Positions 1 through 64,000 of a stretch of DNA of 64,000 bases are shown here, piece after piece. Source of the DNA: Octopus sinensis (taxonomy: Eukaryota); NCBI RefSeq assembly GCF_006345805.1, contig NC_043005.1, forward strand, positions 15,252,001 to 15,316,000, given 5' to 3'. The first letter of the stretch is position 1, and each line of letters begins with the position of its first letter. The notes below the pieces were generated by a model. That model made no database searches. It was not told the DNA's origin and was given only the letters and a program-made list of their open reading frames with translations. The translations under genes and the position numbers were made by a program.

Positions 1-1370
1 GGCATACTGGGCAGTTGGCCTGGGACCTCATGGGTTTTGGGGCCCAGTTCTGATCTATTTATATTGTGGCTTGCTGTAAAAAAAAAAAAAATTATTGGGC
101 CTAGTGCACTGATTTGCTTGGGGGCTCATAAACTTGCTAAGATGACCCTGAACTATAGCTATGGTGAAAGAGACTTGGTCAAAGTGCCAAATAGTGGACT
201 TGAACCCTGGATGTTGTGATAGCAAACCATATTTTGTAACCACTTGGCCATACCTGATGATTAAGGTGATGGTCACACACACACACACGCACACGCACAC
301 ACACACACACGCACACGCACACACACATACACATGTCTATGCATATGTATACATGTATGGAACATGGACGTTAAATGATGATATGTGTGTGTGTGTATAT
401 ATATATATATATGTGTGTGTGTGTATATATGTGTGTGTGTGTATATATGTCTGTGTGTGTGTATCTTTGAGTGTTTATGCTTGTCTGTGCATGTGTGTGT
501 GTGTGTGTGTGTGTGTATTAATATACAAACACAAACATGTACAAACTAAAAGGACAGCAAATTTTTTTCCCAGATCTGATTTGATCAGAAACTAAAGACA
601 GTAAAAAAAAAAAGAAAAAAAAGAGAAAAAGAAAAAAAAAAACTTCCCTATCAGTAACCATTCCTCTCATCCACCCCTCCTACACTTCACCTCACTGCAC
701 CTCTACCCTGATTCCATAAATATTATCTCTGGTTGAAGTATGGCAGGGTTAGGGTTGGAATGAACTAACCATTTTGCACCTCTTGTTTCACTGCACTTGT
801 TGTTGTTGTTGTTGTTTGTTGTTTTAATTTATCCCCCACCATTCCCACCCACCCACCCACCCACCCTGTACCTTTATAGCTTCTACATGGATGGGTTTCT
901 CTTTCCTTTTTTTTTCCTTTGTTTTTTTTTTTGTTTTTTTTCTGTAAAGTCTTTTCTACCCCAGTTTACCCTCTCCTCGTCCTCCTCCTCCCCCCTCCTC
1001 CCAACAACCACTCACTGTACCGTACACACACCCAGTTCTCCATCAGCAAACCAACCAACCAACCACCCAACCAGCCAGCCAACCAGCCAACCGTTAGATG
1101 CACTCTTTATTTTTCTCACACTTGAGGGTTTTTTGCTTCTTGAGATTTCGACCAAACAGAGATTCTCAAGGAATAAAGTCTGCTAGAAGGAGGAAGAAAA
1201 TGAGATCAAGCTGATGTTGACGGTGGCACTTGGTTACCGCTGCCTTCGCTACTGCTGGTGCCGGCACTGCTACTGCTGTTCTTGTTTTTTCTGTGGTGAT
1301 GATGATGATGGCAGTGGTGTTGAGTAAGCTGATGAACAAAGGCATTCCAACCATGACCAGCCTGTCTTTT

Positions 1371-1595
1371 AGTTCTATTATTTAAGAGATGAGGAATTAT
1401 GTACATTATTTACATTCAACAGATACTTGTCCTCATCTTGTTTGTTGTTAACACAACATTTCGGCGGATATACCCCTCCAGCCTTCTTCAGCCCACGGGC
1501 ATATGGCGTAGAGGTTAAGAGCACAGGCTACTAACCCCAAGATTCCGAGTTCAATTCCAAGCAGTGACCTGAACAATAACAAGAATAACAACAAC

Positions 1596-1629
<34 letters not shown>

Positions 1630-1785
1630 TAACAACAACAACATCGAAAAATACCTTAGGAATGAGTACCTAGGTTCGAAATTTCCGCAAGGCACCTGAA
1701 GAAGGCTGGAGTGTATATTAGCTGAAATGTTGTGTTAACAACAAACAAGATGAAGACAAATATCCGTAGAATGTAAATAATGTAC
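1371..1785 (+). mobile_element. tRNA-headed SINE-like element with hammerhead-bearing tail and inverted tail copy
   Basis: A box TGGCGTAGAGG, B box GAGTTCAATTC, (AAT)n, tail CTGAAGAAGGCTGG...GAAATGTTGTGTT; arms 1401-1491 and 1696-1785 are inverted. Confidence 0.75.
1691..1736 (+). ncRNA. Minimal hammerhead in SINE tail (wobble-rich stem II)
   Basis: GGCAC CTGAAGA A GGCTGG..TTAGCT GAAA TG TT GTGTT. Confidence 0.45.
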
Positions 1786-2147
1786 GTCCCGTCTTTGTTT
1801 TAAAGACATTTAGAATTGTACTATCCTCTGTGTCATTTTTTTTTTTTAAAGTAATTTGATTGAAGTCACTCTGCTGCTATTTTTAACAGATCTTGTAACC
1901 ACATAGATGCGCCTTCGTTGGTGTGTTGCTGTTGATCTTGCTAATGTAAATACCATGAGAGTATATCCATACCCTTTATTTATGTAAATACACACATTTA
2001 CACACAAATTTACACACACATGCACTCACACATGCCATACATGGACTAATAATGTGAAAACATCGCTTGAGATATTTCACCCTTTTGTTTTGTTTTGTTG
2101 TTGTTTACTTCATAGTAAGAGTATACAAGGGTGGCATAGTGCAGTGT

Positions 2148-2451
2148 TTTGTTTGTTCTTTCTCGAGCCACGCCTGGCTCATAAGGGCCGGTTTCCTGGT
2201 TCCCTTGGAGTATAGGTTCCCCACCTGGACGAGATGCTGGTCTGTCGCAGTTGAGCTGCATGATGCAGGAGGAAAGAGTGAGAGAAAGTTGTGGCGAAAG
2301 AGTCAAGAGAAGTTCACCACTACCTTCTGTCAGAGCCGCATGGAGCTTAGGTGTTTCGCTCATAAACACACACATTGCCCGGTCTGAGATTTGAACCCAC
2401 GATTACTCGACTGCGAGTCTGCTGCTCTAACCACTAGGTCATGTGCCTCCA
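2148..2451 (-). mobile_element. tRNA-derived SINE family B with 13-bp TSD
   Basis: TSD CATAGTGCAGTGT at 2135-2147 and 2452-2464; A/B boxes on the minus strand; related heads at 4159 (+), 15972 (+) and 22727 (-). Confidence 0.85.
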
Positions 2452-3611
2452 CATAGTGCAGTGTAGTATGATGTAATGCTTACTAGTATGGCAGAGCATA
2501 CTACTATATAGCAGTGTATTACTTTACAGTGTAGCATACCAATTTATAGTATATGTACTATAGAATTGTTGTACAGGATACTAATATTGTGTTATATAGT
2601 GTAGTACGTGCTATAATAGTGTAGTATTGTAATTTAGTATAGTATCTTTTTCTTCAGACAAAATGCAGTGCTATATCATCAAACATGTCCTTCTGTTCTA
2701 AAAGGAATCCCTTTAGTCACATCCTACCATTTTTTAAAGGCATTAGATATTGTAGTCTGGGTATACTGTGTCTAAGTAGTTTAATATAATTTTATATGGA
2801 AGTCTGGATGGTCAGAGCTGGAATGGTTTTGATCATTGGTCTGAGTAAGTTTGACCTAAGCTGAACAATAACAACAACAAGACAACTACAGTGTCATATC
2901 CAGAAAAGGTTTGAAGTGAAAATTGAAGACATTATTGCTAAGACTTTGGCATGACACATACAGATCCAAAAATCTAGTTTTTGGTTATTTATTGGTGTTA
3001 ATCAGTACATCAACATCATCATTAGCATTGATAAATGACCAAAACAAAAAATAAAATAAAATAGAAAAATTAATATGAAAAATTTGAATCTGTGTTTGGA
3101 ATTTAGAATAGAACATTAAAAAAAAACAACCAAAATTGAGATTGCTATAAATTTTGGTTAAAGGATAACTTTATTTTATAATCATATATTAAAATTTTCT
3201 TTTCTTTTCTCATCCATATTTTTCAAACTATTTTTAATTAATTATTTTCCTCACATTATTCTGTTCCCATGCATTAATTACAGGCAAGATTGACTTCCTT
3301 AGATAATACTGCCTTCCTGTTTTCTGTAAGTTAAATGGATGGCAAATAATAATATGACTCTGTAGTTTCCTTGCAATCTTAAACCAGTTGAAATGAAAGA
3401 TTTTTATCTTCACTCCCTGCTGTTGCCTCTTTGTTTAACCTTCCTTCAATCTATCAGAAAAATCTCACAGAAAATGAAGCTTTTGTAGAAATGGTATAAG
3501 GGTGTTTTTTTGAGTGGATGTCTGTGGTATATGTCACATAGAATAGGTCTTAGAAAATGGCATTCTTTTTTGATTTCTACTTTCTGCATGTATGTGTATG
3601 TGTATATTAAT

Positions 3612-3767
3612 GTGGCTGTGTGGTAAGTAGCTTGCTAACCAACCACATGGTTCCGGGTTCAGTCCCACTGCGTGGCATCTTGGGCAAGTGTCTTCTGCTA
3701 TAGCCCCGGGTCGACCAATGCCTTGTGAGTGGATTTGGTAGATGGAAACTGAAAGAAGCCTGTCGTA

Positions 3768-3814
<47 letters not shown>

Positions 3815-4041
3815 TATGTGTGTGTGTATATGTTTGTGTGTCTGTGTTTGTCCCCCTAGCATTGCTTGATAACCGATGCTGGTGTGTTTACGTCCCCGTC
3901 ACTTAGCGGTTCGGCAAAAGAGACCGATAGAATAAGTACTGGGCTTACAAAGAATAAGTCCCGGGGTCGATTTGCTCGACTAAAGGCGGTGCTCCAGCAT
4001 GGCCGCAGTCAAATGACTGAAACAAGTAAAAGAGTAAGAGT
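3612..4041 (+). mobile_element. tRNA-derived SINE family A (central (TA)n(TG)n, AAGAGT tail)
   Basis: Head GTGGCTGTGTGGTAAG...GGTTCAGTCCC; many near-identical copies in the window. Confidence 0.9.
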
Positions 4042-4158
4042 ATACATACATATGCATGCATTTATATGTGTATCACAAAAATAGTGAAAGAATGTTATTC
4101 TTTTGTGTGTTTGTGTGTGTTTATTAATGTGAATGTGCCTGTGCATATACATGCATAG

Positions 4159-4400
4159 GTGGAGGCACAATGGCCCAGTGGTTAGGGCAGCAGACTCGCA
4201 GTCGTACAATTGCAGTTTCGATTCCCAGACTGGGTGTTGTGAGTGTTTACTAAACAAAAACATCTAAAGCTCCATGAGGCTTCGGCAGGGGTTGGTGGCA
4301 AACCTTGCTGTACTCTTTCACCACAACTTTCTCACACTCTTTCTTCCTCTTTCAAAGGGCCAGCCTTGTCACACTGTGTAACACTGAATCTACCCACTGA
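4159..4400 (+). mobile_element. SINE family B
   Basis: GTGGAGGCACAATGGCCCAGTGGTTAGGGCAGCAGACTCGC head. Confidence 0.75.
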
Positions 4401-4547
4401 CTTACAGTGCTGAGTTCAATTTTTCTTATGAGAGAAGTTACCTGTGGTTAACAGGCATCGTATCCAGGAGGATGTTTTTTGCTTTCACCAACTAAAAAAC
4501 CAAATGAACAGTGATCCAATGGCTCATAGAGGAACATATAGTATTAA

Positions 4548-4752
4548 TCCTTTAGCATTTAAACTGGCCATATCTAGCCAAAATATTCTGTTTTATCTTC
4601 AAACCAGCTAGATCTGGCCTCTCACACCTACACTACAATGTCTTTTAAAAGTAATCTTTAAAATCTCAGAGCTATGAGATAAGTGTGACCAATTCAAAAC
4701 TTTGTAAATAAATAAGCGGTACATCTGACGGAGTAATTTGAAAGCTGAGAGG
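4548..4752. mobile_element. piggyBac-type MITE family 2 (diverged)
   Basis: TTAA-TCCTTTAGCATTTAAACTGGCC ... GAGAGG-TTAA. Confidence 0.7.
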
Positions 4753-6238
4753 TTAAAGCATTCAGCATCCTATCCCTGATAGCAGGGAACTTTAGTTAAA
4801 ATTTGCTCTTTTTTTTCCAAAGTTGTGGTCTGAGAAGGGTTGTAAAATGGTTGACAGTGCTGAAGAGGTTAGCATCTCATCCCTGGTAATGGAAAATTTT
4901 GGTTAAGATTTGTTCTTTCTCATCCAAAACAATATAGATTTTGCATAATACAAAATAGATTTTGAAAAAAGCAGAAGTTTAAAAAAATGTTTTAGTAAAT
5001 GGTCATGTTACTATTCAGATCTATCTTCAAAAGAGTTCCAGCTGTAATAATTCAAACATTCCCACCCCTTTTTTTTTATATATATCAGGTGCTATAATGT
5101 CCAATATGCCCCTTTTTTTAAGACAACAGGGTGTGATTTGGTAACTATTTCTACCAGTGTGAGCAACCACATAGAAGCTCCTTTGTTGCTTGTTTAATTG
5201 GTTGTTAATTACTAAATTGCACAAACAGCAAATATTATAAGATTGTAACTAGTGTTATTGATATGTATGTGAATGGATGGGACGGATTATTTATTCAGAT
5301 CTCAGGGCCACTGTTGCTGGCGGCAGCGGCTTAGATTTGGCACTGTTAGTTCTGCTTACTTTCTTTCTTATGTTGCTATCCTGAATCAGTCCAAGAGAAT
5401 TCTGCAGTTTTCGCAGAATCAGCTGAGCAGCGTGGGAATGTTTGAAACGGTTGGACTCCATAAATACATGTGGACTTGATATGCAAGCACATGGTGGCCT
5501 CCTAGTTAAAGAATCTAGAAATGGCACGCGGGGGGATTGATGGGAGATGGCGCGGAAGATGGGGGAAGAGGAAGGGAGTGGCTGAGGGGGTGGAAGAGTG
5601 AAGAAAGAGGTGAAGGTATAAGATGAAGAAAAAGGAAGAGAGGGAAAGGAGGAACAAGGAAGAAAGAAAAGAAAGCTTCTTGAGATGAGGGTGTGAGGTG
5701 AGGTGAGGATGTTACATAATAGCAAAAAGAGAATTGAGATTGGTGAGAAACTGTGTGTGTTGGGGGTAGTGTGGAGAGAGGTGTATATGTTGTAATAGTG
5801 GGGGTGTGGAGGGGATAATATGACAGAGAGAGAGAGAGAGATAAGGGCGGGAAAAAACAAATGTAAAAATGAAAATAAGGCACGATCTTTAGTCTTCTTA
5901 TTGCTGTTAAGTAAATATGTAATGTTATGTGTGTATCTATGTATATAAATGTGTGTGTGTGTATATTTGTATGTATATGTGTGTGTGTATGCAAGCATGT
6001 AAAAGGATGATGATAATACATTTGTGTTTACATATACACTTTGTTTTTATTTTGTATAATACACATTTTTGATGTGTGTATATATTATGTTTATATGCAA
6101 AATATGTATATCTCTGTAGCGTATATATGTGTAGTGTATGTTGGTTTTTAGCCACAGGTCAGTCATAAGCATTCTGTCTTTTTTGTGAGATTTCTAGAAT
6201 TGCACCATCTAACGTGTCCTCTTTTTATTAAAAAAATG

Positions 6239-6397
6239 GGAGTGGCTGTGTGGTAAGTAGCTTGCTAACCAACCACATGGTTCCGGGTTCAGTCCCACTG
6301 CATGGCATCTTGGGCAAATGTCTTCTGCTATAGCCCCGGGCCGACCAAAGCCTTGTGAGTGGATTTGGTAGACGGAAACTGAAAGAAGCCTGTCGTA

Positions 6398-6438
<41 letters not shown>

Positions 6439-6651
6439 TTGTGTGTCTGTGTTTGTTCCCCTAGCATTGCTTGACAACCGATGCTGGTGTGTTTACGTCC
6501 CCGTCACTTAGCGGTTTGGCAAAAGAGACCGATAGAATAAGTACTGGGCTTACAAAGAATAAGTCCCGGGGTCGACTTGCTCGACTAAAGGCGGTGCTCC
6601 AGCATGGCCGCAGTCAAATGACTGAAACAAGTAAAAGAGAGTAAAGAGAGT
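6239..6651 (+). mobile_element. SINE family A
   Basis: Full-length, collinear with 3612-4041. Confidence 0.9.
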
Positions 6652-7497
6652 ATAATTTAAGAGAAATTTGGTTGCTTTTTCTAGTGGGTTGAGTGACTAG
6701 AGGCTTGCTCGTTAGCTCAACACAGTGTATGTTAATTGACATGGTGTTTGTGGTGATGGTGGGGTATGTGGAGTGGTCAAAGTGGTGGTAGTAGATGTCT
6801 GAAGTAGTCATACTAGTGGTCACTGTGTTGAGAAGTGCTGGTTACATTGGCTGCGGTGATAGTCAAGGTCATATTGTTGAAATGTTGTGAAGTTTTAGAC
6901 GGTAACTTAATAATAGTTGGTACAAACATCAACAGTCAAAGATAACTTATTCTACTTTAGTATAAACATAAAAAATGATAATAATATTCTGTGTTGCACT
7001 TTCTTGATTGCCCTGTTATGGAGCTCTGCAATTCATTGAATTTGGTGTTTATTTTCTCTCTGATTTCTATGACATTCAAGTGGACTAAGAAAAAATCTCC
7101 TGGGGCGGGGAGGATGCTAGCTTCTGTCAGAGCTAACACTTTTTTTCTCGAGTCCGTGAGGTCTGTGTTGTTATTTAGTATCCCCACTTCAATACATGTG
7201 AATAATACACACACACACATATTCATTCACACAGTCATATCATCATCATCATCATCATCATCATTGTTTAACGTTTGTTTTCCATATATGCATGGGTAGG
7301 ATGGTTAACAGGAGCCGGCCAGGTAGAAAACTACCCTATGAGTAAGCACATAAATGCAAAATAAGGTGGAAAAAATAGTATTTGAATAGTGAAGATAGAG
7401 TAATATGCTTTTTTTTTATTAAAGCTGCAAAAACATAAAAAAACTGTTACTCAGAGTAATATATTACATGTACCATCACAATTTTATTCCATTCTTG

Positions 7498-7552
7498 ATC
7501 ACAACTGTCCGACGAATGGGAACATGAAACTCTGAGTAGCACTTTTTGTGGT
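7498..7552 (+). ncRNA. Type-I hammerhead motif, tandem partner of the 8176 copy
   Basis: CTGT CCGACGA ATG GGAA CAT GAAAC TCTGA GTA GCAC; one stem I mismatch. Confidence 0.65.
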
Positions 7553-8175
7553 GTTTTTGAAGCTTTAATAAAAAAAAAGTATGTACACACACACACACAC
7601 ACCCAAGTCCCATATATGAAGATGGGCCTCCATTAAGCTAATTTTATCCCTGATATTCACTACTATTAGCTCGCTACTATTACTATTATTAGTGAGTACA
7701 AGACAGTCTCTTGTACTTACTCTAACTGCTATTTACTTTACATTCTTTAATGATCTAAAAATTTCTTTACCTGAATATGCACTGTTGAAATTGGAATGCA
7801 ATTAATATACCTGTGCTTCTTATATGCCATGAAATATGTTGCCAGTCAAGCACTGGGGTCTTTAATTGACTAACCCTCCTTTCCTTCAAATCTGAAGTCT
7901 TGTGTCTTTGTAAGAAGTATATTTGAAAGGAGTGGATGTCTGAGTTGATAGAGTACTAGACGAAATGCTGGGACTCTCTTTACTTGGTTACTTTTGCTTT
8001 TCCTCTGCTCAGTCTTGGTCAAGCAAATCTATAGTCAGTTTCCTTCTACCAGAGTCCTATGTGTAAAACACTGAGTAACTTATATTGATTTTCATTAAAG
8101 CTGCAAAAGCATTAAAAAAAACTGCTACTCAGAGTAATATATTACATGTACCATCACAATTTTATTCCATTCTTG

Positions 8176-8230
8176 ATCACAACTGTCCGATGAATGGGAA
8201 CATGAAACTCTGAGTAGCAGTTTTTGTGAT
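8176..8230 (+). ncRNA. Type-I hammerhead ribozyme motif (U4C variant)
   Basis: Stem I AACTGT/GCAGTT, core CCGATGA, stem II ATG-GGAA-CAT, GAA, stem III ACTC-T-GAGT, triplet GUA (cut after 8216). Confidence 0.7.
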
Positions 8231-8721
8231 GTCTATATTGAAAGAGATAGAGAAAAAAGACCACGTCGCTAGGTTGCTGCATGGTTAGATTGAACCTAGA
8301 CTCACTTGGGTGCGAAGTAAACCTCTTACCTGTGGAGCTATGTTTATGCCCATCCTTAAATTTTAATGAATGCAAATATTTTTATATGGAGTGTCAGCAT
8401 TGCCTTGATATAATGTCAGCATATATGAGAATCAAGACAAGACTTTACAAAGAAAATATGTTCTATTTTGAAATTGCACTTTATGACCAGCCATTCTGAA
8501 AGGTAACTCAAGTAAAATTTGGCAAAACTCTAATTCTTTCATTGTTCTTGCTCTTTATTGAGATTGAAGTGTAAGGTGTATTTACTCAGTTGAGATTTAA
8601 GTGCAAGTATAATTATGACATTGCATTACCACAACATGCCAAATTAGACAGATATAAAGCTTGTATATTCATATATATTTGTATGTACAAATGCTTGCGT
8701 GCATGTGTGTGTATGTGTATT

Positions 8722-8735
8722 ATATATATACATAC

Positions 8736-8803
<68 letters not shown>

Positions 8804-8826
8804 ATGTATTTATATATATATATATG

Positions 8827-8863
<37 letters not shown>

Positions 8864-9030
8864 ATATTATATGTATTTATATATATATATATACATATAT
8901 ATATATGTATTTATATATATATATATACATATATATATATGTATTTATATATATATATATACATATATATATGTATTTATATATATATATACATATATAT
9001 ATATGTATTTATATATATATATATATTATT

Positions 9031-9063
<33 letters not shown>

Positions 9064-9271
9064 GTATTTATATATATACATATATATATTTATATGTGTG
9101 TATATATATATATATATGTATGTATTTATATGTATATACATATATATATATATATATGTATGTATTTATATGTATACATATATATATATATATGTATGTA
9201 TTTATATGTATATACATATATATATATATGTATGTATTTATATATATATACATATATATATATATATGTAT

Positions 9272-9362
<91 letters not shown>

Positions 9363-9435
9363 ATGTATTTATATATATATACATATATATATATATATTT
9401 TTTATTTATATTTATGTGTATATATATATATATAT
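8722..9435. repeat. Compound (TA)n/(TATG)/(TATT) microsatellite block
   Basis: About 700 bp of near-pure alternating purine-pyrimidine; source of the IYIY ORFs. Confidence 0.97.
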
Positions 9436-9769
9436 TGTATACACCACTACACCCTACACCACCATACCACACAAGACATCACACCACATCACCCCACCAT
9501 GCACACACTAGCACTGACCACTTCCCAGCCCCACACCTTCACACCTACACTTATACAAACGCACACGCCAAGGTCACCAGCCTCTTCCACACACACACAG
9601 ACATACTCTCTTATACACAGGCATGCACACCTTTGTTTTGGGATCACCTCTACTTTATTATCTTCCCTTCTCCCTAGCTCCTCTGTGTGACTCTTTTGTC
9701 CAGCATTCGCCACGTTGGATCGCTAGCCACTATCATTCTTTATTTTCTCTCCTTGTTTCTTTCTGTGTT

Positions 9770-9807
9770 CCTTTCTGTGGAAGAGCATAGGCTCGAAATG
9801 TTAAAGG
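9770..9807 (+). ncRNA. Hammerhead-like motif (A6 variant)
   Basis: CCTTT CTGTGGA A GAGC ATAG GCTC GAAA TGTT AAAGG: perfect stems I and II; core position 6 is non-canonical. Confidence 0.5.
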
Positions 9808-9843
9808 CTTTTTCACTTCTATCTATCTATCTATCTATCTATC

Positions 9844-9901
<58 letters not shown>

Positions 9902-9904
9902 TGC

Positions 9905-10220
9905 AGGCATGACTGTGTGGTAAGATGCCTGCTGCCCAGCCACATGGTTCTGGGTTAACTCCCTCTGTTAGGCACCTTGGGCAAGTGTTGTCTATTATAA
10001 CCTCAGGCCAACCAAAGCCTTGTAAGTGGATTTGGTCGATGGAAACTGAGAGAAAGAATCCCATCGTGTATGTATGTATGTATATATATATATATATATA
10101 TACAGTTAATCCAAACAAGAAAGCCCCCCAAAAAACACAACAACGTGGAACAAATATAGTATTATTGGACGCTCAGGAAAGAAGGAGGGTTTAACGTTTT
10201 GAGCGGAGCTCTTCGTCATA

Positions 10221-10252
<32 letters not shown>

Positions 10253-10441
10253 TGTGTATTTGTGTTTGTTTGTGTGTGACTATGTTTATGTCTCTATAAC
10301 TTAGTGGTTTGGCAAAAGAGACTGATAGAATGAGTATTAGGCTTGCAAAGAATAAGTCCTGGAGTTGATTTCTTTGAGTAAAACCCTTTAAAGTGGTGCT
10401 TCAGCATGGCCACAGTCAGACGACTGAAACAAGTAAAAGAA
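9905..10441 (+). mobile_element. SINE family A, interrupted
   Basis: Diverged copy with an insertion at 10103-10218. Confidence 0.8.
10103..10218 (-). mobile_element. Truncated Penelope-like tail with degenerate hammerhead nested in a SINE
   Basis: Minus strand TGACGA A GAGC TCC GCTC AAAAC GTT AAACCC; interrupts the TA core of SINE 9905-10441. Confidence 0.5.
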
Positions 10442-10943
10442 TATACACACACACATATATATATATATTATTAAGTACTATTCAGTGAAGGTAAGATCAA
10501 CAAAAAGAAAAAAGAAAAGTTCTCCGTCAGGTGAGAGATAAATATTGTCTAATGAATGTATTATATATTTTTATGAGCTACTAATAATTTCATCCAATGA
10601 AAACGACACAGACAGCATTTTATAACATGTTTGGTGCCTTCATGCAATCTTTAGGCTGTACTCACATGGCATATACGCACACACAAACACACACACACAC
10701 ACACACGCACACTCACATATCATATTATCGTTATCAACATTATTGTCCGTTTTCCATGCTGTCATGGGTTGGACTGCATGACTGGAGGCAGAGGCTACCA
10801 CCAGGTTCCTTAATCTGTTTTGGCTTGGTTTCTATGGCTGGATGCCCTTCCTAACACCAACACTTCAGAGTGTACTGGGTGCTTTCTATGTGGCACTAGC
10901 ACCCATATAGATAGGTAGATACACACATATATGTGTATATATC

Positions 10944-10993
<50 letters not shown>

Positions 10994-10994
<1 letters not shown>

Positions 10995-11222
10995 TTTATT
11001 TAAAGCAGCAGAAAATTCAACAAAACATGTTACTCTGAGTTTCCCGTTGCCGTTTGTCGGGCAGTTTTTTCTAGCAAAAACTGTCCAACGAACGGCAACG
11101 GGAAACTCAGAGTAACAGGCTTTGTTGAATTTTCTGCTGCTTTGAATAAAGCATATTACTCTACCACTGGTATTTGAGTACTCTTTTTTCCACCTTGTTT
11201 CACATTTATGTGTTTACTCCGG
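10994..11222. mobile_element. Head-to-head palindromic Penelope-like/retrozyme fragment with two mutated hammerheads
   Basis: Inverted arms across 10994-11151; forward motif CTGT CCAACGA ACG GCAA CGG GAAAC TCAGA GTA ACAG; tail homologous to the reverse complement of 7340-7430. Confidence 0.65.
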
Positions 11223-11559
11223 TATATATATATATATATTACAGACATATACATACACACACATGCATACAAACACAGAGAGAGAGAGACAGACAGACAG
11301 ACGGACAGACAGACAGAGGGAGAGAGAACAACATTCTTGTAAACACTCCAAGCAGAAGTCTGTGTTTGTTTGGCAGCACTTGTCAGATCAGTAAATGCGA
11401 CAATCATTTGATAAAGGGAAAATTATAAGAATGCATAATGCTGAGTGGGAAAATGTTATATATAACAATGCTATGAATGGATCAATAGACTGAATGGATT
11501 ATAATAGTCGTTTCTTTACTTTCTCACTTTCAGACATACTGTCTCTCTCTCTCTTTCTT

Positions 11560-11591
<32 letters not shown>

Positions 11592-12572
11592 CCTCTCTCT
11601 CTCTTTCTCATTCCCTCCCACACAGTCTCTTTCTCTTTCTTCCTTGTATATTCACACACATACCTACACTCACTCACTCTCTCTCTCTCACTGACTCAAC
11701 TCCTCTCCTTCATGCTTGCTGTCTCTCTTTTATATATGCTCTCTTTTTGCTATCATATACACACACTCTCTCTCTCTCTGTCTCTCTGTCTCTCTGTCTC
11801 TCTCTTTCAGACACACCTTCTCTCACTTTTACATCCTATTACTAACTCTCTATTTTCTCTTTCCCTCCCTCTTGCTCCATTCCTCTCTCTCTCTCTCTTT
11901 ACCTCCCACTCTCTCATAGATATGCAGATACATAATATTTTTCTGTCTCGTACACATATACACTCACATTCCTGTTAAATTTGTGATCTTAAAAAACAAA
12001 CCAAGCAGTTGCAATACAGGTAGTATTTGTAGTAGCAGAAGTAGTTTTAGTAGTAGTAGTGTCTCAAAAATCAGTCATAATATATAGCTATACAGGGTGA
12101 TGATTGCTTGGTCTTTTAGAAATAAAATCAAATTCTTCCTAAAATGATGCCCTACCATCTTTAGAAACAAAAAGAAAAAGGAAGAACATATTGAATAGTA
12201 TAGTCTAAGATACACTCTACCTAAAATCATTTGATGGGATAGTCAGAATATCTTGGATTACATTATTTAATGTGTTTTTTTATGGTAAACTGTGATTTGA
12301 GAAAGATCTGGTCGCTATTCTTAGTAGGTGCTGCAACTTCAAAGGGACTTCCTCATTGGTTCATTGCTTGTTGGGTGGGTAGGGTAATGCGGCTGGGTTT
12401 GGCTCTGCAATGCTCTGTTAATGTATTTTTACAGCCCTTTACAGTTCTGAGTTCACATTGCAGTGAGATCAACCTACACTGTCTTTCAGCAAGAGTTGTT
12501 AATCCAAGTACCAGTAATATATTGGTAGAATTTCAACTAGATATATTCCCCCACCCTCAACATTTTCATTAT

Positions 12573-12605
<33 letters not shown>

Positions 12606-12607
12606 CA

Positions 12608-12642
<35 letters not shown>

Positions 12643-13188
12643 GAATGAGAGAGTAGCACATGCCATCAAAATGACACTGGGGTATAAATATACAAACCCT
12701 GATATACTCGTCATGATTACCTGTCTGATTAGGGTACATGCATTACAACCATATGTGCACGACATGGTGATCTCATATCTAGATAAACCACGCATGACCT
12801 TGTGGGTGAGGCCCAGTTAGAATTTTCTTCAGGTTGAGTAGCCCATCCCGCTCAAAAGATCCCTGAACAAGGGTTGCTTAAGGATGTTGAACAAAGCACC
12901 CAAGTTACCCGAGGTGAATTATTCAAACTCCAAAGAATCTCTCTCAACACATGCCTGTGATGCTCCCCAACTATTTCTACTCATGATCAGTGATGCACAT
13001 ATTGTCACCCACTAAGGGACATGCTCGACTGGTTAAGGTCAAACAACTGACAAGCAAATCTGTGGTATTGAGCAGAATATTTGCTGTAGCCCATTTTTAC
13101 ACCAAAACAAAACAATGTACATGATAACACTTCCAATCAGTTAAGATCAGAAGCCATGAGAGCCACTGCCTGGTATTGCATCAGGGCA

Positions 13189-13190
<2 letters not shown>
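12643..13190. mobile_element. ~550-bp non-coding element embedded in a (TTA)n microsatellite
   Basis: Complex sequence bounded on both sides by long (TTA)n; no ORF or TIR seen. Confidence 0.5.
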
Positions 13191-13255
<65 letters not shown>

Positions 13256-13270
13256 GTTATTATTATCATT

Positions 13271-13490
13271 AAGGTGGCGAGCTGTCAGAATCGTTAGCAT
13301 GCTGGGTGAAATGCTTAGCGGTATTTCGTATGTTAATATGTTCTGAGTTCAAATTCCGCCGGTGATGACTTTGCCTTTCATCCTTTCGGGTTCGATAAAT
13401 TAAGTACCAGTGAAATACTAGGGTCGATATAATCGACTAGTCCCATCCTCCAAAATTTCAGGCCTTGTGCCTATAGTAAAAAGGATTATT
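13271..13490 (+). mobile_element. SINE family C
   Basis: AAGGTGGCGAGCTGTCAGAATCGTTAGC...GTTCTGAGTTCAAATTCC; follows a (TTA)n run. Confidence 0.82.
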
Positions 13491-13946
13491 ATTATCATTA
13501 TCATCATCATCATCATCATCATCATCATTATTATTACAATAATTATTATTATTATTGTCCAACCCATGCTAGCATGGAAAACGGATGTTAAATGATGATG
13601 ATGATGATGATGATTATTATTATTATCATTCGCTATATGGAAACAGACTCAGTATTCTGAATTATTAGAACATGTGCATAAATGTATGTATAGTATACAT
13701 ATATGTGTCTGTATATATATATATTTAATGTATATATATATATATGTATGTGTTCGTGTGTGTGTGTGCTGTATATAATTAGAAATTTGACGACTGAATG
13801 TCTTCTCAATTATTAACAAACTGCCCTTAGTTAAGGAAATATGTAATTATTCCATTTGAGATTCTTAACAGTAATCTCACCAAAATATGTTCTTTCTTGC
13901 TTTATTTATTATATTCAATTGTTTGTTTCTATTTATCCCTGTCTAG

Positions 13947-14094
13947 GTGGTTTTGTCATGTTGATGATGATACATATGTGAATGTACCAAAGCTGGTTAC
14001 TCTCCTTCAAAAATATAACCATACTCAAGACTGGTATCTTGGAAAACTTAGCCTTAAGCATCCGTTGCAAATTATGGACATAAACCGACCAGGA
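13947..14094 (+). CDS. fng: Fringe-family glycosyltransferase, first recognised coding exon (DxD motif)
   Basis: tctag|G TGG...GGA|gtaagt; encodes [49 protein letters not shown], matching the Fringe [12 protein letters not shown] motif. Confidence 0.95.
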
Positions 14095-14147
14095 GTAAGT
14101 TCACTAGTTTCCTTTCATACATATATGTTTAAAAGTATCGTGTTTAC

Positions 14148-14775
14148 TTACTCTCTTTCACTCTTACTCTTTTACTTGTTTCAGTCATTTGACTGTGGCC
14201 ATGCTGGAGCACCGCCTTTAGTCGAGCAATTCGACCCCAGGACTTATTCTTTGTAAGCCTAGGACTTATTCTATCGGTCTCTTTTGCCGAACCGCTAAGT
14301 CACGGGGACATAAACACACCAGCATCGGTTGTCAAGCAATGTTGGGGGGACAAACACACACACACACACACACACACATACATATATAATTGGTGGACCT
14401 GCGCAGTTGTCGAATGGTACTCGCGTGAGCGGAAACGACCACCCGGAAGACCTCCACGACGGTGGAGTTACGATTTCAGATGGTTGATTGGGATCACGTG
14501 GATGAGAAAGGCGCGATCCAGAGAGGAGTGGACAGCGTGCTGTGACCATCGGTGTCAAATGGATGCCTGATGGACTGGTCGGTCAAGGTGATCAAGGTGA
14601 TATATATATATATATATATGATGGGCTTCTTTCAGTTTCCGTCTACCAAATCCACTCACAAGGCTTTGGTCGGCCCGAGGCGATAGTAGAAGACACTTGC
14701 TCAAGGTGCCACGCAGTGGGACTGAACCCGGAACCATGTGGTTCATTAGCAAGCTACTTACCACACAGCCACTCC
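14148..14775 (-). mobile_element. SINE family A, interrupted by RTE fragment
   Basis: Reverse-complement halves flank 14391-14600. Confidence 0.85.
14391..14600 (+). mobile_element. RTE-clade LINE 3' end nested in a SINE
   Basis: WWTCAVVEWYSRERKRPPGRPPRRWSYDFRWLIGITWMRKARSREEW...* resembles the RTE C-terminal W..R.RGRP..RW motif; tail (TCAAGGTGA)2; GC-rich. Confidence 0.75.
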
Positions 14776-15640
14776 TACGCCTACTTGGGCATAAATTGCA
14801 CTGTATTATACTTGATTTTAACTGATAAATCTGGGGTGCAATCTATACATGGGGCAAAGCTAAGACTGTGAAGGAGAAAAAATTTGTGCTCTGACTTCAC
14901 ACTAAACTATACCAAACCAATGTACAGTGTTATATAGTCACTTAGTGATTCTTCTGCTGCTACTTTAGTATGAATGGAAAAATCTGCACTGAGCTGATGA
15001 GGGCGTAATAAAACCAAAACATGTCTAAATTTGTTTCTTATACTTACTGAAATAATTACAACAATATTTGACTCTGAATAATATTTATCCTTACTGTATA
15101 ATTATTTTAATGTTTGTTCCATTAAATATTGAAACGAACTTAAGTATTGTTATATGTAGATGGCATCCCATGGAAATTAAGCTCACATTTATTCTTAAAA
15201 TATGCTCATTTTTCATGCTTACCTGTGTACTTAGTTGCACATCTATTTACTGATTCTCTCATCACCACTTCAGCATGTATGCTGAAGCCTATGTTTCACT
15301 GATGAGGTCTAGTAAGGCTAAAACATGTCAAGTTGTCTCCCATACTTGTTGATATAAATGATATAGGTAAAATAATATTATACATTGATTAATGTAGTTT
15401 CTTCTTTATTTAATTCTAGTCTTTTTTTTTTAATGTTCCATGCAACATTTATTGTAATCTTCACTTAACTATCTGTCTATCTTTCCTCAGCATATATTTT
15501 AGTTAAATGTTTAATGTTCTATACAGTAGATATGTTAACAATAACTTAACTATCACTTTATATGTCAATATGTCTATTTTCCTTCACCATATGTGTATAT
15601 ATATATGTGTGTGTGTTTATATGTATATATATATATATAT

Positions 15641-15852
15641 ATAAGTATATAGTGATAGACAGCTAAGCTAGTGTTAACATATTTAATACAAGGAACATTA
15701 AAAATATAAGTATATATATATATATCATCATCATCATCATCACGGACGTTAAACGATGATGATGATGATATATATATATATACTTATATTTTTAATGTTC
15801 CTTGTATTAAATATGTTAACACTAGCTTAGCTGTCTATCACTATATACTTAT
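15641..15852. repeat. Perfect inverted repeat, 98-bp arms, 16-nt loop
   Basis: 15641-15738 is the exact reverse complement of 15755-15852 (checked by eye). Confidence 0.92.
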
Positions 15853-15926
15853 CTCTAATTAACTATGCACTAGATATGCTAGTGCTGAACTATTACTGTC
15901 TGTCAGTCAATCTATTTGCTCTCACC

Positions 15927-15971
<45 letters not shown>

Positions 15972-15975
<4 letters not shown>

Positions 15976-16309
15976 AGGCGCATGGCTCAGTAGTTAGAGT
16001 GTCGAGCTTACGATCGTGAGTTTGTGAATTCAAATCCCGGACCGGGCTGCATGTTGTGTTCTTGAGCAAGACACTTTATTTCACGTTGCTCCAGTTCACT
16101 CACCTGTAGAAATGAGTTGCAATGTCACAGGTGCCAAGTTGTATCACAGTCTTTGCCTTTCCCTTGGATAACATTGGTGGCATGGAGAGGGGAGGCTAGT
16201 ATGCATGGGCGACTGCTGGTCTTCCATAAACAACCTTGTCCGGACTTGTGCCTGGGAGGGTAACTTTCTAGCTGCAATCCCATGGTCAGTCATGACCAGA
16301 GGGGGTCTC
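15972..16309 (+). mobile_element. tRNA-derived SINE (family B-related, CORE-like centre)
   Basis: tRNA-like head, then GTGTTCTTGAGCAAGACACTTTATTTCACG. Confidence 0.7.
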
Positions 16310-16804
16310 AGCAGTATATATATATATATATTTGTAGTTAATTATTTAATACTCTCTACCCATTAAATACACTTAACCATTAAATACAGTACCCATTAAA
16401 TACACTTAATTATGTATATTGTGCTATGGATTTAAATTCTGCCCAGTTCAACTTCTCTCTTCAGTTGTTGTTGAAATCAATGAACTGAGAACATAACATA
16501 TACTGAGGCTCATTTAACCAGCTGTAGCTTCTCCCATTACATATGCAAGGAGTGCATAAATAAAAATGATCATTGCTAGTCAAAGTCACAATCTCTTCAA
16601 TCATCTGGCTGTTCTTAATCTCTGTCAAAGTCCTCAGTAATTTTTGTGACTCAGCTCATGGGAATGTCATATCTAGGGCATTTGATTTCTTTTCACTATG
16701 GTTAAGGTTAGAAAAGTAAAAAAAAAAAAAAAAGTGACATTCACTGTATACTTGAATAGTTGTTATTCACAATACGTTTAGGTATATATAATTATCATAT
16801 ATAA

Positions 16805-16870
<66 letters not shown>

Positions 16871-17014
16871 TGTTAGGGAACATTTTGCTAAGTCATAGGT
16901 TATATAAGAAAAATTTATTTATTTCTTGCATAATATCACAAGGGTATAGCTAATTATATCTACTTTGATATTTGACTGGTAATATATTTATTGACTCTTG
17001 TGGGATTTGAATAA

Positions 17015-17070
<56 letters not shown>

Positions 17071-18196
17071 ATTTCTGTTTTAAGCACCATTTTGCAAGGA
17101 GTGGGTTACATCAGTACCATCACCCCTAGTATTTGACTGGTGCTTTATTTTATGAATCCTTAAAGGGTTAAAAATCGAAGTTGGCCTTAGTGGAATTTGA
17201 AGTTAGAAAGTAAGGGCTTGACATTTTTTCCCAAGGCTCAAATGATTCTGCTAACCACTAGAACAATAACTGTGAACACATAAACATACATATACACACA
17301 ACAGGCTTCTTTCAACTTCCATCCACTAAATCTACTAGCAAGGCCTTGGTTGGCTCACTGATATATCAAAAGACACCCCACCAAAGTACCATATAGTGGG
17401 ATTTAACCAGAAACCACTTGTTTTGGAAGCAAACCTGTGAACTAAACAGATATCACTGCATCTAAATTAGAGATGCTTCTCCATTGTACAAATATTTCTG
17501 ATTACGTATTTAACACATTAAGTATATAGCACTAACTTAACTATTGTCTTTCATGCAGATGATGCCCTTGAGATATTCATGTCATTGTCATATTTCCTTA
17601 AATATGTTAATTATTCTGTTTTACTTAAGTCTTAAGTGCACCTACTTAGTGATCCTATCATATCTTATCATAAATACTTCATCAAATCTGGTAAAACATT
17701 TTTTTCACTGAGGAGGTCTGATAAAACTGATGTTACTTGAAGTTCTCTCATTTTTGCTATAATTATTAAAGTAATATTGCCATATTTTGTAGTGTATACG
17801 ATGCATTTTTTACCAAAATATTGTGACAAAATAAAAAAAAAGAAACCAACTTGGGTTTTATATCTTGGAGAACTCATCCCACCAAAAACCAACTGTGTGG
17901 AAATCTGCTTGTTTCCACCATTATAAGGGAAAGGCATATCTGCTCTTTGTAGGATATTGCTGGTGAGTTAAACAACTGCTGACAAGTGACCTACTGCTAT
18001 GGATGCCAAAACTGGTTTTTAAGGTGGATTGCCTTCACGGCTATGAGGAATCCATTTACCATATTTTAGGCACATTTCTAAACCATTACAGATGCCTGCA
18101 AATTGTTGAAGGACTTGAATTCAGCTTGTAAGCTAATTCTTCAGTTACAAATATTACTATTTCACCCAAGTTCTGACAAAAGCAGGTTGTCATTAA

Positions 18197-18416
18197 CCCT
18201 TTTGTTACTGTATTTATTTTGAGATGCTTTGTGCTTCTTTCAATTACTATAAATATAACAAAGAATTTCGTAAAATGACTTGGTTACCATTCAGCTAGTA
18301 TTAGGAACATAAATTGTGACTAAGGTTTGATGGAAGATTTTAATTCAAAACTTTTGAAAACAAGACATTTGTACTCAGAGCCAGAGCCGGTTTCAGCCGG
18401 GTTGGTAACGAAAGGG
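18197..18416. mobile_element. piggyBac-type MITE family 1 (TTAA TSD)
   Basis: TTAA-CCCTTTTGTTAC ... GTAACGAAAGGG-TTAA; 220 bp. Confidence 0.85.
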
Positions 18417-19443
18417 TTAACGAAAGGATAACCTGTTTGTGGAGTAACTTTTAAACCGAAACCACCCTAGACTTTTTAGACTATCTTCAAGTAATTTTTT
18501 GAGTTAAGTAATCCTTCCCATAAACACTATGAATATTTCAGATTGCTTCTGTTGCATTATTGTCTTTCATCAACTCATAGAGTATTATCTGCCTTAAATG
18601 CTTTGTGGACAGGTCTGTCTTTAGGAGGGTCAAAGCAGTAACTGAACTGACTAATACATACTGTCATGACATACACTACTTGACAAACGTACAAGGACGT
18701 GGTAATATGTATCCTTGCCATTTAAGTATTTTAAATTGACAAACACACCAATCCAACTTACAGATGTCAGATTTTGGACATTACTTATGGGATAAGCTGA
18801 TGTGTGTATGTGTATACATTCTTTCAACCTCCACCCCCTCACACACTCTTAGTTCCTCTGTCTTCACACATATTGTACCTTGAGGGTCCATCACCACTAT
18901 TTTTTATCTTTTCTACTTAATCATTCCCATCTTCTGAAACATGAGTAGTCTTGTAGTTTTCTTTACAGCAGGAAACCTGTTCTGCTTTGGTCCCTTCTGT
19001 TACACACTCATCTCTTTGCATAAAGCCTCCCCGTCATAGTTTTGTAGTCTTGCAAGTTGTATGACGACCTCACTAGTGCTTGTGACATGACTAAAGCACC
19101 CGGTACATGCTGTAAAGTGGTTGACATTAGGAAGGGCATCCAGCTGTGGAAACCATGCTAAGGCAGACACTGAAATACATTGCAGTTCTTGGACCCATAA
19201 AATCCTATCAAATTGTCCAACCCATGCCAGCATGGAACATGGACATTAAATGACGATGATGATGATGTTGACGATGATGGTGATGTACATTTTATGCAAA
19301 TGTCCCATAACTCATCTTTTTTCCTTCATCTTCTCTCGCTGCAACTATTACTGAACTCTGTCTCTAATGAGATGTCTAATGTCTGCACAACTTCCTTCTT
19401 TTGTTTGTCATTTTCATTCCTTTCTCTTATTTTTCTTTTGCAG

Positions 19444-19529
19444 AAGAAAATTGAATTTTGGTTTGCAACTGGTGGTGCTGGATTCTGCATCAGCCGAAGT
19501 CTTGCTTTGAAAATGATGCCCCATGCTGG
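19444..19529 (+). CDS. fng: Fringe coding exon
   Basis: ttgcag|AAG...GG|gtaagt; [28 protein letters not shown], the Fringe [13 protein letters not shown] motif; phase 0 in, phase 2 out. Confidence 0.95.
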
Positions 19530-22423
19530 GTAAGTCTGTTCTCTTTGTTGTAATTATAACTTATATTATGATGAGTATTCAGCCATCCTAGCTCCACTGT
19601 CACTGCTGTTGCCATCGTCATCATCATCATCATCATCACCACCACCACCACCACCACCACCATCACCGTCATCATCATCATTGTTGTCGTCATCATCATT
19701 GTTGTCATTATCATCACCATCATCATCATCACCTGCATCATTAACAACAAAAGCCACAGTAATAACATTGTCAGTATTACCACCTGCAGCAACAACGACA
19801 ATGACACCCCCCACCCCACCACCACCTCCACCACCACCACAACAACAAGCCAACAAAGAACCCGTATATAGTTGCTCAATGTTAAAAATAGCAGCCAAAT
19901 TCCCACAAGTTACATCATATCTTCTTTAAATAAAGAAAGGGCACATTTGATAATGTAGTCTTAGGTATACAAAAAGATTGAGGAGTCACAGCTGGAATAC
20001 CTTTGATGAATCAAGGTTAAACTGTTACAAAACAACATCATTGCCACACCATCACCACCACCAACAACAACAACAATAGCTAAAGGAAAGGCTTCATTAG
20101 ACACTGTATTTTTACATCCTTTGAAAAGATGGAATGGTCATAACTGGAATGCCTGATCAGAGTTCTACATCATCAGAAGAGAGAAACACAACACAATGAA
20201 TAAGTGAGATGCTGTAAAGTCACTCAACCAGCCAAGTCTCCCCTCAAATCACATTTGATTATTTCAAAATAAGAAGGATACAAAGTATAATATAGTCTTG
20301 AATTGGATGGTCAAGGTTGGAATATCTTAGACCATATAAGGGGGTACTGAAAAGTTCCTGGTTTTAAGAGTATTGTGAAAGGCCTGGCTGGAGGTCCAAC
20401 CTTCTGAGTTCTTTTACAGGGCTTAGAAAAACTGAAGGACTGTTGCAGTAAGTGTATGAATCTGAGAGAGGAATATGTTTAATAAAATCATAATTAACTG
20501 ATACTCCTTTATTTTCTTTTACTCAAAGCCAGGAAGTTTTCAGCACCCTCTTAGAGGTCTAATGTATAACTGCTAAATATTTACAAGAGAATCATTATCA
20601 GCAGCACTCAAACATTTCTAGTTCCTTATGTATAAGCATGACTTAAGGAAATGCTACTGTATTTGAAATGTGTGTCATAGGACTAAAACTTCAAAGCATT
20701 TATCAATGTTAGTTGCTATTTCTAGCAGGTCATGTGGTTGTGGAATTGATGGTGTTGTTTAACTGGTGAAGTTCTACAGGTTAATTTTAAGACTTCTGGT
20801 GTCTTCAGGCTGAATATTCTTTTTAAGATGAAGATGACCATCAATTACAGCCACAACAACAGCTGGACATATCAGTAATGTTGCTGTAGTGGGTGGGAAT
20901 CTGTATTGAACAGAATGGTAAAATCAGGTTATTTCCAAATGATGAATGCTGGCACAAAACTTCAATGATGCAATGTTGGTAGTAACACTTGTTTCTTTTT
21001 CTCTCTCTATCACTTTCTATTTGGTTCAATTCCTAATGATTCTGTCTTCCGCTGTCTTTGAAAAAATAAAAATACTAAATAAAGCAGGTTATGTTAATTA
21101 TAGCACTTGTATAATGTTAATTAGACATTTAACTTTGATCTACTTGCCAATTTATTCATTAATGATGCTTAATTGTCTGGTGATTATTCCACTTTGTATA
21201 CTACAAGTTTCTACCAACTGTTTTTTGCTTTTTGTTGGTGTTTTATTAAAATATTTTCTATTTCTGAGATATAACCATTTTAAGTGTATTTCTATCAATT
21301 TTTACTTTACTGTTGCTCTGGATATTTGTTCTTTATAAGTGGCTGAAAGGTAAAAGTACCATAGTTATTAGCTTTGGGAAAAATACATAGCTACTGTAGT
21401 TAGTGAGTTTGCTTCATAATCACGTGTTTTGGGTTCAATTCTACAACATGGCACCTTGAGCAAATGTGTTCTACATTAGTCTCAGGTCATTCCAAGCCTT
21501 ATGAATGAAAATGGATCAGCAGTAATTTATGTGTGAGTGTATATGTGTGTGTGTATGTGTGTTGATATACATTTGTTGACTCAGGGCAGTAGAAGCCTAC
21601 TAGAGGGATTATTCCCCTCTTGGGAGATAGACTTAATTTGTCCCTCTGTTTAATACCATCACCAGGCCTTGGATATTTGCTAGATATACTGTTTTAGAAG
21701 TTCCTATGTGATGCTGTGGTCCCTATTTACAGCCAGATGGACTGAGTAAGCCAGGTTTTAACCATCTTGGCCACAGACATAGCACACCACTGGTAGCATG
21801 ATGTCCAGTCAGCTGCACATGTATAATATACATACACCCGTGTGTGTGCATGTGTGTGTGTGAATTTCTGTCTAGCAAATCCATTGACAAAATTTTGGCC
21901 AGCCCAGGACTGTAGCAGAAGAAGCTTACCCTAGGTGCTGTGCAATTGGACTGAACTGAACCTGAATCCATGTGGTTGGGAAGCAAACTGCTTAACCACA
22001 CAGCCAGACTTGAACATTAAATGTATGTGTGTGTATGTGTATGTGTTTGCATATGGATATATATTTGCATGTGTTTAGTATATATATATATATATGTATA
22101 TAATCAAAATCTACATCTTTGTCTGTATATCTACCTTCTCTATAATGTTGCCACTTGATTTGAAAACTTTTGTATTAATGGAAAACCTCTACAATTGGCT
22201 GATGAGCACTCAGCATCTTAAATCTGTTGTAATACTTACAACATTTAATAAAATGATGTAGTGCGAAACAATTGTACCAAATTACCGGAGTCATTCTTGT
22301 TGCTTATTTTGATTATAATCACCCCACAAATTTTTATGGATAACACCATACAAAATTCTGGTGCATCTAAATTAAGTACCATATTCTTTCGAATCTAAAT
22401 TTTTGCTGAACTTATATATGTAT

Positions 22424-22727
22424 ATCACGTGATCACGTGACCAACCAGACCATCAAATGTTGCTACACATCGCTGGTCACAATGCGTTCGCATTGTTTTA
22501 GCCTTCGAATGACGCCACCCCGCTGGCTAAGCGAGCAGGCCAACAGAAGAAAGAGTGAGAAAGAGTGGTGAATGAGTACAGCAGGGATCACCACCCCCTG
22601 CCGGAGCCTCGTGGAGCTTTAGGTGTTTTCGCTCAATAAACACACACAACAGCCGGTCTGGGAATTGAAACCGTGATCCTCCGACCGCGAGTCCGCTGCC
22701 CTAACCACTGGGCCATTGCGCCTCCAC
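22424..22727 (-). mobile_element. SINE family B
   Basis: Reverse-complement head homologous to 4159. Confidence 0.78.
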
Positions 22728-23465
22728 ATATATGTATATATATATGTGTATTGCTCAAAGTAAGTTGGCTGGGGTAGCCAAGTTAACTCCACAGCTGCAG
22801 GCATATTGTTGACTGATAATGGACAGGCTGTCTTAAAAACAACTGTTTGAAGTATATGTCTAAATTGACAAGACCATGCAAGCATCAGTAAATGTTATGT
22901 AAACATTTAGAAAAGAGAAAGAAATTTGGGTAGGTTGTCAGGTAGGGTATCAGGTAGCTTGCTTGACAGAATGTGTGAACTAAACCAAAGTTTGATGTCT
23001 TTCCAATTTCATTTATTTGACAGGTTAGTTTAGTTCTTTCATTGGTTTATAAAAAAAATTTGTTTTTGTTTTTGTTTCTGTTTCTTTTTTTCATCCATTT
23101 AGTATCTCTTCTGGCTAAGATTTACCTGGTGCAGGTGTCTTTTAATTGATGCCCATACATTGTTTTGTGTAGTTTTTCTTTCTTTTATTTATTTTTGGTA
23201 TGTCTTTGAAGGCATTTAAATATTTATACACCACACACGCACACACACACGCATGCACACACACACACACATGCACTGTGTGTGCATGCATGTATGTATA
23301 TAGATGTGTGTGTGTGTGTATATATATATATATGTGTATGTATGTTGTGTGTTGTTTATGTGTGCAGGGTATATCATCAACATCAACATCATCATCTTCA
23401 CTTTACACCCAATTTCCATGGAATGAGTTGTCATGATTTGAGTAAAATCTCATTTGGGATTACCA

Positions 23466-23780
23466 GTGGCTCTGTGGTAAGTAGCTTGCTTACCAACCAC
23501 ATGGTTCCGGGTTCAGTCCCACTGCGTGGCATCTTGGGCAAGTGTCTTCTATATAGCCTCGGGCCGACCAGAGCCTTGTGAGTGGATTTGGTAGACGGAA
23601 ACTGAAAGAAGCCCATCGTATATATACATATGTGTGTGTGTGTGTGTTTGTGTGTCTGTATTTTTGCTCCCAACATCACTTGACAACCGATGCTGATGTG
23701 TGTACATCTCCGTAACTTAGCAGTTCGGCAAAAGAGACTGATAGAATAAGTTCTAGGCTTACAAAGAATAAGTAAAGAGA
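23466..23780 (+). mobile_element. SINE family A, 3'-truncated
   Basis: Head and centre match; ends after ACAAAGAATAAGT. Confidence 0.85.
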
Positions 23781-24065
23781 ATATGTATGGTGAACATTTT
23801 AGGTGCATGAGGTAAGCACCAGACACTGACCTAAGTTGATAGAAACTTTCTGTAAAACGATATTTTTCATGCTGTACCCTCTGTAAAGATAACAAAAATA
23901 ATCTTGATCTAACTCACTGGTCCTGTGGGACGGAGTGTGCAATCAAGCCTTTAAATGGAAGTGTGCGAAGTATGAGACCCTTTGCAGAATTGCAGGGAGA
24001 AGGGATGCAAGCTATTTCAAACTAATATGCTTCTTCTTCTCATTTACCTGGAACATATAATTGTT

Positions 24066-24073
24066 ATACATAC

Positions 24074-24145
<72 letters not shown>

Positions 24146-24264
24146 GTATATATATATGTATATATATATACGTATATATATATACATATATGTTATATAT
24201 ATATGTATATATATACAATATGTATATGTATATACATATATGTATATGTATATATATATGTATA

Positions 24265-24299
<35 letters not shown>

Positions 24300-24558
24300 G
24301 TATATATATACATATATGTATATGTATATATATATGTATATATATATACGTATATATATATACATATATGTATATATATATATGTATATATATATACATA
24401 TATGTATATGTATATACATATATGTATATGTATATATATATGTATATGTATATATATATGTATATATATATGTATATATATATGTATATGTATATATATA
24501 TGTATATGTATATATATATGTATATATATATATATATATATATGTATATACATATATG

Positions 24559-24589
<31 letters not shown>

Positions 24590-24704
24590 GTATATGTATA
24601 TACATATATGTATATGTATATATATATGTATATGTATATATATATGTATATATATATATATGTATATATATATGTATATATATATGTATATGTATATATA
24701 TATG

Positions 24705-24783
<79 letters not shown>

Positions 24784-24798
24784 GTGTATGTGTATATA
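24066..24798. repeat. Compound (TA)n/(TATATG)n microsatellite block
   Basis: About 730 bp; source of the IYIY ORFs. Confidence 0.97.
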
Positions 24799-24898
24799 AA
24801 TTAGAGATAAAACCACTATTATGCAACTCAAACAGTGATAGACATAAACCAAAACATGAATAACAAATAAAATATATTTTTATAAAACATATAACTAG

Positions 24899-25154
24899 AT
24901 CTTCACGCTGAGAGTTGCTGAAGCATGGAACAAACTGCCAGCATCAGTTGTTAGTTGTCGGGGCACTGCATCCTTCAAAACTTCCATGCTTTCTGAGATT
25001 CGCCAACACTACACCTGATTTTCTCCCCTCTATACACACACAAGCATTGTGTCTGACTCATACATTGTTCGATTTCTGGACATTTGTACTTTACTGCATA
25101 TACTTTATACGCACTTTCTGACAAGTTGTGGTGCACCTGAGCACTGTATACAAT
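24899..25154 (+). mobile_element. Short 3' fragment of the same CR1 family
   Basis: Near-identical to 49273-49500 (TTCACGCTGAGAGTTGCTGAAGCATGGAACAAACTGCC...CTGAGCACTGTATACAATAATTTCATTAT). Confidence 0.88.
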
Positions 25155-25264
25155 AATTTCATTATCTCAAAAAGTATAAAAAGGAATATATATATAAATT
25201 GATAGAAATGGTAAGACAACAAAAGAATGAAAGAGACCTTGATATTATGTAAATGGAGGAATTT

Positions 25265-25689
25265 ATCTGTAAATATAATATGTGACAATTATTCGGTAGC
25301 CATTATAAAACTCTGAGTTTCGGAGTTTGGAAAATCGCCAGAAATTGGTTGAGGACTCTGCCCCACAGAAGAATTCAATATAGACGCCTACTACATTGAT
25401 TATTCTAAAAACATTACAGACCTTATTAAGCGCATGAGATGGAAAGTTTTCTTTTACAACATGGAAAAGGACACTATAGAGAATATATTCTATGGCATTA
25501 AATCTAAGAAATTCCCTCCAAAAATCAAAGGCTTAGAAGACTTCGAAGCGGACCTACTTAGGTCATTTTCATAGCATTTTTACGATGGCCGGATAACTGA
25601 AGAAATGGCGACGTGGGTTTCCACCCCGACATCTGAAACTTGGAGTTTTATCATGGCTACCAAATAATTGTCACATATTATATTTACAG

Positions 25690-25691
<2 letters not shown>
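25265..25691 (+). mobile_element. Penelope-like element fragment with inverted termini and hammerhead
   Basis: About 55-bp inverted repeats; internal reading IDYSKNI/DLIKRMRWKVFFY...YGIKSKKFPPKIKGLEDFEADLL resembles the PLE N-terminal YSxKNIP...IKRMRWK...FE.DL region. Confidence 0.7.
25592..25652 (+). ncRNA. Type-I hammerhead motif in Penelope-like fragment
   Basis: GATAA CTGAAGA [bulged stem II] GAAAC TTGGA GTT TTATC; stem I GATAA/TTATC. Confidence 0.6.
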
Positions 25692-25735
<44 letters not shown>

Positions 25736-25766
25736 CAAATATATATATATATATATATATAGAAAT

Positions 25767-25817
<51 letters not shown>

Positions 25818-26592
25818 CAATAAGAGGCTTCCAAATAGGAAGCCTCTTATTGAATATTTCTATGTGAAAAATATATAGTCTAATGACTAATTCGTTTTTG
25901 AGCTAGGCCACTGGTAATAATAATTTCTTATTACCCTATTGTTATTTATTATGTATATATATATATATATATATAGTAAAGAATATTTATTTTAGGAGTG
26001 CAAGGTAAGCACAAGACACTGACCAAGCTGGTAAAATTTTCTATAAAATAATTTTGTTTGTGCAGTGTTTTCTCATGAATTATTTTCAGATCTAATAATA
26101 TACACTCAGAAAAGAAAATTGAATCAGGCTGTAGTCATACAATGTATAGGAATAACCTGAACTTTGTATGTTTATATTTAAGCTAAGAGTTGTAGATTCA
26201 GCACGAAAGCACACCTTGTGACAACAATTACCATAGTACTGCTATATTGCTGTATGTATGACTGTGTATGTGGATACAGCATGTCTGGAGGGTTAAGAAG
26301 TTCATCTCGCAATCGCAAAGTCCAAGGTTCTATCCTCACATGGTATCATGGATCTCTGACTGATCCACTTTTTTGGGGGGAAACTGTGTGGAAGCCTGCT
26401 GGATAGAATTATAAATGTGATTCAAAGGTTCAGCTTTATCACTCTTGTGTTATTCTGATTCTGCCTGAGAATTTCAAGTCCATGGAATACTCAGTCACTT
26501 AGCAGGTTTACTCAACGAGCAGGTAATTCAGATGATTAGACAACTGAATACTCATACTCGCCAAAATTGATAGCAATCCATTTTCTTTACTC

Positions 26593-26631
<39 letters not shown>

Positions 26632-29350
26632 TCACTGCCTCAAAATTACTGGTCTCGTGCCAAAATTTGAAACCATTGCTGCTGTCATCATCTTCATCAT
26701 CATCATCATCATCATAGTTATTTCTTGTCATCATTGTCATCATCATGATTGTTGTTGTTGTCATCATCATGACCTCCACCACCCTCTATTATTATAATTG
26801 TTGTACATTCATTATCTAATTTATGCTCTGTCTGGAATGTTAACTAAATAAGCCAGTTTCTGTGTCAGTAAATGTCTCACTCCGCACCAATCAATGTACA
26901 CAGTAGAGTGCTGACACAAGGTGTCAACTATCTCTTTCTTTAATTAAAGCATCTGTAGCTGTTAATAAGATATGTATCTACGTATAGGTTGAGGTGGTGG
27001 GGCTATCATCATTAAAGCTACAAGTTTATTTGATGTCCGGCATGTACCTACCGCTTCTTATCTTCTAAGTTATTCTGTGAACACGTGTGCACACACACAC
27101 CTTTTTACTACTACCTCCACCACCACCACCACCACCACCATTGTGTGTGTGTGTGTAAACTTGTGCCTCTTAGTACCATACTGGACTACGTCAGTTAGTG
27201 ATTCTGTTTACATTCATTTCGAAGATATTGAAGAACTCACTAATGTATGAGAGAAAACCATTGTCCTTTCTTTTATCATTTATTTCTGTTTGTAATATAA
27301 TCATTTCAAGAGTTAATTCACGAATGGTCTAAATTATTTCTTTGCAAATACTATTCTTATATTCTGTCTCAAAATGCCAAGCCTTATGAAGGAGAATACA
27401 TAGGACCGAGATATGTGGTGCATTGCTGTACTCAAAAAGACCTGCCCACCACAACAGAACTTAGATCCTAAAACCAAGGTGTCACATAAAAAGCTTTGGT
27501 GTGGGTATTGATGCCTTGTAAAAAGCACCCAGTATACTTTGTAAAGTGGTTGGTATAAGGAAGAGCATCCAGCCAAAACAGACTACAGAACCTGGTGTGA
27601 CCCTTGGCCATGGCAGTTTCCATCAAGCCATCTAACCCATGCCAGCATGGAAAACAGATGTTAAATGTTGATAATCCTTAGACTGTAACCATATGAAGTG
27701 TTGCCTACAGTCAATTATATTGGCTCCCCAGTACTTGTAGTCTAATGATTATTTTTCTTGAGCTCAGAAGGATGAAAAGCAAAGGTGACTTTGGTAGGAT
27801 TTGAATTCAGAATATAAGGAACATAACCTAGTACCACAAGGTATTTTGGCCAGTACTCTACCAACCAATTCTTCCCTTCAGTGTTTGTAATAACTGAAGT
27901 ACTTTACTAATTTATGAAACTATAATATTCTAAACGAGCTTCTCCCATATACATTGTTAACTGATACTAAGTGTTTAAAAATCATAAATGGTTGTTGATG
28001 GAGTATAACTAAGTCTCAAAATTAAACTCCTAAATACTAACAGAAATAAACAAGACAGCTGATTAAAGGATAATTTTCTTTAAATTACAGATTTAGTCTA
28101 AGTATTCAAGGTTTATGTATTACACGGAACATTAAAAAAACTAATTAGAAATTAACAGGCAATGACATAAAAAAAAACCTCCATTTTAGTCCATGACTCT
28201 TGTTATTTTCATTGTTTTTATACACCTAGTGTCCTCGAATTATTTCATTTCTAAACAATTCTATTTCCTTTGAATTGCCACATTTCATCATCATCATCAT
28301 CACCATCACCATCACCATCATCATCATTTTAATGTTCATTTCCCATACTTGCATGGGATGGACAGAATTTGTTGATGCAGATTTTCTACGGCCAGATGCT
28401 CTTCCTGTTGCCAACCTTCACCTGTTTCCAAATTAAGTAATATTTCCTCATGACTAGACATGTTTTCATGCATGGAACATGCTGACACTTGTTTTACAAT
28501 TATCATACAAAATCAAGGCAAGGAGACAGTAACACAGAAACGACAGGCTTCTTTCAGTTTTGTTTACCAGATCCATTCACCAGGCTTTGATCGATCTGGA
28601 GCTTTAGAAGACACTTGCCCAGGGTACCATGCTGTAGAACTGAACCCAGAACCAAGTAACTGGGAAGCAAGCTTCTTACCACACAGCCATGTCAGTGCCT
28701 AAGTTGTTATTATTTCCTGTGCTAACAAATCTCATGCATTTAATGATTTTTGTTGATTCTTACTGCTTGTTTAGCCCCAAACAAACCTAGGACGAAAGGC
28801 ACTCCAACCATAACCAAGCTGTCTTATTTATTTATTTATATATTTTTTTTATTTCCCAGATGTAGTGTATCTAGGATAATGATGGCAATTGCCAATATTT
28901 TTTCTTTAGCCCAGTGTATCTAAATTTTACTTTCTTTAATAATAATTTTATTGGAATGTCACTTCCATGTATATATGTTTTAGTTTTGGGTAAGTGCTTA
29001 GAGATAAGATTTTTATAACATCTTTCAAGGAGATTTTTTTTTAATGTCCATCATGTGTCACTTAAAATCCCCATAGCATGTCACATGTATCATATATTCA
29101 CCCTCAATAGTCTAGGACTACATTATCCAATGTTTTATTTTAAAGGTGGTTGGGTGTATTTTGAGGTGATTTATTTCTTGTAGATTAAAAGGCTCTTACT
29201 TTGGCCAATGAATCTATTAGCAGTGGTGATGTGATGATGGTGGTGGTGGTGATGGTGATATTGTTGGTATGATTATATCGGTGTTAATAGTTTATGCAAA
29301 TCACTTCTATACTAATTTGTTCAATAATGTTTTACATTTATATATTTTAG

Positions 29351-29421
29351 TGGAGGTCGCTTAATGGCTGTTGGAGAAGAAATACGCCTGCCAGACGACT
29401 GTACAGTTGGATATATCATAG
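29351..29421 (+). CDS. fng: Fringe coding exon (catalytic PDDCT motif)
   Basis: ttttag|T GGA...ATA G|gtaagt; (G)GGRLMAVGEEIRLPDDCTVGYII; phases match neighbouring exons. Confidence 0.95.
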
Positions 29422-30604
29422 GTAAGTCAGTATCTATATATATTGATCCTAGTTACATAAATACGTCTTTGTCATAGGTAAGCTAATATCTATAAACCAT
29501 AGAGGAGTGAAAGGAGCTGAGAGGACAGAAAAATCAAATTACTTATATAATGGAAGGCAAGGTTTACGATATTGGGAGAATATTGCCTTTTCCCATTATA
29601 TTTTGTTCTTCGTGTAGTTCAAGTTCCAGCAGGCGAAGAAAGAAGTCTTTAAGTGCAAATGTAATTTACAACTGGTTTATTTACAAGTTTCACAGAACAG
29701 GTGAAGTGCATTGCTCTCAGCGACCATCTCGAGCTGCGTGCATGTTGTTGTATCTCCATTAGTATGGGGCACATTGCCTCTGGAGGTACAACATGCAGAC
29801 AGGCCCAGCCAGTGAAGTGTGCTCAGCAAGCGCTGCTGCATAGAAGCAGAGAGAAAGAGTGAATCTGTTTCTGTTTTGCCCTTATATACAGTTTGCCATC
29901 GCGAGCCTCGTTGTGATCTCGTGCATGGCAAATGGAATGCAGGTGAGGTCTTGCTCCAGTCTCGGAGATGGATTTTGCTTTGTATGTTTTATTAGTGAGG
30001 CAGAAAGATGGGGCAGAGCCCATGAATGATCTCTATGAGTCCTCTGTGACTTGAAAGATTGGTGTGTTTAGTTTGAATATTTCTAACTCAATGTCTGTCT
30101 AAAAGAAATTTGAACATTTCAGAGGATTTGATATTCTGGGAAGGAAAGAATGCATATAATTAATATAAGGACATGGAGGGAAAACAGTGCTGTAGAGAGT
30201 GATGAGAATGCAGATGGGAAAGCAGAGGTGGAGGTGGCATGCAACTAGGTAATTCCTAGAAGCAGAGGCCATTGTAGTATTGGTATAATTAGACAGGTTG
30301 GAGAAACAACATATTTATAGAGCTCAGCAGGATTTGAACTCAGAGCATAGAGGGTCGAAACTAAATACCAAACATTTTATCTGATGCTCTGATGATTCTG
30401 CTAATCTGCTGCCATTCAACTTTCATCCAATTATCTATGGCAAATTTAGTACAGCATTAGACTAAACAGGTAGCCTTAATGCTGTAGTATTTACTTTTGT
30501 TACACTAAATCCTGAGTTCAAATTCTTACTTTACCTTTCATCTCTTTAGGCAAAATAGGGGTTCTGTAAATAAAATACAGTCTTTAAAAATAGACCCATG
30601 TTAA

Positions 30605-30824
30605 CCCTTTAGCATTTAAACCAGCCATATCTGGCCAAAATATTCTACCTGTTCTAAGTTAAACTGACCAGATCCAAGCTTTCACACCTACCTGCTTACC
30701 TACCCTACAATGTCATTCTTTCACATCATTGTAATATTGAAGTTATGGGATCATATCTGATAAAGTCAAAACAATGTGAAGAAATAAGCAATACATTTAA
30801 CAAAGAAATCTGAACGTTAAATGG
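30605..30824. mobile_element. piggyBac-type MITE family 2 (diverged)
   Basis: TTAA-CCCTTTAGCATTTAAACC..., right end degenerate, then TTAA. Confidence 0.75.
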
Positions 30825-30947
30825 TTAAACTAAACATAGACGCACATAGAGATATACGCATGCGCAAATGAAGACACAGACAATAGAAATACAAAATGGC
30901 TGACTGTTAGTAAGGAGAGACACACAAATAAGAAAGAAGAAAGCAAA

Positions 30948-30992
30948 GGACCACTGATGAGGTCACAGGAGTGTGACGAAAGAACTCTGGCC
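30948..30992 (+). ncRNA. Minimal type-I hammerhead with canonical core
   Basis: GG(A)CCA CTGATGA G GTCAC AGGAGT GTGAC GAAA GAAC TC TGGCC; triplet CUC, cut after 30987. Confidence 0.7.
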
Positions 30993-31146
30993 GAAATAAG
31001 ATTAAGTTTAATGTAAAAAATAAATAACACTGAAGCAAAGTAACACCAAATATATAGTGCGTGTGTTTTTATTGGCTAAACTGGCAAAATGACCATTCCG
31101 AAATACAACAATAAATGGTTAAATATTTTTCCTATTTCTTCTTCAG

Positions 31147-31241
31147 GACATCTTTTGAAGAAACCACTCACAGAAGTGGAAGACTTCCATTCACACCTCG
31201 AGGCACTTTGGTTACTGCGACCTAACCAACTGGAAAAACAT
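31147..31241 (+). CDS. fng: Fringe coding exon (FHSHLE motif)
   Basis: cttcag|GA CAT...CAT|gtaagt; (G)HLLKKPLTEVEDFHSHLEALWLLRPNQLEKH. Confidence 0.95.
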
Positions 31242-31460
31242 GTAAGTCGACTTATATTCCTGCTGTTTGTGTTCTTGCTGTGTTACTGCTGCGACTATGT
31301 GGCTGTTACTACAGTGACTGACTGTGTTACTACTGTGACTACGAAACCGTCTGTGTGTTAATGCTGTCAACATGCATGTTGTAAACTCTGACTTTGTTTA
31401 TTACATTTAGTTACATAAGTGCTCTGTGTTCAAACCAAGTGGGTTTTTTTTACATTGTAG

Positions 31461-31543
31461 GTAACATTCAGTTATTCCTACTATGGAGAGAAAATGAATA
31501 TTGTTAATGTTCCAGGATTTTCAGAAGATGAAGACCCTACAAG
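31461..31543 (+). CDS. fng: Fringe coding exon
   Basis: ttgtag|GTA...ACA AG|gtaaag; VTFSYSYYGEKMNIVNVPGFSEDEDPT, like Fringe VTLSY...FSxxEDPSR. Confidence 0.93.
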
Positions 31544-31663
31544 GTAAAGAACCCTTAATTTGTCTATTGTATCCAGTGATATTATATATTTATACATGTA
31601 TGCGTTCAGAGTAGCATGGAAGAATAATTGTACAATGAACATTCATGTGCAGCATCCTAACCA

Positions 31664-31760
31664 CTATGTCATATGCCCATGGGCATATGGCATAGTAGTT
31701 AAGGGCGTAGGCTACTAACACCCAGATTCTGAGTTCGATTCCAAGCAGTGACCTGAACAG

Positions 31761-31793
<33 letters not shown>

Positions 31794-31935
31794 CATCAAA
31801 AAATACCTTAGGAATGAGAACCCAGGTTCAAAATTTCCCCAAGACATCTGAAGAAGGCTGGAGGATATATCAGCCGAAATGTTGTGTTAACAACAAACAA
31901 GATGAGGACAAATATCTGTCGAATGTAAATAATAT
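31664..31935 (+). mobile_element. Second copy of the tRNA-head/hammerhead-tail SINE
   Basis: Collinear with 1493-1785; 17-bp fold-back of the head at the 5' end. Confidence 0.78.
31843..31888 (+). ncRNA. Minimal hammerhead in SINE tail
   Basis: GACAT CTGAAGA A GGCTG..CAGCC GAAA TG TT GTGTT; zero-loop stem III, so it would need to dimerise. Confidence 0.55.
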
Positions 31936-32790
31936 TCATGTGCATATTGTAATAACAGATCATGTATGTATATGTGTGTGTGTGTGTGTTGGTGGTTGTT
32001 TAATTCCTTTTGTTATTTCCATATGTACTAGTCTTTTTATTCCCTATCTAATGGAAATATTTGCTACAGATCAATGTGTCCAACTCCCTGGCTACTTATG
32101 TGAAACTACAGTCTAACAATTACTACAAACAATATAAATAATATGCACTCCTCATGATTGTGTATTGAGTACTCTAGTGTTTTACACAGACAAAAATGGC
32201 ATTTAACTATGCTCTTTAACATATATATGTATACATATATATGTGTGTTTGTGTTTAGGGTTTATTGCTATCACATCTATTCCCATGCTTATGTTAGTTT
32301 ATTTCTTAGCACACTTGTTTAGCTTCAGGTCAGCTCTAATCTAGCAGGCCATTCATGTAAGGCATTCTAGATGTGACCTTCTCATCTTTTGGAAGAAGGA
32401 GTGTCTAGGATTGCATTACCTAATGTGTCTTTTTTTTTTATATAGTTTTAAAGTAAGGTGTATAATTCAATGGTAATTTGGCTCCTACTTTCAACAGCAA
32501 CAACATAGAATCTCAAGTTAGATCAGTTGTAATCAGTTGGATGCTCTTCCCACTGTGAACCATTCAACTATACTCTTACTCTCTTTTACTTGTTTCAGTC
32601 ATTTGACTGCGGCCATGCTGGAGCACCGCCTTTAGTCAAGCAAATCGACCCCGGGACTTATTCTTTGTAAGCCCACTACTTATTCTATCGGGTCTCTTTT
32701 GCCGAACTGCTAAGTTACGAGGATGCAAACACACCAGCATCGGTTGTCAAGCGATGTTGGGGGACAAACACAGACACACAACCCCCCCCC

Positions 32791-32825
<35 letters not shown>

Positions 32826-32828
<3 letters not shown>

Positions 32829-34513
32829 TTGTGTTGGAAATTAATTAGCACTTCTCAAATTTCTACATTTTCTTACATTTTCTTAATTTAATTAACTTAT
32901 TATCAGAAACAAACTCGTTTATAATCAAAAATTTATTAAAACATATCCCAGCACACCACATAATTGTTATTAATCGTGAAATTTAGTCAATATCTTGTTG
33001 CTCCTCCTTTGGCAGCAATGACAGCTGCTACACGGGTCGGCATGCTGTCTATGAGTGCCTGCAAGTACTGTGCAGGGATGGCCCTCCATGCAGCAAGAAG
33101 TGCCCCAAACAGCTTGTGTCGGTTCCTGTATTGCTGCACATTCAAATCCCTACCCAATCGACTCCAGAGGTTCTCAATAGGGTTCAGGTCAGGTGACTGG
33201 CCAGGCCAGTCCATGACTGTCACCCCATGGTCCTTGAAGAAACCGGTTGTGAGCTTGGCTGTGTGGGAAGGCACGTTGTCCTGCTGGAGCACATACTCCT
33301 CGCCACCAAAGAGGTATCCCGTACTATCTCAACGTACTTTGCTGCGTTGATGTTGCCTTCGACGGCATAGAGCCGCCCAACACCACTGTAGCTGAACGCC
33401 CCTCACACCATCAGACCACCCCCACCATGCTTCACCAAGCGCTCACCCCTGCGGCGTCGCACATGGACAGGCTTGTCACTGACGAGACTGAATCGCGACT
33501 CGTCAGTGAACATCACTGTCCACCACTGCTGCACGGTCCATGTCTTGTGGGCACGAGCCCAGAGCAGCCGCCTCTTCCAATTTTTGGCTGTAAGGAGCGG
33601 CTTATGGGCGGCCCTACAGGATTTTAGACCAGCTTCCAGTAATCTGGTCTTGACGGTGGTTGTAGACAACTGCTTCCCTGTCATCTTTTGCATCTCCTCC
33701 GCCAGTTGCTGGCTCGTTGCCCTTCGGTTGTACAGCGACTTTCGGATCAGCATCCGGTCCTCCCGCTGGGTCGTCAGCCTCTTCCGTCCCCTACCCTTTT
33801 TGTCAGCTGCTGATCCGGTTTCCTCGTACTTCTTAAATAAGCACTGAATTGTGCGCCTGGCTACACCAAGTTTTCTGGCTATTGCAGCCTCCGACAGCTT
33901 CCCATGCCACGAGAGAGCCTCGTACCGTCTCTCCAAGGTCATGCGAGGTCTTGGGCCCATCTAGGAATGAACGATAAAAACCAGTTATTTTCATTAAAAC
34001 TATTCATTTGAATAATGTTATGCTATAACAAAACTGCTATGAGTTATTATTCATTAAACAAAAAAGAAAGAAAGCAGAATTTCTCACCTTATTTGATGTA
34101 TAACAGAAAGTTTTGTGAACCAGAAGTGACGTCATCAAGCAGAGTGTAGGAGAATTTGTGAGGAAAAAAAATCTTGCAAATACACAAATCAATTAACCTA
34201 CGAGCTGTTCAAAACGTCTTACGCGATGAGAAAACTTAGTACGGTGTGATTTTCGGTCCTTGCGAGGCGCTACCTATATCTATTAAACAAAGGAAGATTT
34301 GTCTGCATCCGCACTCCAAGTTGTTGTTGCACTGCTATGTCAACATCATTAGGCTGTAGACTCTCAAACTGCTCTGCAAACAAAGTTACGTCATCGTTCT
34401 GCGCAACAGTGAACTCAGAACAAAGCAATAGTTCGAGATATGGCCACTAGGTGACAGCAAATACCTTGAGTGAAGAGAAAATCAAGGGTGCTAATTAATT
34501 TCTGACGGTAGTG
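32826..34513 (-). mobile_element. Tc1-family DNA transposon (1688 bp), non-autonomous copy in a fringe intron
   Basis: TA on both sides; imperfect TIRs CACT-tgtgttg-GAAATTAATTAGCAC and CACT-accgtca-GAAATTAATTAGCAC; internal transposase. Confidence 0.92.
32987..33960 (-). pseudogene. Disrupted DD34E Tc1 transposase
   Basis: HTH N-terminus, GRGRKR linker, FTDESRF, QQDN...34 aa...NPIE(N); TGA replacing W in VKHGGGGLMV*GAF at 33403-33405; short deletion after GERL; frameshift just before LFGGEEYVLQQDN. Confidence 0.9.
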
Positions 34514-34520
34514 TATATAT

Positions 34521-34570
<50 letters not shown>

Positions 34571-35124
34571 CATATATACAACAGGCTTCTTTTAGTTTCC
34601 GTCTACCAAATCCACTCACAAGGCATTGGTCGGCCCGGGGCTATAGCAGAAGACACTTGCCCAAAATGCCACGCAGTGGGACTGAACCTGGAACCATGTG
34701 GTTGGTTAGCAAGCTACTTACCACACAGCCACTCCTGCTCTATGAAGCAGAGGATACAGTTTTTACCCATTCACCTTCTCCCACCAGAAAAATACTAAAA
34801 ATAAATTTGTATACATATATTCTTGTGTTGCTATTATTAAAGGTTGATGAGTGGCAACAATGGTAGAGCACCACCATACTAAAACAAAATACCTTTATAT
34901 AGTTACTTACATTCTGAATTCCAATCTCACTAAGATCAATTTTTTTAATTTTTCATCCTTTTGGAGTTGATAAAATAAAGTACCAGTTATATTCTGGAGC
35001 TAGTTGAATCAAATAAGCTGTTTTTACCAAATATATGTAAACTTGTGCTGACTTTAGAAATTTCATTTTTAAATTATTTTTTGTTTTTACATCTTTATAT
35101 TTTTATTGGTTTTTCTTTTTCCAG

Positions 35125-35215
35125 ATTATGGTCACTTCACTGCTATCTCTTCCCTTACTTGAAGAAATGCCGGGACATTAAACAAAGTGTAGCCAACTTC
35201 AAGACCTATCATTGA
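35125..35215 (+). CDS. fng: Fringe terminal coding exon
   Basis: ttccag|A TTA...CAT TGA; (R)LWSLHCYLFPYLKKCRDIKQSVANFKTYH*, like Fringe RFxSxHCxLxP...C. Confidence 0.92.
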
Positions 35216-36332
35216 CAGGACTTCGTGTTTGATTGTTAACTTACACTAAACATTGATCTCAAGACTGCTGTTTCACAACACAGCAGCAGAAACAAACACG
35301 GCCCTCCCAGCTTCTGTTTAGAAATCGAAAATCAGTTCAGATCTATTGATTATGGACAACATTTTTCAAATTCTCTCTTTGAATTTTTTTTTTTTTTTAT
35401 TACAAATTTATTTCTTTTTCCTTTTTTTAAATATTTATTTTTCCTTCTTTGGTAATTTCATTTATTTTATTTTTTCTTTTTATTTTTTTTGTTTTTCTTT
35501 TAATATTTTTATTCAGTGAGGAGGGACAGTGTCCATAAATGACCTATGCACACTCTTCCTCCTCATCACTGGTGAGGTTGCCACGACATGGTTGATGTTT
35601 GTTCAGCTTTTATTACTGCAGGTGGGAGGCCTGTCTGAGAAAATGTGGGTTGGGCAAAGAGAAAATCCCAGGGAGCTCTAATTTAGGGGACAGAAAAAAA
35701 ACCCCCAATTGGGTGGAAAATTATTTGATACAGCATTTTCATGGCATGATACAGTAGAGGTGGGGGTCAAGATTTTGGCTGTGTTGCTGTGATGGACAAG
35801 TTGGTACCAAACCACAGAATGTCTAATGGTTCATGTATGCAACAGACCTAAAAAGCTTTGATTCCTGCTGACAGCCAGGAAGGGCTTGAAATATCACCAT
35901 ATTTCTCCTTCTCCCTAAAAATATAGAGCTTTTGAATAGCGAAAAGAGGGGATTCAAAAGAAACTGAAAGTTTCAACAATTTAAAGCCCGCTGCCCTCAA
36001 AAACACAATTTAGCCAAAAATCTTTATTTTTCATTTCGTTTATTTACTTTTTATTTATTTTCATTTTTTTTTTAATTGTTGATAAAAATCAAAAAAATAT
36101 TATTAATGTAAAATCAATAACGTTGCAGATTGTTATATCTGTGTGTGTGCGTGTGTGTGTGTGTGTGTGTGCGCATGTGTGTGTGTGTGTGTACACAGCT
36201 GTGTTTCAGTATGTGCATGTATATGAAATTTATGAAACAAACTATTTTTGGTATATATTTGTGCATTTTGTGCCTTAGCAGGTGTGTGTGTATGTGTGTG
36301 TGCGTGTGATTGTGCATGTATCATTCTCTCTA

Positions 36333-36363
<31 letters not shown>

Positions 36364-37059
36364 TGAAAGAGAGAGAGAGAGAGAGATTGTTTGAAATTTT
36401 GAAATGTTGCAGCCTACATATTACGTGTGTACGTGTGTTGCATCAGTTTTTTTTTGTTTTTTTTTTACCTTTTTATAGAACTATAAACAGTGCAAAGGGG
36501 TACCCTAACATCCTAGACTCTCTTTTTATATCAAATCACACTTTTAACTCGACTGATTGAAGAAACTTGTGGCATATAAGTTGTCAGTATAATGAGGTGT
36601 AATCCACACATCATTTCCCTAGATATATCATCCCTATTTTGCTTGGCATGCAGGCAGTTTATCAACTGGGGTACTGTTTGGAAGTCTTGGTATGTTTTTA
36701 TATCTGTAGGTTCTTGTAGTAGCCATTGTAGCGACAAAGAAGGTGAACTCGGTAGGAATTGATGATCCTCTACATTTTGCAAGGTTCAGGGTAGTCCTGT
36801 ATTTAGGGGCTAGCAAGCCAATAAAAATGTCTTACTTGATTAAACATTAATATGAGGAAATGTCTGTGTGATCTCTTAGCCTGCTAGAATCAGTAACTGA
36901 AGTTTTCCTAAACCATACTTTACTGTCCTGAATACGCGCTATACCAAGAAATGGATAGATTAAGCCAGGAAAAGGACAGGATAGTCACAGCTTGACCTCT
37001 TGTTGATCAATGTAAAATTGACATAGAAACCGAAAAAGGAGGTGGGGAAGGTTAGTTAT

Positions 37060-37650
37060 GTATGGACATATGCATGGCAGAGTGGTTAAGATGTTTTCTC
37101 TACAGTAATGAGGTCCCACTGGAGTCTTGGTTTAAACCCAATTTATGGCATCTTGAGCCTGTGTTTTTATACCATAGCTTCAAGTCAACTCATATAACTT
37201 TTGTATGAATTTATATAGAAGAATTCATTGATGATAGTATCATAAACATTAGATAATAGATATCATGAATGATTATCAAACATGATAAGCACTAATTTGA
37301 ACCAGAAAAAAACAGCAAGCCTACTTGGATGGATCATATGTCAGTCACTTGTTCCATAACCACCTTGTATTATATTACAGGGCAACTGTCATTCCCTCTT
37401 ATTGAATTTGATACTATAAATGTTGTTTTATACTGTTCTAATTTATTTACTTATAGCCATAAGCATGGCTGAGTGGTTAAGATGTTTTCTCTATGATAAT
37501 GAGATCCTGTTGGAGTCCTGGTTTAAACGCAATGTATGGCATCTTGAGCCAGGGTTTTTATACCATAGCTTCGAGTGAACCCTTGCTTTTTGCTTTTTGA
37601 GCCAACAAATTAACTAACTAACTAACTAACTTTTGAGTGAATTTATATAG
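37060..37650 (+). repeat. Local direct duplication of a decayed SINE (~410-bp period)
   Basis: Both copies share the private sequence GAGTGGTTAAGATGTTTTCTCTA...GGTTTAAAC...TTTTATACCATAGCTTC. Confidence 0.75.
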
Positions 37651-40116
37651 AGGGAAACTGTATAGTAACTGCACTTGTAAATCAAAGGTCCAGCTTTGTG
37701 GCATACTGTGTCCCACTGATTCTAAATGATAATTACAATAAGGGTTCATGTGTTTGGGAAATAATTTAACCACTTAGTGATTAATTTAATGAATTGGTAA
37801 TTCAGCTGGTTGAACAGCAGGATGCTCGTCATAAAAACCAACAGAGACTCCATTCTTTTATTTCCACAGTATCTCATCTACTTCAGAGATATTTTTTCTA
37901 TTCTACTTATAGTTAGATCCATGAATATGAAGTGAATCAGATCATCAACTGTCCTATTGTTTTTTTTTTTCCTGTTTTAAATTGGTGCTTATAATCTCTA
38001 ATATCAAAAGGACAGTGTTCTTAAGGATGGTGTGATGATAATGTTAGTAGTGGCAGCAGTGGTTGAGAGCAGGACTACAGATGTCTGGCTCTTTGTAATA
38101 GCAAGTATTGCGTGGTTGCTGTATTGTGTTGGAGTATGCTGCTGCAACAAAGTGTGCCACTTGTGTGTCCTAAAAATAATTTATTTTGGTTATTTTTATT
38201 TCATTGTGTTAGTAGTCTTTGGACGGCCAGTGATGATGCAAAATGGTATGATGTAACCTTTGTAGATTATTGCACAAAGGGATTGGGAGTCCAGACAGGC
38301 TGTTATAATCCCTCGTGGATCATGCTCTCTCTCCACCTTTTGGAAGAAGGAGCTGCACACAGCCTTCATGGGCCATTTGAGACCGGTGAGATTGATGTTG
38401 CTAACATTTTGCTTGAACTGTTGCAAGTTTGCAAGTTACTGGCTGCTGGAAAAATGTGCAGGGAGGGAATTTCTGAGGACCAACATTCTGGTGAGGAAGG
38501 ACTAGACATAATGATTAATGTGGGGACTTGAGGAAGTGGACATAATATGGGAGAATGAACTGAGGAGAGATGAGTAAATTAAAAGTACCTGAGTGGAAGT
38601 GGTTTGAGACTGGCCTGCACGAGAAAGCATAGGCTATTGTAATTATAGTGATAGAAAAGTTGGAGGGAGAAGATATCTGTGGGTCAGAGGTTGGAGTGTA
38701 TTAGTTTGTGACTTAATGACAATCAATTAATGGCCATTCTTTGGCTGCAGTCTAGCATATCTGTGTCTGTAGTAGCTGTGTTAGATAAAAGAGCAGTAGT
38801 ATATTAAAAGCTTATGTTGTTCCTTTTGTTTCTCCAAAATAGGATGGTTGTAATTTCTCTCTCTCTCTCTTGCTCTTCCTCTCTCTCTCTCTCTTTCTCC
38901 CTCTGTCACTTCATGTTTCTGCATAGTATTCAGCTGCTAAATTCCAATTGTGAGATATGTCAACTCAAGGCTACAGTAATAAAAAAACCTGCCCAAGATG
39001 CTGAGCAAATACTTTAGTTTTTCAGTGACTTTTCAAAGTAATGAAGAATTTTAAAGGGCATACAAAAACTACATGTAACTTTATTTATTGGTTATTTGCA
39101 ACACAAACAAGAGGCAAATGTTTAACCTATTAAAACTCTTATATATCATTATTGTAACATTAATGGAATTTAAACTAAGATTTTAATTTAAATATGAAGA
39201 CACAAAAGTGCTCAAATACTGGATAAATGCTTCTGCTTACTTTTAATCTAATTTTTCTTTTGTCTTAAGACTTTAACCAACAAGAATGGTAAGGCACAAT
39301 GGATTACTCTTGAACACAAAATAACTGGTAGTTCATGAGTTTATATCTGCTGGGGGTATGTTTGTTGTTTCTAGTAATCCTAATTGCTCATTCTGCACCA
39401 TTCTACATGTAAAGGGTTGACTTTAATAGTTTTCTTTTTTTTATTAATTTATTATTATTATTCATACACAAACACACATGTTTAAAAATAAAAATTAAGT
39501 CTTGGATTTTGCTGTAAAAAATTTTTTTGACATTTATTTTTATGGCCTTATGCTAATGGATTAATTAGTAGCTGTGAAGGGATTAATTATGACGATCAAT
39601 TTATCAATCATAGTAATGAAAGAATTATGACGAACAGCTAAGAGTAGCAAAAAAGTCTAAGGTTCTTTCTTTTCTTTTTTTTTGTATGTTTTTATGGGTG
39701 TTTTTTTAATAACAGACATTACTGGAAAATATTTGATGCAGTATTTTTTTTAAAATCCACCCTGATCTATAAAAAAAAAAAGCAAGCAAAATCTCCATTT
39801 TGCTTGATCATTCTTCATTTACTTTTTCCAGTTGTCTAAGTGTGTCACCCTTACAAAAAAAGAAAAACAAAAATTTTATTTTTAGCACTGTCAGGGTTAG
39901 TGGGATTGGCACGCTTGTTAGAGCAGTGGTCTAAATCTATGCCTTGTATTTAGTTACATCCTTTTATGTTCTGAGTTCAAATTCCACCTGGGCTGGTTTT
40001 TCCTTTCATTCTTACAGAAGTTGATAAAAGAAGTACCTGAGAGTCAATTTATTTGACATCCCCACTCTGACAAAATTCATGGCACTTTTTTTTTTTTTGT
40101 TTTTGGAAATCATCAT

Positions 40117-40147
<31 letters not shown>

Positions 40148-40682
40148 GTATTTCCTGAATGTTCTAAACTTTCATAAGTTAGTGGGTGTAGATTCAACAA
40201 TGTTGAATCTTAATTCTTCATATCGTGTGCTTGGCTCCACCTTCATTTCCTCGCCATAGAAACTCATTACAGTGAATGCTTACCCTTTTACATCATCATG
40301 TGTAGTGTTCAGTATGTGTATGTATTTATTACATGTGTGTGTGCGTGTATATGTAAATGTTTGTGCATGTATATGCACATGTTTCTATGCCTGTGCATGT
40401 GTGTGTATATGTATGTGCTAATATGTGTGAATATACATGTAAATGTGTATGCGTGTGCATAATCAATGCTTAATTAACAGAATTTTACACTTATTTTTAA
40501 AACCATATAAAATGAGAAACAAACTAACAAACAAGACACCTAAAGCTAAACATTAGAAATGGCATTTATTTAAAAGTTTAGTGTTTTTATTTATTGCTAA
40601 TAATTATATGGCTCATTAATCTTGACATTAAAACATTGTGTTTCTATGTTTGTATGTCCCTGAATTTATTTATGTGTGTATA

Positions 40683-40733
<51 letters not shown>

Positions 40734-42279
40734 TGTGTGTGTGTGTGTGTGCTTCTGTATGTGTGTTTATTTGTATAACACTGTATTTATTTATTTGTAT
40801 GTATGTGTATGTTCATTTTTCTCTCTTACACACACACATGCAAGACTATCCTCAAGGCTATCAGACAGATTTAATTGTTAAAAGTAGTTTCTAGTCATGG
40901 CACTTTCCTGGTGCTGACACCAATTCCATCTGTTTACAACCGTCGTAGCACTGGTGAGGCAAGGAGCTATAATCATTTTTTATAATTACACACATATTTT
41001 ATGAGTCTATATCCATTATAACTTAATAAATAACATTATAATCACAGTCCATTTGTTATAAACTTGATGATGTCATTGGAAATAACTGGCCAAGCAGGCA
41101 GACATCATAACTTAGTCACAGCAGTTCAGACATCATTAGTAATAACAACTTAAGATGTCATAACTGAACTATTTTAGTCATAACAGTGACAACTCCAGCC
41201 ATCATAACTGTTATTCAAACATCATAAATTAAGGTGTTAACAAGCAAGTTCATTAGTCATAACTTGGTTATCTTACAGCATAGATATCATAATTTGGGTG
41301 GGTGGAGGGATAGTATTATCAGACCTCATCATCATAAGTGAATATCTTCTTAATAACAATTCTCACATCATAACATGAAATCTTAAGTCATAAATATTCA
41401 AGTTTTAGTAATAACACTCATAATTCATATTATAATTCAATAGCCCTGCAATGTTTGTTGTGATTATTGTTGAGGCTATAATGATGACTATGATTGTTGT
41501 TGTTTGACTCCATGCCAGCCCCAGTGATCATCCTTTCTTTTTAAGATGTTAGGATGTGATTTGAGGGAGACTTGGCTGCTAATATTATCAGGTCAAGCAA
41601 CTGCATAGGGGTGGTTCTCTCATTAGCTCAAGATTTCCTGATTTGGTTTGACATTCTGCCAAGAGTTTGTTGTGGTTAGTGATGTGATGATGGTTGTTAT
41701 TGTTCTAATAATGATCTTAATTGCCATGCTAATTGTGATATTATAGGGACACTCATTGCCACTTTTGAAGTAACCGTTGTGGTTATGGAAACTTGTAGTC
41801 TCATGTCTGTCACGAGTTCTACAGGTTCAAGGGGCCACAGCTTATTCTGGTATGTAAGCAACTAAGAATACAATACTGCCCCATTGAAAAGGATATCAAT
41901 CCCTTGCAAAGTTTACTCCCCAGCTGTTGCTGGGGCTCATTCTCAGCTGAGTGGACAGGAGCAACAATTTGCTTCCCAGCCTGGGAATTGAAACCGTGGC
42001 CTTATGATTACAAGTCCAACACCCTAACCACTTGAATACATACCTCCACATACCACGATAATAGTGTTGGTAGTTCTGGTTGTTGTTATTGTTATAATAG
42101 TGATGGTGATTATGGTAGTTTCGTGCTGAAAGCTAATAGCCGTCCTGGTGGTGGTAGGAGTTGGAAATCTCATTATCTACCTTGACCTCTAAATATCATA
42201 GTAAAACACTACTACCTACTAATGTTTTTCACCATCAATTATTTGTGATTATTTGCTCCTCAGCTGCCTTCTGCTTCTC

Positions 42280-42368
<89 letters not shown>

Positions 42369-42944
42369 TTTATGTATACATACAGTTATGTATATGATAT
42401 TAACCTTTATAAGCAGCTATTTTAGGCATAAATGGAATTTCACATATGTATACATACATACATGCATGCATGCATACATATATAATATTCACACATACAC
42501 ACACAGATTTATGTATACATACATTTATGTATATGATATTAACTGTTATATGCATGAGTATCGGTCAGAAAAAGAAATAAACTCACACACACACATTTTC
42601 AGTAAAACTTAGCTATATTCATGACTAACAATTAAAAAAATTTATTTGCAATTCCCACCCTGCCTATTTCTTCATTAAGTCTTACCCCTTCAGTACTGTA
42701 CGTCAGAATGTGTGTAAATGTATGTGTGCATGCACATGAGCATGTGTGTATGTGTGTGTATGAGAGAGCGAAAGACAATAGGCAAGCAACATTATCATTG
42801 TTAGGAAACATACCAACAGTAGTGTATGTAATTTACAAACAAGAGGATTCAGAGAGCACAAACCTCCATCAAGGCAACACCAATGTCCTATCAATGATTA
42901 GCCAGAGATGATTTTTAAAAAATGAACCTGACTGCTCTCAAAAA

Positions 42945-43135
42945 CTAAATAAGAAAACAAGAAAAATAATCCAGAATCCTTGTCCAGTACTGGATCGATC
43001 CCAAAATCTAATCAGTTCGTGCCAGTCACGAGGCCAAACATCCCTGGAAGTTTCATCCGAATCCATCCAGTGGTTCTTGGGATATCTTGTCCACCAACAA
43101 GCAAACAAATATTACTGAAAACAATACCTCTGCCT
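42945..43135 (+). mobile_element. Helentron/HINE-like non-autonomous element
   Basis: AAGTTTCATCCGAATCCATCCAG...GATATC...CAAACAAA...GAAAACAATACCTC resembles DINE-1/HINE 3' ends (from memory, not searched). Confidence 0.5.
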
Positions 43136-43667
43136 ATGTAGACAAATGCATTTACTATTCTTATTCCTTAAAACATAGATAGATTGATAGATACATACAT
43201 ACATACAAATATTGTTAAGCATGCACTCTTACACACATACACATATGTGTGTGTGTGTGTGTGTAATATGAATGTGTGTGTGGATGTATAGATGTGCAAT
43301 ATAGTACTCAATATATGTAGTGGAATTTATTTATTTGTTCAGCCTTAAGTATTTGGGTCACAAAAGAATTGCTTTAAGTGAGGGTCCCTGAGCACCGATG
43401 AAATAAATCATCAGTTTCAAATAAATGTATACACACACACATAGATAAACAAATATATACACCTAGCCTCAGGTTGGCACAAGACTCATATACACATACA
43501 TATATATGCCTTTGATCAGAGGTCTGTTCAATCATGGCTTACCTGATTGTACAATATTATTGAAATAACAACAATGATTTGCTCTTCCAAATATTGAGTG
43601 TGTAACTAAAGAGGTAAACTCTGTATTTCATGGTGAACGGAAATATTGACATAAATGATAATGGTGG

Positions 43668-43698
<31 letters not shown>

Positions 43699-43928
43699 GG
43701 TGGTGGTGGTGGTGGTGGTAGTGATGATTTCCAGATAAACTTAGCAAATCTCTCATTTTTTATTTTTTATTTTTTTTTATACACCCACCCCTTCTCTTTG
43801 ATTTGTTTCTGTTATTTTTTAAAATTTGTTTTGTTGTTGCTAAAAAAATTTAAAAGATCTAACAAAATAATCTTGCAAAAAAAAAAAAAGATATCCCGTC
43901 TGTGATTTTAGTAAACCATATATATATA

Positions 43929-43992
<64 letters not shown>

Positions 43993-44953
43993 AGTTTATC
44001 TCATCTGTGTACATAATTGTCAAGAGAAATTTATTATTAAATTTTTCTTAAGACTTACAACAATAATAACAATGATAATAATTAGCTGAATATTTAGAGT
44101 AGACAGCAAATTATTACTTTAAATTATGTAGAGGTGGTTGAGACAGTGGAGAGCTGGACTAATATTTGGTCATTTAGTTTCCTCTCTCAATGTTCTGAGT
44201 TCAAATCCTGCTGAGTTCATTTTAAAATTTTATCCTGTTGAGGGTAAGTCAATAAAATATGTATGAATAATGCTCCTGCCTGTATCCTCCTCTTACCTAC
44301 AAAAATATATCAATTTACCTTTTTTTTTTAATTTATACCATAATTCTCCATTCATATCATAATGTTTTTCTTAATAATTTTGTATATCTGTTTTATAATA
44401 TATAATTGTAAATGTCATATTTATGTGGTTGTGCGTGTATATATGTATGTGCATTTGTTCATACATTTATATATATATATATATATACATACACACACAC
44501 ATGCCAAATCAGACTGGAGTCTGGTGTAGCACCTCAGCTTACCAACCCTGGTCAAACTGTCCAACCCATGCCAGCATGGACAATAGACTTTAAATGATGA
44601 TAATGATGAAGATGTTGGTACAAACACACACTCACATATATGTATGTAAAATGTTTTGTTTTTCTTCAGTTAACAGATTGTCAAGGACTGTATGTTATAA
44701 TTGTGAAATATATGTGAAAAATTGAATGAATAGAATGGATGGGCAATCTATATTTACTTGTACATATGTATGTTCTTAATTTTAAACATGAAAAATCATA
44801 TCAATGCAACAAGAAGCAATTTTGATACAGTTCTATAAAGTCTTTAACTAAGTTTTAAATTATCTTTAACAAACACTTCCTCTTTACCATATTTCTTTAT
44901 TATTCAACTGCGATGTCGCATACAGTTTTCTTCTTTCTTTATCTATAATAATC

Positions 44954-45262
44954 ATCATCATCATCATCATTTAGCGTCCGCTTTCCATGCTAGCATGGGT
45001 TGGACGGTTCAACTGGGGTCTGTGAAGCCAGAAGGCTGCATCAGGCCCAGTCTGATCTGGCAGTGTTTCTACAGCTGGATGCCCTTCCTAACGCCAACCA
45101 CTCCGTGAGTGTAGTGGGTGCTTTTTACGTGCCACCCACACAGGTGCCAGACGGAGCTGGCAGACGGCCATGGACGGATGGTGCTTTTTACGTGCCACCA
45201 GCACGGGGGCCAGGCGAGGCTGGCAGACGGCCACGGACGGATGGTGCTTTTTACATGCCACT
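44954..45262 (-). mobile_element. (GAT)n-tailed retroposon family D with internal ~55-bp subrepeats
   Basis: Tail GCATGGAAAGCGGACGCTAAATGATGATG on the minus strand; three TGCTTTTTACGTGCCACC subunits; relatives near 10720, 19050, 27450, 28300, 50189, 51316 and 60000. Confidence 0.75.
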
Positions 45263-45389
45263 TTTTTAAGCTCTACTTTTAAATAATTCATTGATGTCTT
45301 CCATAAAAATAATTCTATAATTTTGGTGATTATAGCAGCAAATAAAATTCATGATATATTTGTAGATATCATAACATATATATTTATTT

Positions 45390-45532
45390 ACTGCACAACA
45401 AAAGATGTCACATCTATGCTTACTGCATAGCAACACATATCACAGCTGTGCACACTGTACAGCAAAAGATATCACACTTGTGTTCACTGCACAACAAATG
45501 ATATCACATCTGTGCTCATTACACAACAAATG
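45390..45532. repeat. 32-bp minisatellite, about 4.5 diverged units
   Basis: Consensus ACTGCACAACAAAAGATATCACATCTGTGCTC at 45390, 45422, 45454, 45486 and a partial unit at 45518. Confidence 0.85.
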
Positions 45533-46526
45533 CTTGCCAGTTATGAGATTTTAACGAAGGATTGTTACAACAAGGCAGACAAACGAAACTTATCGGTAAT
45601 ATTGGAATGTTTTGGAAGAACTAATAATTCTTTTACAAAAGAATACCTTCTACCCTCAAAATTGCTTGCTTTGTGCCAAAATTAGAAAGAATTATTATTA
45701 TTATTATTATTAAAGAGGTGAGCTGGCAGAATCTTTAGCACGCTGGATGAAATGCTTAACAATGGTATTTCACCTGTTGCTATGTTCTGAGTTCAAATTC
45801 TGCTGAAGTCGACTTTGCCTTTCATCCCTTCAGGGGTTGATAAAATAAGTACCAGTTATGCACTGAGGTCGATGAAATCGACTAACCCCCTCCGCCAAAT
45901 TTCAGGCCTAGAAAGGATTATAATTATTGTTATTATTATTATTGGTGGTGGTGGTGGAGTGGCAGAATTGATAGAGCATTGGAGAAATTGCCTTGCTATC
46001 TTTGTTCTGTTTCTTTACGTTCTGAGTTCAAATCCTGGTGAAGTCAACTTTGCCTTTCACTCTTCTGGAGTTGATAAAATATAGTACCAGTCAAGTACTG
46101 GGAATGATTTAATCAATTACCCCTCCCCTCAAAATTGCTGGCCTTGTTCCTAAGTTAGAAACATTTTTTTTTTTTTTTTTTTAAATTTTTTCCACAATGT
46201 TCTTCCCATTCATTTTACATAATGAAATCCTAATTCAGCTCCAAACTAAAGCAAGAAGGGATTTCATTCAAAATTCCCCCCCTTTTTTTTTTGTTAAGAA
46301 AGATATTTGAACCATTATTGATCTCAGCTACTGTTCTCAACTACATATGTAAATGTTGCTTTTTCTTATCACTCCTTTTTGAATGTATATATCTTCTGTA
46401 CTAAATTGTTAATTATATATTTTACCAAAAAAATGTAAATAAAATTTGAAAAAAAATAATTAACTATATCAAAAAGAAAAATGTGTTGGCTTTTGTCATT
46501 TTGGCAATTTTAATTTTCAGCTCTCT

Positions 46527-46878
46527 TTTACTTGTTTGTCATTTGACTGAGTCCATGCTGGAACACCGCCTTTAGTCTAGCAAATCGACCCCAAGACTTA
46601 TTCTTTGTAAGCCATTGGTCTCTTTGTCGAACCGCTAAGTTACGGGGATGCAAACACGCCAGCATCGGTGATGTTGGGGGGACAAACACACACACTCACA
46701 TACATTTATATATATATTTATATACATACATACATACGACGGGCTTCTTTCAGTTTCCATCTACCAAATCCACTCACAAGGCTTTGATTGGCTCGAGGCT
46801 ATAGTAGAAGATACTTGCCCAAGGTGCCACGCAATGGGACTGAACCCAGAACCATGTAGTTCGCAAGCAAGCTACTTA
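46527..46878 (-). mobile_element. SINE family A
   Basis: Reverse-complement copy. Confidence 0.85.
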
Positions 46879-47635
46879 CCACACAGCCACTCCTACACCT
46901 TATATTCATACTTACTTTAAAATTATATAAGGAGTATCTTTCAAACACCATTTTAAATAACGACCACGTTATCTTACTAAATTCTTTATTTTCAAAATTA
47001 ACTGATGCAGTTCCCTACTCTCAAGATGAGGCTCTTATCATTAGGGCAGTAGTGATTTGGTTGAACCTGTTGTACATGAGATAAAATGCCTTGCTGGTGT
47101 TTAGTTATGCCCCAAGTTCCTCTCTCATATAAGTCAACATCCTTCCAATTTTGATAACATTATTACCAACTGAATTAACTCTTTGCTGTGTACAAATTTG
47201 TATCATTGTGTCTATATCTATCAGTAAATTCGCTCAGCAGAATCTTTAGCATGCTGAGCAAAATGCCTTCAGGTTACTTCATGGTTACTTTACATTCTGA
47301 ATTTAAATGTTATTTTGCCTTTCATCCTAACTGGACTGATAAAATAATTGGTTATCTCTACACAAAATTTCTGGCCATGTTCTGAATAAGAAATTGTTTT
47401 ATAGGAAATTAAATAACAGCATAAAACAAATTTAATCCAAGTATGACCATTTATTTCTTTACTGTTTGTTGAGGCTAAATTCATGGTGTAACTGTCCACA
47501 AAGGAGTTAATTCTGCACAGCCTCTTGTCAACTTGTGTAACATTTTGGAGAATTGACTTGTTGCTTCTTTGTGGTGCTTGTTTTCAGATAAATCAACCAA
47601 TTGTGTCGCAGTTCTTCAACAGAATTGCACTGTTG

Positions 47636-47861
47636 AAAGGCGGAGAGCTGGCAGAAATGTTAACACACCGAGCAAGAATGCTTAGCAATATTTCAACTAC
47701 CGTTACGTTCTGAGTTCAAATTCCACCGAGGTCGACTTTGCCTTTCATCCTTTTGGGGTCGATAAATTAAATACCAGTTACACACTGGGGGTCGATGTAA
47801 TTGACTTAATCCCTTTGTCTGTCCCCCCTGTGTTTAGCCCCTTGTGGGCAATAAAGAAATA
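47636..47861 (+). mobile_element. tRNA-derived SINE family C with 15-bp TSD
   Basis: TSD AGAATTGCACTGTTG at 47621-47635 and 47862-47876; other copies near 13271, 45713, 45953, 47225 and 61860-62200. Confidence 0.88.
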
Positions 47862-48287
47862 AGAATTGCACTGTTGTCTCAAATTAGCACAAAGCACTAA
47901 ATTCACTTACACGTATTTACCATGAATGGCTGTATGTATGAAAGATATTTTTTTCAAATATTTGTATGCTCTACATCCTTCTCATACCACAGCGTCTAAT
48001 AGAGAAGAGGCCAGCTAATCTCAAGCATATAATTCTGGGGTCACAGTATGTCTTTGTCGAGCTGCATATGAAAAGTGCCTCCATGAAACAGACCTAGACT
48101 GGATTTTTTTTTTTTAATGAAAGATCTGTAGTTTCATAATGCAGGCAGTTGCTCCTCTCAGCATCAAAGTTTAACCAAATGGAAGACAAGGGGCAATTAA
48201 GACTGGCATCAGTGTTATTGCCATCAGAATGGAAAGAGCTACAATAGATACCTCCAAAACATGTGGAATGAAGTTCAACAATTAGGC

Positions 48288-48677
48288 GCAGGAGTGACTG
48301 TGTGGTAAGTAGCTTGTTTACCGACCACATGGTTCCGGGTTCAGTCCCACTGCGTGGCATTTTGGGCAAGTGTCTTCTATAGCCTCGGGCCGACCAATGC
48401 CTTGTGAGTGGATTTGGTACACGGAAACTGAAAGCCCGTCGTATATATATGTATATATATATATATATGCATGTGTGTTTGTGTGTCTGTCACCCCTAGC
48501 ATTGCTTGACAACCAATGCTGGTGTGTTTATGTCCCCGTTACTTAGCGGTTCGGCAAAAGAGACCGATAGAATAAGTACTGGGCTTACAAAAGAATAAGT
48601 CCCGGAGTCGAGTTGCTCGATTAAAGGCGGTGCTCCAGCATGGCTGCAGTCAAATGACTGAAACAAGTAAAAGAGTA
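48288..48677 (+). mobile_element. SINE family A
   Basis: Full-length copy directly upstream of the CR1 fragment. Confidence 0.88.
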
Positions 48678-48824
48678 ATTATTGATCAGTTCAGCAAGAT
48701 ATTATTAAAAACTACACAAAAGACGTGTGTAATTCAGCTACCCAGGCTTTCCTTGACATTATTCCAATAACTTCCCCACTGTTTGTTTTTCCTTTGTGCT
48801 TTTTCATCTTGGTTTATAAAACTT

Positions 48825-49511
48825 TCACTCCTGGACAAAACACATCGCTAAAATTGTCAAGAAGGCTGAGGGTGTCTTGGCATCACTCACCAAATCCTTT
48901 GTGAGCCGCTCTCCGGCTATCTATCTGCGGCTGTATATAGCTATGGTAAGACCTCACCTGGAGTTTGCATCGCCGGTCTGGAACCCCTATCTTGCCCAGG
49001 ATATCAATCGTCTGGAAGCTGTTCAGCGACGTGCAACCAAAAGAATACCCTCCATCAGGCATTTGCCATATCCTGAACGCCTTACCTCCCTGGGCATGGA
49101 CACATTGAAACTCCGACGTCTGGCAGCTGACTTGGCAGACACCCATAAAATTATCAACCATCGCACAAACAATAACTCTGAGCACCTCTTCAAACTCCAC
49201 CCATCTAACACCCGTGGACATATTTACAAAGTAAGAAAACAGCACAGCTCCCATGACTTTCAGAAACATTTCTTCACGCTGAGAGTTGCTGAAGCATGGA
49301 ACAAACTGCCGACATCGGTTGTTAGTCGTCGGAGCACTGCTTCCTTCAAGACTTCCATGCTTCCTGAGATTCGCCAACACTACACTTGATTTTTTCCCCT
49401 CCATACACCCAGACATTTCTACACTACTGCATGTACTTTATATGCACTTTCTGACAAGTTGTGGTACACCTGAGCACTGTATACAATAATTTCATTATTA
49501 TTATTATTATT
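48825..49511 (+). mobile_element. 5'-truncated CR1-clade LINE 3' end
   Basis: RT C-terminus LYIAMVRPHLEFASPVWNPY...LEAVQRRATK...LRRLAADL...RGH...[14 protein letters not shown]; 3' UTR ending in (TTA)n. Confidence 0.9.
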
Positions 49512-50188
49512 TAAGAGCCTGGTTCTATTTTGCTGGTCAGAGAATTATCTCCCTTTGATTGCTCTCATTTTACAACTTGAGCTGTTAATCCACTGTTGAC
49601 ATAACCAGCTTGAAAAATAGTGAAATAAATTTAATATTTTCTCTAGGAAACCATAGGTAGCTGAATTTCAAGTAGTTTTCATTAACATATTTAAATAAAT
49701 AACATATTTGGTGAAGCCTAGGGTTTCAGTTAGGACCGACCAAATAAATTGTTTACACTCGTTTGGTAGTGAGTGCTCTTTCATCTGATTGTTACCATCT
49801 ATGTATGTTTGGGTGTATGTGAAGGTAATTTCTGGACACAAGTAATTTACAAATATAAATTACACAAATAGGAAAAAGTGATACTTGGTTACACTTTATG
49901 TTAAGCAGAAAGAAGGTGAAGGTTGGTGAGTGAAACAAAGTTTTGTTTCTTTTTTGAATAACAAACCTGGTGCCTTTACAGTAACAGCTGGGTGAAGCAA
50001 AAACGTTGTTCCTATCTTGAGGCAGAACGATATATGAACTAAATTTGAACCCTCAAACCAACCATCAATATCAGTCCAGAGTGTTAACTTGTAGATATTT
50101 CATTTAGTTACCTAGTTGTTCTATGCCCAGTTTACTCATTATACAAAGTATTCACTGGTAGTTTTTTCATCACCCAGTTCACTATGTA

Positions 50189-50550
50189 CATCATCATCAT
50201 TTAACGTCCGTTTTCCATGCTAGCATGGGTTGGACGGTTCAACCGGGAACTGGTAAGCCATGGAGGCTGCACCAGGCTCCAGTCTGATTTGGCAGTGTTT
50301 CTACAGCTGGATGCCCTTCCTAACGCCAACCACTCCATGAGTGTAGTGGGTGTCTTTTACGTGCCACCAACACAGGAGCCAGCGCAGGCTGGCAAATGGC
50401 CAGGATCAGTTGGTGCTTTTACGTGTCACCAGCACTGGTGTCTTAACTACAATTACCATTCGAATTTTTGATGTAGATGTACTTGACTCAACAGGTCTCC
50501 TCAAGAACAGTGGGTCACTCTACAATCCAAGGTTAGCACAGCAGGCTGTC
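50189..50550 (-). mobile_element. Retroposon family D
   Basis: Collinear with 44954-45262. Confidence 0.75.
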
Positions 50551-51315
50551 CTGTGAGCATGAACTCACTTCATTGTTCATAAGTAGTTCTGTAACATATA
50601 ACCATTCATTCTCTTAGCACACTTTCCATTCTGAGCTGGGGTTGGAAAATTTGACAGGATCCAACAAGTCAGAAGCCTGTGTCCAGTTCCAAAACAGAAT
50701 ACTGGAGATTGACACAGTCCTGTCAACCACCCCAACTCATGCTGCATGCAATACGGACACTACATAACAATTCACCAAATGACCACTATAAATTTTCTGT
50801 CATTTCTTTTTCAACATACAATAGGAATTTAAAGAAGATAATAATAGCCATGGACATAATAGGTGAAGGCATGGCTGCATGGTTAAAAAAGTTCTCTTAG
50901 GAACTCAACAGTTTGGAGTTCGCTCCCACTGTGAGGAAGCTTTGAACATCATCTGTAGTTGTGGATTGATCGATATTTTTTGAGTAGAATTTGGTACACA
51001 AACTAGAATAAGCTTGATAAATTTGAGTGGGCGTGTGTGTAAGTGCATTTTTTTTGTATTGACATGCACTGACTGTAAGCTGTCACCATTCATACAAACA
51101 GTATTGTTAGATTGCAATTTTCTGTGAAAACATGTCCTGTACGTTCACTCTCCAACAGACTGAAACAGAATACTGACTGGAAGCGAGTATTGGCAACAGG
51201 AGAGGCATTAGGCCACAGAAAATTGTTTTAAATTCTTGTCTTACGATGGGTGACAAGAACATGGTGCAAATCAAGACATTTTAAGTTGTAATGTACTTAT
51301 TTTTATTCATTATTT

Positions 51316-51574
51316 TTGACCGCCACGACTGGCCTCGTGCCGGTGGCATGTAAAAAGCACCATCCAATCGTGGCCATTTGCCAGCCTCATCTGGCACCTG
51401 GGCACGTAAAAAGCTCCCACTACACTCACGGAGTGGTTGGCGTTAGGAAGGGCATCCAGCCGTAGAAATATTGCCAGATCAGACTGGGCCTGGTGCAGCC
51501 TTCTGGTTTCCCAGACCCCAGTTGAACCGTCCAACCAATGCTAGCTTGGAAAGCAGACGCTAAACAATGATGAT
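51316..51574 (+). mobile_element. Retroposon family D
   Basis: Plus-strand copy ending GCAGACGCTAAACAATGATGATG. Confidence 0.75.
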
Positions 51575-52313
51575 GTCTGGCCCATGCAAACAGGGAAAAG
51601 TAGATGTTGACATGATAATGACTGATGAATATCAAAACAAGAATAACATTAAAAACAAAGAATCAAAACTGAAACATTCTGACTTCTTGTATTTTTAAAA
51701 TTTTTTTTTATTTATTTAATTGTAGGAATTTCTCTTTTTTTTCCTTTTTGTGATAAAATGTCTTTTTTTTTTAAGAGTTCAATTTTTTTCACATATTAGT
51801 GTATATTTCTTTGAACAAATCAAAAAAAAAAAAAGTCCCAGCTTATTCAAAGAGAATACGGGACATTTTGCAACGGTCAGTTAAGTTTCTTATCAGAATT
51901 TCTTAAGCACAACTGAAAATAACAGCTCTCAGGATGACATTCCAACTTCATAACATTTAGTGGACAAAGTGTTGGTTGGTTTGGTTGTTATTGTTGTTTC
52001 TGTTCATGTTTAAGCAATAATGATTTATTTATTTATTTATAAGTTTTAAAAAAAAAAAAAGGAATTTTCACATTAGGATACAAAAAATGTTTTACAGTAT
52101 GATGAATAGAAACCCAAATTTTTTTTTTTTGAAATTTGTTTTTTATTTTTTTTTTTAGCAATATTCTGATAGGTCATCATTTTAGCATTCTTTGTACTCT
52201 GATAAGTTGCTATCTGTATAAATATATACATATATATATATACATATATATATACACACATACATATATACATATATATATAAATACATATATATGTACA
52301 TACATATATATAT

Positions 52314-52398
52314 TTAGCATTCTTGGTACTCCCATAGGTCTTTTTCATAGCCTTCATGGACATGATCTAAAAGTACTTTACGTCGACTTTCACAATAC
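52314..52398 (-). CDS. ARIH1: Ariadne-1 terminal coding exon
   Basis: tttcag|G TAT...TGC TAA; [27 protein letters not shown]. Confidence 0.96.
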
Positions 52399-52905
52399 CT
52401 GAAACGATAAAATGTAGATTAAATTTTTTTTTTTTCAATGTAAAATAAAATAAGGATTTCAACTATGGACCACAAATTTGTATTTGGTGGTATGATTGTG
52501 TGTGTGTGTGTGTATTTTTTATTAGTTTCAGTTTGAAAGTTGTAGCCATGGCCATGCTGGGGCACCACTTTGATGTCTTTAGTTGGATGGACTCCAGGAC
52601 TTATATATGTACATTCATGCACAACAGACTTCCACACAGTTTCTGCCAACCAAATTCACCAACGACACTCGTTCTGGGTGCCATGCAGTGGGACTGAACC
52701 CATATAGCCAATTATATATATATATATAGTGAATATTCCTTGTATTGTTTGTCTTGTACTCTGTTTTTTCGTTGTTAAAAAAAGTCTGTTTCCTTGTTTG
52801 ATTTTATGTTTTCGTTTCTCGTTGTGTTCTACGTTTATTTGTGGTGTCCTGTACATAGATGTAGGTATGTACATATATGTATGCATGTTTTATTTATTAA
52901 ATTGT

Positions 52906-52958
<53 letters not shown>

Positions 52959-54269
52959 AACTAGTATACCCATGTCATCAAGAATGCCAAGTTTTATTAA
53001 TGATAGAAAATGGCACATCAACACAATGGGAGAAATCACTGCTAAAGGTCAGCAACCTAGTAAATAAATGTACATACACAGAATTGAAGTAATTAAAAAC
53101 TCAGACACACTTGTACCATCTCTGTTGATGTATGAATGTATATATATATATTTGTATACACCTATGGATGTGCATACGTATGTGTATATGCATGTGTGCA
53201 TGCATGTATGCTCGTTTACATTTCTTAGATTGATGAAATCAGCAAAATTTGAAAAGGGCAAGCATGGAAAAATGGACTAAAAAGAATAAAATGAAAGTGT
53301 ATGCGTGTGTGTGTGAAACTGATAAAGTAAATATAATTTATGATAAAATTTCAGTTTAATTCGGAATAAAATGCATTTTTCAGAGGAAAATCTTCGACAG
53401 TTATTTGTATGCTTTACTGCCTCTGATTGTCACTCACCCCCACTCCATTTGTTGCTTTACACATTTTCCCCCACAAAGTGTGACCAACAGGACACACATT
53501 GTGCTTCATTATATATAAAATATACAATACTGAATATTACTCAAAATTGTATATATTTGAAGGTACCGTGTTTGATGGCATATAAGATGCATTATTTTTA
53601 GGAAAAAAGAATAAGACCAAAGGAAATCATCTTGGGTCTGATATGTGAAGTTTTAATGCACTTAGAAATATTTTTTTCTGAATATGTACTGCTGAAATTG
53701 GGGCGTCTGTCTTTTATGCTATCAACTATGGTCAATTCTCCCACTCCACTTAAAACTGCATGTGGCAGAACCTTAGTTTGGGCTTAAAACTTGCAGTGTA
53801 CACACACACACACACAGCATCTAATATGCCAATAAATGCTACACATATTGTTAGTTAATCCAGAGTGGCAATTTAAAAGTACAAGTTGGCTGTTTGTTCT
53901 GAGCACAGACTATAGAAATTTATTGCTATGATATCTATGGCTCTAAGACTGTACTAGCAACTAACTGAAACTGCTAGCTGCAAACAGTATGAAAAACAAT
54001 GAAAAGCAGCATGCGACTTATGCACAGACGAAAGGCTGAAGCTAAAATAGTATAAAGCATAAAAGGAGCATACTACGTAGGTTACTACTTCAACAAATAT
54101 ATACTACGAGCAAAATGCCCCCCCCCTCCAATGGACGGTGCTGAGTTGTCAAACATTTAAACCAAATTTTCTCAAAACAACTTGTCCAACCATCCCATAG
54201 GCCTCCCCTTTGAGAAACACTGATTTAGCCTAAATTTGAGACTCCAGCAAAAGAAGAAGTAAAGATAGA

Positions 54270-54532
54270 CTTTTTTTTCTATTCCAAAGAAAAACGATTT
54301 TATTCACACAAATATGCAACCGAAGAGTTTAAAGTACCAGTAATGATAAGGCTGTTGACTGGGAGTATGGCTTTATCAATCGCATTCTCACCTGGAATCG
54401 ATTTTTGTAATTTTTTCAGGACTTATACACGCCCTGATACTGTGAGTATCTACATATCAAATCTGAGCGCAATTGGATGGAGGATGCCCGAGATCCTAGA
54501 AGACAGACAGAACGGATTTTATATAATAGATA
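54270..54532 (+). mobile_element. Helitron-like non-autonomous fragment
   Basis: Ends AAATCTGAGCGCAATTGGATG...CAGACAGAACGGATTTTATATAATAGAT. Confidence 0.4.
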
Positions 54533-55515
54533 CTACTGAGCTTATTCTCTGTCCTGTTTTAACATTTAAATCCCGCCCAAATTTGACTTGCTAAAAACAG
54601 CAGCCAAATTTGCTCACATTGCACCTCACCATCTTAGAAGAAGGAAAAAAAAGAGGAAAGACACAATGGACAATATAGTCCTAGATATATGAAAAGATGG
54701 AATAGCCAAAGCTAAAACACTTTGGTAATGGGTTTGTTCAGTCAGATCTCAGAGCTAAACAAGAGCAAGAAATGTTGATGGGATCTGATGTGTAGAATAG
54801 TAGGTACAACAGAAAGAGAAAATTTTACATTAGAGGTCAGAGGTATTCTACTGACTACTGTACATGTAAGAGGATGGAGTGTAGAACAAAATCTCTGTTC
54901 TTAATCTCTTATGATTTAGACTGTAAACCCTACTCAGCAGCTGCCTCAAAATTCAACTATGACCACCACCGCCTAATGTAGACACTACATAAAACTACAT
55001 CACACACACACTTTGGCCCAGCCTATTTGGTGTTGCTGATTCAATTCTAACTTATTTGACATCAGATGTTTTAATGTTTCTCTTCTTCTCCCCCAACCGC
55101 ATCCCTCTCTTTCTGCTTGTGTGAGAATATTTCTTTTCATGTGTGTCAATTGTGTCCAATTAATAAATCATGTCTCCTGTCTCCTTTGTCCAATTAATAA
55201 ATATAATGTCTTGACGTTAAATGATGATGATGATATATATCTTTCCTTCTGTATATACATGCATTTGCCTCCAGGGCCAAAATAAGCTGACTGTGCAGTT
55301 AGCCGTGCCAAATCGTCTGCATCCAAACAGTTCTACCCAATTACCATATTCTTCAGGCTCCTATCAGATGACATTGATACCACTCAGTGGTTGTGTAAAG
55401 GGACACGTGATACAAATACTATACAGTGGCTAACCCAATGAACCCCTATGATATAACATTGGGACTATGTGAAACTGTCAGTAACATCGGTGAAATCCAA
55501 CACAAATATCATTAC

Positions 55516-55628
55516 CTATATTTATCTTGCACTTTCTGTTTAATATCTGCTAACATGTCTGAAGTGATTTCTCGTTCTAGATATTCAGAGAGCTGTTCAG
55601 TTGCAATTTCTAGATCCTTTTGATTTTC
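55516..55628 (-). CDS. ARIH1: Ariadne-1 coding exon
   Basis: ttgcag|GAA...TAT AG|gtaatg; [37 protein letters not shown](R). Confidence 0.95.
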
Positions 55629-56559
55629 CTGCAAAGAAAAAAACAAACAAAAAACTCAAATGTAAACTCTCATATAAGAAATACAGATGAAAAGGATGTT
55701 TGTGAATAGTTTGAAAGAAAACTGTACAAGAGACAAAGCCAATTGATGAAGGTGTTGATTAGAATTTTTGGATTGAAAATAAAAGCTACATACACAAAAC
55801 CAAGATGATTGGTGATGTTATAGACTTGTCCAATCCATGCCAGCATGGAAAAATAAGTATTAAGAAGCTGATGATAATAAATTATATAAAGACAGAAGGA
55901 TAAAGAAAATTGTGATACCACATAGGAGGCAAATCATCTTTTAGTTCATGACTCGCCACATTACTGTTGCTGCTGTTGTTATACACAACCAGAGCCACTT
56001 TGCACTGGTTTCAAACATAACACCATACACTATTGAGTAGAGCTAATTTAATTATATAACAGTTTTGAGAGATAATTCAAAACAAAAATATTTCACAATA
56101 CAAACTAAGCAAAGCACAAACACACACACACACACACACCCTTTCCTTTTCTTGCAAACACTTTGTCCTGCTGCTTTAGTGCTTAGAGGTAATACTAAAT
56201 CATTGAGGAGATATTTAGATATTTGCATGTGTCCAAGAGCCTGCTACATGCTTGGCAAACCTTTTCAGAAGTGGGGAAACTGTTCCCCAGTTACCCACAA
56301 TCAATGTAAACACAATGAAAAGTATGTTGGGAGAGACTGTTGAAATCATAGAGTGTTAGCAGCATGTGCTGTGTGCATGAGGAAAGATAAAGGAGCCTCT
56401 CTGTAAGATTTGTCATGAGCAAGGAACAAATGTTTAAATTCTTCTGGATAGGCAATAATGATGGTGTGGGTAGAGTATGCATACAATCAGCAGAAAAATG
56501 TGTAAATAAAAATGATCAAGAAAGAGTGAGTAATAGGATAATAATGAAGCTTGAACTAG

Positions 56560-58150
56560 TGTTGTGACATTTATCTGTTTACGCTCCACAATTTGGACTG
56601 ATAGATGAACAGAAATACTAAGTATGAGGCCTTCATGAAGGCTACAGCAATGGACATTTTGGACAGCACTCTGATGGATTCCATGGTGTGCAAAGAAGCA
56701 TGGGTTCTAAAATGAGGAGAGAAAGCCGCAGGAGTTCTGTGGTGCCAATGACATGATAATCTCCAACACTAATTTCAGGAAATAAACCAATTTTTGATCA
56801 CTTATGAATCTGGTGAGCACATACACCAAATACATTTAATTCTCAGTAGGAAATGAGATAAACAAATATGGTTGTGAAATAAAAACTTTCCCTGGTGAAG
56901 AATATAAAACCTGACATCAGTTAGTGAAAAACAACTTCAGATTTGAACTAGGAAGACTCAAAAGCAGAAACTTTCAGAAGGGAAGATATGGAAGCTTAAA
57001 GAACCAGCAAACAATCGGAAGTTTACAGAAATGCTAGTTGAAGCATTTGATGATAGGCAGGAGGAGAGCAGAGAAGACAATTAGAAGTTCCTGCTGAGAG
57101 CTACAGACCAAGTCTGTTGCTGGTACTAGGTTCCAGCCAAAACTAAATGTTGGAGTCACAGCAACAAAGTGACAGGCCTGGAAAGACAGAGAATAGAGGC
57201 AGCAGAGATTTATATCAGGTTGCTAGAGGGGAAGCTAGGTGACAGGTTTACTTAGCAAAGAAAAAAGGCGAGAAGTTTGACAAATGTTAGATGACATGAA
57301 ATGCACCAAATTACACAGCAAAATACCAGAACCATGATGTAGGTGAGAAGTGTGTATAAATGGATAATGGTACACTTGCACTTGGTCTTTCATAAGACCA
57401 CTGCTTTCCCTCTTTTCTTTCAGAAACACTATTAAGCGTGGAGAATGCAGGGAACAAAAAGAGTCTTCCCAGCATGGACACAACAAAGGGTGCAGCCATT
57501 CTTGAAGATAGTAGTATATAAATAAAGTAACTAAGGCTATGAAGGCAAAGAAAGCCTCTCCTCAGAAAGCATTCAGAATTACTGCTGGAATGCTTAAAAC
57601 ATCCTGCAGAACAGGATGTGGACTAGTTATCATATAGTCAGCCAGGTTGTGCAAAGTGCCATATTCAATGACTGGATAGCAGAATCATAGTAAACTGCTA
57701 CAAGAGCAAAGGAGATGGCTTAGAGACAGGTAATTACAGAAGCATCAAATTGTTGGACCAAATAATGAAAGATGAAGAAGAAAGATTATAGCTTAACTGA
57801 TTAAGGAAAGAGTTAGTCTGGATGAGATGCCTTCCTCCTAGTGAGACATTTACAGGAAAAGTACTTAGCTAAGAATAAGCTGTAGCACCTAGTATTTATC
57901 AAACTAGAGAAAGCCTTTGACAGAGCCCCCAGTTTGATGACTTGAAGAAAGCTAGGAGTAGGCAAATAGCTTGTGTAAACTATTGAAGCCATGTACAGGG
58001 GTGCTGCTCGCAATGAGGATAGTGACAAATTTAGTTTGCAGATAATGATTCAGAGCTCAGTTCTCTTCTATTTATCATAGTCTTACCATTCACAATGGAA
58101 GAGTTTAATGTTGAATGACAATGGGCACTCTTATATACTGATGACTAGGA
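56560..58150 (+). mobile_element. Heavily degraded RTE-clade LINE (endonuclease + RT) in ARIH1 intron
   Basis: Residual motifs NGHFGQHSDGFHGV, EFCGANDMIISNTNFRK, IVNCYKSKGDGLETGNYRSIKLLDQIMK, LQEKYLAKNK, FIKLEKAFDRAP, YTDD; many stops and frameshifts. Confidence 0.75.
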
Positions 58151-58647
58151 GAAATATTTCAGCATTTGACAGTGATAGGTGCTGCCTCTGGGATGCAGCA
58201 TTAGAGAGTAATAGAGGAGGTAATGTCAGTAGCAGTAACCTTGATGGTTTAAAACCAGAAGTGTTTTTGCAATGAGCGTGTATGTGTACATGGTGGTCAG
58301 GCTGGATGAGTGCAGAGATTATTTTGGAGAGATTTTACTAGTGTATGCAGTACAGAGTTGGTTGGAGAGTGTTTAGTTGTTGAAGTACTGTTTACAGAGT
58401 CATTACAGTTGGAAACTAGAGGGAAGGAGGAGTCTGTAAAGTTTTCAAATGCACTCAATAATACATGATTACTAATATATGTCACACACACACAGAGTAA
58501 TACATGACTAAACTTATAAATCATTATTAAAAAGAAGATAAATAAAATGTTAATCAGATTACAACGAAAAACACTGAAGAAATTATTTTGCTGCATAAAG
58601 AATTTTCAAACATTTGTAACTGAAGAAATGACAGAGTTGTTACTTAC

Positions 58648-58824
58648 TTCAAATATAATGGACTGGTTATTCTTCTTTAAATAGAATGCAAAAACATAAG
58701 TGTACATAAGTGTCTGGCGACATTGACAAAGTACATCTACGGCCTTTTTAAGGAACTGGACTTCAATCCAAGACATGTTATGCTGTTGCATCTCTTCCAT
58801 TTTTACCTTCACCAATGCATACAA
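58648..58824 (-). CDS. ARIH1: Ariadne-1 coding exon (Ariadne domain)
   Basis: ttttag|TTG...GAA|gtaagt; [59 protein letters not shown]. Confidence 0.97.
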
Positions 58825-58996
58825 CTAAAACAACAAAACAATGATATTTATTGAAAAAGGAATTCTTAGAGGTACATGATACGTTAACATACACTAAGAA
58901 AGGAAACCTCAAACTGAATAGTCACCATTACTGCTTCGGTCCCAGAGGGGTTCAAGGACCACAGCTTGCTTGTAAATTTCAATTTTACTTTGTATT

Positions 58997-59229
58997 CATT
59001 TCTTTACTACCCACAAGGGGCTAAACATAGAGGGGACGAACAAGGATAGACAAAGGGATTAAGTCAATTACATTGACCCCAGTGCGAAACTGGTACTTTA
59101 TTTATCGACCCCGAAAGGATGAAAGGCAAAGTCGACCTCGGCGGAATTTGAACTCAGAATGTAGCGGCAGGCGATATACCGCTAAACATTTCGCCTGGCG
59201 CGCTAACGTTTCTCCCAGCTCACCGCCTT
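58997..59229 (-). mobile_element. SINE family C with 17-bp TSD
   Basis: TSD CAATTTTACTTTGTATT at 58980-58996 and 59230-59246. Confidence 0.88.
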
Positions 59230-59722
59230 CAATTTTACTTTGTATTTTATAGTTGGATGTCCTTCCTAACACCAACAATTTTACTGGGTACATTTTTTTT
59301 TGTAACTCAAACACTGGGGAGGTTATGTTCTGACCCCCACACAGTTAATGGGTGCATTTTACAGTGGTACCAGCACTAGAGGCAATAGGAAAGAGAGTGG
59401 GATATATAGTGAGGATAAATGATGTCAATAGCAAATAGCTGGGATGGGGGTATAGGTAGGGTGCATCTGATGAAGATTATTAAGCATGTGTGTCATGGCA
59501 GATAAGAAATATAAGAATGAAATGGTACAAAGAGTTGATGAAATGGTCAGATAGCTGAGGAGTCATTCTGACTTGCACTGGAAGCACTGTACAGTGAACA
59601 GAAAAAAATTAAATCCGTCTTCTTTAGTCACACCACAGTGTGACACAGGATGGACTGACAAGTGTGTGCATGAGAGATGACCAATAAGGGCATAGGTGAT
59701 AAAGGGACATATGATAGTTTAA

Positions 59723-59940
59723 CCCTTTAGCATTCAAACCGGCCATATCCGGCCAAAATAGTCCTTGTTTTATCTTCAAATCAGTCAGATCTGGCCTCTC
59801 ACACCTATCCTACAATGTCATTTTAAAAACAAACAGTTATATCATCGAAATCTCGAAACTATATGATAGTGCATGATGAATTCAGAATAATGTAAATCAA
59901 TAAGCATTACATTTGTTAGATTAATGGGAATGCTAAAGGG
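59723..59940. mobile_element. piggyBac-type MITE family 2
   Basis: TTAA-CCCTTTAGCATTC ... GAATGCTAAAGGG-TTAA; perfect 13-bp TIR. Confidence 0.87.
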
Positions 59941-61067
59941 TTAAAGTGGTTGAACTATTATCCACAGAGTGGACTCAGTGGATTTTACATGGCACTAGCA
60001 CAAGTGAAGTTAGTTTTGGCAAGATTTTTACAGCTGGATGCTCTTCCAGACGGCAACCATATTACAGTGTGGACTGGATGCTTTTAACATGGCACCAGCA
60101 CTGGTAGGGTAACCAAGTAACTCACAAGACAAGGAATTATGAGAGGGTCAAGGCATTTATGTCAGAAGATGAAAGAGTGTAACAAAACAGACACAGCAGC
60201 CTTGGGTAGATTTTCTACGTGGCTGACTCCTGTCAACCATGCATGCATGGAAGACGGATGTTAAACAACAATGATGATGATGATGATAATGATTAGATTA
60301 AGACTAAATTCAAATAAATTTACATCTCTCTAGATAAATATTTTATTCTTCAATTCAAATCTGTTTGCTGATGCTAAATGGCAACTGCTTCCTATGTATG
60401 AAAGATGGATAACAGTAAGCTGGTCTGCCATCAAATTGATCTCCAGTTTCCTCAGTCGCAGGCCAAATCTTATGTTCTTGCTGATAAGATACCCAAGGTA
60501 ATATTTTCATTTTTCTAAATGATACTGGAACATAAGCAAATTAACTTGTATTGCAGCGTAACTAATTTTCACCATCTTGGCCATCAGATGTAAGGTCTCT
60601 GGCTAACTCAAATCAAGCTCCTTCAAAAAGAATCCAGATACCTGCTGGCGGCATGTAAAACCAAAAGATCCAGTCTGTTGAGGCAATACTACCTGGGTCA
60701 ACTCCTTGTCTAGTATTTGTAATAGACAAAAGTGCTGTTTTTAGAAGAACAGTCAGCTTGTATGAATGTGGTGGTAGTGATGAGGGAACTCTGCAAAAAT
60801 GAAGAGACGTTTGGGATGGAAAATCTATCATCATTTCAACATCTACTTTTCTGTGCTTGCATCGTTCAGACAAGAGTATGTCGAAGCAGTCTCGTCCAAC
60901 CTGATGCCCTTCATGGGAAGCAATAATCTCCCAGTCTATTGAACAATAAACATCCATGGCATATTTTTACACAGAGAACTTAGAGCCTTTTAGCAGGAAG
61001 GGCATAACTCAGTAATATGTTCTTATCCAACCCATGCTAGTAAAGGACAATATACATAAAATCAAAT

Positions 61068-61102
<35 letters not shown>

Positions 61103-61513
61103 CATTCAAACACACATTCTCTTCCTTTTATCTACTTGGATTCTGTTTTTTGAAAAAAAAAAAACCTTAAACATTAACATTCTTACTCTTATTGTATCTG
61201 GGTGAATAAAGTTCTATCATCTGTATTACAGACACATTGGAAGACAAAGAATAATCAATAGATTAAGTATTGAATAGAATTCTCTTCTCCAATATCTGAG
61301 TCACAAAGGAAGCTACATTGAAGAAATGCTGAACAGACTCAATATCTAGTATAATGTCATACCCTCATTTTAGAGATATTGAATGAGCCACATTGATGAA
61401 TAGTAAAATTTGAAGTGAGAGAGAAAGAGAGAAGGGGGAGCATGTAAGGATTAAGGGAGGCTACTCTATTATTCTATTTTCCAACAGAAAATATGCAATA
61501 CTGTTACAATTAA

Positions 61514-61734
61514 CCCTTTCGTTACTGTATTTATTTTGAGGGGTTCTGTGTTTCTTTCAATTACATTAAATATAACAAAGAATTTCGTGAAATAACTTAG
61601 TTATCATTTAGCTAGTGTTAGGAACATAAATTGTGACTAAGGTTTGGTGGAAGATTTTAATTCAAAACTTATGAAAGCAAGACATTTGTAATACAGAGCC
61701 AGAGGCAGTTTCAGCCGGGTTGGTAGCGAAAGGG
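61514..61734. mobile_element. piggyBac-type MITE family 1
   Basis: TTAA-CCCTTTCGTTAC ... GTAGCGAAAGGG-TTAA; collinear with the 18197 copy. Confidence 0.85.
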
Positions 61735-62311
61735 TTAAGAAGGAAAGTGAAATGTCTGTAAAAGCAGCTTCTTCCATTTTATCCCATGTAGTATGCATGT
61801 ACTTTTGGATAGTATCACTGCCTTTGACTTATTGTCCCCTCTTTTACCATTTTAACAAGTTGTTGTGCACCAGGTTTGCCTTTCATCCCTTTTGGGCTTG
61901 ATAAAATAAGTACCAACTGAGCATTGGGGTCAATGTAATCAATTTGTACCTCCACCCATGAATTTGCTGGCCCTGTGCCAAAATTTGAACCCACTATTAC
62001 TATTGTTGCAGACCTATTGGACAAAATGCTTAGTAGCATTTCTTCTGGTTCTTTATATTCTGGGTTCAAATTCCACCAATGCCAACTTCGCCTTCCATCC
62101 TTTCAGGGTTGATAAAATAAGTATCAGTCAAGTACAGGGGTTGATGTAACCAACTTGTCCCCTTCCCACAAAATTGCTGGCCTTATATCAGAAATAAGTG
62201 TCAAGAACTTGATGGGTGTTTCTGGGTTGATATTTCCAAAACCAGAGAATAGAGAAGGTGATATTTCTTAAATTAAAGAATAAAAGTTTATATTCACATA
62301 AATTCACTTAC

Positions 62312-62395
62312 CTTGTGTTCAAACTTTAAACTCTGCATATGATTCATATATCGATTGCAATAAAATAGATAACGCTGTAACGCCGCCCGGGACTT
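62312..62395 (-). CDS. ARIH1: Ariadne-1 coding exon
   Basis: ttttag|AAG...AAG|gtaagt; [28 protein letters not shown] (missed by the ORF track). Confidence 0.96.
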
Positions 62396-62933
62396 CTAAA
62401 AGAAAGCAAAAGGAAGGGGGAAAGAAAAAGAAAGACGTTCCTAAAATTTTGTTGTTTATACAAGGTTGTAAAAGAAAATTTATAACAATACCCACAAACA
62501 TAAGGAAAACAAAAATGTACAGTTGGGGGCAAAGAGAGAGAGACACAGTCAAGTGTCCATAAACATATACTGTCAAGGGCACCAGACATTCACAAGTACA
62601 CACATTCCAACCAAAGTATGCAAAGTCACACACAGTTAACCCTTTTCAAATGCCATATTAGATAATAGCATATGAAGCAGTATATTCCTTTAAAAAGGGA
62701 AAAGTGACAGTTGTTTGTCAACAATCAAAGATATAAAATTTCAAGGGAAAGCAGACTCAATAAAAGCACATTGATAAATATAAGTTATTATATTTATTAA
62801 TGAATTATCTAAGACTTCTACATATTCTCTCATAATGGCCTAATATCCCACTTGTTTAAATCTTTTAACTTAAACTAAATGAATTAGGGGTAAGTATGGA
62901 AGTGGGGGGGCAAAATAAATGTAGTTTTTTCAC

Positions 62934-62991
62934 CTCCTGAGCATCTCTTGCTTTTTTTGCTTCTTCTTCATCAAATCGGTTGCAGTTGTAC
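62934..62991 (-). CDS. ARIH1: Ariadne-1 RBR E3 ligase coding exon
   Basis: Minus strand ttctag|G TAC...GAG|gtgaaa; (W)YNCNRFDEEEAKKARDAQE. Confidence 0.95.
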
Positions 62992-63159
62992 CTAGAAACA
63001 AACAATATGGAAGTATTCTTTAAATAATGCACAACAGGAAATAAGTGTGTAAGTGTGATAACAGCTCTTAAACAGAGGACATAAAATTTCAATAGAGAGT
63101 CGGAATTACAGAGGTTTGATTCTAGATTTCTAGTAGAGAAAGATTTTGTACATAGTCAT

Positions 63160-63990
63160 TTCTTGGATTGACAAGAAAGTAATTTCAGTTTTTTAGTGTG
63201 AAATAAAAGTAATTTTATGTCATACAAAGAATGAACTTTAACCAATTATATATTTTCCATTTTATTTGATGACCTTTTGCCATCTTTCAAGCAACTTTAT
63301 GATTCTGTACTCATGGAACTTCTGATCCTTAACCAAAAACTGAAGCAAGTGCAATTTCAGGTCATCATCATTATTGAAAGTTTTACCATTCAAAGACTTT
63401 TGCAAACTTTGAAATAAATGGTAAACTGATGGTGCAAGGTCAGGGATATATGGTGGATGTGACATCACTTCCCAACCAAGCTCTAATAATTTGTAATGAG
63501 TTAGCAAAGATCTGTGTGGTCTTGTGTCATCGTGGTGGAAGGATTCCTTTACGATTTGCCAATTCTGGTCGTTTTTCTTTGATTGCTTCCTCCAGTTTGA
63601 TTAGTTGTTGGCAGTAAACATCTGAAGTGCTCGTTTGGTTCCTTGGAAGCAGCAGCTCAAAATACACAATACCCTTGTAATCCCACTAAACTGACAGCAT
63701 GACTTCTTTTTGACATGGTTTGTGCTGGTTCATTATTCTTGGACCATGATCGTTTTTGATTAATGTTATTGTAAATAACTCATTTTCCATCACCAGTGAG
63801 GATTCATTTAAAAAAAAGGCCGATTTCATTGCGTTTGAGATGCATATTATAAAAATATTAATTCATTGTATTAAGTGAATCTCTTTCAATTTATGTGGAA
63901 CCCAAATATCGAGCTTCTTAACAAGTCCAAGACATTTGATTTTCAATTGTTGTGAGTGATACATTTAACCTCTCGGCAATCTCTTGCACA
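63160..63990 (-). mobile_element. Degraded mariner (DD34D-type) transposon remnant in ARIH1 intron
   Basis: KKVMLSV*WDYKGIVYFELL...FHHDDTRPH...LGWEVMSHPPYIPDLAPSVYHLFQSL...ERWQKVI with stops and frameshifts; third catalytic D replaced by V. Confidence 0.88.
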
Positions 63991-64000
63991 TTTATATGAC

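What the first reader, a model, noticed from the sequence alone, without database searches (positions are those of the whole stretch)
30948..30992. Canonical-core hammerhead 160 nt upstream of a fringe splice acceptor
Seen: intact CUGAUGA and GAAA, a perfect 5-bp stem II, stem I with one bulge and a CUC triplet, in sense orientation; stem III is minimal (AG-AA-CU). Known: intronic hammerheads have been domesticated in amniotes (HH9, HH10). Inference: a candidate for co-transcriptional cleavage that affects splicing or levels of a Notch-modifying gene.
Basis: partly seen in the sequence, partly recalled or inferred. Interest (0 to 1): 0.8.

Follow-up and report, generated by a model that had tools for sequence, protein, structure and literature searches.

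The report
Transposon-borne minimal hammerhead in octopus fringe intron
The hammerhead-ribozyme motif is real, but it arrived inside a 282-base mobile-element insertion that a sister octopus species lacks, and it has no workable third helix, so it is most likely an ordinary retroelement relic rather than a regulator of the fringe gene.

Summary
The motif is at 30948-30992 (+) as described, 159 nt upstream of a fringe exon. Two corrections apply. Helix II is 6 bp, not 5. One unpaired G sits between A9 and G10.1.

It is not a chance match. A strict descriptor gave 0 hits in 1 Gb of random sequence. It gave 0 hits for 539 permuted-core decoys on 258 kb of real octopus DNA. The true core hit twice in this window.

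Its architecture is that of the minimal hammerheads of Penelope-like retroelements (PLEs):
- an extra nucleotide after A9;
- a G10.1-C11.1 pair;
- a long helix II and a short helix I;
- a vestigial helix III.

The window is most likely Octopus sinensis. In O. bimaculoides the orthologous intron lacks window 30830-31111. That 282-bp segment is flanked by a perfect 12-bp target-site duplication, so the motif came with a lineage-specific insertion.

Helix III cannot close as a monomer, because 2 bp would enclose a 2-nt loop. Its sequence, AGAACU, is not palindromic, and the predicted dimer duplex is +0.7 kcal/mol. Palindromic variants give about -6 kcal/mol.

Verdict: a retroelement-borne, probably crippled minimal hammerhead. 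A domesticated HH9/HH10-like regulator of fringe is not supported. Cleavage itself could not be tested here.

The parts
30948..30953 (+). Helix I, 5' strand (GGACCA; A30950 is bulged)
   Evidence: Pairs with 30988-30992 in the minimum-free-energy and centroid folds, alone and within the 282-nt element.
30954..30960 (+). Core box C3-A9 (CUGAUGA). It contains an AUG at 30957-30959.
   Evidence: The AUG opens only a 19-codon frame (hand translation of the sequence read).
30961..30961 (+). Unpaired G between A9 and G10.1, a hallmark of PLE-type minimal hammerheads
   Evidence: The hallmark is described in PMC4209133.
30962..30977 (+). Helix II: 6 Watson-Crick pairs GUCACA/UGUGAC (G10.1-C11.1 closes it) and a GGAG loop
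30978..30981 (+). Core G12 A13 A14 plus A15.1 (GAAA)
30981..30986 (+). Vestigial helix III, AGAACU: A15.1-U16.1 and G15.2-C16.2 around a 2-nt AA loop. It is not palindromic.
   Evidence: Not formed in any predicted fold. The homodimer duplex is +0.7 kcal/mol, against -6.4 and -6.2 for the palindromic variants AGAUCU and AGUACU.
30987..30987 (+). C17. The predicted scissile bond lies between 30987 and 30988.
   Evidence: Position relative to the core.
30988..30992 (+). Helix I, 3' strand (UGGCC)
30830..31111 (+). 282-bp inserted element that carries the hammerhead. It is A-rich on the + strand (45% A) and 36% G+C. It has no detectable protein domain and no other copy in the 129 kb of octopus DNA held.
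   Evidence: Absent from O. bimaculoides L001, where its two flanks abut. No Pfam hit in six frames of the intron.
30818..30829 (.). Left copy of the 12-bp target-site duplication TAAATGGTTAAA. It overlaps the 3' end of an older MITE.
   Evidence: O. bimaculoides has a single copy of this site.
31112..31123 (.). Right copy of the 12-bp target-site duplication TAAATGGTTAAA, 23 nt upstream of the exon D acceptor
29351..29421 (+). Fringe exon C (..GGRLMAVGEEIRLPDDCTVGYII.)
31147..31241 (+). Fringe exon D (HLLKKPLTEVEDFHSHLEALWLLRPNQLEKH). The hammerhead lies in the intron before it (29422-31146).

Best explanation
The motif is a genuine hammerhead of the minimal type that Penelope-like retroelements (PLEs) and their non-autonomous derivatives carry. 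It reached this fringe intron as part of a 282-bp retroelement fragment, window 30830-31111. The fragment inserted with a 12-bp target-site duplication after this Octopus lineage (most likely O. sinensis) split from O. bimaculoides.

Shown:
- the sequence and its local fold;
- the non-random nature of the motif;
- the presence/absence difference between species, and the target-site duplication.

Inferred:
- The carrier is a 5'-truncated PLE copy or a PLE-dependent element.
- As in other minimal hammerheads, the ribozyme served the element's own RNA, in tandem or dimeric arrangements or with the element's protein.
- This solitary copy has no closable helix III and a non-palindromic helix III strand, so it cleaves very poorly or not at all.
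- It has no selected role in fringe expression. It is a tolerated intronic passenger.
For: (1) The core and helices are present as described.

(2) The motif is not chance.
- 0 hits in 1 Gb of random sequence.
- 0 hits for 539 permuted-core decoys on real octopus DNA, against 2 hits for the true core.

- an unpaired nucleotide between A9 and 10.1;
- a G10.1-C11.1 pair;
- a 6-bp helix II;
- a 5-bp helix I without a defined loop 1.
That paper also states that most such motifs occur singly, probably in truncated PLEs.

(4) Orthologous comparison.
- Window 29973-30829 aligns to L001 39349-40194, and window 31112-31600 aligns to L001 40183-40687.
- The 282 bp between them are missing in O. bimaculoides.
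- Perfect 12-bp direct repeats flank the segment in the window.
- L001 has no N in this region.

(5) PLEs are one of six TE orders in O. vulgaris. Thirty-one families are classed as recently active. The split from O. bimaculoides is dated at 13-33 My (PMC13282606).

(6) The layout resembles the Anolis Poseidon PLE (PMC11167929).
- There, the ORF AUG lies at the hammerhead and the cut site is 26 nt after it.
- Reverse transcription starts 111-118 nt into the ORF, with an optional 30-40-nt tail.
- Targets are AT-rich.
- Here, the AUG of CUGAUGA is at 30957, the cut site is 31 nt on, the element ends 155 nt after the AUG, and the target is AT-rich.

(7) Predicted incompetence.
- Helix III is absent from every predicted fold.
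- The dimer helix III duplex is +0.7 kcal/mol.
- Single minimal hammerheads showed no detectable cleavage in vitro, and dimers only low activity.
Against: - No reverse-transcriptase or GIY-YIG remnant lies next to the motif. No Pfam domain was found in six frames of the intron.
- No second copy of the 282-bp element exists in the 129 kb of octopus DNA available. Membership of a repeat family, and of a PLE family in particular, is therefore unproven.
- The helix III loop is not palindromic, which departs from the PLE consensus.
- No Rfam hammerhead model matches.
- The resemblance in layout to the Anolis PLE could be coincidence.
- PLE hammerheads can be protein-assisted, so activity in vivo is not excluded.
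Confidence: 0.7

Rival explanations
1. The carrier is a retroelement with a hammerhead, but not a truncated PLE. It could be a SINE-like retroposon or a monomer of a metazoan non-LTR retrozyme. Everything else, including the absence of a host function, is as in the best explanation.
For: - A second element of the same length, 860 nt downstream (31652-31933), combines a tRNA-like head with a tail that holds a minimal hammerhead motif. Hammerhead-bearing SINE-like elements therefore exist in this genome.
- SINE-like hammerhead elements are known in Schistosoma (PMC6765202).
- At 282 bp and 36% G+C, the element falls within the range reported for retrozymes (PMC7229834).
Against: - Element 1 has no tRNA-like A or B box, and Rfam found no small-RNA head in it.
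- It is not in tandem, and it does not fold into an unusually stable RNA (z = +0.66).
- It shows no similarity to element 2.
- Retrozymes carry canonical type I hammerheads with loop-loop contacts, not this minimal type.
Confidence: 0.18
2. A chance match: an unrelated inserted sequence happens to contain CUGAUGA, GAAA and two short stems.
For: - A loose descriptor is expected to hit about 500 times by chance in a 2.7-Gb genome.
- No Rfam hammerhead hit.
- The local fold is not more stable than shuffled sequences (z = -1.2).
- Helix III is missing, and no sister copies were seen.
Against: - With the family hallmarks included, there were 0 hits in 1 Gb of random sequence.
- There were 0 hits for 539 decoy cores on real octopus DNA, against 2 for the true core.
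- The motif sits inside a mobile-element insertion, where such hammerheads are expected.
Confidence: 0.06
3. One reading: a functional intronic ribozyme. It would cleave the fringe pre-mRNA co-transcriptionally and so tune splicing or mRNA level.
For: - The catalytic core is intact, on the sense strand, 159 nt upstream of the acceptor.
- Domesticated intronic hammerheads exist in amniotes (PMC6155905).
- PLE hammerheads can be helped by protein.
Against: - The motif is absent from the O. bimaculoides orthologue, whose fringe protein is 98% identical over the aligned part.
- No helix III forms as a monomer or as a dimer.
- The other hammerhead motif in the same transcript does not have a complementary helix III strand (AUGU against AGAACU; sequences, compared by hand).
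- No loop 1 / loop 2 architecture.
- Single minimal hammerheads are inactive in vitro.
Confidence: 0.04
4. The 282 bp are ancestral and were deleted in O. bimaculoides by recombination between the 12-bp repeats, so the motif could be old.
For: Only two lineages could be compared. A deletion between direct repeats would leave the same pattern.
Against: - The repeat duplicates the terminal bases of a MITE whose inverted-repeat end (GCTAAAGGGTTAA) is intact and single in O. bimaculoides.
- Both repeat copies are perfect.
- A second insertion with the same signature lies 540 bp away.
Confidence: 0.02

Closest known systems
Minimal hammerheads (min-HHRs) of Penelope-like elements (Cervera & de la Pena 2014, PMC4209133)
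   Same: - Type I topology with an intact core.
- An unpaired nucleotide between A9 and 10.1.
- A G10.1-C11.1 pair.
- A long helix II (6 bp).
- A short helix I (5 bp) with no defined loop 1.
- A helix III reduced to 15.1-16.1 and 15.2-16.2, with a 2-nt insert like the D. virilis variant.
- It occurs as a single motif in a short insertion, like most genomic copies.
   Different: - The helix III insert (AA) is not palindromic, so the dimeric helix III that these ribozymes rely on is not predicted to form.
- No PLE ORF or pseudo-LTR could be linked to it with the data at hand.
SINE-like hammerhead retroposons of Schistosoma (Sm-alpha / Sj-alpha)
   Same: A short non-coding retroposon that carries a type I hammerhead and is dispersed in the genome. 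The neighbouring element at 31652-31933 even has a tRNA-like head.
   Different: - Sm-alpha hammerheads are canonical, with loop-loop contacts, and cleave in vitro.
- Element 1 has no polymerase III boxes and only a minimal hammerhead.
Domesticated intronic hammerheads of amniotes (HH9 in RECK, HH10; Rfam RF02275 and RF02277)
   Same: A type I hammerhead in sense orientation inside an intron of a protein-coding gene, thought to derive from retroelement hammerheads.
   Different: - Those are conserved across birds and mammals, or across amniotes, and have stable helices and tertiary contacts.
- This one is absent from a congeneric species, lacks helix III, and matches neither Rfam model.
Dimer-dependent hammerheads of newt satellite 2 and avocado sunblotch viroid (Forster et al. 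1988, as cited)
   Same: Helix III is too weak for monomeric cleavage.
   Different: Those have self-complementary helix III/loop sequences and occur in tandem multimeric transcripts. Here the strand is not self-complementary and the copy is solitary.

Membership tests
Hammerhead ribozyme (general definition) | Conserved core: C3 U4 G5 A6 N7 G8 A9, then G12 A13 A14 | tested here: met
   CUGAUGA at 30954-30960 and GAA at 30978-30980.
Hammerhead ribozyme (general definition) | An A15.1-U16.1 pair followed by H17 (not G) at the cleavage site | tested here: inconclusive
   The letters are present (A30981, U30986, C30987). The pair would have to close a helix with a 2-nt loop, and no predicted fold forms it.
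Hammerhead ribozyme (general definition) | Three helices around the core | tested here: not met
   Helix I (5 bp with a bulge) and helix II (6 bp) form. Helix III does not form as a monomer, and the homodimer duplex is +0.7 kcal/mol.
Hammerhead ribozyme (general definition) | Site-specific self-cleavage that leaves 2',3'-cyclic phosphate and 5'-OH ends | not testable with these tools
   Needs in vitro transcription or end-specific RNA sequencing.
Rfam hammerhead families (Hammerhead_1, _3, _II, HH9, HH10) | A covariance-model match at the family's gathering score | tested here: not met
   No match in the window at gathering scores. No hammerhead family was listed even at E <= 10 on 30800-31150.
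PLE-type minimal hammerhead | An unpaired nucleotide between A9 and 10.1, with a G10.1-C11.1 pair | tested here: met
   G30961 is unpaired and G30962 pairs with C30977.
PLE-type minimal hammerhead | [quoted passage not shown] | tested here: met
   Helix II is 6 bp. Helix I is 5 bp, and the flanks do not extend it.
PLE-type minimal hammerhead | Positions 15.2-16.2, and loop 3 where present, are palindromic, so two copies can build a joint helix III | tested here: not met
   AGAACU is not self-complementary. The duplex is +0.7 kcal/mol, against -3.1 to -6.4 for palindromic forms.
PLE-type minimal hammerhead | Located in a PLE pseudo-LTR, or in a truncated PLE copy | tested here: inconclusive
   It lies in a 282-bp insertion flanked by a target-site duplication. 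No PLE ORF remnant was found. No PLE consensus or genome was available for comparison.
Domesticated intronic hammerhead (HH9/HH10-like) | Conserved at the orthologous intron position across related species | tested here: not met
   Absent from the O. bimaculoides orthologue (L001 40183-40194), which is continuous sequence without N.
Domesticated intronic hammerhead (HH9/HH10-like) | A canonical type I fold with a stable helix III and loop 1 / loop 2 contacts | tested here: not met
   There is no closed loop 1 and no helix III.
Metazoan non-LTR retrozyme | Tandem repeats of about 170-400 bp, each with a canonical type I hammerhead | tested here: not met
   A single copy with no tandem array. 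The hammerhead is of the minimal type.

The most novel reading that the evidence does not exclude
The most novel reading not excluded is that the young insertion gave this octopus lineage a weakly active hammerhead 159 nt upstream of fringe exon D. Activity would come from intermolecular pairing or from help by a PLE protein. Some pre-mRNA would then be cut before the intron is removed. Fringe output or exon usage would differ from O. bimaculoides, which lacks the insertion. That would be a species-specific, ribozyme-based change in a Notch-pathway modifier, caught at its origin.
Probability: 0.03. Interest if true: 0.6.

Novelty: new member of a known kind. Interest (0 to 1): 0.2.

Why it matters
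If the main reading holds, this is one more dispersed copy of a class of retroelement hammerheads known since 2014, and it says nothing special about Notch signalling.

Two modest points of value remain:
- It documents PLE-type minimal hammerheads in an octopus genome, inside a dated, lineage-specific insertion.
- It shows how an intact core in a gene intron can be told apart from a domesticated ribozyme: compare the orthologous intron and check helix III.

The natural presence/absence contrast between Octopus species would make any effect on fringe splicing easy to test.

Tried and rejected
- **Rfam.** The whole window at gathering scores gave nothing. Two sub-regions at E <= 10 gave only noise, with no hammerhead and no tRNA.
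- **ARAGORN.** No tRNA in the window.
- **Repeats.** A repeat search of the window was dominated by microsatellites. No family covers the motif.
- **Protein searches.**
  - A 134-aa query returned only proteins of 235 aa or less, and no cephalopod.
  - A 90-aa ORF spanning exon D found nothing.
  - A padded query finally retrieved the Octopus orthologues. It joined the first 95 residues of P0001 to the window's 191 residues, including one G too many from a splice-joining slip that was corrected later.
- **O. vulgaris and O. sinensis loci.** DNA could not be fetched because the gene ranges exceed 100 kb. Presence of the insertion in O. vulgaris is therefore unknown.
- **N-terminal fringe exons.** They are not in the window.
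- **Pfam.** Six frames of the intron gave no domain.
- **Retrozyme-like circular RNA.** Rejected: the element's fold is no more stable than shuffles, and there is no tandem copy.
- **Relation between the two 282-bp insertions.** Rejected, including as circular permutations: the alignment score is within the shuffle range.
- **Joint helix III between the two hammerhead motifs.** Rejected by inspection: AGAACU against AUGU.
- **Papers.** The Lunse et al. 2017 and EMBO Rep 2010 papers are not held. PMC4209133 has no supplement held as text.

Full report
**The observation.** Window 30948-30992 (+) reads GGACCA-CUGAUGA-G-GUCACA-GGAG-UGUGAC-GAAA-G-AA-C-U-C-UGGCC.
- The two core boxes are intact. C17 is at 30987, so the scissile bond would lie between 30987 and 30988.
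- Helix I has 5 pairs with a bulged A.
- Helix II has 6 Watson-Crick pairs, not 5, closed by GGAG.
- One G (30961) is unpaired between A9 and G10.1.
- Helix III is only A15.1-U16.1 and G15.2-C16.2 around two A residues.
- ViennaRNA forms helices I and II, both in isolation and within the surrounding 282 nt. It never forms helix III.
- The local fold is not more stable than shuffles (z = -1.2).
- No Rfam family reaches its gathering score in the window. No hammerhead family appears even at E <= 10 in a 351-nt search.

**Chance.** A loose descriptor was run first. It required helix I of at least 5 bp with one bulge allowed, helix II of at least 5 bp with one extra nucleotide allowed, and any helix III of at least 2 bp.
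- It gave 19 hits per 200 Mb of first-order Markov sequence built from the window.
- That is about 0.012 per window but about 500 per 2.7-Gb genome.

A second descriptor added the published hallmarks of PLE-type minimal hammerheads. These are one nucleotide after A9, G10.1-C11.1, helix II of at least 6 bp, and a helix III span of 2, 4 or 6 nt.
- It gave 0 hits in 1 Gb of random sequence.
- On 258 kb of real octopus DNA (both strands of the window, L001 and L002), 539 decoys with permuted core letters gave 0 hits.
- The true core gave 2 hits, at 30954 and 31848.
- Relaxed versions gave 3 true hits, against a decoy mean of 0.02 and a maximum of 2.

The motif is therefore a real hammerhead-derived sequence.

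**Gene and species.** Fringe exons lie on the + strand:
- 13946-14095
- 19448-19530
- 29351-29421
- 31147-31241
- 31461-31543
- a last exon from about 35126

The upstream exons are outside the window. The 190 residues encoded here are 100% identical to O. sinensis XP_029640791.1, 99% to O. vulgaris CAI9728731.1 and 98% to O. bimaculoides XP_014773200.1. The window is therefore most likely O. sinensis or a very close relative. The motif lies in the intron 29422-31146, 159 nt upstream of exon D.

**Orthologous comparison.** The O. bimaculoides locus (L001, CM046610.1) aligns to the window at about 88-95% identity.
- Window 29973-30829 matches L001 39349-40194, and window 31112-31600 matches L001 40183-40687.
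- Window 30830-31111 (282 bp) has no counterpart.
- In the window that segment is flanked by two perfect copies of TAAATGGTTAAA, at 30818-30829 and 31112-31123. O. bimaculoides has one copy, in continuous sequence without N.
- The duplicated site includes the terminal bases of an older MITE with TTAA ends (30601-30829). That MITE is present in both species and has two more copies in the window.

This is the signature of an insertion in the window's lineage after the split from O. bimaculoides. That split is dated at 13-33 My for O. vulgaris against O. bimaculoides (PMC13282606). A deletion in O. bimaculoides is not strictly excluded but is unlikely.

**What the carrier is.** Negative findings on the 282 bp:
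- no protein domain was found in six frames of the intron;
- there is no tRNA-like head;
- there is no tandem copy;
- the RNA fold is not unusually stable (z = +0.66 and -0.38);
- there is no other copy in the 129 kb of octopus DNA I could obtain.

The hammerhead's architecture, however, matches the minimal hammerheads that Cervera and de la Pena described in the pseudo-LTRs of PLEs.
- Their helix III is reduced to a tiny palindromic unit.
- Most genomic copies occur singly and are 'probably related to truncated PLEs' (PMC4209133).
- PLEs are one of six TE orders in O. vulgaris, with recently active families.

The layout also resembles the Anolis Poseidon PLE studied in vitro (PMC11167929).
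- There, the ORF AUG lies at the hammerhead and the cut site is 26 nt after it.
- Reverse transcription begins 111-118 nt into the ORF, with an optional 30-40-nt tail, and targets are AT-rich.
- Here, the AUG within CUGAUGA is at 30957, the cut site is 31 nt on, the element ends 155 nt after the AUG, and the target is AT-rich.

I regard a 5'-truncated PLE copy, or a PLE-dependent non-autonomous element, as the most likely carrier. This step is inference, not demonstration.

**Competence.**
- A 2-bp helix closing a 2-nt loop cannot form.
- Minimal hammerheads get round this by pairing two copies through a palindromic helix III. Here the strand is AGAACU, and its self-duplex is predicted at +0.7 kcal/mol.
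- The palindromes AGAUCU and AGUACU give -6.4 and -6.2 kcal/mol. The 4-nt palindromes of typical min-HHRs give -3.1 to -3.9.
- The predicted homodimer uses other pairings, not a double hammerhead.
- The literature reports no detectable cleavage for single min-HHRs and only low activity for dimers, often at non-physiological Mg2+. One PLE hammerhead needed the element's protein.

I therefore expect this solitary copy to cleave very poorly or not at all. This was not, and could not be, tested here.

**A second motif.** The strict descriptor also hit 31848 (+): CAAGACAU-CUGAAGA-A-GGCUGG-AGGAUAUA-UCAGCC-GAAA-UG-U-U-GUGUU.
- It lies in another 282-bp insertion, 31652-31933, in the next intron.
- That insertion is flanked by a perfect 11-bp duplication, ATTCATGTGCA, and is also absent from O. 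bimaculoides.
- The element has a tRNA-like head with A- and B-box-like sequences, a (TAA)n stretch, and a tail that holds the motif. The head is my reading of the sequence; Rfam and ARAGORN do not call it.
- A diverged copy lies at 1491-1781, next to an inverted partial copy at 1399-1491. In those copies helix II is weakened.
- The two 282-bp elements are unrelated in sequence. Their helix III strands, compared by hand, are not complementary.

This neighbour shows that hammerhead-bearing retroposons were active in this lineage. That supports a transposon origin for the motif in question. It does not provide a partner for dimeric cleavage.

**Verdict.**
- The interpretation as a domesticated intronic ribozyme acting on a Notch modifier is not supported. 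The motif is young, transposon-borne, absent from a congener with a nearly identical fringe protein, and structurally incomplete.
- It is a new member of a known kind, the PLE-type minimal hammerhead.
- The remaining uncertainty lies in the identity of the carrier and in whether any residual cleavage occurs in vivo. Both can be settled by the steps listed under next steps.

Noticed in passing
window 31652-31933 (+). Motif at 31840-31888, core at 31848. Duplications at 31641-31651 and 31934-31944.: A second PLE-type minimal hammerhead motif (core CUGAAGA, unpaired A, 6-bp helix II, helix III AUGU). It sits in a second insertion of exactly 282 bp, with a perfect 11-bp target-site duplication, and is absent from O. 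bimaculoides. The element has a tRNA-like head, a (TAA)n stretch and a tail that holds the motif. It therefore looks like a SINE-like retroposon with a hammerhead, as in Schistosoma Sm-alpha. It is unrelated in sequence to the first insertion.
   Followed up: partly
window 1399-1781: A diverged copy (80% identity) of the element above lies at 1491-1781 (+). It is directly preceded by an inverted partial copy of its 3' part at 1399-1491 (-). Head-to-head arrangements like this are described for PLE insertions. The hammerhead-like helix II is weakened in both copies.
   Followed up: partly
window 30601-30829; copies at 59719-59945 and 4544-4757: A MITE of about 230 bp with TTAA ends and terminal inverted repeats (TTAACCCTTTAGC ... 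GCTAAAGGGTTAA). In O. bimaculoides its 3' end lies only about 27 nt upstream of the exon D acceptor. The 282-bp element inserted exactly at that end.
   Followed up: partly
window 32987-33960 (-): Remnants of a Tc1/mariner transposase gene in the fringe intron: HTH_Tnp_Tc3_2 at E = 4e-19 and DDE_3 at E = 2e-10, split over two ORFs.
   Followed up: yes
window 3612-4036, 6239-6639, 14165-14388, 14600-14783, 23465-23773, 32563-32828, 34523-34738, 46521-46894, 48288-48675 and others: Many copies, on both strands, of an abundant short interspersed repeat of about 200-400 bp. It is also present in the O. bimaculoides locus at L001 9111-9525. It was not classified.
   Followed up: no
window 48877-49389 (+): A 170-aa ORF whose sequence looks to me like the C-terminal part of a LINE reverse-transcriptase protein. 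Pfam gives no match, so this is unverified.
   Followed up: partly
window 8590-9690 and 23980-24860: Long compound (TA)n/(TATG)n/(CA)n microsatellite tracts. G+C drops to 0.23-0.26, and the tracts create long spurious ORFs and large inverted repeats.
   Followed up: no
window 14084-14086 (codon in fringe exon 13946-14095): The only fringe difference between the window (R, as in O. sinensis) and O. vulgaris or O. bimaculoides (Q) in the 190 residues compared is in ..MDIN[R/Q]PG...
   Followed up: no
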